Assembly (NCBI GenBank): GCA_030654075.1
Contig: JAURYB010000172.1
Location: 3,285-67,284 of the forward strand
Direction of reading: 5' to 3'
DNA: 64,000 nt
From: Bacteroidales bacterium
Lineage (GTDB): Bacteria > Bacteroidota > Bacteroidia > Bacteroidales > UBA4417
Positions 1 through 64,000 of the stretch are shown piece after piece. A program made the translations under genes and the position numbers. The stretch's first letter is position 1. Each line of letters opens with the position of its first letter. The notes beneath the pieces are model-generated. The model had not been told where the DNA came from. It ran no database searches and worked only from the letters and a program-made list of their open reading frames with translations.

Positions 1-1
1 C

Positions 2-376
2 CTAAAAAATCACCAGGATAAGTTTAATCAGGAGAGCGGTAATCAAGGTTATGGCTGAAACAATCATTATAAAAAGCCCGAATTTACCAACATTCCCTTC
101 CGAATCACGGGCTATGTAACCTGTAATTACACCAACAACAGCAAAGATGATTAATAGTGTTGCTGCAATTGTTGACCCGGAAATAAGACTAAGGACTACT
201 ATTCCTGGCAATCCAACAAGGGCAATAAGTCCGACCGTGAGACAGCCTTTGGCTTGTATGAAATCGAAGAGTACCGAGAAAAATTTGATCAGAAAATATA
301 GGATAAGCACACTGAAAAGCAGGATGGGAATAAGTACCCAGGGGCTTGCATCACCTATCCGAATGGCAGTTTCCAT
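2..376 (-). CDS. small integral membrane protein, function unknown
   Basis: 124-aa ORF, ATG at 376, TAG stop at 2-4. Almost entirely hydrophobic stretches (LIPILLFSVLILYFLIKFF, LIALVGLPGIVVLSLISG, LLIIFAVVGVITGYI, LFIMIVSAITLITALLIKLILVIF), about 4 TM segments. Confidence 0.5.
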   Translation of the reverse strand: METAIRIGDASPWVLIPILLFSVLILYFLIKFFSVLFDFIQAKGCLTVGLIALVGLPGIVVLSLISGSTIAATLLIIFAVVGVITGYIARDSEGNVGKFGLFIMIVSAITLITALLIKLILVIF

Positions 377-451
377 ATTGTTAGTCTTTTAGTACTTAAG
401 TGTTTCCATGAATGACAAAAGGAAAAGTATTTCTGTCATATTTCTCTGACA

Positions 452-1882
452 TCATTTAACAATAGCCCTTATCATTTCTTTGAACATCTGTAAATGGATT
501 GGCAACAAAAGGTACCAGTACAACCTTCCGCTCAAACCATGAGGCATGAATGTTGCAGTCTGGTAAAGGTAGTATCCATCGGTTTTTTTAACGATCCTGA
601 ATTCGAGCCATGCCTCGCCAGGGACTTTCATTTCGGCGAACAATAACAATCGCATTTTATCCCTGTCGGCAATCAGTACCCGCCAGAAATCCAACGAATC
701 GCCCGGATTCAGGTCAGATGCGCTCCGCCTTCCTCTCCTTAGTCCAACGCCTCCAACCATTTTATCTATCAGGCCTCTTACTTTCCAGATCCAATCCGCA
801 TAATACCAGCCTGTATCTCCACCAATTGAAAAAACTTTGTTCAACACACGTAGCGGATCGCCTTCGATACGAGAAATCCGCCTGTCGTGCATCACTCCGT
901 AAGTCGGGACTTCCAGCCGCTGAAATAACTGCCCTGGTTTTCTGAAAGAAACAGCGTCAGTCCAGCTCGACTGAACTGTATCCAGGTTAATTCTCTCCAA
1001 CGCCCTTTTGCAGGCTTCCTTATACGTTAGCGGAATGATTCCCAATATATCTTTAAGCCTCGTATCCTTGCAAACTACTTCTACTTTCATGCTGTCAACC
1101 AGGTTAACTGCCAGGTAATACGAGGTAGAAGTTACGAAGTAAAGCCAGTATGAAGAAATCCTGGGACTTATAAACGGTACTACAAATATGTGCCGTTTCA
1201 ATCCCCTGACTTCAGCATATTTTAGCATCATTTGTTTATATGAAAGTATCTCTGCTCCACCTATATCAAACGTTTGATCGTACGTAGCCGGATTAAGCAT
1301 ACATCCTAAGAGGTATTTCGGAACATTTCCCACAGCAATCGGCTGGCAAAGCGTTTTTACCCAAGTCGGGGCAACGATCACCGGCATTTTTTCCATCAGG
1401 TCCCTTATAATCTCGAATGAAGCGCTTCCGCTTCCTACAATGATTCCGGCCCGGAGAACAGTGACATGTTTTTCGGATTTCTGCAGAATATCTTCGACAT
1501 TCCTCCTGGATTGCAAATGCCTGGAAAGCTTTTTTGAATTGGAAATCCCACTCAGGTAGATAATTTGCCGGCAATTTGTGTTTTTAATAAATTCAGCGAA
1601 GTTACCGGCAGACAATGCTTCTTCATTCATGAACTCCGAAATAGAAGTTGACATGGAATGTATCAGGTAGAATGCTACATCAATATCCAATGTATACAAT
1701 GACGCAGGAACTGGTTTCAGAAGATCGGCTTCAATTCCACGTATTCCTTCCATCGATTGTTCGGAAGTCATTAAGCGTTCCAGGTTTCTGACCAGGCAAA
1801 TAACTTCATGACCTTCTTCCCGCAATTGTTGCAACAACCTTTTTCCAATGTAACCCGTACTACCGGTAAGCAATATTTTCAT
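452..1882 (-). CDS. NAD(P)-binding SDR/NmrA-like oxidoreductase with extra C-terminal domain (DUF2867-like, from memory)
   Basis: 476 aa. N-terminal Rossmann motif MKILLTGSTGYIGKRL (TGxxGxxG) typical of extended/atypical SDRs. The roughly 150-aa C-terminal extension needs an HMM search to name. Confidence 0.7.
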   Translation of the reverse strand: MKILLTGSTGYIGKRLLQQLREEGHEVICLVRNLERLMTSEQSMEGIRGIEADLLKPVPASLYTLDIDVAFYLIHSMSTSISEFMNEEALSAGNFAEFIKNTNCRQIIYLSGISNSKKLSRHLQSRRNVEDILQKSEKHVTVLRAGIIVGSGSASFEIIRDLMEKMPVIVAPTWVKTLCQPIAVGNVPKYLLGCMLNPATYDQTFDIGGAEILSYKQMMLKYAEVRGLKRHIFVVPFISPRISSYWLYFVTSTSYYLAVNLVDSMKVEVVCKDTRLKDILGIIPLTYKEACKRALERINLDTVQSSWTDAVSFRKPGQLFQRLEVPTYGVMHDRRISRIEGDPLRVLNKVFSIGGDTGWYYADWIWKVRGLIDKMVGGVGLRRGRRSASDLNPGDSLDFWRVLIADRDKMRLLLFAEMKVPGEAWLEFRIVKKTDGYYLYQTATFMPHGLSGRLYWYLLLPIHLQMFKEMIRAIVK

Positions 1883-1959
1883 GGATGGTATTCAATAATG
1901 ATTTTAAATCTGTTATTTATTGACTTGTTGTCTCTTTTCCAAAACGAGATTTGAAGTCA

Positions 1960-3462
1960 CTAATATAACTCTTTGTGGCATTCCGAACAGAACTTAGTTT
2001 TCCACTTCTCTTTTATCTGGGTTGGATGTTCAAACGGAAGTGTCGAGTTAATATATGCATTGGAAATATTTCCGGTAGGACCTTGTGCAATAATAGTGTG
2101 ACAGGTTTCGCAATTTCTTGAAATGGTTTCCCCTTTTGCCGTCTTATGCCTGTCGGAGTGGCATCGGAAACAACCTTCCGATTCCAAATGCCCAATGTGA
2201 TTGGGGTATTGACTTGCATCAGCCCTCATATAGGGAAATGCATTCAGGTTGTATTCTGCCTGGACAGCTGCAATCGCCTTCATAATACGTTGTTCCTCCG
2301 ATTTCATCACTTCCGGATGTTCGTCCTTGTAGTATTTAATAATGGTTTCGCTTATCTCACGCATGGCAATCTCTTTATCCTGAAAAGGTAGTTTTAATGC
2401 CTCCATGGCTGCTTCCTTGAAATAAGGCAGATTTTTTGAAATCAGGCCTGTAACGAACGCATTATCAAGATAATCGGGCGCGGATTTAAAGAGATGGGAT
2501 GCGCGGTTGTGACAATCCATGCAATCCATTGTGCGTACCTCCAGTTTATCAAGTGTTTTCTTGTCAAGTGAATTTTCTTCATCCTCGAAAATCTTGACTT
2601 CTCCGGTTTTAAGGTTTGTAAGCTTTACCCATGGTATGCTCTCCCGGTTGCGTGTATCGGAAATATACTCAATCCGGAAATTTTTATTGATATGCCAGTG
2701 TATACCTTCCGAATTACCCATTGATTTGAATTCCGGGCCTATTTTCATGACAAGGGACAGGTTCCATTCGGTGTTGGCTGAATCAGCAAGGTATGAACGT
2801 TGCACACGCAGTTTCCTGGAATAAAATTTTTCGGGCCAGTGGCATCGTTCGCAGGTTTCGCGTTCCGGCCGCATGCTTTGAATAGGAGTGGGGACAGGCC
2901 TTGGGTATTTTTTGAAAAGGGTAGAGTATACCTGGTATAGTCCCGACAGTTTTGATTTAACATACCAGTCGGCACCTTGCCCAACATGACATTCAACACA
3001 GGTAACCCTGGCATGCGACGAATGCTGATACGTTACGTACTCCGGTTCTTCCACCTGGTGACAAAGCTTACCGCAGAACTCATTTGATTCGGTATACTGA
3101 TAAGCCCTGTAACTTCCCATAGCTGAAGCAACAAGGAAAAGTGTGGTGATCAGGAAAATTTTAACCAAGGTTGCCCGATCCATTCTTTGGTTAAGATCGA
3201 ATACCGGCCAGGATTCGTTACGTAGCTGCGCCGCTTTTCTTTTACGGATATTAATAACAACTCCAACCGGAATCAGAATTAATCCCAAAACTAAAAATGC
3301 CGGTAATACGATATAAATGTAGAGTCCCAGGGAAGTGCTGGTTTGTGTTGAAATAACCGAATAAAGATAAAGCACCAGGATTAAAATCAAGCTATTGGCT
3401 GTAACAATAAAGCCCGTTAGGCTTAGCCAGTTGTAAAATGCTTTGATATTTTTATCAGCCAC
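1960..3462 (-). CDS. membrane-anchored multihaem cytochrome c, NapC/NirT-like, ImcH-like architecture (7 haem motifs)
   Basis: 500 aa, GTG start. Two N-terminal hydrophobic helices. Six CxxCH motifs (CVECH, CERCH, CMDCH, CFRCH, CETCH, CSECH) plus CGKLCH (CX3CH) in the NapC-like position just after the membrane anchor. Confidence 0.8.
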   Translation of the reverse strand: MADKNIKAFYNWLSLTGFIVTANSLILILVLYLYSVISTQTSTSLGLYIYIVLPAFLVLGLILIPVGVVINIRKRKAAQLRNESWPVFDLNQRMDRATLVKIFLITTLFLVASAMGSYRAYQYTESNEFCGKLCHQVEEPEYVTYQHSSHARVTCVECHVGQGADWYVKSKLSGLYQVYSTLFKKYPRPVPTPIQSMRPERETCERCHWPEKFYSRKLRVQRSYLADSANTEWNLSLVMKIGPEFKSMGNSEGIHWHINKNFRIEYISDTRNRESIPWVKLTNLKTGEVKIFEDEENSLDKKTLDKLEVRTMDCMDCHNRASHLFKSAPDYLDNAFVTGLISKNLPYFKEAAMEALKLPFQDKEIAMREISETIIKYYKDEHPEVMKSEEQRIMKAIAAVQAEYNLNAFPYMRADASQYPNHIGHLESEGCFRCHSDRHKTAKGETISRNCETCHTIIAQGPTGNISNAYINSTLPFEHPTQIKEKWKTKFCSECHKELY

Positions 3463-3529
3463 CTGGATTCCGGTTATTATGTATTGGTAAAGATATATTT
3501 AATATTCTAAATATATGGATACCTGCAAA

Positions 3530-3543
3530 CTGATTTATATCAA
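3530..3543 (-). promoter_or_regulatory. possible CRP/FNR-type site CTGAT-TTAT-ATCAA upstream of the ImcH-like gene
   Basis: One mismatch to TTGAT-N4-ATCAA, 68-81 bp upstream of the GTG at 3462. I found no TAnnTTTG -7 box at the spacing seen for the other two sites, so support is weak. Confidence 0.3.
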
Positions 3544-3687
3544 TATATTATTGATTGTTGTGCAGTAGTCGTTTTATGGTTTTAAATCGATGAATTCCCT
3601 GATTTTATCGCTCACGTGAAATAATGAAACTGCTTATCCACTTTAAACAAGTTGGGAAGTATTTTGCAGATTGGATTAATAAAAAAG

Positions 3688-3845
3688 GAATTAAGAACAA
3701 GGATTATTCGCTCATTGCTTATTTTAAAACGTGCTCATGAGTCGCTTCGCTTGTTAACGATTTTTGGTTTTTTGATGTGTGTTGAATATCAATGAATTTT
3801 GCTAAACTTCATAAATCGTTAATCAATATTCCTTGTTCTTAAATC
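3688..3845. mobile_element. MITE-like palindromic element, copy 1 (158 bp)
   Basis: Terminal inverted repeats GAATTAAGAACAAGGA / TCCTTGTTCTTAAATC. Subterminal AACGATTT / AAATCGTT pairing. Same ends and subterminal sequence as the element at 46505-46610. Confidence 0.6.
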
Positions 3846-3905
3846 AAAAAGAAAAATCAAACTTGAACGAAGGAGATAAGCAGTATAATTAATAATTAAA
3901 CCCAG

Positions 3906-3945
3906 GAAAAAGCAAAAGCCACTTTTGGGGGAAGTGGCTTTTGCT
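3906..3945 (-). terminator. rho-independent terminator after the 5-gene cytochrome operon
   Basis: 14-bp perfect stem AGCAAAAGCCACTT / AAGTGGCTTTTGCT (3911-3924 / 3932-3945), 7-nt loop. On the minus strand it is followed by a T-rich tract (GCTTTTGCTTTTTCC). Confidence 0.7.
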
Positions 3946-4005
3946 TAAAAATATGTTTTTTAACAAGCTCAAATCTATGTTAAGCAAGGAAAAATTAGTC
4001 TATGC

Positions 4006-4908
4006 TTATGCTTTATTGCTTTCTTCAGGAGGTATTTTTGAAGATTTATTGATCATAACCAATTGTACCACTGCATACACATAATGTCCCCAAACACCCA
4101 GAAGCATTACGATAAGTGTTATAATCATCCAGAGTGGCGCAATGGGCGTCCACAATTCCCGCGAAGGACGATCCGGACTAATCAGGTGTTTATGCAATCC
4201 CCAGTTTTTATCAGATGAGCCTTGAACCGTGCCGAAAATATCATTTTCCTCAATAGAGGCAACAACAGTCAGATTTCCGGTTGAATCACCAATAATGTCG
4301 CGGGGAAATTCAGCTGTACCAATACCGGTTGAATCAAGAGATATTTCAGCAATTTTAAGCATGCTGAACATTTTCGGGACTGATATAATTACATCAACCG
4401 CTCCGATTGATACTTCAGTGCCATCGCTGTTAAGCTGAGTTCCTTCAACTTTCACATACCTGATGGAGTCTTCTTCATAAAATGAAACTACCAGTTTTGC
4501 CGGTTTAAGGCCAAATTCACCTTCTGAAGCTTCGTATTTGTCATTGCCATCATACATCGCTTTAAATGAAAGCATCTGCTGATCGTTGCGAAGGAATGTG
4601 TTACGTGCCGGGATTTTGAGAACCGCAGTTCCATGAACATCAGTTTTTACCTCGCCAATCTTCAGATCTCCATCTTTCTCAACAGAGTAAAAAATAACCG
4701 GCGCATTTACCAGGTTAGTACTTCCATCGTCGTGTTTAACACTAACAACACTTTTTAACTGTATGCTGTCGTCAGAAGTACTGACACAGGCAAATCTTAA
4801 TACTGTGACAGCCGGGCTGGTGGTATCAGCATTATTCCGGGCAAATCCCTGCATCATTCCTGCCAGGAATAAGATGACAAGTATGATTCCTGTTTTTATC
4901 CTTTTCAT
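4006..4908 (-). CDS. signal-peptide protein with beta-rich (Ig-like?) ectodomain and C-terminal TM anchor; last gene of the cytochrome operon
   Basis: 300 aa. N-terminal signal (GIILVILFLAGMMQGFA), long beta-strand-like body, C-terminal helix LWMIITLIVMLLGVWGHYVYAVVQLVMI. 47 bp downstream of the NrfD-like gene, same strand. Confidence 0.55.
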   Translation of the reverse strand: MKRIKTGIILVILFLAGMMQGFARNNADTTSPAVTVLRFACVSTSDDSIQLKSVVSVKHDDGSTNLVNAPVIFYSVEKDGDLKIGEVKTDVHGTAVLKIPARNTFLRNDQQMLSFKAMYDGNDKYEASEGEFGLKPAKLVVSFYEEDSIRYVKVEGTQLNSDGTEVSIGAVDVIISVPKMFSMLKIAEISLDSTGIGTAEFPRDIIGDSTGNLTVVASIEENDIFGTVQGSSDKNWGLHKHLISPDRPSRELWTPIAPLWMIITLIVMLLGVWGHYVYAVVQLVMINKSSKIPPEESNKA

Positions 4909-4955
4909 AAAAAAATCTTTTTGTCCTGTTTACTAATTAACTTATTGTAAATCTG

Positions 4956-6281
4956 TTACCTCAGATAAATGTCACCCGCTTCTTTAGGTTCCTCCTTAAG
5001 ATCAGAAACCTGAACAATGGGTATCATTTTTGAAGCCAGGGTGAAAAGCAGACAGAAGAGTGCAACACCACCTGCTGTAAGCGACCATTCAACCCATGTG
5101 GCTGAATAATGTGCCCATGCATCACGTGACTCCTGGATAGGAAGATAAGGTGATTCGAGTGTTGGCACTACAATAAGGTAGCGGTTCAGCCATAACGCAA
5201 TAATAACAATGAATGCTGCTATGGTAATGTTATTGATTGTGCGCAGTTTCTTAAAACCCACAACAATCAACGGAACCAGAACACCGATGTAATTGGAAAG
5301 GATAAACAAAGAGTAATAATCCTTGAACAGGATGGCTATAAGTTGTTCGTCATTTTTTTCAGAACCATACCATTTTGTGAGGTATTCGCTGAAGGTAAAG
5401 TAACCAAAGAAGGCAGCAAGTACCAGCATGATAACTCCAACATTCACGAAGTGTTTTAATGTAATATGTTCTTCCAGATGGTACACTTTTCGGAAAAAAT
5501 ACATAGCCACAATAAGTACGCCGGTACCGGAATATACAGCAGCAATAACGAAATACGGGCCGAAGATGGTGCTATGCCAGCCTGGCTGTAAGGTTACACT
5601 GAAAATCCATGCGAGTACGGAGTATACTATAATTGCAATGGCAATAACCATTCCTGCCATAATATCCGTTGATTTTTTCAACCGTAATTGCTGTTCGGGT
5701 GTTCCTGTATAACCAATGGCAAGAATTTTGTACATTTTTTTCTTCCAATTCGGAACTTTCAGTTCGTCAAAATCGCGGAGTTTAGCCAAATCGCGTAAAA
5801 GTGCCAGGTACAGGAAAAGTATACATCCGAATATATCGGTTGATATAGCAATAACGTCCCAGGTAATTGGCGACTGAATACGCCCGAAGAGAATAAGATT
5901 CGGAAGACGGTCGAGGCGGCCGATACACATCATGATAAAGCCCGGGCCTATTAAAAGTGAGATTATGGTGATAAACTCAGCCATACGGATTATAGGTTTC
6001 CTCCATTCAGCATGAAAAAGATGCAGTGCTCCCGAAATAAGTGCTCCCGCGTAACTGATACCCATAAAAAAGATGAAGTTCACGATGTAAACACCCCATA
6101 CAACGTTGTCGCGCATACCGGTAACAATATGCCCGCGCGAAACCTGCCAGTAAAGGGCGAAAAAACCTAACAGAACAACACCAACAAGAAATGTTATCCA
6201 CAGTTTACCCAGTGTTCCGGTGTGCTCAATCTGAGGCGCAAATTCCCGGAGTAAAATTTTCGAACTAGCCGTATCGCTCAT
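4956..6281 (-). CDS. NrfD/PsrC-family polytopic membrane quinone-interacting subunit
   Basis: 441 aa with about 10 hydrophobic helices. The ATG overlaps the stop of the upstream ferredoxin gene (TAATG). Gene order FeS-NrfD is typical of NrfCD/PsrBC/Hmc modules. Confidence 0.8.
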   Translation of the reverse strand: MSDTASSKILLREFAPQIEHTGTLGKLWITFLVGVVLLGFFALYWQVSRGHIVTGMRDNVVWGVYIVNFIFFMGISYAGALISGALHLFHAEWRKPIIRMAEFITIISLLIGPGFIMMCIGRLDRLPNLILFGRIQSPITWDVIAISTDIFGCILFLYLALLRDLAKLRDFDELKVPNWKKKMYKILAIGYTGTPEQQLRLKKSTDIMAGMVIAIAIIVYSVLAWIFSVTLQPGWHSTIFGPYFVIAAVYSGTGVLIVAMYFFRKVYHLEEHITLKHFVNVGVIMLVLAAFFGYFTFSEYLTKWYGSEKNDEQLIAILFKDYYSLFILSNYIGVLVPLIVVGFKKLRTINNITIAAFIVIIALWLNRYLIVVPTLESPYLPIQESRDAWAHYSATWVEWSLTAGGVALFCLLFTLASKMIPIVQVSDLKEEPKEAGDIYLR

Positions 6282-7243
6282 TACAGGGTCTCCTTATTTT
6301 TAAGATTTTTTACATAGGGGGTATTTTCAAATCTCTTGGTAACTTCCTCATCCAGGCCATCAAGTCCGCGTTCGAACGGGAATTGCCTGTCGACAGGTGG
6401 GAGATAATATACATTCGGACGGGTTCCAAGGTTATCAAGGTATTTGTAGCCGGAACGGTCGCGGATCAGTTCACTGAATTTAAAAGTTTCGGTTCCGTTG
6501 GTTACAACATCTTCGTCAATGTCGCCAAAATAGATAACTCCCATCGGGCAAGCGGATGCACAATACGGTAGCTTCCCTTCGCGGGCGAGGTCAGGACAGA
6601 AATCGCATTTGGAAACCGTTCCTTCAACACCCGGAACACTTTTCTCAGGTGAATAAGGCTGATCCGACTCATAAGCTTCTTCTGCTTTCCATGAAAATAC
6701 ACGTGTTGAATACGGGCAGCCTGTCATACAGAACTTACAACCGATACAGCGTTCGTTATCAATAAGCACAATACCATCGCTGCGCTTGTAGGTTGCACCA
6801 ACAGGACAAACACTCACACACTGGGGGTTATCGCAATGGTAGCATGGTTTTGGAAACCAGTAAGGTGCCGTTTTCTCTGAATCCTGCATAAGGTAAACTT
6901 TCATAAACTCCTGGTCTTTAGGAAGGTTATGTCCTTTTTGGCATTCCTCAACACACTTACGGGCATTTTTACATTTAGCCAGGTCAATTACCATAACAAA
7001 CTTACGGCCAGGAATACCTTCGTGGGATTCAACGCGGCCAACCGGCGCAAGTGTGAGGAAATTTTTATCTACTTCCATCACTTCACCTGAAGTGGTAAGT
7101 ACTTTGATCTTTTCACCTGATTCGCCGGAATTTTTACCAGTTGCTATCAAAGCTCCTGTTGCAACAGTACCGGCACCAGCCAACAAACCCAGTTTCAGGA
7201 AATTTCTCCGCGAGTTGTTGTCATCTTTCTTTTTATTTTCCAT
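6281..7243 (-). CDS. Tat-exported 4Fe-4S multi-cluster ferredoxin (NrfC/HybA/DmsB-like)
   Basis: 320 aa. Twin-arginine signal SRRNFLKLGLLAGAG. Cys clusters CKNARKCVEEC, CYHCDNPQCVSVCP, CIGCKFCMTGCP, CDFC...CASACP. Confidence 0.85.
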   Translation of the reverse strand: MENKKKDDNNSRRNFLKLGLLAGAGTVATGALIATGKNSGESGEKIKVLTTSGEVMEVDKNFLTLAPVGRVESHEGIPGRKFVMVIDLAKCKNARKCVEECQKGHNLPKDQEFMKVYLMQDSEKTAPYWFPKPCYHCDNPQCVSVCPVGATYKRSDGIVLIDNERCIGCKFCMTGCPYSTRVFSWKAEEAYESDQPYSPEKSVPGVEGTVSKCDFCPDLAREGKLPYCASACPMGVIYFGDIDEDVVTNGTETFKFSELIRDRSGYKYLDNLGTRPNVYYLPPVDRQFPFERGLDGLDEEVTKRFENTPYVKNLKNKETL

Positions 7244-7322
7244 GGTAAGCCATTTTAATGTTAAGTGATGAGGAAGTTTCGATCAATTCCGAACAGTAAG
7301 CTTTTCAGCTACCTGTCAGATT

Positions 7323-7940
7323 TCAGTGTGATTCGTGAAAGCCATTGATCATGCTCTTAAAATTACTTACAAAAGTTGCTCCTATGGTGCAGAAATATAT
7401 GTGAACAAACATAAAAAAGGATACAAAAAAACCAATAATGACATGGATAAAGTCATTGACTTTTATTCCGCTACCACTAAAAAATTTGGTTAAAACCACT
7501 TCGGGGTACAATAAAGCCCATCCGGTAATTATAACAATAGGCACAAGCACAAACATGGCAATTACATAGGTAAACTGTTGTAAAGGATTGAATTTGCTTT
7601 CTTTTGTAACAGGGAACGGAGGTCTTTCGTGTTTGAAAATACCAAATGTATAATACGTAAACTGTTTTATCAGCCTGGCAAATAAGCCTTTAAATGATAA
7701 TTTGTAATATTTTCCGTTAGGAGTGATAAAAGTTCCGATCAGAAATATCATATAATTAGCTGTGAGTATCATTCCGCTGATATTATGCATGGTAACAGCA
7801 ATATCGAACCTGATAAACGGGTTAGCCGGATTTGTATATTGCATACTTACACCGCTGATGATCAGGAGGATGATAAGAATGGCATTTAAGGCATGCCAGA
7901 GCCTGATCCACATGGGATATAGATATATTTTTTGTGACAT
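7323..7940 (-). CDS. dihaem b-type cytochrome membrane subunit (HydC/FdnI/PhsC-like, Ni_hydr_CYTB type)
   Basis: 205 aa, 4 TM helices with conserved His (WHALN, MHNISG, IHVIIG, VHIYF). The ATG overlaps the stop of the upstream haem-c gene (TAATG). Confidence 0.7.
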   Translation of the reverse strand: MSQKIYLYPMWIRLWHALNAILIILLIISGVSMQYTNPANPFIRFDIAVTMHNISGMILTANYMIFLIGTFITPNGKYYKLSFKGLFARLIKQFTYYTFGIFKHERPPFPVTKESKFNPLQQFTYVIAMFVLVPIVIITGWALLYPEVVLTKFFSGSGIKVNDFIHVIIGFFVSFFMFVHIYFCTIGATFVSNFKSMINGFHESH

Positions 7941-8923
7941 TATTTCTTACGTTTTATAATTCTGAGTGTTGCATGAATTGCTATACCAAATGCTACGCAT
8001 CCGAACATGATTAAACTTATCAATCCAAGGTAATAATTACGGTTGGCACCAATAACATATCCTTCGTTCATGATAACTCCGTTATAAAATCCGGCTTTGC
8101 TGCGTTCTTCCTGCACTTTGTATTTGTAAAGTGAAGCCATAAGGATTGAGTTGGTTGAATGACACTCAACGCACCTTCTTACTGCTTTTGCTTTTGGCTG
8201 AATATTATGTGCTACCAGGATTGAATCGTTGGTTCGCGCATGGCACTCGATACAACGGACATTTTTGAAATGCAGCGCCTGGTTAGGCAACCAGTCATGT
8301 TTTTGGAGGATATTGGGATTCACTTTATCCGTGAGCATCTGGTACTTGGTAATATCGGCGTGGCAATTCAGACAAATAGCGTTATCGTAAGCTACAATAT
8401 CTCTGATTTTTTCGTCCGAACGGGCGTTGATTTTATAGGTATGCGGATTATGACACATCCAGCAGTTAAAATCATCGCTGTGCTTTGTTGAATGCACACT
8501 CGACTGGAATTCAGTTTCAATATCTTCAAATTTAAATTTGGCATATGCTTCATCTCCGCCATGGCAGTCGATACAGGCATATTTCGATTCCATCCGCAAG
8601 CGTCCCGGGTGTGGGAAAGTATCATAGTCGGCAGAATGGCAATCTGTACATTTAAATGTTTTATGGTTTGATTCGTAAAATTCGGTACGGTTAATAATGG
8701 TTTCGAGGTACATTCTCTTGGTTACTTCGGTACCTGATTCCGGATTATTATATTTATACTTGGATTGCCCGTGACATTTCAGGCAATCTTCGTTGATTTT
8801 AATTGTTTCATCTTTGGGTTTGTTTTGGGCTTTTAATGTAATCGACATCATCGAAAAAAAGAAGAATGTCAAAATAAAAGCAACAGGAACTTTCCGGAAA
8901 TATGGAGTGAAAAGTGAAGTCAT
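7940..8923 (-). CDS. heptahaem cytochrome c with C-terminal membrane anchor
   Basis: 327 aa. Signal peptide. Seven CxxCH motifs (CLKCH, CTDCH, CIDCH, CWMCH, CLNCH, CIECH, CVECH). C-terminal helix LGLISLIMFGCVAFGIAIHATL. Confidence 0.85.
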   Translation of the reverse strand: MTSLFTPYFRKVPVAFILTFFFFSMMSITLKAQNKPKDETIKINEDCLKCHGQSKYKYNNPESGTEVTKRMYLETIINRTEFYESNHKTFKCTDCHSADYDTFPHPGRLRMESKYACIDCHGGDEAYAKFKFEDIETEFQSSVHSTKHSDDFNCWMCHNPHTYKINARSDEKIRDIVAYDNAICLNCHADITKYQMLTDKVNPNILQKHDWLPNQALHFKNVRCIECHARTNDSILVAHNIQPKAKAVRRCVECHSTNSILMASLYKYKVQEERSKAGFYNGVIMNEGYVIGANRNYYLGLISLIMFGCVAFGIAIHATLRIIKRKK

Positions 8924-8961
8924 TTTTTTTGAAAAAATTAGTAGAACAGGAATTTTTGAGG

Positions 8962-9005
8962 CAAAAAAAATAAAGGGTGTTCTGATTTTATCCTGAACAC
9001 CCTTT
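8962..9005 (-). terminator. rho-independent terminator after the cytochrome c gene
   Basis: Stem AAAGGGTGTTC / GAACACCCTTT (8972-8982 / 8995-9005). On the minus strand it is followed by ATTTTTTTTGCC. Confidence 0.8.
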
Positions 9006-9019
9006 ATCTGGCAAACAAA

Positions 9020-9436
9020 TTACTTTTTCATAGTACGGATATAGCCAATAACAGCCCATCTGTCAGCAACGTCTAAAATTTTCTTTTCGAAGTTAGGCAT
9101 TTCGTCGCGGCCGATAAATGACATGTAATAAAGTTCTCCATCAGTTTTAGCCTGGAATGCTGCTTTTGAAAAATCACCTGTTAAGGTTTTGAGGTTCGCG
9201 GCTTTTGGGCCATCACCTAGACCTTTTGCTCCATGGCATGATTTGCAATGCTTGTTGAAGTTTTCTTTTCCAATCGTGTTGATTGATGCGTCACCAGCTT
9301 TTACAGTACTTTTCATGTTTTTGTAAGTTGCCGGGATTGTCCAGGGACCGCCAGCTTTTTGTGCTATAGCCATATTGGCTGTTACAAAAGCAATAGCGGT
9401 GCAAATAATTGCGATAAGTTTAATTGAATTTCTCAT
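9020..9436 (-). CDS. class I monohaem cytochrome c (periplasmic)
   Basis: 139 aa from ATG 9436. Signal peptide MRNSIKLIAIICTAIAFVTANMAIAQ, single CKSCHG, distal Met region DEMPNF. The track ORF start at 9517 would overlap the upstream gene and adds a non-signal N-terminus. Confidence 0.8.
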   Translation of the reverse strand: MRNSIKLIAIICTAIAFVTANMAIAQKAGGPWTIPATYKNMKSTVKAGDASINTIGKENFNKHCKSCHGAKGLGDGPKAANLKTLTGDFSKAAFQAKTDGELYYMSFIGRDEMPNFEKKILDVADRWAVIGYIRTMKK

Positions 9437-9504
9437 TTTGTTTATTTTATTAGTTATATCTGTTTTGGTGCAAAAATTATTCCAAATAAGGGGGGGTGTA
9501 GCAT

Positions 9505-10443
9505 TTAGAAATTCCACAGACGGGTCAGATTGAATCCAATCATAATGCCTTTATTGAAAAAATCATGATTATTCCACATAATATCTTCCTGAGGCAGAAT
9601 TCCCTGTGCTGATGCTAAATAGATCTGAAATGCATGGGTGCTTGTTGATATCTCGACACCAATAGAGATGTTAGGCTTATCATAAATGATAGTTGTTTTA
9701 TCAGAGTCTTTCTTGTAATCTTTAATTGCTGAGATATCCAAAGGGAAATCACCGGCAACAATCAAAGAACCTTGCGGTGAGAATTTATACCTTCCTGCAA
9801 ATGACAAGGAAACTCTGTCGTGATCATAAACTGAATCAACGCAGTTGTAATGTGTGAATGCTCCACTAGCTTGTAACGATAGGTGATCATTAAACCTGCG
9901 CGATACTATCAACTCGGTAAAGGATGATATTCTGTTCGAAAATTTATAGCCGGCTGATCCTTCATTCTGATCCCAGGTAGCTTTGTCTCTACCATCAACC
10001 CCTATAACTTCGTGCAAAACTATAGTTACAGGAATGCTGTTTGAACGGGTTTGTTCAATAATTCTGTACTTAAGCTGTAAATCCTGTAATCTATTTATTT
10101 TAGTGGTTCCAACCCCTACAGTAAGATTGTCAAGAATACTGTAATTTAAACCTACTCGGATGTTAGAGGATCCCCAGATTCCAAAAAAGTCTTTAGCGCC
10201 ATCCGTATATCCAAACCGATGCTGAAGAATGAATTCCAGCGTTTTTGCTGGTGAAACGGTTGTGGTTGTTGCATCAAACAATAATCCGCTTTCGAAAGCG
10301 GGACGTACCGGACGTTCTTTCGGTGTTTCCTGAACAGTAGTATCCTGAGTGGCTTCTTCCTGTGCAAAGGTGGTTGAATTAAATATCAGCAATGTTAAGA
10401 CCATCAAAGCGCTGAAGCGGAGTATCTTATATATGTTTTTCAT
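9505..10443 (-). CDS. predicted outer-membrane beta-barrel protein (DUF5777-like from memory), paralog of 15243-16157
   Basis: 312 aa. Signal peptide ending FAQ, alternating amphipathic strands, C-terminal GFNLTRLWNF ending in Phe. Clear similarity to the 304-aa ORF (LEFILQHRFG/LQFLVEHNFG, IRVGLNY/VRLGLEY, HAFQIYL/HVFQFRL). Confidence 0.6.
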   Translation of the reverse strand: MKNIYKILRFSALMVLTLLIFNSTTFAQEEATQDTTVQETPKERPVRPAFESGLLFDATTTTVSPAKTLEFILQHRFGYTDGAKDFFGIWGSSNIRVGLNYSILDNLTVGVGTTKINRLQDLQLKYRIIEQTRSNSIPVTIVLHEVIGVDGRDKATWDQNEGSAGYKFSNRISSFTELIVSRRFNDHLSLQASGAFTHYNCVDSVYDHDRVSLSFAGRYKFSPQGSLIVAGDFPLDISAIKDYKKDSDKTTIIYDKPNISIGVEISTSTHAFQIYLASAQGILPQEDIMWNNHDFFNKGIMIGFNLTRLWNF

Positions 10444-10473
10444 ATTTTATGTATTTTCTGATTATAAATGAGC

Positions 10474-10851
10474 TTAGTCGTTTTTTGCGCCTGCAGTGAT
10501 CCACCGGAAAATAAGAAGTAATCTATCCGATGAAGTATAGGGTGCCATGCTGCCGCCAGGTTTGCATTTAGTATATAGCGAACTGGTTTCAGGACTTTCT
10601 GCTACTACATAGTTACCTGTCATAAGAGCATTGTATGAATTACCTGTAGTAAGCAAAGGTTTTTGACTATTTGAATGGCAACTAATGCACTTTGCGTCAA
10701 AAATTGGTTGAATGTCTGACAAGAAACTGATAGTGTCGTTCTCAATTACTGGTGGTGGGGGAGTTGGTACAATATAATCATATTCGCAGGCTGTCAGCAG
10801 GGTGATCAATGTGCCTGACAGGAATAATAATCTGAGAAATCTCTTTTTCAT
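10474..10851 (-). CDS. small haem-c lipoprotein, PSCyt1 (Planctomycete cytochrome C)-like
   Basis: 125 aa. Lipobox LLTAC, single CISCH, C-terminal ...MAPYTSSDRLLLIFRWITAGA resembling the PSCyt1 'MPP...L..e....i..WI..GA' tail. Paralogous to 13857 and 14357. Confidence 0.65.
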   Translation of the reverse strand: MKKRFLRLLFLSGTLITLLTACEYDYIVPTPPPPVIENDTISFLSDIQPIFDAKCISCHSNSQKPLLTTGNSYNALMTGNYVVAESPETSSLYTKCKPGGSMAPYTSSDRLLLIFRWITAGAKND

Positions 10852-11001
10852 TGGTTAATTATTTGTTGGTTGTTTTAGATTTTGAGACAGGCTTTTTGTT
10901 ATAAATTTAACAAAGCTACTGTGGTTATTTGATTCGTACAAAGGAATACTTTTATCCTGAAATAGTGCATTAATTAAATATGATTGTTTGACACTATTAT
11001 T

Positions 11002-11045
11002 TTGATACTTATCAACCGATATATTGATATATGTCATTATCTTTG
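11002..11045 (+). promoter_or_regulatory. perfect FNR box TTGATACTTATCAA plus -7 box TATCTTTG upstream of the Crp/Fnr gene
   Basis: TTGAT-N4-ATCAA at 11002-11015. TAnnTTTG-type -7 box at 11038-11045. Palindrome centre lies 29.5 bp before the box, the same spacing as at 13718-13762. Confidence 0.6.
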
Positions 11046-11129
11046 TACGCGAATTGAAGGGTAAAGATTCTACTGTTAAAACCAGATTGGATACTATATT
11101 TTCCTTCATTTAATATAAAAATTAGATCT

Positions 11130-11828
11130 GTGAATCAATATACTCAATATATAAAAGGATGCAGTTCATGCAAAGACAAAGCTGAAATATTCAGTTGTTT
11201 GTGCCAGACCGAGCTAGACCAGATTGATGAAAAACGTATTGAAGTGCATTTTAAAGCGGGTGAACTTATCTTTAAGCAAGGTACTCCCAATATGCATTTC
11301 CTGTGTTTAACCCAAGGTAAAGTTAAAACGTATATTGAAGGCTATAACGATAAAAATCTTATCCTGGGTATTGTTAAACCTGTCGAATATATTCTTGGAC
11401 CTGGAATTTATGCTGACCAGATGCATCACTTTTCGGCTATGGCTATCGAGGATTCAGTCGCATGCCTTGTTGACCTGGTTACGTTTAAGTCTCTCATCCG
11501 GAATAATCCTGATTTTGCGGAAGATTTTCTAAAAAAAATCAGCCTGCAATCAATTTATAATTACGAACTTTTCATCAGCCTTACACAAAAGCAAATGCCA
11601 GGGCGAATTGCCGATGTATTGCTTTACCTGAAAGACAAAGTTTACGAATCCAATCCATTCCGTACTTCGCTTTCGAGGCAGGATTTAGCTGATATGTCGG
11701 GTATGTCGAAGGAAAGTGCCATTCGTATCCTAAGGGAGTTTAAAGACGAAGGTATTATTCAGGTGAATGGCAACGATTTCGAGATATTAGATACTGAACA
11801 TCTTAGTAAGATCAGTCAAACAGGATAG
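11130..11828 (+). CDS. Crp/Fnr-family transcription regulator with N-terminal Cys cluster (FNR-like)
   Basis: 232 aa, GTG start. cNMP-binding-type beta-roll, C-terminal HTH (SRQDLADMSGMSKESAIRILREF). N-terminal C11-x2-C14-x8-C23-x-C25 (GCSSCKDKAEIFSCLC). Confidence 0.85.
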   Translation: MNQYTQYIKGCSSCKDKAEIFSCLCQTELDQIDEKRIEVHFKAGELIFKQGTPNMHFLCLTQGKVKTYIEGYNDKNLILGIVKPVEYILGPGIYADQMHHFSAMAIEDSVACLVDLVTFKSLIRNNPDFAEDFLKKISLQSIYNYELFISLTQKQMPGRIADVLLYLKDKVYESNPFRTSLSRQDLADMSGMSKESAIRILREFKDEGIIQVNGNDFEILDTEHLSKISQTG

Positions 11829-11858
11829 AATCATTTCCAGTTTCAATGTTTAAAAAAT

Positions 11859-11888
11859 AGCCCGGGTACTGCGCCAAGTGCCCGGGCT
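11859..11888. terminator. bidirectional hairpin terminator between convergent genes
   Basis: Stem AGCCCGGGTAC / GTGCCCGGGCT (one G-T pair), 8-nt loop. T-rich on the plus side (TTAATGTTTT) and on the minus side (ATTTTTTA). Confidence 0.55.
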
Positions 11889-11910
11889 TAATGTTTTAAA
11901 ATGTATACTA

Positions 11911-11977
11911 CTTATCACTTATCACTTATCACTTACACCTTATCACTTACACCTTATACCTTACACCTTATCACTTT
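11911..11977. repeat. period-7 degenerate tandem array (CTTAYMM, about 9.5 units)
   Basis: cttatca cttatca cttatca cttacac cttatca cttacac cttatac cttacac cttatca ctt. Overlaps the stop codon of the S41 peptidase gene. Confidence 0.85.
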
Positions 11978-13581
11978 CCCTGTGATAATTTCTGGAACAA
12001 GGAGTCATTCTTAATTACATCTATAGCCTGATTCAATTCATCGTCTGTAGTGCTGATCATTTGGAAATAAGCATTCATATTAAATAAATTCCTGGCAATA
12101 AGTGCTTTTAGAACTGTTTTTATTTGTAGCCCTGATGCCTCCAGATCCTTATCGTTGCGAGGTAAATCTTTCGATTCAGCAAAAGCTACAAATTCATCCA
12201 GCAATTTCTGGTCATCGGTAAATCCTTTTTTAAATGCTTGTATATCAGGATACGTTTTGAGAAGGTCTTTGCGCCTGGTCTCAATATATTGCACTGTAAA
12301 TTCGTTCAGCAGCGATTTGCGAAAAACATCAGTGTAATATTTCGAAGCAAATGCAGTATCCATAGGAATAAAGTAGTCGGGCATAATTCCACCACCTCCG
12401 TAAACAACACGTTTATTCTGGGTAAAATACCTCAGTGAATCAGGGAATTTAATACTATCGGCATGGTACATTTCACCATGTTTTAATCGTTTGTAAAGGT
12501 CATCACCATATTCTTCTTCACCATCAGCATATGATTTTTGGATACAACGGCCCGAGGGAGTATAATAACGTGCTGTTGTAATACGAACCATTGAGCTATC
12601 GGGAAGCATGTAAGGCCGCTGAACCAGGCCTTTCCCAAATGACCGCCTTCCGATAATCAGGCCACGATCCCAATCCTGCACAGCGCCTGAAACAATTTCA
12701 GAAGCTGACGCTGAACCTTCATCAATCAGGACTACCAGTTTGCCTGTTTCGAATGTACCGCTAGAGGTGGCAATAAAATCCTGTTTAGGGCTACGTACAC
12801 CTTTAGTATATACTACAAGTTTACCAGCAGGTAAAAATTGGTCGGCCAGATCAAAAGCTATATTCAGATAACCACCTGAATTTCCCCGAAGATCGAAGAT
12901 AAGGTTTTTCATCCCCTGCTTTTTTAAAGCATTGGCAGCGTCAATAAATTCGTCTGTTGAAGTGGCTGCAAAACGCGAAAGTTTTATATATCCTATATTA
13001 GTGGTAACCATATAGGAAGCATCTATACTGTTAAGTGGAATTTTGTCCCGTGTTATGGTATAGTCAATCAGTTCTTTATGCCCTTTGCGGTAAATGGCAA
13101 CATCTACTTTGGTCCCTCTTGGACCACGCAGGTGGTCGAGTACGAATTGGGTAGTCAGTTTTTTGCCAAAAGCATCTTCACGGTTGATCTTGATGATTTT
13201 ATCTCCAGCCAGAATACCTAATTTATCGGAAGGCCCGCCTGGAACAGGCGAAATAACTAATATTGTATCCTTATAAATCTGAAACTGAATACCAACGCCA
13301 TCAAAGTTTCCGACCAATGGCTCATTGGTTTTTTCAACTTCATCTTTTGAAATATAAACGGAATGCGGATCAAGTTCTTTCAGTACCGCTACAATTGCTT
13401 CTTCAGTTAACTTTGGCTGATCAACATCTTCGACATAGTAATAGTTTATTAACTGCATCAGTGTGTTGAACTTCATTGTGGTTGACTTAGGATCAACCGA
13501 CTTTTGTTTTGTTTGAGCTGAGGAGCTTATGATTATGATGAGAAGAAAGAATACTATCAGGGAATATTTAGCTAATTTCAT
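11971..13581 (-). CDS. S41-family C-terminal processing (tail-specific) peptidase
   Basis: 536 aa. Signal peptide, PDZ-like segment (GGPSDKLGILAGDKIIKIN), S41 catalytic region (VLIDEGSASASEIVSGA...RRSFGKGLVQ). Confidence 0.85.
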   Translation of the reverse strand: MKLAKYSLIVFFLLIIIISSSAQTKQKSVDPKSTTMKFNTLMQLINYYYVEDVDQPKLTEEAIVAVLKELDPHSVYISKDEVEKTNEPLVGNFDGVGIQFQIYKDTILVISPVPGGPSDKLGILAGDKIIKINREDAFGKKLTTQFVLDHLRGPRGTKVDVAIYRKGHKELIDYTITRDKIPLNSIDASYMVTTNIGYIKLSRFAATSTDEFIDAANALKKQGMKNLIFDLRGNSGGYLNIAFDLADQFLPAGKLVVYTKGVRSPKQDFIATSSGTFETGKLVVLIDEGSASASEIVSGAVQDWDRGLIIGRRSFGKGLVQRPYMLPDSSMVRITTARYYTPSGRCIQKSYADGEEEYGDDLYKRLKHGEMYHADSIKFPDSLRYFTQNKRVVYGGGGIMPDYFIPMDTAFASKYYTDVFRKSLLNEFTVQYIETRRKDLLKTYPDIQAFKKGFTDDQKLLDEFVAFAESKDLPRNDKDLEASGLQIKTVLKALIARNLFNMNAYFQMISTTDDELNQAIDVIKNDSLFQKLSQGK

Positions 13582-13717
13582 AAATTCCTAAGGGATTAAA
13601 ATTGAATTTCAAAATTACATGATTTATCGCATAAATTGTGGCAATTGTTTGCCATTCGTTATGCATTTAACAATTTTTCTCATTTCATATCGTTTATAAT
13701 GAATATAAATAGATAGC

Positions 13718-13762
13718 TGTGATATAAATCACAAAATGGAGCTTAAAAAGCGCGTAAATTTG
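13718..13762 (+). promoter_or_regulatory. perfect CRP/FNR-type palindrome TGTGATATAAATCACA plus -7 box TAAATTTG upstream of the second cytochrome/barrel operon
   Basis: 16-bp palindrome at 13718-13733 (core TGAT-N4-ATCA). TAnnTTTG box at 13755-13762. Centre-to-box spacing 29.5 bp, giving roughly -42 relative to a TSS a few nt after the box. Confidence 0.6.
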
Positions 13763-13856
13763 CATTAGGTTGAAAATGCCTCAATTGGAGTTAAGAAAGG
13801 CCTTAAATACCTGTAAACTATTTTCACAGGAAATCTTCCTTTTAATTTTTTTATAA

Positions 13857-14240
13857 ATGAAAACACGAATAATTAGTGCATTGGCCGGATTGATACTTTT
13901 AAGCATTTATCTAACTTCCTGCAAGCATGAACCGGAACTCCCGCCAGGCACACCCATAGTTTGTTTCGACCAGGATGTTATGGGCATTATTAATTCGAAT
14001 TGCAATGTACCCGGTTGCCACGGTGATGGTGAAGGGCCTTCTCTATCTACTTTCGAAGATGTTTCCAGCTATGTCACCGCAGGCAAACCAATGCAAAGCG
14101 AGCTTCATAAAGTAATTACGGCACACTCGAACCTGGAGGGGTTAATGCCTCCCAAACCAAAATCAGCACTTTCCAGTTCACAGATTGATATTATAAGCAT
14201 CTGGATATTGCAAGGCGCGACTCATACCACCTGTCCCTAA
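13857..14240 (+). CDS. small PSCyt1-like lipoprotein with CX4CH motif
   Basis: 127 aa. Lipobox YLTSC, motif NCNVPGCHG (C-x4-CH), tail LMPPKPKSALSSSQIDIISIWILQGA matching the PSCyt1-type ending. Confidence 0.65.
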   Translation: MKTRIISALAGLILLSIYLTSCKHEPELPPGTPIVCFDQDVMGIINSNCNVPGCHGDGEGPSLSTFEDVSSYVTAGKPMQSELHKVITAHSNLEGLMPPKPKSALSSSQIDIISIWILQGATHTTCP

Positions 14241-14356
14241 ACTCATTGCGATGGTTTTCAAGCGGGATCTACTGTTCCATATACAAATATTTAACAGTAT
14301 TTTGAACAATTGATATATAAATGTATTTTAATAGAATGCTAATCAAAAAATCTTCA

Positions 14357-14743
14357 ATGAAAACAAAAATAAAAGTATTCCTTGCATCTGTATTGGCACT
14401 TACACTTGCGATCAGCGGTTGTTATTATGACAATGAAGAAGACTTATACCTGGGAAGCAGCGCCTGTGATACAACAAATGTAACCTACCTCAATACTACT
14501 TCAGGTGAATTAGCTATTGAGAAAATTTTTGAACATAATTGTAATTCATGCCATAGTGGAAGTACTCCATCCGGGAATATTAAGACTGACAATTATGAGG
14601 CTGTAAAAGCCAATATTATCCGGATCAGAGGAGCAATTAACCACCAATCAGGCTTTCAGGCAATGCCTCAAGGTGGCAGCCTGTCATCCTGCGACCTGAC
14701 GAAAATTGATATCTGGATCAGAAAAGGGATGCTGAACAATTAA
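14357..14743 (+). CDS. small haem-c lipoprotein, PSCyt1-like
   Basis: 128 aa from ATG 14357 (MKTKIKVFLASVLALTLAISGC lipobox). CNSCH motif, tail AMPQGGSLSSCDLTKIDIWIRKG. The track start at 14321 adds 12 non-signal residues. Confidence 0.65.
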   Translation: MKTKIKVFLASVLALTLAISGCYYDNEEDLYLGSSACDTTNVTYLNTTSGELAIEKIFEHNCNSCHSGSTPSGNIKTDNYEAVKANIIRIRGAINHQSGFQAMPQGGSLSSCDLTKIDIWIRKGMLNN

Positions 14744-14766
14744 CCATTTAGATAAAATTAAAGGGT

Positions 14767-15204
14767 ATGAATAAAAAACTTAAAATCGGGCTTATAATAC
14801 TGGCAATCGGACTTGTAGCTGCAGCCCTTGTTTGGAAATTTTATGTAAACAAACCTCATGATGATATAGAAAAAGCAACCGCGGCTTATTCTGTTTCGAC
14901 CGAAGAAATTTGGAATAAGTACAATACCGACCGGAGAACAGCCGATTCGTTGTACAATGACCAGGTGATTGAAGTTACCGGCAGCCTGAGCCGTATCGAT
15001 AAAAATGACACATTGGTATCGGCCATATTTGTAATGGCGGCTGACTCAATGTTTGGTGATAAAACCATTGCCTGTCAGATGTATAAAAAGCACAATGAAG
15101 AAGCGGGCACATTAGTGGTTGGCTCAAAAGTTAAAATTAAGGGTGTTTGTATCGGATTTGATGATACCGATATTAAATTTAATAAATGTTCAATAGTCAA
15201 ATAG
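14767..15204 (+). CDS. N-terminally anchored OB-fold protein (tRNA_anti-like family, from memory)
   Basis: 145 aa. TM helix IGLIILAIGLVAAALVW, then a pattern typical of Bacteroidota tRNA_anti-like/OB proteins (YNDQVIEVTGSL...GSKVKIKGVCIG). Confidence 0.5.
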   Translation: MNKKLKIGLIILAIGLVAAALVWKFYVNKPHDDIEKATAAYSVSTEEIWNKYNTDRRTADSLYNDQVIEVTGSLSRIDKNDTLVSAIFVMAADSMFGDKTIACQMYKKHNEEAGTLVVGSKVKIKGVCIGFDDTDIKFNKCSIVK

Positions 15205-15242
15205 TTACTTTGTTTTTCAGGTTAAAGGATAAATAAAACAGT

Positions 15243-16157
15243 ATGATACGAAATAAAATACTTGCAATCTTCCTGTTTCTCATGGTCTTCAGCGGTCAAT
15301 TATTTGCGCAGGATCTGATGGACATGTTAAAGGATGAGACTCCTAAAACGAATTATGCTTACGCTACTTTTAAAACAACCCGTGTTGTTTTGGGGCAATC
15401 GGTTGAAAGCCCTGCTAAAGGTACCCTTCAGTTTTTGGTTGAGCACAACTTTGGCAAACTGAACGAAGGAGCATATGCGATGTGGGGATTGGATCAATCC
15501 ACAGTAAGGCTGGGATTGGAATATGGGATTAAAGATTGGTTGAGTGTCAGTATTGGCAGAAGTTCCTATCAAAAGACATTTGATGGATCGGTTAAAATTA
15601 AATTACTCAGGCAGAGTACAGGTGCCCGGAAAATGCCGTTTTCCATGTCATTATATGGAGGCACCATGTTAAATTCATTAAAATGGACAGATCAAACCCG
15701 CAATAATTACTACACTTCGCGCTTGTCTTATCTGGCACAAGTACTGATCGCAAGAAAGTTCTCGAATGCTTTTTCTGTACAATTAACACCTACTTATATT
15801 CATAAAAACCTGGTCCCACTGAGGACCGATCGCAACGATCAATTATCAATTGGCATTGGGGGAAGGTACAAAGTTTCACAGCGCACCAGTTTAAATGCAG
15901 AGTATTTTTACCAGATTCCCGGATTTATTAATTCCGATCCGGTTTCAGGTTCTGAATACCGTAATTGCTTATCAGTAGGAGTTGATCTTGAAACCGGCGG
16001 CCATGTATTCCAGTTCCGGCTTACCAACGCGCAGCCAATGTTTGAACGTGCTTTCATTACTGAAACAACCAGCAAGTGGACGGATGGAGGTATTTTCCTT
16101 GGTTTTACAATAAATCGTGTATTTACTATTATTAAGCCGTCCGTTCCGAAAGAATAG
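15243..16157 (+). CDS. predicted outer-membrane beta-barrel protein (DUF5777-like), paralog of 9505-10443
   Basis: 304 aa. Signal peptide ending FAQ, amphipathic strand pattern, barrel-closing GFTINRVF near the C-terminus. Alignable along its length with the 312-aa ORF. Confidence 0.6.
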   Translation: MIRNKILAIFLFLMVFSGQLFAQDLMDMLKDETPKTNYAYATFKTTRVVLGQSVESPAKGTLQFLVEHNFGKLNEGAYAMWGLDQSTVRLGLEYGIKDWLSVSIGRSSYQKTFDGSVKIKLLRQSTGARKMPFSMSLYGGTMLNSLKWTDQTRNNYYTSRLSYLAQVLIARKFSNAFSVQLTPTYIHKNLVPLRTDRNDQLSIGIGGRYKVSQRTSLNAEYFYQIPGFINSDPVSGSEYRNCLSVGVDLETGGHVFQFRLTNAQPMFERAFITETTSKWTDGGIFLGFTINRVFTIIKPSVPKE

Positions 16158-16165
16158 TTATTCCT

Positions 16166-16244
16166 GAAAATCACCAATCAGAAATCACAAATCAAAACTC
16201 ACTATTATTTATTCGTGATTTTTGAATCTGGATTGGTGATTTTT
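16166..16244 (+). terminator. long imperfect hairpin after the barrel gene (possible terminator)
   Basis: Left arm AAAATCACCAATC... (16167-) pairs with ...GATTGGTGATTTT (16231-16243), 13 bp perfect plus imperfect extension, followed by TTTTGATTG. Confidence 0.45.
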
Positions 16245-16331
16245 GATTGAAAAATCAGAATTTCTTAATCTCCAATCAGCAATTACATCTCAGTGTAAAA
16301 AGCACTACTTTCGTAAGGCAATTAATGTTGT

Positions 16332-17063
16332 ATGGATAAGGAAGAAAAGCACAGATTTTTTAGCAGTATGATATTCCCGGGGCTTTTAGTCCTGGTACTT
16401 TGGATTATTAAAGTCATTGAAGTCGGTTTCCAGGTATCTTTTGCAGATTTTGGACTTTTACCGCAATCTCTTGTCGGGCTGCGGGGCATACTTTTTTCGC
16501 CCTTGCTGCATGCTGATTGGGCACATCTCTCGTCGAATTCAGTTCCTTTGTTTTTGTTATCTTCAGGTTTGTTTTATTACTATGGTAAAAAAGCAATGAC
16601 AATACTTATACTTTGTTGGCTGGTAACTGGACTTTGGGTATGGATTTTTGCAGCAGACACAGGCATTCATATAGGAGCTTCAGGTGTTGTTTATGCGCTT
16701 GCAACATTTCATTTCACGGGAGGGATATTACGCCGTGAACCCCGCATGATGGCATTTTCATTATTAGTTGTATTTCTGTATGGAAGCCTGGTTTGGGGTA
16801 TATCACCTAAATTTTTCCCGGACAAAAATATTTCATGGCAATCGCATCTATTAGGCGGTCTGGCCGGGATAGTAATCGCTTTTGCATACAGGCTTGAAGG
16901 TCCTCAGCAGAAAATTTACCAGTGGGATGATGATGAAGATGAGATTGAATATATTGAAGATGAAAGTATCACAGAAGAAGAACAACGAAAGGTTGATGAA
17001 GCTGTTAAAGGCATATTGGAGAAAAGTGAGATTGCTGAGAAATCTTTTGATCAACAAATATGA
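16332..17063 (+). CDS. rhomboid-family intramembrane serine protease
   Basis: 243 aa, about 6 TM. Catalytic GASGVVYAL (GxSG) and HLLGGLAG His motif, WAHLSSN. Acidic C-terminal tail (DDDEDEIEYIEDE). Confidence 0.85.
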   Translation: MDKEEKHRFFSSMIFPGLLVLVLWIIKVIEVGFQVSFADFGLLPQSLVGLRGILFSPLLHADWAHLSSNSVPLFLLSSGLFYYYGKKAMTILILCWLVTGLWVWIFAADTGIHIGASGVVYALATFHFTGGILRREPRMMAFSLLVVFLYGSLVWGISPKFFPDKNISWQSHLLGGLAGIVIAFAYRLEGPQQKIYQWDDDEDEIEYIEDESITEEEQRKVDEAVKGILEKSEIAEKSFDQQI

Positions 17064-17296
17064 AATTATTGTAATGTTTTAACTGCTGGTTCTATTCGTA
17101 AGTACCTGTCTGTAAATGCAAACTAAATATTTGGTATCAGATAATTTCAATGTAAAAAGCATTTTTAAAGTTTATTAAAAACCAGTCGGCTTTAACTTTG
17201 TTGATTAGAGCAGATAAAAGTTCAGAATCCCAGAATCGTATTCGCTCTTAATATTGGCAACTAAAAAACTAAGCACTTCAACTTTGCGAAGTTCAA

Positions 17297-18208
17297 GTGA
17301 AAAATAACACCTTCGAAATGGCCCACAATCCTTCACTTCATCACGAACATAAAGCTATTGCCAACCTGAAAATGGCTTTCTGGCTCAATGCGGTATTTGC
17401 ACTGATCGAAATTGCCGGTGGGATTTTCACAAACAGCGTTGCCATTCTTTCTGATGCTTTTCACGACCTGGGCGATTCGGTTGCGCTTGGACTGGCCTGG
17501 TATTTTCAACGGATTTCCACAAAAAAACGGGACGATATTTATACCTATGGATATAAAAGGTATTCATTGCTTGGTGCCAGCCTGAGCGCTGTTATTTTGC
17601 TGATTGGATCAGTAATCATTATTTTCAAAGCCGTTCCCAGATTGATTGCGCCTGAGCCTGTGCATACCGAGGGGATGATGTACTTAGCCATTGTTGGAAT
17701 TATTATAAACGGTTTAGCCATGTTCAGGCTAAAAAGCGGTCACAGTCAGAACGAAAAAGTCATTTCTATTCACCTTCTGGAAGATGTGTTGGGGTGGGTT
17801 GCCGTGCTGGTTGCCAGTATTGTTATGAAGTTTTACGATATTCCAATTCTCGACCCGCTTTTATCCTTGTGCATTACAGCCTTTATACTTTTCAGGGTTT
17901 TCGGCAATATGCATCAGACTTTCAGGATTTTTATGCAGGCTACACCGTCGGAAGAACAAGTCGATCATTTCAGATCACAATTAGCAACTATAAATGGCAT
18001 TATTGATTTACATGATATGCATTTCTGGACCATGGACGGTTCATATAATATTGCTTCACTGCATGTTAGTGTAGATCCGGAGTTGAGTTTTCCGGAAACT
18101 GAAATAATTAAACAAGAGGTGCGTACTTATTTGAAAAAAGAAGGCTTTGCACACATTACCATTGAAATAGAACCAGGTGGAAAACTATGTGAATTGCATG
18201 ATTGTTAG
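17297..18208 (+). CDS. cation diffusion facilitator (CzcD/ZitB-like) metal efflux transporter
   Basis: 303 aa, GTG start. His-rich N-terminus (HNPSLHHEHK), TM2 motif DAFHDLGDS, six TM helices plus cytoplasmic C-terminal domain. Confidence 0.85.
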   Translation: MKNNTFEMAHNPSLHHEHKAIANLKMAFWLNAVFALIEIAGGIFTNSVAILSDAFHDLGDSVALGLAWYFQRISTKKRDDIYTYGYKRYSLLGASLSAVILLIGSVIIIFKAVPRLIAPEPVHTEGMMYLAIVGIIINGLAMFRLKSGHSQNEKVISIHLLEDVLGWVAVLVASIVMKFYDIPILDPLLSLCITAFILFRVFGNMHQTFRIFMQATPSEEQVDHFRSQLATINGIIDLHDMHFWTMDGSYNIASLHVSVDPELSFPETEIIKQEVRTYLKKEGFAHITIEIEPGGKLCELHDC

Positions 18209-18281
18209 TACTGCATATAATGTTGTTGTTACTTCTTAGTAAAGCTTTGTACTGTTAAATTTAAAAATAACAAAAAATAAA

Positions 18282-18491
18282 ATGGAAACACTTCGATTTA
18301 AAACAAGCCTGAAATGCGGAGGATGCGTTAAGGCTATAACTCCCGGACTTGAAAGCCTGCATAGTGTTGAAAAATGGTCAGTTGACCTCGAAAATCCTGA
18401 TAAAATACTTGAGGTTGAGTCCTCAGAAGATATTTCGGATCAGGTAATAGATAGCGTAAAAAAAGCCGGCTATCTGATTAGCCAGCTTTAA
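18282..18491 (+). CDS. heavy-metal-associated (HMA) domain protein / metallochaperone-like
   Basis: 69 aa. beta-alpha-beta-beta-alpha-beta size and metal motif LKCGGCVKAI (CxxC). Follows the CDF gene. Confidence 0.75.
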   Translation: METLRFKTSLKCGGCVKAITPGLESLHSVEKWSVDLENPDKILEVESSEDISDQVIDSVKKAGYLISQL

Positions 18492-18511
18492 TTTACAAAT
18501 GAGATTAGTTC

Positions 18512-19090
18512 CTAACCCAATCGTTTGGAAATTAAATTCCAATCAACCAGTTGCCAGAAAGCGTTAACGTAATCCGGACGACGGTTCTGGAAATCCAGGT
18601 AATATGCATGTTCCCAAACGTCGCAGGTTAAAATTGGTTTTAATCCATCGCGCATTGGATTTGCCGCATTTCCGGTAGCAACAATGGACAGCTTACCATC
18701 AGTATTTTGTACAAGCCATGCCCAGCCTGATCCAAACTGGTTTATGGCTGCCTCGTTGAATTTGGTTTTAAACGTGTCGAACGAACCAAAATCGCGGTTG
18801 ATCATGTCAAGCAGGTTACCTGATGGAGTTGTGCCACGTTGTGCTGAAAATCCTTCCCAATAGAAAGTGTGATTCCAAACCTGGGCAGCATTGTTGAAAA
18901 TGCCACCTTCAGCTTTCAGAATAATTTGTTCGAGTGAAGAATTCTCGAAATCAGTACCGGGTACAAGACCATTAAGTTTTGTAACATAGGTCTGATGGTG
19001 TTTGCCATAATGAAATTCGATGGTACGTGCGCTGATTACTGGTTCTAAAGCATCAGCTGCGTAAGGTAAAGCAGGAAGTTGAAATGTCAT
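18512..19090 (-). CDS. sodB: superoxide dismutase, Fe-type
   Basis: 192 aa. LPALPYAADALEPVISARTIEFHYGKHHQTYV, FNNAAQVWNHTFYW (Gln in the Fe-type position), CDVWEHAYYLD. Confidence 0.93.
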   Translation of the reverse strand: MTFQLPALPYAADALEPVISARTIEFHYGKHHQTYVTKLNGLVPGTDFENSSLEQIILKAEGGIFNNAAQVWNHTFYWEGFSAQRGTTPSGNLLDMINRDFGSFDTFKTKFNEAAINQFGSGWAWLVQNTDGKLSIVATGNAANPMRDGLKPILTCDVWEHAYYLDFQNRRPDYVNAFWQLVDWNLISKRLG

Positions 19091-19239
19091 GATTTTAGGA
19101 TTTTAAAGATTGATATTTTAGAGGATTTAGTATCTTAGGAAAGTTGGGGTTGTCATTCGATGGTCATTCAATGGTTGAGGGATGAGTTTTGAAGGAAATT
19201 GAGATGCGGTGGTTGTCATGTAATAGTCATTCAGTTGTA

Positions 19240-19295
19240 GATTTGGATCTTGAGATTTGGGTCTTGGGATTTGGATTTTGGTTCTTGTGATTTTA
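19240..19295. repeat. period-7 degenerate tandem array (GATTTGG-like, 8 units)
   Basis: gatttgg atcttga gatttgg gtcttgg gatttgg attttgg ttcttgt gatttta. Embedded in a repeat-rich 265-bp spacer that also has tggtcattcgatggtcattcaatgg. Confidence 0.8.
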
Positions 19296-19355
19296 GAAAA
19301 GAGGTGATCATATCGTTATCTGAGGATTCTTTCGGGAATATATAAAGGTATCACT

Positions 19356-21086
19356 TTATTTTGTGAATACCGTTGAATATGAAGATTTATTTCCCTTTTC
19401 ATCTTCGAGATTGAGTGTAAATGTGTTTTTGCCAGGTTGAGCAACTTTATCAAACCGGTAAATCATCAGCTTGTATTTCGGATCCCATTCTACTAAAACC
19501 CATTGGCCGTTTACTTCACCTTTATAAGTGCTTATTCCTGAAAAATTATCCGAAACTGTGAATTTCAGGATTGTTTTGCTCTTACTATTTTCAGCTGATG
19601 TCCTGATTACAGGAGGTATTGTGTCAACAACAATTGCGTAACCATCAAATTGATTGGTAGTTGTGGTTACGTACCCGTTATCATAACTTCCGCCGGCCGG
19701 GCTTCTGTGTCCATCTCTGTCAATACGGACAAGAAGCGCTTTGCTACGCAGATTTTGGGGTACTTTTGTGGCTTTTACAGAAACCCTGATCTTGCTTTGC
19801 AACGGGACTACCGGATCGTGCAGATAATGTATTTCCGAAAACATATTTGCAGCTCCTGCAGCTTTATGATACCTGAAAATTATATTTTCATACAGGCAAC
19901 CCGCTGGAATTTCAACTTTCAGATCTGAATTCTCAAATTTGTTTTTCTTATTGTATCTGAATGCCACGGTTGTATCGGATAAAGAAACTACCGGGATTTG
20001 CATAAATCCTTCTGGTTTTCGTGACCTTACCCAAAACCTGAGATTGCTTGTGTTTCCTGCCTGGTCGGCAACAGAAATTATAATTTCATGCAGATTTTCG
20101 TCTGTAAATTTGAGGATGCCATTTGTAGTATCCGATTTGAAGAAACTCAACTTATTCCCCGGGAGTTTTTTTGATTTTACAATCCTGTTATCAGCATTAT
20201 AATTTGCAATATAATCGATGGAAGCATTTACATACCGGCTTTCGGCAAACGAAAAACTATCGCAAACCAGGGTGAAGAAATTAGCTTTATCCGCAAACAT
20301 CCTCATGCTGTAAAATCCATTCCGGTCGCTCTGATTCTGATTAAAGTCAAATGCCTGCGCGCCTAGGCTGAAATTTCCCCAAAGCGAAAGAGTATCTTTC
20401 GTAGCCAGACGATATTCCCCGGCTCCTGATTTTTTTAAGTTAAAGCGGATTGCATCGTTCGATGGACCAACGAAACTATTATTATCTTCAGGATATATTT
20501 TAATAAAATCGATATAGGGTGAATAATTATCAGGCAATTGGAAACCATAAACCAAGGGATTAACAATATTTTCAGTTTTGGTGTTGCGGAGCTCAAAATG
20601 AAGGTGAGCGCCTCCGGATGATCCCGAATTACCTGTATATCCTATCAATTGTCCCTTCTTTACATAAATAAGATCTTTTTTATTGATCGGGAAAAGATCA
20701 ACTTCGAAGCTTTTCATTTTGTATTGATTCGTTCGCAGGTAATCAGTAATGGTGTCACTATATCCTTTCATATGCGCATATACCGAAGTAAATCCGTTGC
20801 GATGATCAATGTATAACGCATTCCCAAACCCGAAAGGCGAAACCTTGATACGGGAAATTAAACCATCAGCTACAGCGAATACCGGCAGTCCTTCTTTTTT
20901 CTGAACCGAGAAATCGGTACCTGAGTGAAAATGGTTAGGCCTCACTTCGGAAAATGAGCCTGTAACAACAAGTCCAATGCTTAATGGTGACGAAAAATAA
21001 TCTTTCGGAATTGCAATTTGTGCAAACAGATTAGCTAAAGGCGTCAGTATCAATAAGAAAAACAGAGGAAGTAATTGGATTTTCAT
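19356..21086 (-). CDS. M23-family metallopeptidase (secreted) with large C-terminal beta-rich region
   Basis: 576 aa. Signal peptide. M23 motifs HFHSGTDF and GGAHLHFEL. Confidence 0.85.
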   Translation of the reverse strand: MKIQLLPLFFLLILTPLANLFAQIAIPKDYFSSPLSIGLVVTGSFSEVRPNHFHSGTDFSVQKKEGLPVFAVADGLISRIKVSPFGFGNALYIDHRNGFTSVYAHMKGYSDTITDYLRTNQYKMKSFEVDLFPINKKDLIYVKKGQLIGYTGNSGSSGGAHLHFELRNTKTENIVNPLVYGFQLPDNYSPYIDFIKIYPEDNNSFVGPSNDAIRFNLKKSGAGEYRLATKDTLSLWGNFSLGAQAFDFNQNQSDRNGFYSMRMFADKANFFTLVCDSFSFAESRYVNASIDYIANYNADNRIVKSKKLPGNKLSFFKSDTTNGILKFTDENLHEIIISVADQAGNTSNLRFWVRSRKPEGFMQIPVVSLSDTTVAFRYNKKNKFENSDLKVEIPAGCLYENIIFRYHKAAGAANMFSEIHYLHDPVVPLQSKIRVSVKATKVPQNLRSKALLVRIDRDGHRSPAGGSYDNGYVTTTTNQFDGYAIVVDTIPPVIRTSAENSKSKTILKFTVSDNFSGISTYKGEVNGQWVLVEWDPKYKLMIYRFDKVAQPGKNTFTLNLEDEKGNKSSYSTVFTK

Positions 21087-21147
21087 TTTACAAACTTACA
21101 GTTTGTATGGGGAAATTCCAATCCGGAATTCTTAAAAATTGCTTAAT

Positions 21148-21195
21148 GATTTGAAAATTTGGGGATTTGAGAATTTGGGGATTTAAAAATTGAGT
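21148..21195. repeat. 16-bp tandem repeat x3 (GATTTGARAATTTGGG)
   Basis: gatttgaaaatttggg gatttgagaatttggg gatttaaaaattgagt. Confidence 0.75.
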
Positions 21196-21275
21196 CTTCT
21201 CCGAATATCCTTATTCTGCTACAAAAACACAAAAACATTAAGTTTCACTAAGCCTATAACACATAATACCAATGC

Positions 21276-21318
21276 TTTGTGTCCCTTAGTGTCCTTAGTG
21301 CCTTAGTGGTTTTCTTTG
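21276..21318. repeat. CCTTAGTG micro-repeat block (reverse orientation of 35293-35334)
   Basis: tttgtgtcccttagtgtccttagtgccttagtggttttctttg. Its reverse complement aaaccactaaggcactaaggacac matches aaaccactaaggcactaagaacac at 35293. Confidence 0.75.
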
Positions 21319-21409
21319 TTTTAGGGTTGTTGGAGTTGACTCAAAATTGTGTTTTAAAGTGAGATAACCAGAATCCTTAATACTTTAGGTATTTGAATAT
21401 TTTACGTTG

Positions 21410-22597
21410 TCAGATAATATTGTTTTTAAAAATATATCGCTGAACAATAGCCAGGTATATAGCAACACATAACACTCCTGAACCGGAAATAATAAACATC
21501 GTTTTCATTCCAAGCGTATACCATAACAATCCTGCCAGGCTGCTTGCCAACATGGTAAAGATGCTGGCAAAACTGGTATAAAAACCTATTGCGGTTGCCG
21601 TATTATCCTTTTTTGCGATGTTGCTGATCAGCGCTTTCGAAATGCCTTCGGTGGATGCCGCGTAAAGAGCGTAAAAGCCAAAAAGGACGATAAACTGCCA
21701 CAAAAGTATAGCAAATCCCATCAGTGAATAGACGAGGGCGAAAACAAGTAACCCCAAAATAAGGGTTCGCGCCAGTCCGAATTTATCCGCCAGTATTCCG
21801 ATTGGGAACGAAAGCAAAGCGTAAACAAGGTTGTAAAAAATGTAAATTCCTATCATATAGGTATCCGAAAAACCTTTGCTTTTAATAGATAGCAACAGGA
21901 ACGCATCCGAACTGTTGAACAGCGTGAACATCAGTAATCCGGCAACAAGAAGTTTAAAATGTTTTGAAGATATTTTCCAATACGACAGAAAGGCAAAGAA
22001 ACCCGGTGATTTCTGTTTTGGAGCAGCTTTGTGCTTGTCTTTCAACAAAAATGTAAGCAGAATGGCTATAATGCCCGGAAGTACCGCTATGATAAACAAC
22101 CATTTGTATTGTCCCGGGTAAAAATACAGAAAGATCAAAGCAGCAAAAGGGCCAACTGCTGCGCCGGCTGTATCGAGTGCCCGGTGAAAACCAAATACTT
22201 TTCCTTTATTTTCGTTGGTTGATTCGTCGCTTAACATGGCGTCGCGGGCACCGGTCCGAACGCCTTTGCCTAACCTGTCGAGCGTACGGGCAAAGAAAAT
22301 CCATAATGGAAACGTGAACATTGCCATCAAAGGTTTTGAGATGGCGCTCAGGGTGTATCCCCAACGCACAAATGGAACCCTGCTGCCAAGTTTATCCGAA
22401 AAATTACCGAAATATCCTTTACTCAGTCCTGCCGTGGCTTCGGCCATGCCTTCGAGTATGCCTATCAATAAAACCGAAAACCCAATGGACTGTAGATAAA
22501 CCGGCATGATCGGGTAAAGCATTTCACTGGCTATATCAGTGAAAAAACTAACAAACGAAACGACTAAAACCGTGCGGGTGAGTATGGAACGCATCAT
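21410..22597 (-). CDS. MFS transporter
   Basis: 395 aa, about 12 TM helices. Loop motif LDRLGKGVRTGARDAMLSD (MFS 2-3 loop type). Confidence 0.75.
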   Translation of the reverse strand: MMRSILTRTVLVVSFVSFFTDIASEMLYPIMPVYLQSIGFSVLLIGILEGMAEATAGLSKGYFGNFSDKLGSRVPFVRWGYTLSAISKPLMAMFTFPLWIFFARTLDRLGKGVRTGARDAMLSDESTNENKGKVFGFHRALDTAGAAVGPFAALIFLYFYPGQYKWLFIIAVLPGIIAILLTFLLKDKHKAAPKQKSPGFFAFLSYWKISSKHFKLLVAGLLMFTLFNSSDAFLLLSIKSKGFSDTYMIGIYIFYNLVYALLSFPIGILADKFGLARTLILGLLVFALVYSLMGFAILLWQFIVLFGFYALYAASTEGISKALISNIAKKDNTATAIGFYTSFASIFTMLASSLAGLLWYTLGMKTMFIISGSGVLCVAIYLAIVQRYIFKNNII

Positions 22598-22671
22598 TAA
22601 ATAAATTAATCAGACCTGCAATATTAGTGATTTTGCCCCAAAAGAATAAATAAAGGATGAATCAAAAAAGC

Positions 22672-22719
22672 TTAAGGTTGAGGTTAAGGTTGAGTGGGAA
22701 AACTTAACCTCAACCTTAA
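22672..22719. repeat. 17-bp perfect inverted repeat (hairpin)
   Basis: TTAAGGTTGAGGTTAAG (22672-22688) / CTTAACCTCAACCTTAA (22703-22719), 14-nt loop. Arms are built from AAGGTTG sub-repeats. Confidence 0.8.
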
Positions 22720-22967
22720 TCTCAACCTCAGTTACATAAGGGATGGATTTTACCAGTTTGTCAAAGTAATACCTTTTTTGAGAAGCTTTTTTATCTGAAT
22801 TCAACATTCTCATGTTTGTATGTTCAGATTTTCCGGATGTTTTCATCTGTTATTAATTTATTAATGCATTGCTTATTTTCAGCGGTATTAATGCTTGCTT
22901 CGCAGGTGTTTTTTAAAGGTCAGATGGAATTATTAACGGCTTAATTAATTTCAAAGGTGTTAATGAA

Positions 22968-23059
22968 ATCGCTTTGTTATTCGCTTCGCTCATGAGATCG
23001 CTTTGTTATTCGCTTCGCTCATGAGATCGCTTCGCTAAGTTCGCTAAGTTCGCTAGGTT
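22968..23059. repeat. 29-bp direct repeat x2 followed by 9-bp repeat x3
   Basis: atcgctttgttattcgcttcgctcatgag twice (22968-22996, 22997-23025), then cgctaagtt cgctaagtt cgctaggtt. Confidence 0.85.
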
Positions 23060-23257
23060 ACTCATGTATTGCTTATTTTTAAAGGTATTCACTTCGGCAA
23101 GCTCAGTGCAACGCGTGATCTAAAGGTTCGCCATAATATCATTCTCGGTTTGTGAGAAAATATACTCATGGCTATTTCATGTTTTAGTTTATTGGTATTT
23201 TAAGCGAACGTCTAAACCACTATCTTCGCAGCTCAATAGTCCATCAGATTTTACTTC

Positions 23258-24163
23258 ATGTCATTTCAAACATTAAAAATTTACCTTTTTGCAGTGTTAT
23301 CCATGCTGTTCTGGGGCCTGTCATTTGTTTGGTTTAAAATTGTTGTAAAGTGTTATGATCCGATTACGATCATTTTCCTCAGGCTTATTATTTCGGGATC
23401 GCTGATGATAGTATTTATGTTCCTGACGCGCTCGTGGCAAACAATAAAACGCGAGCACCTGAAATACTTTTTATTGCTGTCGTTTTCACAGCCCTTCTGC
23501 TATTTCCTCGGCGAAAGCTTTGGACTCACAATGGTTTCATCAACTATTGCTTCGGTTATTATTGCTACAATACCTTTATTCAGCCCGATTGCCGCTTATT
23601 TTATGGTAAAGGAAAAGGTGACAATCCATATACTGGCCGGCATAGTCGTTTCATTTGCCGGAATCCTGCTAATGCTGATAAATCCTGATTTTTCGCTCAG
23701 CGCTTCGCCCAAAGGTGTGCTGCTTTTGTTTGTTGCAGTGTTTTCGGCAGTAGCATATTCAGTTATTATCCGGAAGATATCACACGAATACAATCCTGTA
23801 ACCATCATAACGCACCAGAATTTAATCGGGGCAATTTATTTCCTGCCACTTTTCCTTATCTTTGATTTCAAGCATTTTATCACCATAAAACCAGATGGGG
23901 AAACCATACTTGCCATGCTTCAACTGGCTGTTTTTGCATCAACTCTGGCATATGTATTTTATATCATTGCCATTAAAGGAATGGGTATGATCAAAGCCAA
24001 TGTTTTTACAAACCTGATTCCTGTGTTTACCGGGCTTTTTTCGTTTTTAATACTGAATGAAAAATTTACCGCCATCAAAATTGCCGGTATGATATTAGTG
24101 ATGTTTGGTGTGCTTGTATCGCAAAGTCACAGAATTGGACGGTTTCTATTAAAGAAAAATTGA
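23258..24163 (+). CDS. DMT-superfamily (EamA-like) transporter
   Basis: 301 aa, 10 TM helices in two 5-TM halves, typical EamA pattern. Confidence 0.8.
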   Translation: MSFQTLKIYLFAVLSMLFWGLSFVWFKIVVKCYDPITIIFLRLIISGSLMIVFMFLTRSWQTIKREHLKYFLLLSFSQPFCYFLGESFGLTMVSSTIASVIIATIPLFSPIAAYFMVKEKVTIHILAGIVVSFAGILLMLINPDFSLSASPKGVLLLFVAVFSAVAYSVIIRKISHEYNPVTIITHQNLIGAIYFLPLFLIFDFKHFITIKPDGETILAMLQLAVFASTLAYVFYIIAIKGMGMIKANVFTNLIPVFTGLFSFLILNEKFTAIKIAGMILVMFGVLVSQSHRIGRFLLKKN

Positions 24164-24261
24164 AAATGACATTTGGAGCCACGAATCGTTTGTGTTTTAG
24201 TTAGAGCAACATAATGAGATATTTATAACAACAATCATGTTAAAAAAGTAAAATCATTTTC

Positions 24262-25404
24262 ATGAAAGTAATCGTATTAGGAGCCGGATTAGTAGGAGGG
24301 CCAATGGCTCTTGATCTTGCCAGGAATGGCGAATTTGAAGTAACTTCAGCTGACAGAAGTGCAGAGGCACTGGCTCGTCTCAGCGGGGTGGTTGGAATAA
24401 CCACTGTTCAGATGGACCTTGATAATGCTGAAGCACTCAAGTCGTTGGTTCAACAACACGACCTCGTTATCAGTGCCGTGCCTGGTTTTATGGGTTTCCG
24501 GACCATGGAACGGATTATTGAATGTGGCAAGAATGCTGTAGATATTGCGTTTTTCCCTGAAGATATGTTCCTGCTCGATGCAAAGGCAAAGGACATGAAT
24601 GTTACTGCGATTTGTGATATTGGTGTAGCGCCAGGAATGAGCAATGTACTTATAGGTTATGGCGCTTCGATGCTTGATACCCTCGAAAAAGGAATTACCT
24701 ATGTTGGCGGCTTACCTGTTGTAAGAACCTGGCCGTTTGAATATAAAGCTGTTTTTTCGCCTATTGATGTAATTGAGGAATATACACGCCCGGCCCGTTA
24801 TATCGACGGTGGCAGGCTGGTAGTTCGTGAAGCGCTTTCTGATCCTGAAATGATTGATTTCCCAAATATCGGAACACTGGAAGCTTTTAACAGCGACGGA
24901 TTGCGTACACTTGCAACGACGGTTAAAGGTGATTACCTGATTGAAAAAACATTGCGATACAAAGGGCATATCGAAAAAATGGCAGTTTTACGCGATACAG
25001 GTTTTTTCGACAAAGAACCTATCCTGATCAACGGCGTAATGATAAGCCCGCTTGAATTTACGGCCCGTTTGCTGTTCCCTAAATGGAAACTGCAGAAAGG
25101 TGAAGAAGATCTTACTATTATGCGCATAATTACTGAAGGATTGAAAGATGGTGTGCGGCAGCGTTATACCTGGGATTTATACGACAGGCTTGATACTGTT
25201 ACCGGCGTTCATTCCATGGCACGCACAACTGGCTATACAGCAACCACGGTTGCGCGGCTTTTATCCAAAGGATTATACACTCATAAAGGCATTTCTGCTC
25301 CTGAGTTTCTGGGGAAAGATGCTTCGATCGTTAAATTTTTATTGGATGGACTTAAGGAAAGGGGAGTGGTTTATACGGAAACGCATGAGATTCTTGCTTC
25401 CTAA
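24262..25404 (+). CDS. saccharopine dehydrogenase-family NAD(P)-dependent oxidoreductase
   Basis: 380 aa. N-terminal MKVIVLGAGLVGGPMALDLA Rossmann motif. Central and C-terminal regions (GVAPGMSN, FNSDGLRTL, RYKGH) as in the Sacchrp_dh family. Confidence 0.75.
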   Translation: MKVIVLGAGLVGGPMALDLARNGEFEVTSADRSAEALARLSGVVGITTVQMDLDNAEALKSLVQQHDLVISAVPGFMGFRTMERIIECGKNAVDIAFFPEDMFLLDAKAKDMNVTAICDIGVAPGMSNVLIGYGASMLDTLEKGITYVGGLPVVRTWPFEYKAVFSPIDVIEEYTRPARYIDGGRLVVREALSDPEMIDFPNIGTLEAFNSDGLRTLATTVKGDYLIEKTLRYKGHIEKMAVLRDTGFFDKEPILINGVMISPLEFTARLLFPKWKLQKGEEDLTIMRIITEGLKDGVRQRYTWDLYDRLDTVTGVHSMARTTGYTATTVARLLSKGLYTHKGISAPEFLGKDASIVKFLLDGLKERGVVYTETHEILAS

Positions 25405-25754
25405 AGTTTCTTCTTAAAGATTGAAAATAGAATTAATTTTATATTTATTATTGAAAATCAGGAAGTTGTCTCAAAAGGGCAGCTTCTTTGTTTATTCTTA
25501 GAAATGGGTAAATAATGCATTCAAAAAGGAACCAAGTGCTAAGTTTCAGATATCACTAACCAAGACTTATACTACATCCAGCTTGGGATTTGGAATTTGA
25601 GACTTCCCGAATGTGGCAACGTATCCCGTTTTCTGTTTAAGTTTGATAGGCAGGTTTTGTTTATTAAAGTGTTTGGTACTTGTAAAACAGATTTTTCTAT
25701 CTTCGTAAACAGAAAATAGGATAAGTCCAATTTAAAAAAAACTGAATTAGTTTT

Positions 25755-26858
25755 ATGGAAGAAAAACCAAAATCAATACGGGTAAAGTCAATAGACGCAT
25801 TACGCGGATTCGATATGTTTTGGATTACGGGTGGCGATGCCTTCTTTATTGCTCTGTTTACATTTTTCGGAACGCCGTTTTTTTTAGGCCTGGCGAAACA
25901 ACTCGATCATCCGGCATGGGCTGGTTTCCACTTCTATGATATTATTTTTGCTTTATTCCTGTTTATTGTTGGGTTAAGCCTTCCGTTTTCAATCACAAAG
26001 CGCATGGAAAGGGGCGAAGCAAAGAAAACTCTCTATTATCATATTTTCAAGCGTACAATCTTGCTGTACCTGCTGGGAATGATATACAATGGCTTATTCG
26101 ACTTTAACTTCGAGACATTGCGGTATACCGGCGTACTTCATCGGATTGCAATTACATATATGATTGCATCAATTATTGTTTTAAATGTAAAACAGAAGTC
26201 GCTATTAATATGGGCCATGGCAATTACTATGCTATATTGGCTGGTTTTACTGATTGTTCCGGTTCCAGGTTTTGGCTCTTACAACTTAACCCCGGAAGGA
26301 AACCTTAGCGCTTACCTGGATCAACTTTATCTTCCCGGTTCATTTTGCTGTTATACATTTGGAGACAACGAAGGTTTGTTAACCCACATCCCTGCAGCAG
26401 TAAATGTTCTGATCGGTTCGTTAATTGGATTCCGATTGTTGAAGAAGGATTCTGATAAATCGAAAATTACTACCTTTCTGATCAGTGGTTCCATACTTAT
26501 TGTGGTTGCTTTGTTGTGGAATATAATTTACCCGATCAACAAATATTTATGGACAGGTTCATTTGTTTCATTGAGTTGTGGCATATCCATTCTGGCTTTT
26601 ACCTTTTTTTACTGGATTATTGATGTGAAAGGGTACTCAAAATGGGCTTTCCCGTTCACGGTTATCGGGATGAATTCTATAACTATTTATGTGTTGCAGG
26701 GAGTCTTTGATTTTGGAATTATAGCTAAAATTTTTATCCACGGTTTTTATACAGAGATGGGATCTTTCCAGTTTCCTTTTTATGAACTTTGTGTCCTGAC
26801 AGTTAAATGGCTTTTTCTGTACTTTTTGTATAAAAAGAAGATATTTTTGAAGGTTTAG
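25755..26858 (+). CDS. polytopic acyltransferase-like membrane protein (DUF5009/HGSNAT-like)
   Basis: 367 aa, about 10-11 TM. N-terminal signature IDALRGFDMFWITGGD common to the heparan-alpha-glucosaminide N-acetyltransferase-like family (from memory). Confidence 0.6.
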   Translation: MEEKPKSIRVKSIDALRGFDMFWITGGDAFFIALFTFFGTPFFLGLAKQLDHPAWAGFHFYDIIFALFLFIVGLSLPFSITKRMERGEAKKTLYYHIFKRTILLYLLGMIYNGLFDFNFETLRYTGVLHRIAITYMIASIIVLNVKQKSLLIWAMAITMLYWLVLLIVPVPGFGSYNLTPEGNLSAYLDQLYLPGSFCCYTFGDNEGLLTHIPAAVNVLIGSLIGFRLLKKDSDKSKITTFLISGSILIVVALLWNIIYPINKYLWTGSFVSLSCGISILAFTFFYWIIDVKGYSKWAFPFTVIGMNSITIYVLQGVFDFGIIAKIFIHGFYTEMGSFQFPFYELCVLTVKWLFLYFLYKKKIFLKV

Positions 26859-27010
26859 ATACAATACGGGATAGTTTCTTTGATAATACCAGGAACTGAT
26901 TTTGAGAATAATTATCTGCAAAATTGACTGTTATTTATAATCCAAAATTGACTACTTTTGCAGCCCTTTAAGGGTAAAGTCTTCTCATCACATAATAAAC
27001 ACAAAGTTAA

Positions 27011-28621
<1,611 letters not shown>

Positions 28622-28748
28622 GGGTTACCTGCGTATTTTATATAAAATTTCACACTTTGCTGTTGGTATTCATTGTATTAAACTGTACAACAATAGGATA
28701 TCTATTTAAAATGATTGTTTAACTTTGGTTTCCAATTTATGATTTAAC

Positions 28749-29597
28749 GTGACCAAAGAAAACGCAATAAGATTATTCCAGGACCAAAAAGTTCGGGTAC
28801 AATGGGATGACGAACAAGAAAAATGGTTTTTTTCAATTGTTGATATTATTGGAATATTAACGGATAGCCCGAATCCCAGAAAATACTGGAGTGTACTAAA
28901 ATCAAGACTTAAACAAGAAGGAAGTCAGTTGACTACAAAATGTAGTCAACTGAAAATGCAATCAGCCGATGGTAAGTTTTACAAAACAGATGTTGCAGAT
29001 ACTGAACAGTTATTACGATTAATACAATCAATTCCATCACCAAAAGCTGAACCATTTAAGGTTTGGTTAGCAAAAGTTGGATATGAGCGTATTGAAGAAA
29101 CGGAAGACCCAGAAATTGCTTTTGACAGAGCAATGGAAACATATTTTAAAAAAGGATATTCAAAGAACTGGATCAATCAACGACTAAAAAGCATTGAAGT
29201 CAGATAAGAATTAACAGATGAATGGGAAAACCGTGGAGTTAAAAAAGGGTTAGACTATGCGATTCTTACTGACGAAATTACAAAGGCATGGGCTGGATTT
29301 TCGACCAAAGAATATAAAGATTTCAAGGATCTGAAAAAAGAGAATCTGAGGGATCACATGACTAATTTGGAATTGGTTCTAAATATGTTAGCAGAAACAT
29401 CAACTACTGAACTTTCTAAAAAGCATAAACCAAAGACTTTTTCTGAGAATAAAGTAATCGCTCGAAAAGGAGGTACTGTCGCGGGCAATGCAAGAAAGGA
29501 ATTAGAAGACAAATTAGGGAATAGTATATTAAGTAAACATAATGCTAAAAAACTGGAGCAAAGAGAAGACAAGGAATTGAATAACCCGGAAGAATAA
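28749..29597 (+). pseudogene. Bro-N/DinD-like (DNA-damage-inducible protein D family) gene interrupted by one in-frame TAA
   Basis: ORFs 28749-29207 and 29358-29597 are in the same frame. The whole interval 29208-29597 is open. The only stop is TAA at 29205-29207 (..SIEVR*ELTDEWENRGVKKG..). The combined product of about 281 aa matches DinD-family length and motifs (PNPRKYW, IPSPKAEPFKVWLAKVGYERIEE, NLELVLNMLAE). Confidence 0.75.
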
Positions 29598-29618
29598 ATA
29601 ACGAAATTTCAACAAAGC

Positions 29619-30014
29619 CTATAAATCCATTATCTGGCTTTCCTTTCCGGCCGAAAAAATAAAGTCAATCGGATTATCCAGATCATAAAGAATCCGGTAT
29701 GCATCTGTTTCTTTGATGCAAAAGGGTTCGATAAGCTTTATTATTTCAGCATATGCTTCCAGTGTCAGATCACAGAAAAAGTGCTGGTAATCTTCAGTTG
29801 TGATGCCTTCATCAGTTTCTGAAACCCGTAAAATTAGCTCACAATTTATTGATTCAATAAACTCGAACTCCGAGAGATTTATAAACGCATTTTCATTTGT
29901 CGTCAGGTCTTTCAGAATCTGAAGAAACAGGGCGGCTTGTGATTTATCAAAGTCGTTCAGGCGAACTGCGTGTTCGTCGTATTCATTTATATTTTCGAGG
30001 AATTTTAGTTTCAT
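29619..30014 (-). CDS. hypothetical acidic cytoplasmic protein
   Basis: 131-aa ORF, ATG start, 16 bp downstream of the GNAT gene on the same strand. No motif recognised. Confidence 0.45.
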   Translation of the reverse strand: MKLKFLENINEYDEHAVRLNDFDKSQAALFLQILKDLTTNENAFINLSEFEFIESINCELILRVSETDEGITTEDYQHFFCDLTLEAYAEIIKLIEPFCIKETDAYRILYDLDNPIDFIFSAGKESQIMDL

Positions 30015-30029
30015 TAAATTCGTTATTAA

Positions 30030-30551
30030 TTATTCGTTATTGGTTAATGGCATTGTTTTGTTAAACTCCAGTTTGTAGAAAGCTGCTTTTAATCCATCAA
30101 ACTTACCGGTTTCATAAAGCTGAAACCCGAATTTACTCAAAACTCTTATGGATGCAGGATTTTCAGGATCAACAATACCGATTATCTCTTTGATTTGTTT
30201 TTTCGTGGCAAGGCTGATCATACATTTCACCATTTCTGAAGCATATCCTTTTCCCCAATATTCAGGAAGCAGCATGTAGCCTACTTCAAATTGATCAGCA
30301 GTAATCTGAACCAACTTAACTATGCCTATAAAATCGTCCTTATCTTTCTTTCTCACTATGAAAAAGCCGGTATCACCGCTTGCAATATTAGTGTCTAATA
30401 CTTTTTGAAACCTGATTTCTGCTTTTTCCAGGGTAAGTGCATTGCCGGTTACAAATTTCATGACATCATCATTCATTGTCAATTGAGCATACAATGTAAA
30501 ATCATTGTCTGTCAATTTATTAAATATTAACTGCCTTGAAGAGATATACAT
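30030..30551 (-). CDS. GNAT-family N-acetyltransferase (RimJ/RimL-like)
   Basis: 173 aa. Motif A region VGYMLLPEYWGKGYASEMVKCMISLA. Typical GNAT length. Confidence 0.8.
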   Translation of the reverse strand: MYISSRQLIFNKLTDNDFTLYAQLTMNDDVMKFVTGNALTLEKAEIRFQKVLDTNIASGDTGFFIVRKKDKDDFIGIVKLVQITADQFEVGYMLLPEYWGKGYASEMVKCMISLATKKQIKEIIGIVDPENPASIRVLSKFGFQLYETGKFDGLKAAFYKLEFNKTMPLTNNE

Positions 30552-30693
30552 GCTGTTTTCTGATTCTTTAATCTTACTTTTTATTTGGGTATAATTCCGT
30601 TTGAACCACTAAGGTAAACTAGTTGAACGTTCAGGCTGCTTTTTAGTTATGATTATTTGCTCTATCTGCCTAATATCAAGTCCCGAAATTTGA

Positions 30694-33069
30694 TTACAAA
30701 AAAGTGACCTTAACCTGTATATCCGAATTTCTTCCTTTATCATCGCTACATGAAATTTTAATTAATCCCGGATCCGGAGTAAAAAAAAGTTTCTGTCCGC
30801 GAATTGCTTCTTTAAAGAACTTATCGTTGATATACCAGTACACTTTGTTTACATCGGAAGTAGCTGTAAAAGCCAGTTGTAACTGTTGTTTTGCTGAAGC
30901 ATACAGAATATACTCCTTGCCTTCGGTAAGTGATGTGATAACCGGGCTTTCGTTATGATAAACCCTGTTGCATAATGGATTGTGGGCCGGTATTTTTTTG
31001 TAAGGAATTTGTTCTTCTTCATAAAAGGCAATCAGACCAGGACTTAGATTCTGATAGTGATCGGTGCGATAACCGGCTTCAGGCAGGCAGGAACGGCAAT
31101 ACGAAATGCTTCCGGCTTCGTTAACAAAAACGGGCATTAAATGATCGCATTTCCGGTTTGGTGAAATTGCAGGAATATAATCATCCATTACCAGGTTGGT
31201 GCATGACTCGCCGGGTGGCAAACCCGATTCACTGCAAACCAGCCTGAAATCCAATCCTGCCGGCCGTTTAAACCAGGTTGGTTTTTGATTATAAGTGAGA
31301 AAATTAAAAATCTTGAACAGTATAGGCGTAGCAAAATCGGCACCCGAAAGTTCAGGAATTCCGGTACCATCAAAGTTCCCGACCCACACCCCAACTGTGT
31401 ATTCCGGATTGTATCCGAAACTCCATGCATCGCGTCTGCCGTAGGAGGTTCCGGTTTTCCACGCGATATGAGGAAGGTTTACTGAGTTTTCAAAATTATT
31501 GGGAAGATCCGGCCGTTTGAGCCCTGTGAGTATTTCGTGTATCATCCAGGTTGCTTGCGGACTGAATAATGTATCCGTTTCATCAATTTGAGTATCAGTA
31601 GTAAAACGCAGTGAATGATTTACGCCGTCGGTTGCAAGACATGAATATAAACTGGTAAGTTCAGTCAGCGTTACTCCGCAACCTCCAAGAATTACCGATA
31701 AACCAAGAGTTTTCTTCCGTTTGCCAATCCATTTCAGACCGCCGCGACTTAGTTTTTCGTTGAACAGGTTTACTCCAACCTTGTTTGCAAGGTCAACGGC
31801 CGGGATATTCAGCGACAGCGCTAATGCCTGTGATGCAGTGAGCCGCCCACGAAATGTCTCATCGTAATTTAGCGGGCGGTAACCATTAAAGTTCTGAGGA
31901 ATATCCTGCAAAATCGTCTTTGGCGTTACCAGTCCCCGGTCCATGGCTAAAGCATAAAGAAATGGTTTCAACGCGCTTCCCGGCGACCGAAGGGAATTGG
32001 CTCCATCTACCTGTCCCTGGAACTGGTTTTCATTAAATCCAGCTGAACCAACATAGGCAACAACGGCATGTGTGCGGTTATCAATCAGAACCACTGCGGC
32101 ATTGCCAACGCCAATTCCGCGGTACATATTTACTTCGTTGCTTACCGTATTCTCGACAAAATCCTGTAAGCGGGAATTAATATAAGTTGTGATTATAGGG
32201 CTATCGGGATTCAGGCCTGAAACCAGCCGTGACAGGTGGGGAATTTGTTTAGGCGCGTCATACCGTTTGGCTGTGAGTGGTTCCACCAATGCGTCATTCA
32301 ATGTTTTTTTGTCAAAGATACCTTGTGTGCTTAGTTTCTTCAGCCAGAAATTACGTTCACTCACGATCATGTCGTTATTGATGCCAAGCCTGAGGTGATT
32401 TGGATCATTTGGAATAATGGCAAGCGATACAATCTGTGCCAGGCTTAAAACCTGAGGTTCTTGTCCGAAATAGAGGAAAGAAGCTGCCTTGATTCCCTGG
32501 ATATTACCGCCGTAAGGGAGGAGGTTGATATACAATTCCAGGATTTCGTTTTTAGAATGATGAAGCTCAAGTTGTAATGCTCTGATGCACTCAATTAGTT
32601 TATTACCGACAGTTCGCTTCCGCGGTTCGAGCATACGAACCACCTGCATGGTGATGGTTGAAGCGCCTGAAACACGTTTACTGCTGCTGATATTTTGCCA
32701 AAGCGCCCTGGTTAACGCAACCGGATTAACGCCCGGATGCCATCTGAACCACTGGTCCTCCTTATAGATCATTGTTTTTACCAGCAGCGGATTTACTTCT
32801 TTTAATCCGGTTTTCATGCGCCATTGCTGATCGGAAGACAGCGATGCATTCAGTAATTTTTTCTCATCTGAAAGTATCAGTTTCGAATATCGGATATGGG
32901 TATGAACCGGGAAGATCAGGTCAGTAATCAGAAACAGAACCAGGAATGTAACGAAAGTAATTAATGAGCGCTTACCATAACGCGGTAAACCGGAAAACCA
33001 GTTGCTGATTAGCTTAAACTTCGTATGAATAAATGTTCTAATTTCAGACATTCCGGTAAGCGAAATCAA
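30694..33069 (-). CDS. pbpC: penicillin-binding protein 1C (bifunctional transglycosylase/transpeptidase)
   Basis: 791 aa. N-terminal anchor, GT51 motifs (EDQWFRWHPGVN, GASTITMQVVR), transpeptidase SPGSALKP (SxxK) and KTGTSYG, C-terminal PBP1C-type beta domain. The track start is TTG at 33069; ATG at 33051 (MSEIRT) is an alternative. Confidence 0.85.
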   Translation of the reverse strand: MISLTGMSEIRTFIHTKFKLISNWFSGLPRYGKRSLITFVTFLVLFLITDLIFPVHTHIRYSKLILSDEKKLLNASLSSDQQWRMKTGLKEVNPLLVKTMIYKEDQWFRWHPGVNPVALTRALWQNISSSKRVSGASTITMQVVRMLEPRKRTVGNKLIECIRALQLELHHSKNEILELYINLLPYGGNIQGIKAASFLYFGQEPQVLSLAQIVSLAIIPNDPNHLRLGINNDMIVSERNFWLKKLSTQGIFDKKTLNDALVEPLTAKRYDAPKQIPHLSRLVSGLNPDSPIITTYINSRLQDFVENTVSNEVNMYRGIGVGNAAVVLIDNRTHAVVAYVGSAGFNENQFQGQVDGANSLRSPGSALKPFLYALAMDRGLVTPKTILQDIPQNFNGYRPLNYDETFRGRLTASQALALSLNIPAVDLANKVGVNLFNEKLSRGGLKWIGKRKKTLGLSVILGGCGVTLTELTSLYSCLATDGVNHSLRFTTDTQIDETDTLFSPQATWMIHEILTGLKRPDLPNNFENSVNLPHIAWKTGTSYGRRDAWSFGYNPEYTVGVWVGNFDGTGIPELSGADFATPILFKIFNFLTYNQKPTWFKRPAGLDFRLVCSESGLPPGESCTNLVMDDYIPAISPNRKCDHLMPVFVNEAGSISYCRSCLPEAGYRTDHYQNLSPGLIAFYEEEQIPYKKIPAHNPLCNRVYHNESPVITSLTEGKEYILYASAKQQLQLAFTATSDVNKVYWYINDKFFKEAIRGQKLFFTPDPGLIKISCSDDKGRNSDIQVKVTFL

Positions 33070-35274
33070 TTAAATAACATGAATAAGACCAGTTCCATTT
33101 TCCGAAATACGGCCGATTACCACTGCATTTTCTACACCTTGGTCTGATAACTCTTTTAGAACCTGTTCCGCATATTTTTCAGGGATTGAAACAAGTAAAC
33201 CGCCCGAAGTCTGTGCATCGCAGAACATAAGCTTTTCGGTTTCTGAAAGAATGGCATTCCACCTGATCCATTCCTTATAGAAATCATAGTTTCGATGCGT
33301 TCCACCCGGAATAGCTCCGGCCAAGGCGAGTTCTTTAACCTGTTTCATAAATGGTAACTGGCTGAAGACAATCTCTGCATTTACATTGCTTCCGCGTGTC
33401 ATTTCGCTGAGATGCCCGGCCAGTCCGAAACCGGTTATATCTGTACAGGCATTCACAGGGAATTTCGAAAATGCAAGTGAGGCTTTGTGGTTTAGTTGTT
33501 TCATCCATTTGCATGCTTCGGCAGCAGCGTTTTCATCCGCCAGGCCGCTCTTTACGGCTGTAGAAATAATTCCTGTCCCCAAAGGTTTTGTGAGGATCAA
33601 CACATCGCCGGGCTGTGCGCCGATATTTTTCCAGGCTTTTTGGGGATGAACCAATCCTGTAACGCACATTCCGAATTTTGGCTCAGTATCATCTATACTA
33701 TGGCCACCAATAATGCTTATTCCTGCTTCGGTGGCTTTATCAGCAGCGCCAAGCAGGATTTGCTCGAGAACCTCAAGTGGCAGCCGCTGAACCGGGAATG
33801 CGACGATATTAAGTGCAAATAATGGTTTCGCGCCCATGGCATAAATATCACTCAATGCATTTGCAGCTGCAATGGCTCCAAAATCATAGGGATCATCAAC
33901 AATAGGCGTGAAGAAGTCAAGTGTCTGAACAATGGCTTGTTCCTGGTTAATCAGATAAACTGCTGCATCATCGCCCGACGCATTTCCAACCAGGACATTG
34001 GGATCAGTTGTTACAGGAAGATTCTTGAGTATTTTTTCGAGATCAGCCGGTTGCATTTTGCAGGCGCAACCTAAACCATGGGTGAATTGAGTAAGTTTTA
34101 TAGTGTCAGCCGTAACTGCATTCTTTGTTTCGGTTGTAGGAGCGGCTATAGCTTGATATGCTCTGGCAATCATAGTTGCTGCCGATTTCATTTCATCCAG
34201 AGTGGAATATTTGCCGGTTGAGAGCCGTATCGTTCCCATGGCATATTCCGTTGTTACACCCATCGCCAGCAACACATGCGAACTGGTAACACCTGCCGGA
34301 TGACAGGCGGCGCCTGCCGAAGCAGCCAATTCAGGTAAAGTTGAAAGTAAAGTGTCTGCCGGAATACCTTTGAAAGCCACACTGAGTGTATTGGGTAAAC
34401 TCATCTCGATATCAGTGTGGATGTGCATTTCAGGAATCTGTTCCAATAATTCATTCAGAAGCAGGTCACGCATTTCTTTCAGGTGTCTGATGTTTTTTTG
34501 GAGATCGCGGGCAGCAATTTCAGCAGCTTTACCGAAACCAACAATTTCCAGCAGGTTTTCGGTTCCGGCGCGGAGGTTATGTTCCTGTCCGGCGCCATGT
34601 ATCAGGTTATCAAGTACTACGCCTTTGCGGATGTAAAGAGCGCCAATGCCTTTTGGCGCATACATTTTATGACCCGCAAGGGTGAGCAAATCTATGCCCA
34701 GAGCATTAACATCAATTTTAATTTTTCCTGCCGACTGGGCAGCATCTGTATGAAACAGAATTCCATGCTGATGTGCGAAGGCAGCGAGTTGGGCTATAGG
34801 TTGAATGGTTCCAACCTCATTATTGGCATGCATTACAGAAATCAGGATTGTTTGGGGAGTGATTAATTCTTCCAGCTTATCAACTTCTGCCAGGCAATTT
34901 TCATTGACAGGAAGATAAGATATCTGAAAACCTTGTTTATGAAGCCAGGTGCAAACTTCGAGAATAGCAGGGTGCTCAATGGTTGAAACTATGATATGAT
35001 TTCCTTTATTTCGTAAGGCAAAGGCAGCGCCTTTCAAAGCATGATTATCGGATTCGGAGCCGCCACTTGTAAAGATAATTTCTTCGGGCGAAGCACCTAT
35101 CAATGCAGCAACCTGTTGACGGGCCAGTTCAACGGCTTTGCGGGAATCAATTCCATAGCTGTAGCGGCTCGATGGATTGCCGAAATAGGTATTCAGATAC
35201 GGGCGCATGGTGGCTTCAACCTCAGGGTCAATGGGAGTTGTTGCGTTATAATCGAGGTAAATAAGGTCTTTCAT
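33070..35274 (-). CDS. selD: fusion protein: NifS-like cysteine desulfurase/selenocysteine lyase (N) + selenide, water dikinase SelD (C)
   Basis: 734 aa. N-terminal half has class V aminotransferase motifs (YLDYNATTP, HANNEVG, AGHKMYAPKG PLP-Lys, active-site SAGAACH). C-terminal half is SelD (THGLGCACKMQP Cys/Lys loop, DDAAVY, GGHSIDD, PurM-like fold). Confidence 0.9.
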   Translation of the reverse strand: MKDLIYLDYNATTPIDPEVEATMRPYLNTYFGNPSSRYSYGIDSRKAVELARQQVAALIGASPEEIIFTSGGSESDNHALKGAAFALRNKGNHIIVSTIEHPAILEVCTWLHKQGFQISYLPVNENCLAEVDKLEELITPQTILISVMHANNEVGTIQPIAQLAAFAHQHGILFHTDAAQSAGKIKIDVNALGIDLLTLAGHKMYAPKGIGALYIRKGVVLDNLIHGAGQEHNLRAGTENLLEIVGFGKAAEIAARDLQKNIRHLKEMRDLLLNELLEQIPEMHIHTDIEMSLPNTLSVAFKGIPADTLLSTLPELAASAGAACHPAGVTSSHVLLAMGVTTEYAMGTIRLSTGKYSTLDEMKSAATMIARAYQAIAAPTTETKNAVTADTIKLTQFTHGLGCACKMQPADLEKILKNLPVTTDPNVLVGNASGDDAAVYLINQEQAIVQTLDFFTPIVDDPYDFGAIAAANALSDIYAMGAKPLFALNIVAFPVQRLPLEVLEQILLGAADKATEAGISIIGGHSIDDTEPKFGMCVTGLVHPQKAWKNIGAQPGDVLILTKPLGTGIISTAVKSGLADENAAAEACKWMKQLNHKASLAFSKFPVNACTDITGFGLAGHLSEMTRGSNVNAEIVFSQLPFMKQVKELALAGAIPGGTHRNYDFYKEWIRWNAILSETEKLMFCDAQTSGGLLVSIPEKYAEQVLKELSDQGVENAVVIGRISENGTGLIHVI

Positions 35275-35292
35275 TTGATAGTTTTTTAGGTT

Positions 35293-35334
35293 AAAACCAC
35301 TAAGGCACTAAGAACACAAAGAACCACTAAGGAG
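35293..35334. repeat. CACTAAGG micro-repeat block
   Basis: aaaaccactaaggcactaagaacacaaagaaccactaaggag. Same family as 21276-21318 (inverted). A single unit occurs at about 30604. Confidence 0.75.
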
Positions 35335-35366
35335 TTAAAATTAGCATCGTTAATAACTATTTTCTA

Positions 35367-36413
35367 TTAACGATTAACCATTAACTTTTTCCCCAAGGCA
35401 TGATTCAGAATAATCTCAACATGTTCCTTCAGACTTCCGGCAGCTAAAGGTATTCTTACAATCTCTTTAACCGGACGGCGGACCAGGGAATTAGCGTAAA
35501 GCTTGTCATAATAAGTTAGTGCGATATCAGCAACCTTTTCGAAATCATCATTCTGCAAGGCGAGCAACACTTCGCGTGCCTGGAACGTTCCCATAAATTG
35601 TCCGAGATGCTCAAGTACAGCCTGGAGGACAGGCTTTTCGAAACAGGCATATTCATCGACAAGTCTTTTTATCCGGTAGTCTTTAGGCAATTCAATGAAA
35701 AACAAAGTTCCTTGAAGCATCGCTGCATGAAATGTATCAGGCAAAGTAACAGTTCCGATATTCATGCTTTCGTGCTCAAGCCAGAGCGGCTTTATTGGAT
35801 CAAGTTCAGACCAGAGTGTATAAAGATTATTCTCAAATTGCTCTGTTGTGGGTTGAGAATTCTGTCCGAGATGCCCGAAATTGGACCCTTTATGGCAAGC
35901 AAGTGCCTCCAGGTCAATGATCTGATGACCAAGTTTGCCGATTTCCTTTAGAATCCCTGTTTTTCCTGAACCGGTATAACCTCCTATCAGAAATAGTAGT
36001 CTTCCCGAAGAGAACTGTTTTCGGATATACCCGCGATACGCTTTATAGCCACCCTCGAGCACAAAAACCTGGTAACCGGCTTCCGCAAAAAAAGCGGCAA
36101 TTTTGGCGCTGCGCATTCCACCACGCCAGCAATGCAATAACATTTGTTTATCGGGAGCTACATTCCCGATGGCATTCAGATAGTAATCCGTTTTTTCTCC
36201 GGCAATTATTTTCCCAAGTTCAATGGCAGGCTCTTTACCGATTTTAACATACGTAGTTCCAACCCTGGCGCGTTCGTCGTTATCGAATAAAGGGATATTA
36301 TGAGCACCGGGAATATGTCCCTGCAGGAATTCGCCTGGTGAACGTACATCAATAACAGGAAGGCGGAGAGCCATTAAAAGGAATTGTTCGGGGGAGAGGG
36401 TTTCGGGGGTCAA
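35367..36413 (-). CDS. selU: tRNA 2-selenouridine synthase (SelU/MnmH)
   Basis: 348 aa. Rhodanese domain (IDVRSPGEFLQGHIPGAHNIPL, active-site CWRGGMRS) plus P-loop GGYTGSGKT. The track start is TTG at 36413; ATG at 36374 is possible. Confidence 0.9.
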   Translation of the reverse strand: MTPETLSPEQFLLMALRLPVIDVRSPGEFLQGHIPGAHNIPLFDNDERARVGTTYVKIGKEPAIELGKIIAGEKTDYYLNAIGNVAPDKQMLLHCWRGGMRSAKIAAFFAEAGYQVFVLEGGYKAYRGYIRKQFSSGRLLFLIGGYTGSGKTGILKEIGKLGHQIIDLEALACHKGSNFGHLGQNSQPTTEQFENNLYTLWSELDPIKPLWLEHESMNIGTVTLPDTFHAAMLQGTLFFIELPKDYRIKRLVDEYACFEKPVLQAVLEHLGQFMGTFQAREVLLALQNDDFEKVADIALTYYDKLYANSLVRRPVKEIVRIPLAAGSLKEHVEIILNHALGKKLMVNR

Positions 36414-36414
36414 A

Positions 36415-36665
36415 ATAATGTGGGATGTTGGATGTGGGATGTCAGATGTTGGATTTTGGAATTTAAGGCTTGGAATGTGGATTTTGGAATTTTGAGTTTA
36501 CGAGTAACCCCAAACCCCGTGGGGGCTTAACGTAGACGAGAGGTATTTTGGCTATTTGAATTTTGAATTTTGCCCTTCGTCTTCGCTCAGGGTAAAATTT
36601 TTGAATTTTGAATTTTGAATTGTGATTTTTAAATTTTTGATTTTGAATTTGGAATTTGAGGGAGA
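36415..36665. repeat. spacer filled with period-7 arrays (TKGGATG x11 at 36421-36497; ATTTTGA-like x9 at 36597-36659)
   Basis: tgggatg ttggatg tgggatg tcagatg ttggatt ttggaat ... and atttttg aattttg aattttg aattgtg ... read directly. A GC-rich hairpin-like core (ccccaaaccccgtggggg) lies between them. Confidence 0.85.
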
Positions 36666-36668
36666 TAT

Positions 36669-39600
36669 TTAAAATAACTCTCCCGGATTCAGGTTTTTCA
36701 CAGTAATTGTTTCATCCAGATAAACCAACAATTTCCTGATGCCTGGATAACCCATTTGCAGAAGGATTTCACCATAATTGTTTAGCTGAATCTCGTGCCC
36801 GGGTTTTGGTAACCCGGTTTTGAATTCCAGGATTATGGTTTCATTTTTATTGAAAATTACACGGTCGGGACGGAAGACATCACCTTTGGGTGTCAGGATT
36901 CCGGCTTCGGGTTTGAGTTGAACGCTCTCATTGAAATAGTCTTTGAGAAGATCATGGTTGACTGTAGCCGTTACCCTGCTTAACAATAATTCTGTTTGCT
37001 CTTCATCAAGCAGATTAACTAACGCTTGTTTTGCGACAATTTCCAAAATATCATCTTTCGTCCGGATAGCAGCCAATGTGTCGTGAATTAATGTTCCCCA
37101 GGCTTGTTTATTTTTGGATTGATCGGTACTCCAGTAGACCGGGGCACGGCGGGCAATTTTTATCCGTCCCTGCCAGGGCGAAGAAATCATTGAAGAAAGC
37201 ATATTGGATACTGGCAATGGTTCCGCCATCTTCTGAACATGTTCGTCAATGCCTCTGAAATACACATTGCCGTTTTGTGTCCATTCCTCTGAAGTGCTTT
37301 CAATATATTGAGTCAGCAGGTTGGGCAGGTTATTGGCATCGCCATTTCCCGGTTCGCGGGAGATAATATACAAACGTTCTGCTGGCCGGGTAAAAGCCAC
37401 ATAAATCAGGTTGATCATATCCAGCATCGAACTGTTGCGCTCTTTCTGGTATTGGTCTGAATAGCCGACATCTTCCATGCTTAAACCTGTTTGCAAAAGC
37501 GCAACCGGAAGACCGGGAATTACATCCTCTTCCAGATCAACCCAAAGCTGATCGAATGTAGTTTTGAGTTTTTCGGTTGCCATGGGCCAGATTACGACCG
37601 GGAATTCCAATCCTTTGGACTTATGAATCGTCATTATACGGATGGCATCAATTCCTTCGGGGACAACTACTGAAAGTTTGCCTTTCTTTTCGTCCCAGGC
37701 TTCGAGCAGGTCGGCAAGGTGTGTGCCTTGGCGTGCCGAAACTTTATTGGCGAAATCAAGGAAAAACTGTAGATAAATATTATAATCGCCGGTATTCAGT
37801 TCAAAAATGCGGATAATCTCTTCGCAAAGATCATACAAAGGTAATCCGCGTAACGACTTGATATTAAATTCGATATTGCCTGCCGACAAGGCTTTTTCGA
37901 GGGAAAACCGTTCTGTTTTCGAAACAGGGAAATTCTGGATTAACGAAGTGTTTATTTTACCTTTCCGGATAAGTTCGTTCAAAATGCCAGCAACTGCTAC
38001 CAGGTTTTGCGGGTTGCCAATATGTTGCAGAACCGTTACCACAAAATTAACTTCGGGAGATGCGGATAAAAGCAGCGCTTCGGCCGATACCACGCTGATT
38101 CCTTGCGACATCAGGTGGCGGGCAATAATGCTGCCCTCCCGGTTTGATCGGGTTAAAATGGCAATATCTGCATTTGCAAATCCTTTATCATTCAAATCTA
38201 GAACCAAATCGTGAACCCGTTTAATATTCAATTCATCGAATTCTGCTCTTGAATGATAGGGTAGGAATTCAACTGACACAAGGCCTCCCGTTTTATCCGG
38301 CGAAGTTTCCTGAGCATGATCGGTATAAATGGATTGAAATCCGGCACTTAACTGGTTTGCCAGAAATCCGAAAAAATCGTTGTTGAAGTTTATGATTTCA
38401 GGCAAGGACCGGAAATTACTTTTCAGCACTTTAGGATTGTAATTTGTACCAAGCGCTTGTTCCGCATCGCCAAAAACTTCCTTTTCATAATTATCAGGCA
38501 AGGCCGGAAGCATCATAAACTGTTCCACTTGTCCGTTACGGAACCGGTAAATGGCTTGTTTTCCATCACCAACCACCAGGTTATAACGGCCATAAGCCAG
38601 GGAATCGCCAATTAAAGGCAACAGGTTTTTCCATTGCAGTTCCGATGTATCCTGGAATTCATCAATCAGGTAATTGTAATACTTTTCGCCAATGCGTTCA
38701 TAAATAAACGGAACTGGTTCTTTCAGAATAATATCAGTTATCCGCTTGTTGAATTCGGAAATATGCAGAATCTTCTTTTCCCGGCGAATGGTGTCAATTT
38801 CCGTTTCCATGGCACTCAGCACACCCATCTGGAAAATGTTTTTTTCAATCATTCCCAGCAAAGCGTAATGGGTGGAACCTTTTTTCATCAAACCATCGCA
38901 TTGATGATAGATTGTTGTAAGTTGATCTTTTACCGAGTTAATGGCTGATATCTGAATGGTATCTGCTTTGGCCGCAATCCATTTGTTATCATTGATGGTT
39001 GTGAGCACATAACTGTTTGGTGCTGCAATAATGCCTTCGGCCAGTTTGAAAAAATATCCTCCAATACCGCTTGTTCCGCGTGCAAACGAGGCATTATCAA
39101 TGCTGTTGTTGGTAATCAGTTTTTTAGCCGATTGTGCCAATGTGATAATACTGTCTTCAAAGCTTTTACGGATTTGCCTTATTTCGCGGGCAATTTCATT
39201 TAACCGTGCCGGTGGAATTTCGTGTAATTTATTAATAAAATGCTGGCTGCCTTCCGAAAACAGGAAACCGGCCGTTTTTTTGATGTCAGTTTCTATGTTC
39301 CAGCTCTTTTCATCATCGGCTTTGGCTTCGGTAAAATCAACCAGAATGCTGGTAAGGTCTTTATCAACACCTGCTTTGCTGATCAGCTGCTCAACCGCCT
39401 CGTCGAGCATCAGGTCACGGTCCATTTCAATTTCGAAATCAACCGGCAAATGGAGGTCGTGTGCAAATGTGCGAATGATACGAGAAACAAAACTATCGAT
39501 GGTACGAACCGAGAAATCATCATACTCATGTAAAATCCGGGTCAGAACAGCCTGGGCACGTTGAGTTACTTCCTGGGATGTAAAACCGGTTGCAGTTACA

Positions 39601-39848
39601 AGATCGGGCAACATAAATTTTATAACAGCACCATTGGTATGAGTGATCGGATCAGCAAGCTGCATAAGCCCCTGAATGATACGCTGTTTCATTTCGTTCG
39701 CAGCCTTGTTGGTAAACGTAATTGCCAGGATATGCCTGAAATAGGCAGGCGACTGCAAGGCTAATGCAATGTACTCACGCACCAGGGTATAGGTTTTCCC
39801 TGAACCGGCGGAGGATTTATATACCGAAAAATTTTGAGTTATATTCAC
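36669..39848 (-). CDS. UvrD/Rep-type helicase fused to C-terminal PD-(D/E)XK nuclease (AddA/RecB-like)
   Basis: 1059 aa, GTG start. Walker A SSAGSGKTYTLV, UvrD motifs (ITFTNKAANEM, IDEFQDTS, GDGKQAIYRFRNG, TIHKSKGLEF). C-terminal nuclease-like region (RPDRVIF...ILEFKTG). Confidence 0.85.
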   Translation of the reverse strand: MNITQNFSVYKSSAGSGKTYTLVREYIALALQSPAYFRHILAITFTNKAANEMKQRIIQGLMQLADPITHTNGAVIKFMLPDLVTATGFTSQEVTQRAQAVLTRILHEYDDFSVRTIDSFVSRIIRTFAHDLHLPVDFEIEMDRDLMLDEAVEQLISKAGVDKDLTSILVDFTEAKADDEKSWNIETDIKKTAGFLFSEGSQHFINKLHEIPPARLNEIAREIRQIRKSFEDSIITLAQSAKKLITNNSIDNASFARGTSGIGGYFFKLAEGIIAAPNSYVLTTINDNKWIAAKADTIQISAINSVKDQLTTIYHQCDGLMKKGSTHYALLGMIEKNIFQMGVLSAMETEIDTIRREKKILHISEFNKRITDIILKEPVPFIYERIGEKYYNYLIDEFQDTSELQWKNLLPLIGDSLAYGRYNLVVGDGKQAIYRFRNGQVEQFMMLPALPDNYEKEVFGDAEQALGTNYNPKVLKSNFRSLPEIINFNNDFFGFLANQLSAGFQSIYTDHAQETSPDKTGGLVSVEFLPYHSRAEFDELNIKRVHDLVLDLNDKGFANADIAILTRSNREGSIIARHLMSQGISVVSAEALLLSASPEVNFVVTVLQHIGNPQNLVAVAGILNELIRKGKINTSLIQNFPVSKTERFSLEKALSAGNIEFNIKSLRGLPLYDLCEEIIRIFELNTGDYNIYLQFFLDFANKVSARQGTHLADLLEAWDEKKGKLSVVVPEGIDAIRIMTIHKSKGLEFPVVIWPMATEKLKTTFDQLWVDLEEDVIPGLPVALLQTGLSMEDVGYSDQYQKERNSSMLDMINLIYVAFTRPAERLYIISREPGNGDANNLPNLLTQYIESTSEEWTQNGNVYFRGIDEHVQKMAEPLPVSNMLSSMISSPWQGRIKIARRAPVYWSTDQSKNKQAWGTLIHDTLAAIRTKDDILEIVAKQALVNLLDEEQTELLLSRVTATVNHDLLKDYFNESVQLKPEAGILTPKGDVFRPDRVIFNKNETIILEFKTGLPKPGHEIQLNNYGEILLQMGYPGIRKLLVYLDETITVKNLNPGELF

Positions 39849-39938
39849 CTTGCTAAGGTAGGTATTTTGTCGGGAAGGTGTATTTTAGAAATATGGCAAT
39901 TCTACTAAAATGATTATATGATAAATAGGATAAGATTA

Positions 39939-40283
39939 TTATTCTATATCAAATAATTGCTTGATTTTTTTAGAAACCTCGGATTCTAATGCTTTGTTGA
40001 TTGATCCCAGCTTTCTTTGAATCAGATACTTAGGGATAGTTACAATCTTATGTAATCTGATCACTGAATCTACTGTTAATCCTGATCCTGAAGAATTTTC
40101 CGATCCTTTTCTGATAATTAAATCACTGTCATTCAAATCATCAGGCATTTTGCTTGAAATAAAAGCAATTATAACGTGATGATATCTTCCGATTTCTGAT
40201 GTCAGACATAAAGCGGGTCTGACCTTTGAAACTAAAAAATCATCAAACGGAAATGGGACTAGTACAATAGAATTCTTAATCAT
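39939..40283 (-). CDS. mazF: type II toxin, MazF/PemK family
   Basis: 114 aa. VLVPFPFDDFLVSKVRPALCLT signature. Overlaps the upstream antitoxin gene by 8 nt. Confidence 0.8.
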   Translation of the reverse strand: MIKNSIVLVPFPFDDFLVSKVRPALCLTSEIGRYHHVIIAFISSKMPDDLNDSDLIIRKGSENSSGSGLTVDSVIRLHKIVTIPKYLIQRKLGSINKALESEVSKKIKQLFDIE

Positions 40284-40515
40284 TAAATGGTTTCCCGTCC
40301 GTTAAGGAATAAATATTTTCGCCTGGTTCATTTAAAAAATCAAAAGCCGGATTTGAAGCAATCGTTTTCATCCATAACGTCTCTTCGTTAACTTCATCGG
40401 TTTTTTCTTCAACCAGAATTATGACACGAACATTGCTTTCCGGCTTATTTACAGGATAATCTATTTTCAGATACCCGGATTTATCTGTCCGGGCGTTTAT
40501 TTCTATTGCTTTCAT
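40276..40515 (-). CDS. putative antitoxin partner of MazF
   Basis: 79 aa, acidic, immediately upstream of and overlapping the toxin gene. The C-terminal motif AFDFLNEPGENIYSLTDGKPF recurs in small antitoxin-like proteins (from memory). Confidence 0.6.
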   Translation of the reverse strand: MKAIEINARTDKSGYLKIDYPVNKPESNVRVIILVEEKTDEVNEETLWMKTIASNPAFDFLNEPGENIYSLTDGKPFND

Positions 40516-40594
40516 TACATTTTAGTTTCTACAAAGATAAAGAATAAAGTTGCGATATAAACAGGTTAACATTGCCTATAAAATCCTGAATCCT

Positions 40595-40812
40595 ATCAGC
40601 AAGCTGCACAAGTCCTTGAACGATACGCTGTTTCATTTCGTTCGCAGCCTTGTTGGTAAACGTAATTGCCAGGGTATGCCTGAAATAAGCTGGCGATTGC
40701 TAGGCTAATGCAATGTATTCGCGCACCAGGGTGTAGGTTTTCCATGATCCGGCCGAGGATTTATAGACCGAAAAATTTTGAGTTATATTCACCTTGCTAA
40801 GGTAGTTATTTT
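40595..40812 (-). pseudogene. decayed duplicate of the helicase 5' end plus leader (218 bp)
   Basis: Collinear with 39651-39868 at offset 944 bp, no indels, about 17 mismatches by eye. Keeps the GTG (40790-40792) but has GSGKT changed to GSWKT and Leu changed to TAG (..YIALA*). Confidence 0.85.
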
Positions 40813-40921
40813 AACCAAGCTGTTCTGAGTTTGAAAAGTATAAAGCTTGAAAAGAAAGATATAAAAACATGAGTTTTACCCTGATTTTATATTTTGTGAA
40901 GCCATACTTTCAGGCCTGAAT

Positions 40922-43900
40922 CTAATCCTTCCGGGCAGCCTTTTTATCCGGCACTTTTGCCTTCTTTGAACGTTTAAATAAATCCTTCAATCCATTGAAT
41001 TCTTTACGGAAAACAATCCCTACACCCTGCGTATAAGGCGAATATGTTGAATACAGTACTTCGCTGCCTGTATTGGTGCGGTTAAAAGCTTTAAACCGGA
41101 ACCTTCCATCTTCGGTTATTTTTACTTCAACTAATACATCGCCGATAACTTGTTGAGTCGTATTGCTGTATGTGTTCATGCCAACGGCACCATCAATAGT
41201 AACCCTGTTGTCGAATAATTGGGTAGATAGAGCAAGTTCCAGTTCCTGTGGCGAAATCTGGTCGCCGGGGCGATAGTTTACCCCGATGTCAAAATCTTTC
41301 GATATCTGCGAAAGCATCCTGCTTAACTGCGCGCTGACAATTTCATAGGACGAAAAACCCAGTGAAGCTCCTGCCGAAGTGATTCCTGATGAAGAGCTGA
41401 ACGTATTAAGAACCAGCAGCGAAATCATTTGCTGATTCATAGCAAGCGTGTTTGTTGTATCTATGATGCTGAAAATTGTCCGCTTTATTTCTTCAGTCGC
41501 ATCGGGAAGATCAATACTGAATTTAATATCAGGATTATATAAATCATTCGACAAGGAGATTATACAATTCACATTGATACGCTTACTTTTATCTTCGGTT
41601 GATAATTCAGGCAGGCCGGCCAATGAAGTTTTTACTTTGTAAACCGCTTTAAGCTGAATAGTTGCATCATAAGGGCTTCCATTAAAAGTTATTGAGCCTC
41701 CTTTTTGAATCTGGAAATTTTTCTTCAGTATATTTTCGAAATTAAACAGGAAGGTTCCGTTATCCATAATATAATTCCCGTACATCGAATACTCACCACG
41801 GGTATCAATTCCCAGGTTTATAAGTCCATCGCCACGCACATCGATAGATCCCATGTTATATGGCAAAATAATACTCAGGTCGGCATTCCGCTTAACAGCC
41901 AGGCCTAGCTGAAGCGAAAGTACCGAAGGCTCATATTGAGTTACTTTGGCATCTTTATCCGCATCTCCGTGTTTTCGGTAACGGATAAAATTATTTTCCG
42001 AAATACTGCGCGAAAAGCTGATAGGAATTACAACGCTGGTTCCTTTCTCGGAGTTTACATCAGCTTTCAGTACCAGGTCATCCACAGAACCTTTTAGTGT
42101 CATAATACCAGATGCTTTAGCCCTTCCATAATAAATCTCGTTTGGGCTGTATGTTGTATTAAGCGCTGCAAGATTGTCAGCTTTAACCTCTATATCGAGC
42201 GCGATATCCGAAAATGCTTTATGATATATAGTCCCCGTGGCTATTCCTTTGCCAAAAGTTGAATCGCGTAATTCGATATTCTTAAACCACATTTTATCTT
42301 TATCAAAATGATAATCGCCGGTGAAAGAGTATGAAGTTCTAAGATAATCGACCAGTAATTCAGTACGCATCAGTTTTACGGAACCTTTGATTACAGGATC
42401 CGAAAAATCGCCTGTAAGTGTAAGTGCGCCTGAAGTATACCCTCTCATACGCGAAAAAATGCCTTTCAGGAATGGTTCTATGGTTTTAACTTTCAGGTTA
42501 TCGACATCCGCTTTCAGATCGAAATTTTCATGCTCACGTTCAGGATAGATGTTTCCAATAACCTTAATCGGGTAATGAGTTCCCGCATTTCCAACATAAA
42601 CTACTTTCATGTTTATTGCCAGCGCCTTGTTTTCATTATCCCAGGAAGTCTTAATGGCAGCATCACCTAATTCTTCGTGGTTAAACCCAAAATCCTTAAT
42701 TGTTATATCGGCAGACACCCGCGGCACCGAGTACATTTCAGACAAATTTACCTTTCCGTCAATATATCCGTCCAGATCTATTCCTGCTGACTGCCATAGC
42801 ATGTCGAGGTGGGAAATATTAAAATCCTTAATATCAAGCACCATCTGGCTGAGCGGATCGGCCGAGACCGTGCCGTTTAAAATAATGTGTCTGTCGTTAT
42901 TTGTAAACCCCAGGTTCCTGGCTTCGATAAAAGAATTGTCGAATGTTAACAGGTTGTTGGGTATTGATTTCCAAACTGTATCGTTAATCATCAGAACTGC
43001 TTTATCTAATCTTACCAAAAGCTGTGGATTTTGTTTAAACGATATTGCGCCCGTAATATCCCCTTTGTTATGATCAGGCACTTTGCGGTCATCCCAGGAA
43101 ATACCGAACTTCACACTATCGTCGGATGCAACGGCTTTTAGTCTGAACTGTTCAATCCTTTTAAACGTTGAATCGCTGGCTGATGATTCCGACATATCAA
43201 TCTGGCTGCAATCCATTCTCACGGCCAGGCTTTTATTCTCTGTGGAACCTGTCAGAGTCCAGTTACGCATCGATATTCCACTCAAAACTATCAAAGGAGA
43301 TCGACCATTTACATTTACCAGGCCAAGGCCAGGGTCAAAAGTTCCCGAAATAACGGTTTGAGTATTAATTTTTATCCATGGTAAAAACATTTCGGTCAGC
43401 GAATCGGTATGATGCAATTGAATAGTATAATCAAAGCTGCCCCTGTTTAACCTGACAGGAAGCTTTTGACTTTGCGAAAGCGATGGAAGGAACTCAGTAA
43501 AAACCATCTTTAAATAGTCAGCCATATCGTCAAATGTGTACTGACCTGAAAATACAGCGTTCACAAAATCGCTGTTTACCTGCATTCGTTTTCCGCCATT
43601 TGGCAAAGAAGTGGTGCTTACAGATAAATCATTCATTCTAAGGGTTTTGTGTCCCATTGTGAAACTTGTATTGCTGAAATGCAACGCCCCCATCAGGTTA
43701 TCAATAGTGTTGCCCTGGAACCTGAAATCCGTACTTGTTGATAGCAATACTGTGGAATCATTTGTCATCAGGTTGAGTTTCGCCAGGTTGGCATGAGCGA
43801 TGTTGGCCTTAAAATCAAAAGCTGGCAATTCTGCGGAAAAATCAGCAGATCCCAGGAAGTTTAAAGCTAAAAGTTCGTCGTTCACATAAACACCGCCGGT

Positions 43901-45301
43901 AAAACGTTTATGCCTGAATTCCCCGTCAATATTTATAAGTCCAATTGTATTGCCTTCGTATTGCAGATCGGTAATTTCGCCTTTCATCGTAAGATCGGCT
44001 TTATCAAGCGAAAAGTTTTTGCCCTTTATATTAGCATACAGGTTTACTGTGCCTAATTGAGTGACATTTAATATTTTGCCTGCATTAAATTCTTTAACCA
44101 GGATTTCCCCGTTATACTCATGGGTATCCGTTGCTTTGTTGTTGGTTAACAGGATATCCGTGGTAATCTGACCAACATCAGTAACAAATGTTGCTTTGGA
44201 AACGAAATCATTATAAAAACCGGTAAACCGCCCGTTAACACTAACATTTCCCAGTTTCGTAAGCGCGTCAGGCAATACAATTTTGTTGCTTCCTTCCGAG
44301 TATGGAAGCGTAAAAGACTGAACATCAGATACATTTGTATAAAATTCATCTGTTTTCAGATTAATAAAAGTTTCCGCAATATCCGGAAGGCCATTCATGG
44401 TAATATTACCTTTGAAAGAAGTGTGCTTACCGAACGCAAAATGAAAATCCTTGGCCGTGAAGGACGAAACGGTGCCTTTTATATTTCCTGAGAGATCGAA
44501 AATATCAGCCATTCCGGCAATGTCGGGAGCAAAATAAACAATATCCCGCATATCAAGCTGCGAAGGCTTAATGGCGGATTTAATCCGGATACTATCTAGA
44601 AAGTAATTGAACGCATTCCAGTGGTCATACTCAAACTTCATATCCATGGAAAGCCTGCTGTTTTCGGTAGTTAGCTGGAGATTTTTAGCTGATATACCCC
44701 TCGGGCATGCTATGGCCTGGGTAGTAAAGTCATCCAGCCTGAATCCGCTTTTCTCCTTACAGGTAAATTGCTTGATATCGGCCAGTATGCTATCTCCCTG
44801 GAATGAGATATTTTTAACTTCGAGGTTGAGTTGCGAGAAATCCATATCTGAAAAATCGATACCTTTTCCTGGCTTCATGTAGCGTTCATCTCGGAAAGCA
44901 AAATGCGACCCGATCAGTTTTGCATTATCGACCTGGAGCAGCCATGGTTCTGAATAAGTAGTATCAACTACCGGTGATGCGAAATAATCAATAATGAACT
45001 GAAGGTTCAGACTGCTATCGGTTTTGTACTGTATCAGATTTACATCCGCATTAGTGAGCGCTATTGCATTCAATGTCAGATGACGTTTCTTTAAATCTAT
45101 AAATTTAACATCTGCCCTGATTTTGTTTGCCTGTAAGAGCACGTGATTGTGTTTGTCCAATATTTTAATATCAGTAATAACGGCTTCCAGGAACCAGTTC
45201 AGCCTGAAACCTCCGATTGTTACTTCCGTATTAAGTTGTTTTGAAAGATAATTTGCGGCACTGTGAGCCAGAAATGTTTGAACCGGGGCAGTACGCAACA
45301 T
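40922..45301 (-). CDS. tamB: translocation and assembly module protein TamB (AsmA-like, DUF490 C-terminus)
   Basis: 1459 aa from the first ATG. Repetitive beta-rich body. Divergent from tsaD as is common in Bacteroidota. The in-frame upstream sequence (to 45409) encodes the expected signal-anchor KKPVSILLILLLTLLLTPLAAFV but has no ATG/GTG/TTG, so the true start is probably near 45373 (ATC). Confidence 0.8.
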   Translation of the reverse strand: MLRTAPVQTFLAHSAANYLSKQLNTEVTIGGFRLNWFLEAVITDIKILDKHNHVLLQANKIRADVKFIDLKKRHLTLNAIALTNADVNLIQYKTDSSLNLQFIIDYFASPVVDTTYSEPWLLQVDNAKLIGSHFAFRDERYMKPGKGIDFSDMDFSQLNLEVKNISFQGDSILADIKQFTCKEKSGFRLDDFTTQAIACPRGISAKNLQLTTENSRLSMDMKFEYDHWNAFNYFLDSIRIKSAIKPSQLDMRDIVYFAPDIAGMADIFDLSGNIKGTVSSFTAKDFHFAFGKHTSFKGNITMNGLPDIAETFINLKTDEFYTNVSDVQSFTLPYSEGSNKIVLPDALTKLGNVSVNGRFTGFYNDFVSKATFVTDVGQITTDILLTNNKATDTHEYNGEILVKEFNAGKILNVTQLGTVNLYANIKGKNFSLDKADLTMKGEITDLQYEGNTIGLINIDGEFRHKRFTGGVYVNDELLALNFLGSADFSAELPAFDFKANIAHANLAKLNLMTNDSTVLLSTSTDFRFQGNTIDNLMGALHFSNTSFTMGHKTLRMNDLSVSTTSLPNGGKRMQVNSDFVNAVFSGQYTFDDMADYLKMVFTEFLPSLSQSQKLPVRLNRGSFDYTIQLHHTDSLTEMFLPWIKINTQTVISGTFDPGLGLVNVNGRSPLIVLSGISMRNWTLTGSTENKSLAVRMDCSQIDMSESSASDSTFKRIEQFRLKAVASDDSVKFGISWDDRKVPDHNKGDITGAISFKQNPQLLVRLDKAVLMINDTVWKSIPNNLLTFDNSFIEARNLGFTNNDRHIILNGTVSADPLSQMVLDIKDFNISHLDMLWQSAGIDLDGYIDGKVNLSEMYSVPRVSADITIKDFGFNHEELGDAAIKTSWDNENKALAINMKVVYVGNAGTHYPIKVIGNIYPEREHENFDLKADVDNLKVKTIEPFLKGIFSRMRGYTSGALTLTGDFSDPVIKGSVKLMRTELLVDYLRTSYSFTGDYHFDKDKMWFKNIELRDSTFGKGIATGTIYHKAFSDIALDIEVKADNLAALNTTYSPNEIYYGRAKASGIMTLKGSVDDLVLKADVNSEKGTSVVIPISFSRSISENNFIRYRKHGDADKDAKVTQYEPSVLSLQLGLAVKRNADLSIILPYNMGSIDVRGDGLINLGIDTRGEYSMYGNYIMDNGTFLFNFENILKKNFQIQKGGSITFNGSPYDATIQLKAVYKVKTSLAGLPELSTEDKSKRINVNCIISLSNDLYNPDIKFSIDLPDATEEIKRTIFSIIDTTNTLAMNQQMISLLVLNTFSSSSGITSAGASLGFSSYEIVSAQLSRMLSQISKDFDIGVNYRPGDQISPQELELALSTQLFDNRVTIDGAVGMNTYSNTTQQVIGDVLVEVKITEDGRFRFKAFNRTNTGSEVLYSTYSPYTQGVGIVFRKEFNGLKDLFKRSKKAKVPDKKAARKD

Positions 45302-45464
45302 TACAAAAGCAGCCAGCGGCGTGAGCAGCAGCGTGAGAAGCAGGATTAATAATATGCTAACCGGTTTTTTGATACTTTTGCAGCTTAATAACGAATAACT
45401 AATTCCGGGTTAAATTAAGTCTTTAGAATAAACTTAAAAGAACCGGTTAATTTCATTTACACTT

Positions 45465-46484
45465 ATGCCTGTTTATATTCTTGGTATTGAATCATCCTGC
45501 GACGACACTTCTGCTTCTGTATTGATGGATAACGTTGTGCTTTCTAATGTTATTGCTAACCAACAGGTTCACAAGGATTTCGGAGGCGTAGTTCCGGAAC
45601 TTGCTTCGCGGGCACATCAACAGAATATAATACCAGTAATTGACAAGGCGCTTAAGAATGCAAATATAAGTAAAAGCGAACTAAGTGCGATAGCTTTTAC
45701 ACGTGGTCCGGGATTGCTTGGTTCTTTATTGGTTGGAACTTCTTTTGCCAAATCGTTTTCGCTGGGATTAAATATTCCGCTTATCGAAGTAAATCATCTT
45801 AAAGCCCATATTTTAGCTCATTTTGTAGTTCAGCCCGGGAAAGAAAAAGTGTTACCGGAATTTCCATTTTTATGCCTTACCGTTTCGGGCGGACATACAC
45901 AGATAGTGATTGTAAAAAGTTACAACGAAATGCAAATTATAGGTCAGACTATTGATGACGCTGCCGGAGAAGCTTTCGACAAATCGGCAAAAATACTGGG
46001 GCTGGAATACCCCGGCGGCCCGCTGATTGATAAGTTTGCGAAAGAAGGGAATCCGGATGCTTTTACTTTTGCTAAAACCAATGTTCCCGGCCTTGATTTC
46101 AGCTTCAGCGGATTGAAAACTTCTATCCTGTATTTCCTCAGGGATAAACTGAAAGAAGATCCTATGTTTATGCAAAATAACCTGTCTGATCTTTGTGCAT
46201 CCATTCAATCTGCCATCGTAAATACACTGATGATCAAACTGAAATCAGCCAGTAAGCAAACCGGAATTACCGAAGTAGCCATTGCCGGTGGTGTTTCAGC
46301 AAACTCGGGATTACGCAAAGCAATTTCGGATATGCAGGAATCGGCAGGGTGGAAGGTCCATATTCCTGAATTTCAGTTTACTACCGACAATGCTGCCATG
46401 ATTGCCGTGGCAGGATACTATAAATTTCTGGACGGAACATTTGCCGAACAAACTGTGACGCCTTATTCCAGGGGCGGAATTTGA
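45465..46484 (+). CDS. tsaD: tRNA N6-adenosine threonylcarbamoyltransferase TsaD
   Basis: 339 aa. ILGIESSCDDTSASV, HLKAHI, TVSGGHTQ, GGVSANSGLR motifs of Kae1/TsaD. Confidence 0.93.
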   Translation: MPVYILGIESSCDDTSASVLMDNVVLSNVIANQQVHKDFGGVVPELASRAHQQNIIPVIDKALKNANISKSELSAIAFTRGPGLLGSLLVGTSFAKSFSLGLNIPLIEVNHLKAHILAHFVVQPGKEKVLPEFPFLCLTVSGGHTQIVIVKSYNEMQIIGQTIDDAAGEAFDKSAKILGLEYPGGPLIDKFAKEGNPDAFTFAKTNVPGLDFSFSGLKTSILYFLRDKLKEDPMFMQNNLSDLCASIQSAIVNTLMIKLKSASKQTGITEVAIAGGVSANSGLRKAISDMQESAGWKVHIPEFQFTTDNAAMIAVAGYYKFLDGTFAEQTVTPYSRGGI

Positions 46485-46504
46485 AATATCGAAAGATTTT
46501 TTTT

Positions 46505-46610
46505 GATTTAAGAACAAGGATCAACGATTTCTGATTTTAGAAGTTTGCTAATTGCAGTAGATTTTCCTTGACTTCACAAATCGTAAATCAACATTCCTTG
46601 TTCTTAAATC
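46505..46610. mobile_element. MITE-like palindromic element, copy 2 (106 bp)
   Basis: Perfect 16-bp terminal inverted repeats GATTTAAGAACAAGGA / TCCTTGTTCTTAAATC. Subterminal CAACGATTT / AAATCGTAAATCA. Lies between the convergent tsaD and ppnP. Confidence 0.65.
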
Positions 46611-46647
46611 ATTTTCTTTTAAAAGGAATGATTGAATAAAGTTGGAT

Positions 46648-46929
46648 TTAACGGTAGAGGCAGAGATAAGTAGTATCGGTTTCTGCTTTCACTTTAAATG
46701 TAACCCCTTTGGCAACCACAAACGTATCGAAAGGTTTATATGATTTCCATTCAGTTTCACCTGGCTGCATTACAAGCAATTCACCCGAGGTTACCGTCAT
46801 ATATTCAACTGAGGAAGTTCCGAAATTGTATTCACCACTAGCCATAATTCCAATGGTAGCAGGGCCTTCCGGCATTTCAAATGCAATAGATTTTACGTTT
46901 CCGTCGAAGTATTCGTTGGTTTTGAACAT
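46648..46929 (-). CDS. ppnP: pyrimidine/purine nucleoside phosphorylase PpnP (DUF1255/YaiE)
   Basis: 93 aa. N-terminus FKTNEYFDGNVKSIAF and cupin-size length are typical. Confidence 0.85.
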   Translation of the reverse strand: MFKTNEYFDGNVKSIAFEMPEGPATIGIMASGEYNFGTSSVEYMTVTSGELLVMQPGETEWKSYKPFDTFVVAKGVTFKVKAETDTTYLCLYR

Positions 46930-47045
46930 AGTGTATTGTTTTGGGTATGATTATTTAAAAATCGAATTTAATTTTTCTGCTGCAATTTTAATCATTTGAA
47001 GATTTGATATTACAATTCCTACGCCACAAATTATGCTACGTGTGC

Positions 47046-47894
47046 TTAATCTGCCAATTCATACCATTCGTTCAATCCTGGTCTTAATGATTGCGATATT
47101 CGGTTATAATAGAAATACTTTTTTTGAATAATAGCTGGAGGCAGATTATTTTTGACATATTCATTCATAAAATGATTGAAAAGTATTCCCGCGTGTTTTC
47201 GGCCTGATTCATCGGCTAATGTATAAATATCTTCTATCTCGAGTGAGTCACGATTTTGCTGTAATCCTTCATTCCCCATATCAAGTATCAGTTTAGACCC
47301 ACTAGTGAGGCCATCCATGATTGATTCCTGGTAAAACAAACCCTGCCGGTTTCCTTCACTTGCCTGGCTTGATTCGAACCAACTCAGCAGACTTATCATA
47401 TTCGTTCTTAAACCTTCAAGTGAATATTCATAGTTTTCCTGGTTTTCGGAAGATACTCCATACATACTTATGCAATGGTTTTCGTTTAGCTGTAATTTCG
47501 GAATCTTAATTAACCATTTGGGCTCGGGTAACTCCTGAAAATCATTTGAATTATCGCTCACATAAACTTCAAATTCCTCTTTTTTGAGTTCCTTAATCAG
47601 GCTGCTTGTAAACGTGGTTAGAAAAATTGAATCTGATACATGCTTGATATAGCAGGATTGTTCCCATGCTATGGAATCAAATTGAACAGGAGAATAAATA
47701 ACATTTGTGTCGTAACTGATTGTCAGATTATCTTTGTAAAGTTCGTATGAAGGCATAATCATTACCGTATTCCCTACCTGTTTCCTCACATATTGACGGG
47801 CAAGTCTGTACTCTGGGCTGCAAGCTGCAATTGCGAAGATTACAAACAGAATTATCAGCCTTAAATATCTATACATTAGAATGGAATTTAACAT
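47046..47894 (-). CDS. lipoprotein of unknown function (tandem paralog A)
   Basis: 282 aa. Lipobox FAIAAC. About half the residues are shared with the next ORF (YELYKDNLTISYDT, QFDSIAWEQSCYIKH, PEPKWLIKIPKLQLNE). Confidence 0.65.
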   Translation of the reverse strand: MLNSILMYRYLRLIILFVIFAIAACSPEYRLARQYVRKQVGNTVMIMPSYELYKDNLTISYDTNVIYSPVQFDSIAWEQSCYIKHVSDSIFLTTFTSSLIKELKKEEFEVYVSDNSNDFQELPEPKWLIKIPKLQLNENHCISMYGVSSENQENYEYSLEGLRTNMISLLSWFESSQASEGNRQGLFYQESIMDGLTSGSKLILDMGNEGLQQNRDSLEIEDIYTLADESGRKHAGILFNHFMNEYVKNNLPPAIIQKKYFYYNRISQSLRPGLNEWYELAD

Positions 47895-48023
47895 TCAATA
47901 ACCATTACAATCAAGCCCGAATTGACAACTAAGTATACAAGAAATGCCTTGGACAAGAACATCTGAGATCTTAAAATGGAAGCTCAGAGGCCACGCCGGT
48001 AAATGTTAATTCGCGCACAACTA

Positions 48024-48848
48024 TTATTTGACTACTTCAAAGCGTTCTTTTAGACCGGATTTCAGTGAATTTGATTTCCTGTCGAAATGGAAATACTGCC
48101 TGTTTACAATTCCGGCAGGCAGGTTATCGCGGATATAGTCGTTCATAAAATAATCGAAAAGCATATCCGCGTGTTTTTGACCCATATCTGATGCCATTCT
48201 ATAAACATCATTTACTTTCATCGAATCACGGATTTGCTCCAGGCCTACACTTCCCTCCATGAGGCTAATGTTTATACCCCGCTTTATATCATCCTGGATG
48301 TATCCCGAAAGGTACAATACCTGTTTATTGGTTGTATTTGCACGACTTACTTCAAGCCAACTATTTAAACTCACCTGGTTTATCCTTAATCCTTCGGTGA
48401 ATGGTTCGCCTGTTTCGACAGAATACATCTCATAATAATTCTGACTGTGCTCCTCATTAAGCTGCAGTTGCGCTATCTGTACCACCCATTTTGGGTCAGG
48501 TAACGAGAGAAAAACATCGGAACTGCCGTCCACATAAACATCATATCCATTAACAGTAAGTTGGTTGATCATACTGTTGGTAAATGAGGTAAGATACAGA
48601 GAATCAGAAATATGTTGAATATAACATGATTGTGCCCAGGCGATTGAATCGAATTGTTCAGGACTGTATTTAACGGCTGTATCGAAACTAATCGAAAGGT
48701 TGTCTTTGTAAAGTTCATAAAGAGGTACAATCAATACACCATTTCCTTTGTGATTCTTTACATAATTCCGGGCAAGTTTACGTTCAGGACTGCAACCAAC
48801 CAGCAGCAGTATTAAGAGAACAGATGACAGCACTAAATATCTGAACAT
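48024..48848 (-). CDS. lipoprotein of unknown function (tandem paralog B)
   Basis: 274 aa. Lipobox LLVGC. Collinear similarity to 47046-47894. Confidence 0.65.
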   Translation of the reverse strand: MFRYLVLSSVLLILLLVGCSPERKLARNYVKNHKGNGVLIVPLYELYKDNLSISFDTAVKYSPEQFDSIAWAQSCYIQHISDSLYLTSFTNSMINQLTVNGYDVYVDGSSDVFLSLPDPKWVVQIAQLQLNEEHSQNYYEMYSVETGEPFTEGLRINQVSLNSWLEVSRANTTNKQVLYLSGYIQDDIKRGINISLMEGSVGLEQIRDSMKVNDVYRMASDMGQKHADMLFDYFMNDYIRDNLPAGIVNRQYFHFDRKSNSLKSGLKERFEVVK

Positions 48849-48880
48849 AAGCTAACTTTAAGCCAAAGATAGATGCAAAA

Positions 48881-50098
48881 CTATTTTTCGGAATTCAAAT
48901 TGACCAGCATTTGTTCTGCAAATTCCTTGCCAAATGCTATCCCTTTATTAATTCCTTCTTCGTGTGGGGTGAATTTAATATACAAACCTTCCCTGAAATA
49001 TTTCAATTTGAGATTGCCCATATTGGACTCAAGCATTTTGGCAGCTTCTCCGCTCCAGCCATACGAACCAAAGGATGAAGCAAGCTTACCTTTATCCCGA
49101 ATGGGATTAATAGCTGCGAATAGCTGGTAAACAGGCATCAGGATGTTCTGGTTAATTGTAGGTGAACCAACCATTACACCGGTGCAATTTGCCATATAAT
49201 ACTCAAGATGTTCCAGCGACATATTTTCAATATCATGAACTTCAACGTGAACTCCCGGAACCTGGCTGATACCTTTGGCAATGGCCTCAGCCAGAGTTGA
49301 AGTATTATGATATGCTGATACATAAGGGATAAAAACCATAGGTTTCTCGCCTAACGAAAGTGCTTCTTTTGCAAACTTTTCGCTCAGATCAACATATTTC
49401 TTCCAGTTGGAACGCAAGATCGGTCCATGGCCAGGACAAACTATGCTGACAGGTAAAGGCCGTATCCGTTCAATGGCCTTCAGCATAAATTTACTGAACG
49501 GTTTCAGGATAACATCAAAATAATACCGGAAAGCTTCGTCCCAGTTACCAACTTTATCGTCGAACATGCGTGAATCGCAATAATGCGCTCCGAATGAATC
49601 GCAGGTAAACAAGATGTTTTCGTCTTCAAGGAAAGTGTAGATGCTATCGGGCCAGTGTAGATTAGCGGCTCCGATTACTTTAATTTTTTTATTTCCAAGA
49701 TCAAGTAAATCGCCATCACGCACTTGCAGATGTTTGAAATCACGGCCAAGCATGTCTTTCAGATAACGGATTGCGTTTCCGCTGCCGACTACGGTAGCAT
49801 TCGGTGCCACTTCGAGCAGCTTGTGTAAACTGCCTGAATGGTCGGGCTCGGTGTGATTAACAATGATATATTCCAGTTCAGCCGGATCAGTGAGCTGTTT
49901 CAGTTTTTCGAGGAAAGTTGGAAAATATTTATCTTTAACAGTTTCGACCAGCGTTTTTTTCTCTGCATTGATGAAATATGAATTGTAAGTAGTTCCATAA
50001 GGTGTATGCATAACCACATCAAACGTAACCAGTTCGCGGTCGAGTACACCAACCCAGTGTACATCTTTGGTAATTTCAAGGATTTTGTCGTCAATCAT
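48881..50098 (-). CDS. fprA: flavodiiron protein (FprA-type A flavoprotein; O2/NO reductase)
   Basis: 405 aa. Metallo-beta-lactamase-like diiron domain with HTEPDHSG plus C-terminal flavodoxin-like domain. Confidence 0.88.
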
Positions 50099-50124
50099 AA
50101 TTTGTTGTTTTTCATTTGTAACCG

Positions 50125-50285
50125 TAGAGACGCGATGCTTCGCGTCTCTATCGGTGATTATTTTTTTGTCTGAAACGCGATGCTTCGCGTCTCTGCGGTG
50201 ATTATTTTTTTTGTCTGAGACGTGATGCTTCGCGTCTCTATCGGTAGGTAATTATTATTATCTGAGACGCGAGGCATCGCGTCTC
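50125..50285. repeat. array of four GC-rich hairpin units at about 46-bp period
   Basis: TAGAGACGCGATGCTTCGCGTCTCTA (50125-50150), gaaacgcgatgcttcgcgtctc (50172-50193), gagacgtgatgcttcgcgtctc (50217-50238), gagacgcgaggcatcgcgtctc (50264-50285, loop inverted). Conserved T-rich linkers tcggtgattattttttttgtct. Confidence 0.9.
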
Positions 50286-50292
50286 TACGATA

Positions 50293-53286
50293 TTAAAACA
50301 ATGACATCTGAATTCCTGTGCCTGAATCGTCGTCCTCAGGAAAATCGGGTGGATTTACAGGTGGTATCGGTTCCTTTGGTTCCTTTATTTCTTTAACTGC
50401 TTTATAGACTTTTGGTTCTTTTGTTGCCTTAGGTATTTCAGGTTGCTTTGGTACTTTTGGTTGCTTTGTTTCTTTTATCTTCTTAGGTTTAGGGTCCTTT
50501 ATCTCTTCCTCAATCCAATCAACTTCATCTGCTTTGGTATCGTTACTTTCTTCAGACCTGACATCATCTTCTTCAACGCTTTCTACAAGGTTATCATCTG
50601 TATTTTCTTCACCATTTTTATCTTCACTTCCACCAAACTCTTCACCAACTTCTCCTTCAAAGTCTTCTTCAATTTCTCCTTCAGAGTCTTCTTCAATATC
50701 TTCATCCTCAACAGGAATAGGATCAAGCCAGGTAATTAAACTAACCGGATGATTGCTGAGTTTTTTACCTTTAGCTTTTACACCCATTACTTCAACAAAC
50801 TCATCGAGGATAATTTCTTCAGGTTCAACTGATTTTTTCGCTCCTTCATTGTTATACTCAACCCTTATCTGCGGTTTTTTATCAGTAACAACCTTTACAA
50901 ATTTATTGCCATCCTCTTCAGGAAACATACAGACCTTTTTATCTGAAAATTCAGGTATGAAACGCTTGATGAAACTAGCCTTCTTAAGTTCATTATAATA
51001 CAGGACCGTGATTGCTTTCGAAGGATTAAATTTTTCGATATGCGACATGTCCTCTTCGAAATGGTTCGACAAATCGAAGCTCATCAATTTGTAAAATCCG
51101 GATAGGGTGAGGGTAAGTATTTTGTCGTCTTCCTTAAACGCGCCAATATATTGCCCGCGCTGATCCGTATTGAGTCGCATCACTGTATCGTCGTACCAGA
51201 TATGGCGTGCTCCGAGGGTGGAAAATCCTTTTTCGGCCTGTACAATCTTTTTCACAGGGTTTTTGCTCAGCACATTGCCTTGCGAACTGCGGCCTTTTAT
51301 GGCCAGTTCCGAAAAATCAAAGTCGAAATTAAGTTTTTTTAGTCGTGGTTTCGGTTTCAGGCTAACCTTGATTATTTCGGATTCGCCATTGGGATTTACA
51401 GTAAAATAAAGCACTTTCGAGCCAGCGGTTCCCTTCGTTAATACATAATCCTTATCGCGGACCACACCCGTTACCGCAAATCGTTTTACATAAACGGATC
51501 CCATCCTGCCATCCTGGTATATAACATGATACACAGTCCGGTCGTCATTCTTCTTAAATACGTCGATGTGGATCACGTTTTTACCGACAAAGGCCTTTTC
51601 CGCAACACGGGTAACTGCAAATGTCCCGTCTTCGCGGAAAACAATAATATCATCTATATCTGAGCAGTCGCAGACAAACTCATCCTTTTTAAGCCCGAAA
51701 CCTGCGAAACCTTCGACGCGGTTCACATATAATTTCTGTGTGGCGGCAGCAACAGCAGCGGCTTCAATGCTTTCGAAATTTCGGAGCTCAGTTTTGCGCT
51801 CGCGGCCGGCAGCATATTTCTTGCGAATGGTTTCGTAAAAGGCGATTACAAACTCGGTCAGATTTTCGAGGTTATGTTTTACCTGGAGTAATTCTTCATT
51901 CAGGTTCTTAATATGCTCATCCGCTTTGAAAGCGTTGAACTTTGAAATACGCTTGATCCGGATTTCAGTAAGCCGTACTAAATCTTCTTCAGTAATTTCA
52001 CGATAGAAATCAGGTTTATAGGGTTCAAGCCCTTTATCGATTGCGGAGAGAACTTCTTCCCAGGTTGTACATTCTTCAATATCACGGTAAATCCGGTTTT
52101 CGATAAAAATCCGTTCAAGTGACGCAAAAAGCAAGGATTCCATCAGTTCCTGCTCACGGATCATCTGCTCCATTTTTATCATTTCAACGGTACGCTGAAC
52201 TGAAATACGCAGTATATCCTTAACACCCATAAAGAATGGCTTTCCCTGGTGGATTACACACGAATTGGGTGATTCGGAGCGTTCACAATCCGTAAATGCA
52301 TAGAGAGCGTCAATCGACTGGTCGGGAGAGACACCCGGTTGCAGGTGTATCAGGATTTCAACATTCTGGGCAGTATTATCATCAATCTTGCGGATCTTGA
52401 TCTTCCCTTTTTCGCTGGCAGCAATAATGGTATCAATAAGGTCACCGGTTGTGGTACCCCATGGAATCTCAGTGATGACAAGAGTTTTTTTATCGAACTG
52501 GCTGATTCGGGCACGGATGCGGATTTTACCACCACGTAGTCCATCGTTGTATCTTACCACATCGGCAAGTCCGCCTGTTGGGAAATCAGGAACCAAAGTA
52601 AAATCCTGGCCACGGAGCACAGCTATTGAAGCATCAATAAGCTCTACAAAATTATGCGGCAATGTTTTTGATGCCAGTCCAACGGCAATTCCCTCAACAC
52701 CCATCTGCAGAAGCACAGGGAACTTCATCGGAAGGTTGACAGGCTCTTTATTCCGTCCGTCGTAGGATAACTTCCATTTGGTTGTTTTCGGGTTGAACGC
52801 AACCTCAAGCGCGAATTTCGAAAGCCGTGCTTCAATATAACGGGGAGCAGCAGCCCTGTCGCCGGTAAGTATATTTCCCCAGTTTCCCTGGGTATCGATG
52901 AGTAAATCTTTCTGGCCAATCTGAACCATGGCATCACCGATGGAAGCATCGCCATGCGGATGGTACTTCATCGTATTGCCGATAACATTGGCAACTTTAT
53001 TGTAACGGCCATCTTCCAGTTCCCACATGCTATGCAGGATACGCCGCTGAACAGGTTTCAGCCCATCGAGCACTTCGGGAACGGCACGGTCGAGGATTAC
53101 ATAGGAAGCATAATCGAGGAACCAGTTCTGGTACATTCCTGGTAGAAATGTGGTGTGATGCATATCCCCGGCATCAAATGGCTCATCAGTTTCGGGCAAT
53201 GTTATCCCAGTACCTTCAGTGGGTAAACTTTCACCGGAGATATCATCCTCAAAGGTTCCTTCTTCCAATTCGTCGTTCTCGTCCAT
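50293..53286 (-). CDS. parC: DNA topoisomerase IV subunit A (ParC-type) with about 150-aa low-complexity C-terminal tail
   Basis: 997 aa. LDYASYVILDRAVPEVLDGLKPVQRRILHSM, KYHPHGD, catalytic Tyr region AAPRYIEARL. The tail is acidic (EDEDIEEDSEGEIEEDFEGE...) then Lys/Pro-rich (KPKKIKETKQPKVPKQPEIPK...). Confidence 0.88.
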   Translation of the reverse strand: MDENDELEEGTFEDDISGESLPTEGTGITLPETDEPFDAGDMHHTTFLPGMYQNWFLDYASYVILDRAVPEVLDGLKPVQRRILHSMWELEDGRYNKVANVIGNTMKYHPHGDASIGDAMVQIGQKDLLIDTQGNWGNILTGDRAAAPRYIEARLSKFALEVAFNPKTTKWKLSYDGRNKEPVNLPMKFPVLLQMGVEGIAVGLASKTLPHNFVELIDASIAVLRGQDFTLVPDFPTGGLADVVRYNDGLRGGKIRIRARISQFDKKTLVITEIPWGTTTGDLIDTIIAASEKGKIKIRKIDDNTAQNVEILIHLQPGVSPDQSIDALYAFTDCERSESPNSCVIHQGKPFFMGVKDILRISVQRTVEMIKMEQMIREQELMESLLFASLERIFIENRIYRDIEECTTWEEVLSAIDKGLEPYKPDFYREITEEDLVRLTEIRIKRISKFNAFKADEHIKNLNEELLQVKHNLENLTEFVIAFYETIRKKYAAGRERKTELRNFESIEAAAVAAATQKLYVNRVEGFAGFGLKKDEFVCDCSDIDDIIVFREDGTFAVTRVAEKAFVGKNVIHIDVFKKNDDRTVYHVIYQDGRMGSVYVKRFAVTGVVRDKDYVLTKGTAGSKVLYFTVNPNGESEIIKVSLKPKPRLKKLNFDFDFSELAIKGRSSQGNVLSKNPVKKIVQAEKGFSTLGARHIWYDDTVMRLNTDQRGQYIGAFKEDDKILTLTLSGFYKLMSFDLSNHFEEDMSHIEKFNPSKAITVLYYNELKKASFIKRFIPEFSDKKVCMFPEEDGNKFVKVVTDKKPQIRVEYNNEGAKKSVEPEEIILDEFVEVMGVKAKGKKLSNHPVSLITWLDPIPVEDEDIEEDSEGEIEEDFEGEVGEEFGGSEDKNGEENTDDNLVESVEEDDVRSEESNDTKADEVDWIEEEIKDPKPKKIKETKQPKVPKQPEIPKATKEPKVYKAVKEIKEPKEPIPPVNPPDFPEDDDSGTGIQMSLF

Positions 53287-53372
53287 TGCCTGTATTAATT
53301 TTACTGAATTCCTGACTACTTAAAATTTGGTGCAAATTTACTCTTAGTAAGTAATTTATAAAATCTGTAAGC

Positions 53373-55439
53373 CTATTTTTTAAAGAATCTTATCAACAAT
53401 ATTTCAGCCAGCAACAGTAATAATGTAAGCCAGATAAAATAATGCCATAGTTGTGTTCCACTATTCATTTGAGCAATCACTTCGTTTAATGGTTTCTGAC
53501 CGGTTTTTATAATGCTAAAAGAAGTAAGATGCGATTTGTCCAAAATCGATTCCATTTCGCTCATGCTGTTGCACGAGAGGTCACTTTCACCACGGTTGTA
53601 GTTGAACGCCAGGGAAGTAATAATTTTTTTGTCATTCATCAGCTCGAAATTGCCGGCCATGGGAACCTGGTTTCCGACAAAAATATTCACCATATTCCCG
53701 GTTGAATTGATTTGTGGGATCATATTAAAATCACCGGTCAGTGATTTGATTGTGTAAATCTTATCACCAACGGGAAAAGTGGTTCCAATGCGTATACCTT
53801 TATTGTCGCCGATAAAATTGTACAGGTTATGTGAAGGATGACTTATTAATGCAATATTGTATAAAACCGGAACAAAAAGTGCCTGTTGCGGGAAATTACT
53901 GAAAGCAGGATCAAGAGGAACCGTTAACTGTAAAATTTGTCCCATCCCGCTATTGGTAAGTGTCAGAAATACTCTTCCGTTCAGCATTTCCATCAGCGGA
54001 ACCGTAAGCATAGTTGACGTATAAACAATCGGGAAATGCTTGTTTACCTTAGGCAGATCAGTATTTGTGTTAACTATTTGCTTTCCCTGTTGTTTTTCAA
54101 ATACATCCCGGAACAGGTAACTATCTTCACTAAGTCGTACTACTTTGGTATCCGTAGTGTCAACATTTAAATAGGATGGAGCTTTTAAGGAAGACAATAA
54201 ATTGTTGTAGGTTGCAAAATCTGCATTTGCCGCCGGAAGAATAAGAATGGTTCCTCCATTTGTTACATAACGTTTTATCTCTTCAGCCAAACCTGTAGAT
54301 ATGCCTGGTACTTCGTTGAGAATAATCAGGTCAAAATGGGAAAGCCGGCTATAGTCGAGCGATTTTTCGTTCATATTGGTCAGTCTCACGGATGAATCCT
54401 GCGCAAATAAAGCATCCAGGAAACGGTTTTCACTTCCACCATTTATTGCAAGTACGTTTATTGATGCAAGAACATCGAACGAAAAATAGAATTTGTCGTC
54501 GTAGGTTACCGGGTAATCGGTAACCTGGAGCAATCCATTTTGCGGACCAGGCTGATGAATGGTAAACGGGAGTTGTACTATAGTTGACATTCCTGCTTTG
54601 ATATCGATGCTGGCAACCGATTTTTGCTGGTTATTTGTAAGCAGTTTTAATGGGATTTTTTCAAGATCATTTTCTGATTTATTCCAAACCCTGGCCGAAA
54701 GCAAGGCTGTTTTCCCAGGTTGTTGTGTAGGCTGCTCGAACCAGCAGGAATCGATATATAAATTGGCAATCAAAGTGGATTTGAGAGGAACCAGAAAACT
54801 ACTGATGGAAGAATCCTGCAGGAAATCAATGCTATTAAACGAAGATTTCTGAAAATCAGAAATGATATAGGAATTCCGGCGTGCCGAGGCTTCATTTTTA
54901 AGCAGATCGTATTGACGGCGTATTATTTCGGAAAAAGAATGCACGGATGATGAAACTTTTACTTCTTCGAGCATAGTGAGAAACTCATCGCGGGTTACCA
55001 GCCGCTGATGCCTTCCTTCGAAATCACAGGTAAGTAATTGGAATAAGTCTGATGATTTATAGGCAGATACAATTTCGCGGGCTTGCAGTTTCGATTCGTC
55101 GAGCAAAGTGCCATTGGCGCCTGTAGCTTCCATACTGAACGAATTATCGACAAAAATACTGACCGCATTTCGCGAAGCTATCTTTGACTTGCTTTCTGAA
55201 AAGGGAATATATGGTTGAGCAAATGCCATTACCAACGCCACAATAGCCAGTATTCGCATAGTCAATATAAGCAAGTGGCGGAGTTGTGACTGCTTCTGTG
55301 TTTGCTGCTTAAGCTCCTGTAAAAAGCGGACATTGGTGAAGTAAACCTTGCGGAACCGCCTGAAATTGAATAAGTGGATTATTACGGGTATAGCAATAGC
55401 CAGTAAACCAAAAAGATATAAAGGGTTGACAAATTGCAT
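53373..55439 (-). CDS. BatA-domain protein (N-terminal double-TM domain, aerotolerance-operon-related family)
   Basis: 688 aa. N-terminus MQFVNPLYLFGLLAIAIPVIIHLFNFRRFRKVYFTNVRFL is the classic BatA/double-TM signature. C-terminal TM helix. Confidence 0.75.
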   Translation of the reverse strand: MQFVNPLYLFGLLAIAIPVIIHLFNFRRFRKVYFTNVRFLQELKQQTQKQSQLRHLLILTMRILAIVALVMAFAQPYIPFSESKSKIASRNAVSIFVDNSFSMEATGANGTLLDESKLQAREIVSAYKSSDLFQLLTCDFEGRHQRLVTRDEFLTMLEEVKVSSSVHSFSEIIRRQYDLLKNEASARRNSYIISDFQKSSFNSIDFLQDSSISSFLVPLKSTLIANLYIDSCWFEQPTQQPGKTALLSARVWNKSENDLEKIPLKLLTNNQQKSVASIDIKAGMSTIVQLPFTIHQPGPQNGLLQVTDYPVTYDDKFYFSFDVLASINVLAINGGSENRFLDALFAQDSSVRLTNMNEKSLDYSRLSHFDLIILNEVPGISTGLAEEIKRYVTNGGTILILPAANADFATYNNLLSSLKAPSYLNVDTTDTKVVRLSEDSYLFRDVFEKQQGKQIVNTNTDLPKVNKHFPIVYTSTMLTVPLMEMLNGRVFLTLTNSGMGQILQLTVPLDPAFSNFPQQALFVPVLYNIALISHPSHNLYNFIGDNKGIRIGTTFPVGDKIYTIKSLTGDFNMIPQINSTGNMVNIFVGNQVPMAGNFELMNDKKIITSLAFNYNRGESDLSCNSMSEMESILDKSHLTSFSIIKTGQKPLNEVIAQMNSGTQLWHYFIWLTLLLLLAEILLIRFFKK

Positions 55440-55783
55440 AGGAAAAGTAATACGCGCTTATTTACTGAAATATTGTGCAAAAGTAAGGGTTTTGGGGGAG
55501 ATAGAGCGTTTAAATTTGATCACATCAATAAACTAAAAGTCGGCCAAACAGTTAAGCAGATTGCCTGGCTAATAAAATATTTAATCAATAATACTGCTGT
55601 GGTATTAAGGGATTATTACCCTAAATAAAATACAGAATATCAAGTAAATATGAATAGTAATGAAATGGTTCTATTTTAGGTAACAGCTTAGATTTTAAGT
55701 TCATGGAAAGACGAACAGTTCTGAACTATCATAGAACTTAATTCGAAGTAAAGACAATCTTATCGAAATTCCTCTTGTCCAAT

Positions 55784-56014
55784 TTAGTAATATTGGTCAT
55801 TATACGATGTTTGGGAATCACCTGACATAGGTTCAGCTGAATTTCCAATCTTTTTAGCTTTTGGTTTTTCATTAAAGAATTTTTCGGTGGTCCAATCTGT
55901 AAAATAATCTGTAGATGGAGCAACCCTATTTTTGTGGGTATCCTTTGCTTCAAATGGGTTGATAGAAGCCTGGTTAACGCCCTTTTCGCGTATGAATTTA
56001 TTTTTTGTTTTCAT
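55784..56014 (-). CDS. small hypothetical protein (paralog of 56130-56429?)
   Basis: 76 aa from ATG 56014 (MKTKNKFIREKGVNQ..DYFTDWTTEKF). Resembles MRTRKTFIHEDGIYE..DSYDWYPEKQ of the neighbouring ORF. Confidence 0.4.
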   Translation of the reverse strand: MKTKNKFIREKGVNQASINPFEAKDTHKNRVAPSTDYFTDWTTEKFFNEKPKAKKIGNSAEPMSGDSQTSYNDQYY

Positions 56015-56129
56015 TTGAATCTGATTTAACATTATTCAGGATATACTTGCTTAAGGTACAGTCAAACTGGTGCTTTAAACTCACGAACTATCAATGATAA
56101 ATGGATTCTTGTGATCAGGAGAAACTAAA

Positions 56130-56429
56130 TTACACCGCAATATTGTTTAATTCCTCATAGAGAGTAGCCATAGAGTTAGCGTCCTGGTTATTCGTTTTGC
56201 TGAAATTATCAATCTGCGATTGCAGTTTATATTCTTCCCCTAAAGGGAGATCGATAATTCCCTCAAACTTTTCGGTTTCTCCTTTTATTGAAGATTGCTT
56301 TTCAGGATACCAGTCATAAGAATCGTTTATTGGAACAATTTCTTTGATTTGTTTTTCGTGTGGTTCCGGAAGGCGTGAAACACCCTCATAAATACCATCT
56401 TCGTGTATAAATGTTTTACGAGTTCTCAT
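56130..56429 (-). CDS. small hypothetical protein
   Basis: 99-aa ORF with ATG start, same strand as its neighbours. No motif recognised. Confidence 0.45.
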   Translation of the reverse strand: MRTRKTFIHEDGIYEGVSRLPEPHEKQIKEIVPINDSYDWYPEKQSSIKGETEKFEGIIDLPLGEEYKLQSQIDNFSKTNNQDANSMATLYEELNNIAV

Positions 56430-56511
56430 ATTTCCTTGATTTTTAAATAAGTTTTTTGTGTGAGGTGTCTTGTAATTAATTTTAATCTCTCAAGCTTACC
56501 TGGTATCCAGA

Positions 56512-56829
56512 TTAAGGCAATTTGCATTGTATAACCGAATTGTAAACCCCAGGAAAAGGAGTTGGTGCCAATTCATCTGCGTCCATATCGCTTTCCCATT
56601 TGTACCTGTTAAGCAAATACCGGAACTGATAATCTTTGCCAACCGGCAGTTCGAGAGTAAATTGAAACTTCCCGTTTTCTGCCTTTTTCATGGGATGTTT
56701 ATCCGGATGCCACTCATTAAAATCGCCTACGATAGCAACTTTTTTTACGTGATCTTGCAAAGATTCCGGCAAAGTGAAAAATACCCGGTAAACTCCATTT
56801 TTCGGGTAAAAAGTTTTTTTAATGCTCAT
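56512..56829 (-). CDS. CBM48/AMPK-beta-like glycogen-binding (early-set) domain protein
   Basis: 105 aa from ATG 56829. VAIVGDFNEWHP...MKKAENGKFQFTLELPVGKDYQFRYLLN is the CBM48 pattern. Confidence 0.7.
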   Translation of the reverse strand: MSIKKTFYPKNGVYRVFFTLPESLQDHVKKVAIVGDFNEWHPDKHPMKKAENGKFQFTLELPVGKDYQFRYLLNRYKWESDMDADELAPTPFPGVYNSVIQCKLP

Positions 56830-57223
56830 ATCAGCCTCCTCTTTTTTAGTAAAACAATAAGTTACATGTTCTCTTAAAATCAACTGTGGTGATGACGTTC
56901 AGTTTCTTTAATTCAAAGGGGATAGTTTTATTTTCCCTCAGAGGTTCTGTAATTAAAAAAGGAACGGATTTGAGAATTTAATCCTTGGTTACTTCGTTTG
57001 GAGAGTGCACCTCCATCGCCACCACTTTTTTACAGGGCGTCAAACATCAGATCAAAGGTGTGGGGATTCTCCCTGTCGAAAACTATACGCTCTTGCCAGG
57101 CTATTGACACCAGGTTCTTCTGAGTTTGAGCGCGTCAATTCTACAACCTTTTAATTTAGTTGTGTTGTAAAACAAAATTAGAATATTAGAAGCTGGTTTG
57201 CTTGAAAATCAGGATAATAAACA

Positions 57224-57265
57224 TGTAGGAAATATTCTAAATATCTTGTAGGAAAATTCCTACAA
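57224..57265. promoter_or_regulatory. 20-bp perfect palindrome TTGTAGGAAAATTCCTACAA plus an extra TGTAGGAAA half-site
   Basis: Palindrome at 57246-57265, read as a 7-2-7 arrangement GTAGGAA-AA-TTCCTAC. Additional direct half-site at 57224-57232. Lies 25 bp after the response-regulator stop. May be a binding site or a weak terminator. Confidence 0.4.
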
Positions 57266-57289
57266 ATGCACTTCGCTGGATATTTTTTT

Positions 57290-57919
57290 TCAGGAAAGAT
57301 TATTGTCTTTAGCAAACTGTAAAAGTTGCGCCATGTTTTTAAGATGAAGTTTCTTCATACAACGGATGCGATACGTGTAAATGGTTTTCACACTGAGGGT
57401 TAACGATTTTGAGATTTCTGTAAGAGTTTCGCCGGCAGCAAGTCTCATAAGCACAAAGTATTCGCGATCCGACAGCGCTTTCATCACATCGCCGGTTTCT
57501 TTTTTTCGTACTTCATTAACTAAAAGTTCCGCAACATTTTCAGTAATATATTGTTTCCCCGACAGCATACGGTTAATGGCGCCAATCAGATCATCAGCTG
57601 CCCGCGACTTAGTAAGGTATCCTTTGGCACCTGCTTTTAATGCCCGCAAAGCCATTTGGTCTTCCGCATACATGCTGAGGACAAGAATTGGTATTCCTGA
57701 ATTATTCGACAACACATCTACTATAAAATCGAGACCTGATCGTCCGGGCATGTTGATATCAAGGATCACCATATCCCATTTTTCAGTATTGAGTTTTACC
57801 AGAGCTTCAGCACTGTTGCTTGCCTCACTGCATTCTGATTTCTCAAAAGCATTGGTAATGATCATTTTAACTCCCTGACGAAAAATGCTGTGGTCGTCGA
57901 CAATAAGAAATTTATACAT
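57290..57919 (-). CDS. response regulator, NarL/FixJ (LuxR-type HTH) family
   Basis: 209 aa. REC domain (IVDDH, phospho-Asp in MVILDINMPG, KGYLTK) plus C-terminal LuxR HTH (LSDREYFVLMRLAAGETLTEISKSLTLSVKTIYTYR). Confidence 0.9.
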   Translation of the reverse strand: MYKFLIVDDHSIFRQGVKMIITNAFEKSECSEASNSAEALVKLNTEKWDMVILDINMPGRSGLDFIVDVLSNNSGIPILVLSMYAEDQMALRALKAGAKGYLTKSRAADDLIGAINRMLSGKQYITENVAELLVNEVRKKETGDVMKALSDREYFVLMRLAAGETLTEISKSLTLSVKTIYTYRIRCMKKLHLKNMAQLLQFAKDNNLS

Positions 57920-58049
57920 ATGCTTTCCGCTAATATGAATTTATGTTTTTAATGTATTGGAATATAGAGGTATATGGAAAGAATGATTTGGATGCGCTTG
58001 CCTTAATACTTTAATTTCCATTCTCTTTTTCTGGACATTTAACGGAATG

Positions 58050-59405
58050 CTATTCTTCATTGATTTTGGCTACAGGCACTTTAAGATGAATGCTTGTTCC
58101 TTTTCCATCGATTCCCTTAAATGTGATACTTCCTTTCATTCCTGCAATTCTTTCCCGCATACCAATAATTCCAAAAGACCTGTGATCGTTAATTTTTTCC
58201 TGGCTCACGCCTATGCCGTTATCTCTCATGGTAATTGAAAACGAAGAAGGGGTTCCCGAAATCTTAGCTGCTACGTAAGATGCCTGTGAGTGATTGCGGA
58301 TATTAGTCAAGGCTTCCTGTATTACCCGATAAATAGCATAACCTGATTCATTGTCAATCGAGAAATTATCTTCCTGTATCCTGATATCACAGGTTATACC
58401 GGTTCGTTTCTGGAATTCATCGAACAGGTGTTTTATTGCCGGAATCAAACCCATATTACCAGGTAACACCGGCCTGAGTTCCACAATGATAGAAGTTACA
58501 GCATTCATACTTTGCTCTACCAGATGTAAAAGGGAACCAACAGGATCATGTGATTTGGGATTCAGCTTATCAGGACTTTCTTTCCACGAAATCAGTTCAA
58601 TTTTCATGGTTGAAAGCAATTGTGCCAGGTCATCATGAATAATCCTGGCTATACTGAGCCGTTCATCTTCCCTGACTTTCTGTAGGTAAGCGTATAATAA
58701 CTTATAATCATGCAATGACTTTTTTAACTGCTTCTGCGAAGATTTACGCTTGATTAATTCAGATAAAATTGAAAGGTTTAAGTTTTCGAGTTCCTGTGTT
58801 CGGTCTTTAACTTCCTGCTGCAGCCTTTTTTCAGATTGAAACAATATTTCCTCAGCCTGCTTCTGTTCCGAAATATCAACAGCAGATAACAGGCATTCAC
58901 CATCGGCCTCGCTGGCTATGGCACTTAAGTGAACATATGTTGGTTCTCCGTCTTTTCCTGACAATTCAACTTCGCAAGTTTCTTTTTTATTGCTTTTAAA
59001 AGCTTTAGACAGAAAGAATTTAAATTTTGGTCGTGTCTCCTCCGAAATATAATATCCGAATACTGTATTCAATACTAATGAACGTTCATGACCGAGAAGA
59101 TTAGCTCCACTGATGTTAAGCATAATGATTTCACCACTCCTGTCCAGGGTAAAGTATCCTGATGGCGCAAAATCATAAAGCTGAGTATATTTAGATGCGG
59201 CGCTTTCAGCAACTTGCTTTTTTGCAAGTTCCAGTTCATCGTTCTGCATTTTAAGTTCTTCCTGGTATACCTGCAGCTCGTGGATAAGTTTCAGTGCATC
59301 AGCCTTTGAGAGCTGCGGACCTGCATCGTAAGACTTGTGTTTCAGAGAATCTTCAGCCTTTTGCCTGAGTGTTGGCTCTATATGTAGCTTATTGCTTTTC
59401 TTCAT
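58050..59405 (-). CDS. cytoplasmic PAS-domain sensor histidine kinase (HisKA_3/NarX-type)
   Basis: 451 aa, no TM segment. Coiled-coil LIHELQVYQEELKMQNDELE, PAS region, H-box RIIHDDLAQLL, HATPase_c (NIRNHS, DNGIG, GIIGMRER). Confidence 0.88.
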   Translation of the reverse strand: MKKSNKLHIEPTLRQKAEDSLKHKSYDAGPQLSKADALKLIHELQVYQEELKMQNDELELAKKQVAESAASKYTQLYDFAPSGYFTLDRSGEIIMLNISGANLLGHERSLVLNTVFGYYISEETRPKFKFFLSKAFKSNKKETCEVELSGKDGEPTYVHLSAIASEADGECLLSAVDISEQKQAEEILFQSEKRLQQEVKDRTQELENLNLSILSELIKRKSSQKQLKKSLHDYKLLYAYLQKVREDERLSIARIIHDDLAQLLSTMKIELISWKESPDKLNPKSHDPVGSLLHLVEQSMNAVTSIIVELRPVLPGNMGLIPAIKHLFDEFQKRTGITCDIRIQEDNFSIDNESGYAIYRVIQEALTNIRNHSQASYVAAKISGTPSSFSITMRDNGIGVSQEKINDHRSFGIIGMRERIAGMKGSITFKGIDGKGTSIHLKVPVAKINEE

Positions 59406-59643
59406 AAATTACATTTTTACCAAACTTCGCACTTTTTATTTTACACTGATAAATTACACGTATTAGTCTCTTCACTGAAATATACAAATAGTGTTACAGG
59501 AATCGACTGCTCTAATCTCAAAAAAAATGTTTTAAGTTCGATAGCACAAAGCTAGTTCAATACTATATACAAGTTCCCGGCCACATTCATTTTGTTTTTG
59601 TCAGCCGGTTTTAATTTTGTTCCTCACAAACTGAAAAATAATA

Positions 59644-59934
59644 TTACTGTGTTGCTTTTAACCTGCCAACTCTTTGCATCAATGAAAGCTTATGCTCTTC
59701 GTCCGTGCTGTTGGGGTCTTTCATTTCGCGAAACATTTTACATGGCAACTCTGCGCAGTTGCCGCAACTCTTAAATCCTTTGCCGTTCACTGAACAATTA
59801 AACAACGGGCACGTTTGATCAGGCATCATTTCTTTTGCCCAGAAAGTCTGCCCTTTAACGGCATTACAGCCATTACATTCCTTGCCGTAAAATTCGCATT
59901 CGTCGCAGATTAATCCACAAGCGGAGAGTATCAT
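59644..59934 (-). CDS. Cys-rich DUF3795-family protein
   Basis: 96 aa from ATG 59934. ACGLICDECEFYGKECNGC...CPLFNC...CGNCAELPC pattern. Confidence 0.65.
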   Translation of the reverse strand: MILSACGLICDECEFYGKECNGCNAVKGQTFWAKEMMPDQTCPLFNCSVNGKGFKSCGNCAELPCKMFREMKDPNSTDEEHKLSLMQRVGRLKATQ

Positions 59935-60111
59935 GGTTAAAATATTTATATACAAATTTAGTTTCTTTCTTTACTGTATCATGAGTAGGTTGAATAAAAT
60001 TATATAGTTTTCTGGATTTAAAAATAAAGCGGAGTAATGAATACAGCCATTTTGCCGCCTGAAAATTACAGATGCATCGCTGATACCATACTTCATGTTA
60101 AAGAATATCTG

Positions 60112-60119
60112 TATATTTG
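60112..60119 (+). promoter_or_regulatory. Bacteroidota-type -7 promoter box TATATTTG for the thr operon
   Basis: Matches TAnnTTTG. 23 nt upstream of the leader-peptide ATG. Confidence 0.45.
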
Positions 60120-60141
60120 CAGATAAGAACTTTAAATAACG

Positions 60142-60189
60142 ATGAATTACTCAGAAACTGAATTTACTTTTAATACAACCCAACCTTAA
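60142..60189 (+). CDS. candidate thr operon leader peptide MNYSETEFTFNTTQP
   Basis: 15 codons with 4 Thr (ACT, ACT, ACA, ACC; the last two are adjacent). The final codons overlap stem segment 1 (CAACCC) of a predicted attenuator. Confidence 0.4.
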   Translation: MNYSETEFTFNTTQP

Positions 60190-60221
60190 GCGGGTTGAGA
60201 CGGAATGCTTTTAAAATGCGC

Positions 60222-60256
60222 GCCTTTCTCAACATCAGGGAAAGGCATTTTTTTTG
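60222..60256 (+). terminator. intrinsic terminator (attenuator) 25 nt upstream of thrA
   Basis: Stem GCCTTTCTC / GGGAAAGGC (60222-60230 / 60238-60246, one G-T pair), 7-nt loop, then ATTTTTTTTG. Confidence 0.7.
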
Positions 60257-60281
60257 TCTGAATCGAAAAACCTGAATTATT

Positions 60282-62738
60282 ATGCGAATATTAAAATTTG
60301 GCGGCTCATCCATTGCGACTCCCGAACGGATTAAAAATGTGATTGCTATAGTAAAGCAGTATCATTCCTTATATACTGATATTACGTTGGTTGTATCGGC
60401 ACAGGGAGGTGTAACGGATCAATTGGTGAAATTGTGTGAGTCGATCCCCACAGATAAAGTAAGTTGCGAGTCAAACATACTTGAGATAGAGCAAAGGCAT
60501 CTTAATTCGATTAAGGAACTGCTGCCAATGGCTCAGCAACCTTCGGCAATGGCTGAAGTAATGGCCATCTGTAATGAGTTGGCAGGAATTGCCAAAGGCG
60601 CTTCGCTGGTAGGTGAATTAACGTTACGAACCCGCGACCTTATTTTGAGCTTTGGCGAACGACTTTCAGCATTTGTAATCACTCACGCTTTAAAATCTGA
60701 AATTAATACAGTAAATTATACAGATGCCCGCATCCTGGTTAAAACCGATGCAAATTTTGGATACGCCAAAGTTGATTTTGAACTCAGCAACCGCTTAATT
60801 CAGGAGTACTATGCGGCAAATAAAGGATTAAATGTCGTTACCGGTTTTATTGGCAGCACATCCAACGGACAAACAACAACTCTGGGGCGCAGTGGTTCGG
60901 ATTATACAGCTTCCATTATAGGCGCCGCCTTAAAAGCTGATGCTATCGAAATATGGACGGATGTAGACGGAGTTATGACTGCCGATCCCCGTTTTGTTAA
61001 GGAAGCGCAAAGTATCGAACAGTTATCGTACAACGAAGCGATGGAAATAACCCATTTCGGAGCTAAAGTCATATTCCCTGCTACCATGCAGCCAGCTATG
61101 GCGAAAGAAATACCGATTCTGGTAAAAAACACATTTAATCCATCGCACAAAGGCACACTGATTTGTAGTGAATCAGGAAAAGGTACCGGTTTTATCAAAG
61201 GAATCTCTTCGCTGCGTGATATTTGCCTTATTAATATCGAAGGTAGCGGAATGGTCGGCGTTGCCGGGGTTTCGGCTCGTATGTTCAGGGTTTTGGCCCA
61301 GCACCAGATCAGTGTTATTCTGATCAGCCAGGCATCATCGGAACATTCCATATGCATTGGTTTGCTCCAGGAAGAGGCTGAACAGGCCTGTCATTTATTG
61401 AGAAAAACTTTTTCCGAAGAACTGCATGCCGGTTTAATCTCTGATATTTATTATGAAGGAGAACTGGCCGTAGTAGCCGTTGTTGGAGAGAATATGCGGA
61501 AAATGCCGGGAGTCTCAGCCCGCGTTTTTGGCCCCTTAGGCCGGAACGGAATTAATGTAAAAGCAATTTGCCAGGGCAGTTCCGAGCTGAATATTTCAAT
61601 CGTTATTGAACAGAAAAATTTAAAAAAGGCGTTGCGCGTTCTGCACCAATCGTTGTTTAACTATGAGCTTTTACAGTTGCACCTTTATATTATCGGTACC
61701 GGTGTAATTGGCAGTAAATTACTCGAAATGATTGAAAATCAGAAAGAATCACTTTCGGAACAAAAAATTCTGCTTAAAATTTGTGGTATTTGTAACAGCC
61801 GCAAAATGATTGTTGGTGAAGATGATATTGCTATTTCAGACTGGAAAAATTCCCTGGAAAAAGATTTCCAAAGATCGGATCTGGGGCAACTTACCGAAAG
61901 TATTATTTCCCAGAATCTTGAAAATAGTGTATTTATTGATGTTACAGCATCCGATGAGCCGGTTAAATATTACAACGAACTGCTCTCGAACAACATAGCG
62001 ATAGTAACAGCTAACAAGCGGGCTAATACGCAAAACATGCTTCAATATAACCTGTTACACGCTTCAGCGAAAAAACGAAATACTCCGTTTCACTACGAAA
62101 CTAACGTTGGTGCCGGATTGCCGGTAATCAACGTATTGCAAAGCCTGATTAACAGTGGCGACCAGGTTAATAAAATTGAAGCTGTACTTTCGGGCACAAT
62201 GAACTACCTTTTATCAGAATACGATGGACAGAAACCTTTCAGCGAACTCGTGCAATATGCGAAGGACAATAGCTACAGCGAACCTGATCCCCGCGACGAT
62301 CTCAGCGGAACGGACGTGGCCCGCAAATGCCTTATCCTTGCCAGGGAATGCGGCTGGGCAATTGAAGAGTCGGATATTGAGGTTGAACCTTTGATGTCGG
62401 CTGAGAGTGCCGCCGCGAAAGATATTCCCGCCTTTTTTGCTGAATTGAAGAATTATGACCAGCCTTTTCATCAGCGGTTTGAGGCAGCAAAAGCAAAAGG
62501 TAAACGCCTGCGTTACGTTGCGAAAATCGAAGGTGGTAAAGCCAAGGTTTCGGTGATGGAGGTGGACGACACGCATGCTTTTTACAGCTTACGCGGCACT
62601 GAAAATTGCATCAGCCTTACTACAAAATATTACCAGCAATACCCGATGGTTATCAAAGGCCCGGGTGCAGGAGTGAACGTTACTTCAGCGGGAGTTTTGG
62701 CGGATATTGTCCGGATTGCCGAAGGTTTGAAACGTTAA
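60282..62738 (+). CDS. thrA: bifunctional aspartokinase / homoserine dehydrogenase
   Basis: 818 aa. MRILKFGGSS aspartokinase N-terminus, two ACT regions, homoserine dehydrogenase half (IIGTGVIGS..., NVGAGLPVI). Confidence 0.93.
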   Translation: MRILKFGGSSIATPERIKNVIAIVKQYHSLYTDITLVVSAQGGVTDQLVKLCESIPTDKVSCESNILEIEQRHLNSIKELLPMAQQPSAMAEVMAICNELAGIAKGASLVGELTLRTRDLILSFGERLSAFVITHALKSEINTVNYTDARILVKTDANFGYAKVDFELSNRLIQEYYAANKGLNVVTGFIGSTSNGQTTTLGRSGSDYTASIIGAALKADAIEIWTDVDGVMTADPRFVKEAQSIEQLSYNEAMEITHFGAKVIFPATMQPAMAKEIPILVKNTFNPSHKGTLICSESGKGTGFIKGISSLRDICLINIEGSGMVGVAGVSARMFRVLAQHQISVILISQASSEHSICIGLLQEEAEQACHLLRKTFSEELHAGLISDIYYEGELAVVAVVGENMRKMPGVSARVFGPLGRNGINVKAICQGSSELNISIVIEQKNLKKALRVLHQSLFNYELLQLHLYIIGTGVIGSKLLEMIENQKESLSEQKILLKICGICNSRKMIVGEDDIAISDWKNSLEKDFQRSDLGQLTESIISQNLENSVFIDVTASDEPVKYYNELLSNNIAIVTANKRANTQNMLQYNLLHASAKKRNTPFHYETNVGAGLPVINVLQSLINSGDQVNKIEAVLSGTMNYLLSEYDGQKPFSELVQYAKDNSYSEPDPRDDLSGTDVARKCLILARECGWAIEESDIEVEPLMSAESAAAKDIPAFFAELKNYDQPFHQRFEAAKAKGKRLRYVAKIEGGKAKVSVMEVDDTHAFYSLRGTENCISLTTKYYQQYPMVIKGPGAGVNVTSAGVLADIVRIAEGLKR

Positions 62739-62794
62739 ATGTCGGATGTCGGATGTCGGATGTCGGATGTTTGATGTTTGATGTCGGATGTTTG
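62739..62794. repeat. period-7 tandem array ATGTYKG x8 between thrA and thrB
   Basis: atgtcgg x4, atgtttg x2, atgtcgg, atgtttg, starting immediately after the thrA stop codon. Confidence 0.9.
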
Positions 62795-62861
62795 CTCCTT
62801 CCTTCTTCCACCTTACACTCCTCTAATTCTTCCCGGAAATCATCAAAACACTACTTTTTTT

Positions 62862-63815
62862 ATGACCAACTACAAATCAGTAACAGCTTTTGCCCCGGCA
62901 AGTGTAGCCAATGTGGGTTGCGGTTTCGATATAATGGGCTTTGCCGTGCAGGGAATAGGTGATACTGTTACTGTCACTTTACAACCCGATTCCGATAATT
63001 CCGAAATAACTTTAACTGGTACATACGGCCATTTAACACCAACCGAAAGAAGTAAAAATACGGCTGGGGTGGCAATTAATGCGTATTTGCAGGCAATTGG
63101 CAAAAGTGATATTGGTCTCAATATAACCCTTCAGAAAAACATGCCATTAGGAAGTGGTATGGGAAGCAGTGCGGCGAGTTCAGCTGCGGCGGTTTACGCT
63201 GTAAATCATTTATTAGGTAGTCCTTTAAGTACAAAAGAGTTAATTCCATTTACCATGGAAGGCGAGCGCGTTGCCTGCGGGTCAGCTCATGCCGATAATG
63301 TGGCACCGGCCTTGCTGGGTGGTTTTGTACTCATCCGTAGTTATGATCCCCTGGACATCATTTCCGTGAAAGGTCCGGATGATTTGTTTGCGGCTGTCGT
63401 TCATCCGCATATTGAACTGAATACTTCAGATTCAAGACGGGTATTAAATAAAGAAGTTTCTGTTGCTGATGCAATTATACAGAGTGCCAATACAGCCGGT
63501 TTTATGGTTGCGTTGATCAAGAGCGATTATGAATTGATGAAACGTTCCATGTCCGATCTCTTAGCCGAACCCAGGCGAACACAACTTATTCCCGGCTATG
63601 ACGCGATTAAAAATGCCGCTATGGAAGCAGGTGCAATTGGTTGCGGAATTGCAGGTTCGGGGCCATCGATTTTCGCACTCTGCAAAGGAGAAACTACGGC
63701 AAAGCAGGTTGCAAAAATCATCCGGGATGGTTTCACAAACATTGGGCTTTTCAATGAAGGCTATGTCTCACAATTAAATGCACCGGGAACTGTCATAATT
63801 GATTCAGTCGAATAG
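62862..63815 (+). CDS. thrB: homoserine kinase
   Basis: 317 aa from ATG 62862 (MTNYKSVTAFAPASVANVGCGFDIMG). GHMP motif PLGSGMGSSAAS. The track start at 62778 lies inside the repeat array. Confidence 0.9.
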   Translation: MTNYKSVTAFAPASVANVGCGFDIMGFAVQGIGDTVTVTLQPDSDNSEITLTGTYGHLTPTERSKNTAGVAINAYLQAIGKSDIGLNITLQKNMPLGSGMGSSAASSAAAVYAVNHLLGSPLSTKELIPFTMEGERVACGSAHADNVAPALLGGFVLIRSYDPLDIISVKGPDDLFAAVVHPHIELNTSDSRRVLNKEVSVADAIIQSANTAGFMVALIKSDYELMKRSMSDLLAEPRRTQLIPGYDAIKNAAMEAGAIGCGIAGSGPSIFALCKGETTAKQVAKIIRDGFTNIGLFNEGYVSQLNAPGTVIIDSVE

Positions 63816-63965
63816 AAAAAGATATTCGGAATCAGGATTTAGGCTTTAGCGGAAAGCCAATACGCATTGCCTTTACTATGCTGACGATAGTAATTTAGAC
63901 ACTTTAGCCTTTTCAGGCACTTAAATTCAGAAGCATAAATCTCTTAACACGGTTAACATCACAAT

Positions 63966-64000
63966 ATGAATTACTACGACATAAAAAATCCTGATCAAAA
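63966..64000 (+). CDS. thrC: 5' end of probable threonine synthase (truncated by window end)
   Basis: ATG at 63966 (MNYYDIKNPDQ...). Its position after thrA-thrB and the M-x-YY start are typical of thrC. Only 11 codons are visible. Confidence 0.4.
   Translation, partial: MNYYDIKNPDQ

Follow-up and report, generated by a model that had tools for sequence, protein, structure and literature searches.

A CRP-type operator with class II-like promoter geometry upstream of a cytochrome-like lipoprotein/DUF5777 operon and its probable reader in an uncultured Lentimicrobiaceae genus

The element at 13718 and its surroundings

An inverted repeat of the Crp/Fnr kind stands upstream of a four-gene operon of cytochrome-like lipoproteins in a 64-kb stretch of Bacteroidales DNA (the window, meaning the whole stretch analysed), and a Crp/Fnr gene is found about 2 kb away. 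Is that neighbour the protein that reads the repeat, as the original prediction had it, or is the reader to be sought elsewhere in the genome? The repeat, TGTGATATAAATCACA, occupies positions 13718-13733 and has no strand of its own. By direct reading it is a CRP-type GTGA-N6-TCAC site, with arms TGTGAT (13718-13723) and ATCACA (13728-13733) placed around the centre ATAA (13724-13727). It had been described as a 16-bp perfect palindrome, and this is true of the 6-bp arms, which invert perfectly, but not of the whole element, because the 4-bp centre is not self-complementary (the reverse complement reads TGTGATTTATATCACA). Taken as 5-bp half-sites lying 6 bp apart (TGTGA-TATAAA-TCACA), the inverted repeat is a perfect match to the CRP-type TGTGA-N6-TCACA, unlike the FNR-type TTGAT-N4-ATCAA, whose half-sites are not found at 13718, both halves having G there (GTGAT/ATCAC).

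Downstream, a Bacteroidota-type −7 box (TAnnTTTG), TAAATTTG, lies on the plus strand at 13755-13762 and begins 22 bp past the GTGA...TCAC 14-mer. The dyad centre of the operator at 13725.5 is located 29.5 bp before the first base of this box, in agreement with the predicted spacing, and the ATG of the first lipoprotein gene at 13857 follows the box by 94 nt, close to the 95 bp given earlier. Direct reading also bore out the likeness to a second site in the window, TTGATACTTATCAA (11002-11015), which has the same TGAT-N4-ATCA core and whose centre again sits 29.5 bp before a −7 box, TATCTTTG (11038-11045). The 94-nt leader contains a small hairpin, CCTGT-N11-ACAGG (13810-13830), kept only in the closest relative, G052.

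The four genes downstream, all on the plus strand and here called module 2, were assigned from their open reading frames and Pfam matches. The first (13857-14240) encodes a 127-aa lipoprotein with a weak cytochrome-c-like match (CX4CH), the second (14321-14743) a 140-aa CxxCH lipoprotein with a weak cytochrome-c match, the third (14767-15204) a 145-aa N-terminally anchored OB-fold protein (tRNA_anti-like), and the fourth (15243-16157) a 304-aa DUF5777 beta-barrel (PF19089, E = 1e-93) in conserved synteny. Divergent from module 2 is the gene of an S41 C-terminal processing peptidase (11971-13581, minus strand; open reading frame, Pfam and synteny), a conserved neighbour of the module with its own −7 box, TAATTTTG, at 13610-13617 of the minus strand. 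The Crp/Fnr gene of the window, encoding an FNR-like regulator (11130-11828, plus strand; open reading frame and Pfam), is divergent from module 1, which consists of a CxxCH lipoprotein, a DUF5777 barrel and a cytochrome c and is paralogous to module 2.

By count alone the operator word does not stand out. One exact match was found in the 64-kb window, rising to three when up to one mismatch is allowed (1.95 expected), and the window count was not above that of shuffles. TGTGA-N6-TCACA occurs exactly seven times in the 5.77-Mb genome versus about 6.7 expected from base composition. The argument for the element therefore rests on its conservation and on its combination with the −7 box. Only two of the 53 GTGA-N6-TCAC sites in the genome have a TAnnTT[TA]G box starting 20-45 bp 3' of the dyad centre, and both show the same 29.5-bp spacing. 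The composite GTGA-N6-TCAC-N22-TAnnTTTG matched 39 times when the 45 genomes of this uncultured Lentimicrobiaceae genus were searched; in the same genomes the reversed pattern matched once, and about 2.6 matches are expected from composition. The only other exact TGTGAT-N4-ATCACA in the genome (C151:16714-16729) falls in sequence that appears to be non-coding, ahead of a release-factor-like open reading frame, and no −7 box was seen at class II distance from it.

Conservation of the site and the neighbouring FNR-like regulator

An ortholog of the first lipoprotein is present in 21 of 24 genomes of the same genus, identities within the genus being 41-94%, and the gene order S41, module 2, rhomboid is retained in most of the 18 loci examined. 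The upstream region of module 2 was sought in 36 genomes, of which 35 could be classified, the region of G054 being cut by a contig end. Conservation upstream of orthologous operons had been put forward earlier as a check on the site, and it was indeed observed: GTGA/TCAC with at most one mismatch precedes module-2 orthologs in 23 of the 35 genomes. Within these upstream regions nGTGAT-N4-RTCACn and the −7 box following it are retained while the flanks diverge. Measured from dyad centre to box, the offset is 29 in eight genomes, two of which have degenerate sites; one genome has 31 and another 45, and among further genomes three have 30 and one has 29.

Alignment of 26 intergenic regions revealed a series of conserved islands comprising the S41 −7 box, CATTTAACATTTTTT, TGAATATAAAT, the GTGA/TCAC half-sites and the module-2 −7 box, and promoters without the site still have their −7 box and the other islands. 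Between aligned promoters with and without the site no clear difference in a −33 TTG element was detected, none being evident in either group, and a scan for sigma-70 promoters and terminators returned nothing informative. Two of the islands, CATTTAACAATTTTTC (13664-13679, no strand assigned) and TGAATATAAAT (13700-13710), are conserved in about 25 genomes, also where the GTGA operator has been lost, and may represent a second operator or an upstream promoter element. Since the 13718 element is conserved, though not above chance by count, the comparison supports its being a real and functional CRP/FNR-family operator, that is, a putative binding site set in a class II-like promoter geometry.

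In the FNR-like protein the N-terminus contains the motif C-x2-C-x8-C-x-C, one Cys aligns with C122 of E. coli FNR, and the closest solved structures are 2GAU and Aliivibrio FNR. Its recognition helix contains SKESAIR, within a GMSKESAIRIL stretch that 20 of 21 orthologs share unchanged (the remaining one reads GMSKESVIRIL), and position 180 is Lys. Two boxes, at 11002-11015 (box A) and 11024-11037, belong to its own gene; they read TTGATACTTATCA[AG] and TTGATATATGTCAT, respectively, and the second abuts the −7 box. These boxes are of the TTGAT type in 21 relatives, with TTGAT left halves in 13 to 15 of the 15 closest ones (the exceptions are one TTGAC and one ATGAT), and no box with G in both halves occurred among the relatives compared. 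Right half-sites of the boxes differ at their outermost position from relative to relative: box A can have A, G, T or C there, and one right half reads ATCAC. Over 11002-11045 the two TTGAT-type boxes are spaced 22 bp apart in a region of which about 110 bp are nearly invariant across the genus, an arrangement that suggests combined activation and autorepression shared with the divergent module 1.

The original prediction placed module 2 in the regulon of this neighbouring gene. If the FNR-like regulator read both the TTGAT box at 11002 and the GTGAT site at 13718, module 2 would be part of an oxygen-responsive regulon, a reading that accommodates the common core and spacing of the two sites, their position within 3 kb of each other in G000 (the genome of this window) and six relatives, and the paralogy of modules 1 and 2, which makes co-regulation plausible. 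However, the FNR-like gene adjoins S41 and module 2 in only seven genomes, all of one sub-clade (G000, G001, G014, G043, G052, G053 and G057); in the remaining genomes it lies on a different contig or at a distance of megabases, with module 1 always as its divergent partner, and the 13718-type site persists where the genes are unlinked. Of the 12 genomes in which module 2 is without the site, 11 also have the FNR-like gene (Fisher p = 0.34), and therefore no association with the site is seen. Furthermore, the TTGAT left halves of its own boxes and the lack of any box with G in both halves do not match the 13718 site, and a matrix derived from the FNR-like boxes gives the majority of module-2 sites less than 5 bits. 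Linkage, the regulator's own boxes and its distribution, combined with the existence of a paralog that tracks the site better (see below), make regulation of module 2 by the neighbour improbable. The FNR-like gene is thus probably not the factor for the 13718 site, and the 29.5-bp geometry seems to be a trait of Crp-family activation within the lineage and not the mark of one regulator. Cross-binding of the site by the FNR-like protein is possible, because Lys180 could contact, and might accept, a G and because its own right half-sites vary at the outermost position.

A CRP-type regulator gene upstream of DUF2892

Seven Crp-family proteins are encoded in G000, two of them with Arg at the position of CRP R180. 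One of the two is a 207-aa protein encoded on contig C192 (54049-54672; hereafter the C192-type regulator), whose recognition helix G-T-A-R-E-V-I-S-R is CRP-like in that the equivalents of R180, E181 and R185 are as in E. coli CRP. Among its orthologs (44-100% identity) GTAREVISR is invariant, as is one Cys in GE(M)CIMSF. The stop codon of the regulator gene is followed by 51 bp, then by TGTGACCATTATCACG, then by the −7 box TAATTTTG at 29.5-bp spacing, and finally by the gene of a 67-aa DUF2892/YgaP-like protein. This regulator-site-DUF2892 arrangement recurs in 13 relatives with TGTGA...TCAC invariant, and the offset to the −7 box is 29 in 11 of the 13 and 30 in the other two, the same geometry as at 13718.

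A weight matrix was built from the DUF2892-promoter sites alone and was scored on the module-2 sites and on the whole genome. The 13718 site reached 20.7 bits under this matrix, compared with a mean of 20.9 for the matrix's own sites, and 21 of 24 module-2 sites scored 12-21 bits. Genome-wide in G000 the DUF2892 site ranked first and the 13718 site second, and these two matches are the only ones with a −7 box at that offset. The composite motif leads to the same pair of targets: 28 of the 30 composite loci fetched precede either module 2 or the 67-aa DUF2892 gene, and in 15 of the 17 DUF2892 loci among them a C192-type regulator gene precedes DUF2892.

The two exceptional composite loci have other genes downstream. 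One (L149, G042:C5:36254-36297) stands before a gene for a multihaem cytochrome of more than 490 aa in a species whose module 2 is without the site, which suggests that regulon members turn over among cytochrome genes. In the other (L125, G002:C10:27611-27654) the match falls inside a long terminator-like hairpin before the gene of an HMA-domain lipoprotein and may be a chance match.

In G022 the C192-type regulator, the site, DUF2892 and module 2 are contiguous in that order. In two complete relatives, G005 and G057, a distance of about 1.6 and 0.46 Mb, respectively, separates the C192-type regulator from module 2, so regulation would act in trans. Across the 35 classified genomes the regulator and the module-2 site occur together in 21 and are both absent from eight (G006, G012, G016, G017, G019, G024, G047 and G055). 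The site is present with the regulator not found in two genomes, G004 (88% complete) and G041 (74% complete), many of the compared genomes being fragmented, incomplete metagenome-assembled ones. The reverse combination occurs in four: G021, which has a C192-type regulator of 82% identity and a module 2 without the site, and G002, G042 and G044, whose regulators are divergent. The co-occurrence is significant (Fisher p = 0.0007), although the test ignores shared ancestry and is therefore supportive, not decisive. The site has thus been lost from module 2 mainly in genomes without a C192-type regulator.

Based on these comparisons, we consider it likely that the 13718 site is the operator of the C192-type CRP-family regulator, encoded elsewhere in the genome, and that it serves in class II-type activation. 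The second protein with Arg at the R180 position (G000 contig C71, 146491-147255) was rejected as a reader. Its helix, S-R-E-S-V-S-R, and the presence of a TGTGA-N6-TCACA element, TGTGATATAGTTCACA, at its own promoter would fit a site such as that at 13718; however, of 24 relatives only G021 has a close ortholog, and this genome is without the module-2 site, so that ownership of the site by this paralog appears extremely unlikely. TGTGATATAGTTCACA itself (C71:146545-146560) is located 5 bp before a TATCTTTG box of the paralog gene, which encodes an R-E-S-R helix and a Cys-rich N-terminus, and this placement looks like autorepression.

Could both the C192-type and the FNR-like protein occupy the 13718 site, integrating oxygen with another signal at least in the sub-clade where the genes adjoin? 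The common TGAT-N4-ATCA core would allow it, cross-recognition between E. coli CRP and FNR after one or two residue changes is established, and in G020, where a half-site reads ATGAT, the site scores 15.4 bits under the FNR-like matrix versus 10.1 bits under the DUF2892-site matrix. Nevertheless, the outer G of both half-sites is retained in most genomes, as expected for a reader with R180 alone, and we regard such dual control as very doubtful.

Mode of action, recognition and meaning

For the C192-type regulator, preferred here as the reader, we infer binding, activation, the transcription start and a signal in the following manner. The invariant primary target would be the 67-aa DUF2892/YgaP-like membrane-protein gene directly downstream of the regulator gene. 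On a signal, the dimer would bind TGTGAY-N4-RTCACA; at module 2 this places it 29.5 bp before the −7 box and at about −41 from the expected transcription start (as judged from the position of the box), with the promoter-proximal half-site predicted to occupy the place of a −33 element. Bound in this position, it would activate the four-gene module-2 operon in the manner of a class II CRP/FNR activator. We favor class II-type activation because the 29-30 bp spacing is fixed in two unrelated operons and because the site overlaps the −33 position. The same overlap of the proximal half-site could also serve repression, in which the C192-type protein would occlude the −33 region of both module 2 and DUF2892 and release it on a signal, and promoters without the site, which retain the −7 box and the islands, may be active without the factor. 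However, the spacing is retained in about 35 promoters of the two operons, and a fixed spacing is typical of face-of-helix contacts in activation and unnecessary for occlusion. Repression thus seems unlikely, and activation, argued from geometry only, is the more probable of the two modes.

Homologs of the C192-type regulator were found in 103 of 301 sampled Bacteroidota genomes, and the sites beside them vary with the recognition helix. Where relatives with an R-E helix have a palindrome, 12 of 13 carry GTGAC/GTGAT-type sites with a GTCAC right arm, usually just past the regulator stop, and a DUF2892 match is found downstream in 9 of these 12; the exception (L176) reads TGTAAC...ATCACT. Among relatives with an R-V helix, each of the ten in which a palindrome occurs shows GTAAC in one arm or in both. 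Residue 181 (Glu or Val) therefore covaries naturally with the half-site base (GTGAC or GTAAC), which parallels the classical Glu181 specificity mutants of E. coli CRP. A paralogous branch of this DUF2892-linked Crp subfamily (G000 C4:72921-73436; L090, L091, L096 and L171-L191) has Val in place of Glu at 181 and TGTAAC-N4-GTTACA sites, which in the same-genus loci L090, L091 and L096 precede DUF2892 and/or rhodanese-like genes.

A comparison with known systems places the 13718 element among CRP-family operators. At class II CRP/FNR promoters of E. coli the site lies near −41.5 and reads TGTGA-N6-TCACA for CRP or TTGAT-N4-ATCAA for FNR. The 13718 site resembles them in its dyad geometry, in its half-sites, which are those of the CRP consensus, and in its overlap with an upstream promoter element at a fixed distance to the downstream one; the C192-type regulator resembles E. 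coli CRP in its contact residues R180, E181 and R185. By contrast, the promoter is of the Bacteroidota type, with −7 TAnnTTTG, and in the alignment the regulator is without the cAMP-binding Arg82/Ser83 context of CRP, so its effector is presumably not cAMP. The closest solved relative of the C192-type regulator is PDB 3DV8, a structural-genomics Crp/Fnr-family protein (E = 7.5e-19 over residues 13-207), a likeness drawn from sequence only, and E. coli CRP is the next structure match (E = 2e-10). The FNR-like system of the window has in common with 13718 the protein family, the TGAT-N4-ATCA core and, at box A, the 29.5-bp spacing; it differs by T instead of G at the specificity position, by a K-E-x-x-I-R helix and by its N-terminal Cys cluster.

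A further parallel is offered by HcpR, for which wTGTGA-N6-TCACAw was predicted in Desulfovibrio and GTAAC-N4-GTTAC for HcpR2 (Rodionov et al. 2005, PMC1274295). The same study reported that residues 180 and 181 correlate with half-site bases, R180 going with G at this half-site position (Rodionov et al. 2005, PMC1274295). As in HcpR regulons, CRP-like motifs appear here to be read by FNR/CRP-family proteins, with the regulator gene beside its main target. The systems are likened without a claim of orthology, since the targets of the C192-type regulator would be DUF2892 and the cytochrome-lipoprotein/DUF5777 operon and not hcp, and its GTAAC-reading relatives have Val181, not Pro. Our search of the literature on DUF5777, on DUF2892 with Crp and on TAnnTTTG with Crp yielded no described counterpart, apart from one incidental entry in an NnrR-regulon table.

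Taken together, the 13718 element is better explained as an operator of an ordinary kind, that of the CRP family, belonging to a small trans-acting regulon that would link DUF2892 with the cytochrome-lipoprotein/DUF5777 module. Proximity probably pointed to the wrong regulator: the likely reader is not the product of the Crp/Fnr gene 2 kb away, and the present reading corrects a tempting case of guilt by proximity. It would define a compact regulon of two operons for a CRP-family subfamily that is uncharacterised and common among Bacteroidota. It would also be the first lead to the regulation of DUF2892 and of the DUF5777 barrel and its cytochrome-like lipoproteins, both of them families of unknown function. 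With its strictly conserved spacing of 29-30 bp, this promoter could serve as a model for class II-type activation with the unusual Bacteroidota sigma factor. More tentatively, one might speculate that the DUF2892-linked Crp regulators, which roughly one in three of the sampled Bacteroidota possess, make up a so far unstudied subfamily of sensors, marked by an invariant effector-domain Cys and possibly responsive to thiols, sulfur or redox state, which in this Lentimicrobiaceae genus has recruited the cytochrome-lipoprotein/DUF5777 module, and a multihaem cytochrome in one species, into an otherwise single-gene regulon. If true, this would tie envelope electron-transfer proteins to the signal of the C192-type regulator.

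Follow-up and report, generated by a model that had tools for sequence, protein, structure and literature searches.

A toxin-antitoxin cassette between two copies of a helicase 5' end: the probable scar of a recombinational import

How does a small toxin-antitoxin gene pair, with no mobility enzyme of its own, come to lie between two copies of the beginning of a housekeeping gene? The question is raised by a locus in a 64-kb stretch of Bacteroidales DNA, the whole of which is referred to here as the window. At this locus the 5' end of a DNA-repair helicase gene is present twice, once as the start of the intact gene and once as a displaced remnant, with the toxin-antitoxin pair between them. 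The locus looks like the scar of an import by recombination, a type of event already known for "addictive" genes, and not like a new system.

Organization of the locus

All genes of the locus are carried on the minus strand (Table 1). The repeat that first drew attention is reproduced exactly as it was described, with 39651-39868 matching 40595-40812 over 218 bp at a constant offset of 944, with 17 mismatches, no indels and 92.2% identity. Identity is lost on both flanks, the match being stretched by a repeat search only to 223 bp at 91%, and this pair is the sole long repeat within the window. The mismatches are scattered along the 218 bp, and an exact core with divergent arms is not visible. 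In the working copy the 20-bp leader occupies 39849-39868 and codons 1-66 occupy 39651-39848; the reading frame runs on without interruption through all 1059 residues, the length of the orthologues in the related lineages L001 and L003, in agreement with the earlier note, which had proposed that the pair entered the helicase gene at its 5' end and left the downstream gene intact. The upstream copy is dead, as that note had claimed, and carries both G17W at 40744 (GSGKT to GSWKT) and L31* at 40701 (to TAG), plus I40T. These three changes are specific to the remnant when set against 22 orthologues, and polarisation with the same orthologues places V58I and V62M as derived in the working copy. 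The remnant was also rightly said to keep the original upstream region, and the native spacer attached to it aligns with the empty site of L001. For annotation, 40595-40812 is a pseudogene remnant of the helicase 5' end, and the helicase itself is intact.

Table 1. Features of the locus, in window coordinates.
Feature	Position	Strand	Evidence or remark
UvrD/RecB/AddA-like SF1 helicase, 1059 aa, GTG start at 39848, intact	36669..39848	-	PF00580 (E 2e-34), PF13361, PF13245, PF13538
Working copy, helicase leader and codons 1-66	39651..39868	-	Runs on into the intact 1059-aa ORF
Cassette 3' spacer, toxin stop to helicase leader	39869..39938	-	Common to L006, L200, L201
PemK/MazF-family toxin, 114 aa	39939..40283	-	PF02452, E 9e-13
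Antitoxin, 79 aa	40276..40515	-	Upstream of toxin, 8-bp overlap
Cassette 5' spacer with own putative promoter	40516..40594	-	-7 box
Remnant (pseudogene) copy, 20-bp leader and codons 1-66	40595..40812	-	Junction to cassette in a contig of run X3 and in L006, L200, L208
Native tamB-helicase spacer, joined to remnant	40813..40921	-	77% identity to the 110-bp empty-site spacer of L001
TamB-like gene, 1459 aa, upstream neighbour in the direction of transcription	40922..45301	-	PF04357 (TamB), E 1e-53

The helicase has the N- and C-terminal domains of UvrD-type SF1 enzymes. Its best NCBIfam match, over the full length, is to the RecB-like helicase model NF010485 at 273 bits (cut-off 650), the addA models score 114-140 bits (cut-offs above 700), and no nuclease domain is matched in Pfam at E <= 0.01. 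The neighbouring tamB gene is 92% identical in DNA sequence to that of L001, the nearest relative on this side of the locus. Between the two helicase copies lies an insert of 726 bp (39869-40594) whose only contents are an antitoxin gene and a PemK/MazF toxin gene, and its GC content is 28-36%, against 39-48% in the flanks; the earlier description of an AT-rich segment holding nothing but a toxin-antitoxin pair is thus borne out by the list of open reading frames, by Pfam and by base composition.

The predicted toxin belongs to the PemK/MazF family (PF02452) on the evidence of the family model and the two-gene operon, with a score of 48.8 bits (cut-off 23.1) and residues 5-111 of 114 aligned to profile positions 4-109 of 109. 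A profile of 23 of its homologues matches the solved chains of MazF, PemK and EndoA (E 7e-4 to 8e-3), and the single sequence gives no match to solved structures. Homologues with E <= 1e-20 number 927, and the exact toxin sequence of the window has no record in the assembly index. As in the type II systems MazEF and PemIK (Kis-Kid), a toxin of the PemK_toxin Pfam family that resembles these structures is preceded and overlapped by its antitoxin gene, and in 80 of 80 family loci the antitoxin accompanies the toxin, complete in about 75. Unlike the antitoxins of those systems, that of the window has no MazE/AbrB (SpoVT-AbrB) match in Pfam at E <= 10, where a chance match to Surp is all that appears, and assignment to the MazE/AbrB type was rejected for want of any family-model match. 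Over residues 1-46 this antitoxin shows similarity to the RelN-family N-terminal domain (NF050107, 36.8 bits, under the cut-off of 70), which is its sole match in NCBIfam. Toxin activity and addiction are predicted from family membership and motifs.

The earlier note further suggested that the pair might be driven by the former helicase promoter, and the helicase by read-through or a new promoter. Of this proposal the second half stands as plausible and the first half does not. A Bacteroidota-type -7 box, TATCTTTG, lies at 40532-40539, 16 nt ahead of the antitoxin ATG; TAnnTTTG has no other exact match on the minus strand within 39600-41000, and most of the 80 family loci have a box of this type at the corresponding place ahead of the antitoxin. 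With this conserved box of its own the cassette would not need the former helicase promoter. The native spacer lacks both an exact TAnnTTTG box and a terminator-like site on its minus strand, and the cassette 3' spacer has no terminator-like site, no exact -7 box and no stable fold. Read-through into the helicase is plausible because the stretch from the end of the toxin gene to the start of the helicase has neither a -7 box nor a terminator-like site, and helicase transcription probably now comes from the cassette promoter and/or tamB by read-through. A scan of metagenomes with a 23-base promoter pattern returned one chance match (L199), which is not a toxin-antitoxin locus.

Empty sites, shared junctions and parallels in the family

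The site between tamB and the helicase is empty in most relatives. Comparison with cassette-free relatives, which the earlier note had proposed as a check, defined this empty site in L001 and at least 11 others as tamB, 110-130 bp of spacer and the helicase, with the 218 bp present once (L001-L005, L007, L009, L010, L017, L021, L025 and L026), and empty-site joints were also found in metagenome contigs. Where the cassette is present its joints recur. The window shares the remnant-to-cassette junction with L006, L200 and L208 and the cassette-to-leader junction with L006, L200 and L201, and such sharing by five lineages points to a single origin of the insertion. The similarity of the L201 upstream spacer was judged by eye only. 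Scanning of the genome collection with an 18-base junction pattern gave 38 matches, by estimate about the number expected by chance, one of which, on the L006 contig, was recognised as real.

Divergence along the locus is uneven. Over ten pairs, dS is 0.25-0.96 for the cassette, 0.67-1.44 for helicase codons 67-350 and 1.8-2.3 for tamB; since the cassette value lies below those of the flanking genes in every pair compared, usually 2-6 fold, the cassette spread laterally. Identity of the window to L001 is 92% towards tamB and about 85% towards the helicase, and comparison with L003 gives the opposite pattern, with 76% on the tamB side and 87% on the helicase side. The window's own donor is not among the lineages sampled, and all close relatives are metagenome assemblies. 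A possible donor context is seen in L023, in which a decayed cassette lies directly upstream of the helicase with a different gene further upstream and no remnant, so that homology on the left-hand side would be absent. A sharp drop in synonymous divergence would be expected had the arm of codons 1-66 shuttled with the cassette; across lineages, codons 1-66 give only a weak and gradual difference, with no edge at codon 66.

The search for similar cassettes with flanking repeats elsewhere, also among the checks proposed, extends these observations to the family. Flanking direct repeats were found at 16 of 70 family loci and at 4 of 236 control segments (P 3e-8), the controls being random segments of the same loci and not other accessory genes. 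The repeats are 36-314 bp long and 78-99% identical, and several are the ends of host genes. Targets differ between lineages, being the helicase 5' end, the metY 3' end or the sulfatase 3' end with no core in common, and the boundaries of the cassette relative to the toxin-antitoxin genes vary across the family. Third positions account for 8 of 9 differences between the copies at the metY 3' end in L092 and, among isolates, for 32 of 51 and 38 of 58 at the sulfatase 3' end in Cyclobacterium plantarum GBPx2 and C. salsum SYSU L10167, respectively. The closest relatives of these Cyclobacterium have empty sites, and between the two species the cassette, remnant and downstream flank are 96-99% identical, whereas the intact gene ends are only 87% identical. 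At L137, tyrosine-recombinase-like and IS91-like ORFs, recognised by eye from their translations, lie about 600 bp past the last repeat, and at L132 a family member sits in an integron-type cassette array.

Two alleles or a decayed duplicate

The repeat was at first read as a direct duplication made in place, in which a staggered break or a replication-based event doubled the resident 218 bp, the upstream copy then decaying under selection for the downstream one. Several features are of the kind that such an event would leave, including the exact, indel-free register of a repeat that covers leader and start codon, a single-copy empty site that aligns to both copies, and the likeness to the variable-length long repeats that lie over translation starts and stops, without mobility genes, as a footprint of restriction-modification systems (PMC2853133). 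The nature of the differences speaks against it. Remnant and working copy differ at codon positions 1/2/3 by 3/2/11 in the window (11 of 16 synonymous third-position), by 4/2/23 in L201 (23 of 29, with 22 synonymous and 5 non-synonymous codons) and by 0/0/5 in L200 (5 of 5, all synonymous), and even against free decay of one copy the third-position bias has P values of 0.04, 1e-4 and 0.016, respectively. The excess of third-position or synonymous differences extends to L092 and L136/L140. Remnants of different genomes, moreover, form no common grouping. The window remnant has about 7 changes of its own in 218 bp, and the L201 remnant retains an open 65-aa ORF; on an estimate from the cassette dS of 0.25-0.96, change in the remnants falls far below the neutral decay expected over the time implied. 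The two copies in L201 also differ in their nearest relatives, the cassette, working 5' end and downstream helicase being nearest to L006 and the remnant to L001, the window and L003. Duplication in place is unlikely for these reasons, although it could still describe the founding event. On account of the synonymous third-position bias, the ungrouped remnants and the small amount of decay, the two copies resemble alleles, each with its own past as a working gene. Variation among the 22 orthologues is too high for most synonymous sites to be polarised, and as the 218 bp are short and third positions near saturation in the outgroups, polarising the 17 differences cannot tell which copy was resident.

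The explanation that we consider probable is a homology-anchored import of the cassette by recombination, with displacement of one gene end. A type II cassette of about 0.7 kb, comprising its own promoter, antitoxin and toxin, would have entered a variable spot between tamB and the helicase on donor DNA in which it was joined to a helicase 5' end. One crossover inside the helicase gene would have provided the homologous anchor, and the second joint would have fallen out of register, by illegitimate joining when the insertion was founded and inside the existing remnant in subsequent transfers, with the outcome that one gene end would be pushed upstream to become a pseudogene and an intact gene would be kept downstream. 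Donor DNA paired out of register in transformation is known to yield duplications (PMC3784515). The cassette and its junctions would then have moved between Lentimicrobiaceae lineages by recombination, and in at least some of these transfers a working allele would have been turned into a new remnant. Nearly the same product could come from an excised circle through a Campbell-type single crossover.

Remnants might also look young if the working copy had repeatedly overwritten them by gene conversion within the genome, so keeping an old duplication alike. The L200 remnant, which is chimeric, is 96% identical to its own gene over its first 138 nt, differing there at 5 synonymous sites only, and then passes at a sharp edge into an old tail, the last 30 nt or so beside the cassette being about 30% diverged with an indel (Fisher P 8e-6), a structure that counts for the import reading and that conversion could also leave; to the window remnant, too, its own gene and the nearest of the other genomes are about equally close. 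Changes arising after conversion would, however, be expected at all codon positions, and the five of L200 are all synonymous third-position changes (P 0.016), while the L201 remnant, at no more than about 85% identity to its own gene, is nearer to other lineages, which makes conversion improbable as the general explanation. In the window remnant a chimeric signature of the L200 type is unsupported, differences numbering 4 of 27 in the cassette-side tail and 13 of 191 in the rest (P 0.24).

Equally improbable is a miniature integrative element, CIME-like or a decayed island, mobilised by a recombinase in trans, whose repeats would be attL and attR and which would carry a replacement gene end. 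It would account for allele-like gene-end repeats and a preserved target gene, and the recombinase-like and IS91-like ORFs near L137 are in its favour; yet no recombinase lies within or adjoining the 726-bp insert, the lineages have unrelated targets and repeats of widely differing length with no shared core, cassette boundaries vary, and the 218 bp have no exact core with divergent arms. An integron gene cassette was rejected, the repeats being helicase coding sequence and the neighbours housekeeping genes; the cassette spacers gave no attC-like fold, neither folding better than its shuffles (z -0.4 to +1.2). A transposon or insertion sequence was likewise rejected, with no inverted repeat around the insert, no transposase ORF and family repeats that range from 36 to 314 bp.

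Finally, an assembly artefact, in which a metagenome contig would contain a repeat that was wrongly joined or collapsed, is effectively refuted, even though the window is apparently from an uncultured organism whose close relatives in the genome collection are all metagenome-assembled genomes, and the runs that contain it are environmental metagenomes only, for the copies differ at 17 sites and cannot be a single collapsed sequence, and the same architecture is found in four further assemblies from different projects (L006, L200, L201 and L208). Both cassette junctions are backed by independent contigs and runs, with Logan contigs from runs X1 and X2 spanning 39842-40160 with 5 differences and one from run X3 spanning 40562-40762 with 2 differences. 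The earlier note had held that the same arrangement without decay in relatives would betray an artefact. L201 is indeed free of inactivating lesions, but its two copies are only about 85% identical, and it is therefore no collapsed repeat.

Relation to known systems and significance

Parallels with the insertion with long target duplication known from restriction-modification gene complexes (Nobusato et al. 2000, as cited in Furuta, Abe and Kobayashi 2010, PMC2853133) are instructive. That event is recognised by an insert of less than 20 kb that has no mobility genes and lies between direct repeats of more than 30 bp, themselves present once at the empty site, and in insert size, repeat length and single-copy empty site the locus conforms. 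Both concern small addiction gene pairs without mobility genes, bounded by repeats of variable length above 30 bp that are single at the related empty site and often lie over a translation start or stop, so that the target gene stays intact, and in both flanking repeats are significantly commoner than around other genes or, here, in control segments. In the restriction-modification examples of H. influenzae and T. thermophilus the repeats are nearly identical (44/46 and 47/47), and double-strand breakage by the element is suggested by those authors as the common cause (PMC2853133). Here, in contrast, the repeats across the family differ mainly at synonymous sites, as alleles do; their allele-like divergence and the different nearest relatives of the L201 copies do not fit derivation from the resident target. 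The cargo is an RNase-type toxin-antitoxin pair and not a DNA-cutting one, and breakage made by the element therefore cannot be the cause here.

A second parallel is with displacement arrays built by homology-facilitated illegitimate recombination, such as those of orphan immunity genes and effector or Rhs 3' ends (Kirchberger et al. 2017, PMC5361080). There, too, a stretch of a conserved resident gene anchors the incoming DNA, a non-homologous part is added, the old gene end is pushed aside as a fragment, and the process is repeatable. The differences are that the displaced piece in the window is the 5' end of a housekeeping helicase, with the 3' end of a metabolic gene elsewhere in the family, and that the added toxin-antitoxin module is functionally unrelated to the anchor gene.

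Phage 21 and e14, which integrate at icd, carry a replacement end of the target gene, and elements of this type have an integrase gene of their own and integrate at a defined att core. As at the present locus, a host gene end and an element-borne copy with mostly synonymous differences leave the gene functional. The present locus differs in that its 726-bp insert holds only toxin-antitoxin genes, and related cassettes have hit unrelated targets.

The locus shows cleanly, in nature, how a small selfish gene pair enters and stays in a chromosome without a mobility enzyme, with comparators at hand in the empty sites, the five junction-sharing lineages and independent parallels in cultured Cyclobacterium species. 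Simple counting of differences by codon position tells a duplicated target from two alleles, and is applicable to the older restriction-modification cases. Recombination between the repeats would excise the cassette exactly, leaving the empty site as it was before; the labile antitoxin would then be lost, the toxin activated and the deletants selected against. Addiction of this kind probably blocks deletion between the repeats, and would explain the persistence of repeat-flanked structures around this toxin-antitoxin family. That the long-repeat footprint also marks an RNase-type family argues against DNA cutting by the element as its cause, and points instead to the recombination route together with selection against loss. 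A distinctly tentative extension is that the family is a transposase-free mobile element, in which a fragment of a conserved host gene travels along as portable homology arm for RecA-dependent insertion, out of register or Campbell-type, into any genome with that gene, the gene is left intact, and addiction blocks the reverse reaction between the repeats. If this were true also of restriction-modification systems, insertion with long target duplication would in all these cases be due to addiction and not to DNA cutting.

Organization of the locus and its toxin-antitoxin genes

Every gene of the region lies on the minus strand, and the 726-bp cassette sits between tamB and the helicase gene, bracketed by a direct repeat of the helicase 5' end. 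The earlier note's description of this arrangement is right in all details: the two 218-bp copies align in perfect register at an offset of 944, with 17 mismatches and no indels; each consists of a 20-bp leader and codons 1-66 of the helicase, and the upstream copy, hereafter the remnant, carries G17W within the Walker A motif and TAG in place of L31. The GC content of the insert is 28-36%, against 39-48% in its surroundings. The 20-bp leader preceding the helicase GTG start codon (39849-39868, AAAATACCTACCTTAGCAAG) is near-invariant among relatives that differ by 15-25% in their coding sequences, and this suggests a conserved element that may act in translation initiation or regulation.

Features of the tamB-helicase region in the window, with an alternative occupant of the same spot in a relative
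Feature	Position	Strand	Remark
TamB-like gene	45301 to 40922	minus	first in transcription order
Spacer, tamB to remnant	40921 to 40813	minus	109 bp
Upstream copy of 218-bp segment	40812 to 40595	minus	
Cassette 5' spacer	40594 to 40516	minus	79 bp
Antitoxin ORF	40515 to 40276	minus	79 aa
PemK/MazF toxin	40283 to 39939	minus	114 aa
Cassette 3' spacer	39938 to 39869	minus	70 bp
Downstream copy of 218-bp segment	39868 to 39651	minus	
Remainder of UvrD/RecB-like helicase	down to 36669	minus	whole helicase 1059 aa
Alternative small gene, example	L020:5443-5802		between tamB and helicase

An assembly artefact, whether mis-assembly or the collapsed repeat of which the earlier note had warned, is ruled out by Logan contigs of independent metagenome runs that span the joint between cassette and helicase (X1 and X2; 39842-40160, 5 differences) and the remnant-to-cassette junction (X3; 40562-40762, 2 differences), and by the same order of parts in four other assemblies, the Lentimicrobiaceae metagenome-assembled genome L006 and the JGI metagenome contigs L200, L201 and L208.

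The toxin scores above the Pfam PemK_toxin threshold, and its family profile matches solved MazF, PemK and EndoA chains. Family-model searches with the antitoxin returned no MazE/AbrB match; over the N-terminal 46 residues it is similar to RelN-type antitoxins, at a score below the cut-off. The two genes, with their 8-bp overlap, occur together in 80 of 80 genomes examined from several phyla, and the system appears to be a conventional PemK/MazF-type module whose antitoxin is not of the MazE type. Because a conserved Bacteroidota-type -7 box (TAnnTTTG; TATCTTTG at 40532-40539 in the window) precedes the antitoxin start by 15-20 nt in most of the 80 genomes, the cassette is predicted to have its own promoter. 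Neither the stretch from toxin stop to helicase start nor the native tamB-helicase spacer contains an exact -7 box or a terminator-like site, and we infer that transcription from the cassette probably reads through into the helicase.

The 218-bp pair is the sole long repeat of the 64-kb window. Smaller repeats occur elsewhere: at 50106-50306, intergenic and just upstream of a flavodoxin/metallo-beta-lactamase-fold gene (48881-50098, minus strand), stand three tandem 45-bp units, each with the palindrome GAGACGCGATGCTTCGCGTCTC, and a fourth, inverted copy. A sequence of about 60 nt recurs with 82% identity 42.7 kb apart (3785-3853 and 46497-46611), the latter as an inverted pair just after tsaD; it could represent either a terminator common to both places or a small palindromic repeat element. 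At 33070-35274 (minus strand) a 734-aa fusion joins class-V aminotransferase (cysteine desulfurase-like) and AIR-synthase-related (SelD/ThiL-like) domains, and adjoins a rhodanese-domain gene (35367-36413).

History of the tamB-helicase site

Relatives of the helicase are numerous in metagenome-assembled genomes of Lentimicrobiaceae and Bacteroidales, and all the close relatives compared are metagenome assemblies. The comparison with cassette-free relatives that the earlier note proposed yields an empty site in 12 of them (tamB, 110-130 bp, helicase, with the 218 bp in single copy), including L001, the nearest to the window on the tamB side. In six others (L008, L013, L020, L022, L027 and L029) the spot holds a different small gene without helicase repeat flanks, whose product, a secreted-type protein unrelated to the cassette, has 115-134 aa (309 aa in L029), begins like a signal peptide and contains recurrent 'DDIPFNT' motifs; the spacer is thus a variable hotspot for small inserts.

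The cassette itself occupies the spot in the window, L006, L200, L201, L208 and one more JGI contig. Since the remnant-to-cassette junction is common to the window, L006, L200 and L208, and the cassette-to-leader junction to the window, L006, L200 and L201 (the likeness of the L201 upstream spacer being judged by eye only), the junctions point to one founding event. The remnant ranges from an open 65-aa ORF in L201, through the two lesions (G17W, L31*) and I40T of the window and a stop codon with a decayed tail in L200, to fragments of 53 bp in L006 and about 25 bp in L208. In L023 (5520-6000) a decayed cassette, with its promoter box kept, its antitoxin frameshifted and its toxin mostly deleted, lies directly upstream of the helicase beside another upstream gene and with no remnant; this is an instance of toxin-antitoxin decay and possibly an ancestral context.

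The earlier note took the upstream copy for a dead half of a direct duplication. Duplication in place followed by free decay of that copy would be expected to spread differences across codon positions, with a third-position share of about 0.44 (our own estimate) when the other copy is under selection. In the short segment compared, where third positions are saturated among outgroups, the counts of differences by codon position (1/2/3) are instead 3/2/11 in the window (P 0.04 against that share), 4/2/23 in L201 (22 synonymous and 5 non-synonymous codons; P 1e-4) and 0/0/5 in L200 (P 0.016). Remnants from different genomes do not group together. The cassette, working 5' end and downstream helicase of L201 are all nearest L006, whereas its remnant is nearest L001, the window and L003, so that its two copies have different nearest relatives, contrary to decay in place. 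The L200 remnant is chimeric, with 138 nt 96% identical to its own gene and the last ~30 nt beside the cassette about 30% diverged and with an indel (P 8e-6). About seven changes across the 218 bp are private to the window remnant, by estimate far below free decay over the time of cassette-lineage divergence. From these patterns the two copies are best read as alleles rather than a decayed duplicate, and the remnants probably arose, or were renewed, from working alleles at a time considerably later than the founding event.

Synonymous divergence of the cassette (0.25-0.96) is below that of its flanks (0.67-1.44 for helicase codons 67-350, 1.8-2.3 for tamB) in every one of the ten pairs of cassette-bearing lineages. 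Identity between the window and L001 is ~92% in the tamB flank and ~85% in the helicase flank, a pattern reversed for L003 (76% and 87%). From these two patterns the cassette is younger than its surroundings and has moved between lineages by recombination at the tamB-helicase site, which is a recombination breakpoint.

Proposed import by recombination and probable cause of the persistence of the repeats

In the proposed import, donor DNA made up of an old remnant tail, the cassette, and the helicase 5' end and beyond would enter a cassette-free recipient. The right-hand crossover would fall inside the helicase gene; at the left-hand joint, which in the founding event would have been illegitimate (homology-facilitated illegitimate recombination), the remnant tail would pair out of register with the recipient's own helicase 5' end. 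By ordinary replacement the recipient's leader and first ~66 codons would stay upstream as a new remnant, and the donor's working 5' end would be installed downstream. Such an import would explain the allele-like differences, the native spacer still joined to the remnant, the chimeric L200 remnant, the split ancestry of L201 and the survival of an intact gene. As a possible alternative to the favoured import, integration of an excised circle by a Campbell-type crossover would lead to almost the same structure. Related processes have been documented or proposed (PMC5361080, PMC3784515, PMC3240628).

[quoted passage not shown] For those systems the element's own DNA breakage has been suggested as the common cause (PMC2853133), whereas an RNase-type toxin cannot break DNA, and the repeats at the helicase site appear to be alleles rather than duplicates.

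Flanking duplications, which the earlier note suggested seeking at other cassette loci, do occur there: 16 of 70 family loci are flanked on both sides by direct repeats no more than 600 bp away, against 4 of 236 size-matched control segments from the same loci (P 3e-8). They fall into two classes, host-gene ends and structured palindromic repeats in multi-cassette arrays. The former comprises the metY 3' end in L092 and apparently L089, a sulfatase 3' end in two Cyclobacterium isolates (L136 and L140), and repeats in L137 and L109; those of L092 and of L136/L140 show third-position bias. The four nearest relatives of the Cyclobacterium pair have empty sites. Between the two species, identity is 96-99% over cassette, remnant and downstream flank taken together, against only 87% for the intact gene ends, a split history of the kind met at the helicase site. 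In L137 (2900-7000) the 3' end of a 773-aa gene is present three times, the copies separating the cassette from a 77-aa ORF that seems DUF433-like. A split tyrosine-recombinase-like ORF and an IS91-like transposase ORF follow after a further ~600 bp, and the layout suggests that insertions took place in series at a single gene end. In L132 (1300-5500), a Sunxiuqinia metagenome-assembled genome, the pair belongs to an array that comprises four or more small two-gene, toxin-antitoxin-like modules. Between the modules lie repeats of 75-120 nt, for which the fold is a long imperfect hairpin (about -33 kcal/mol); the array looks integron-type, with no integrase nearby within the stretch examined.

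Direct repeats of 218 bp would invite RecA-dependent deletion, which would restore the exact empty site, and deletants that lost the toxin-antitoxin pair should suffer toxin activation. We infer that the repeats persist owing to selection against deletion, exerted through the pair that lies between the copies, and the enrichment of repeats around family loci is in line with toxin activation in deletants.
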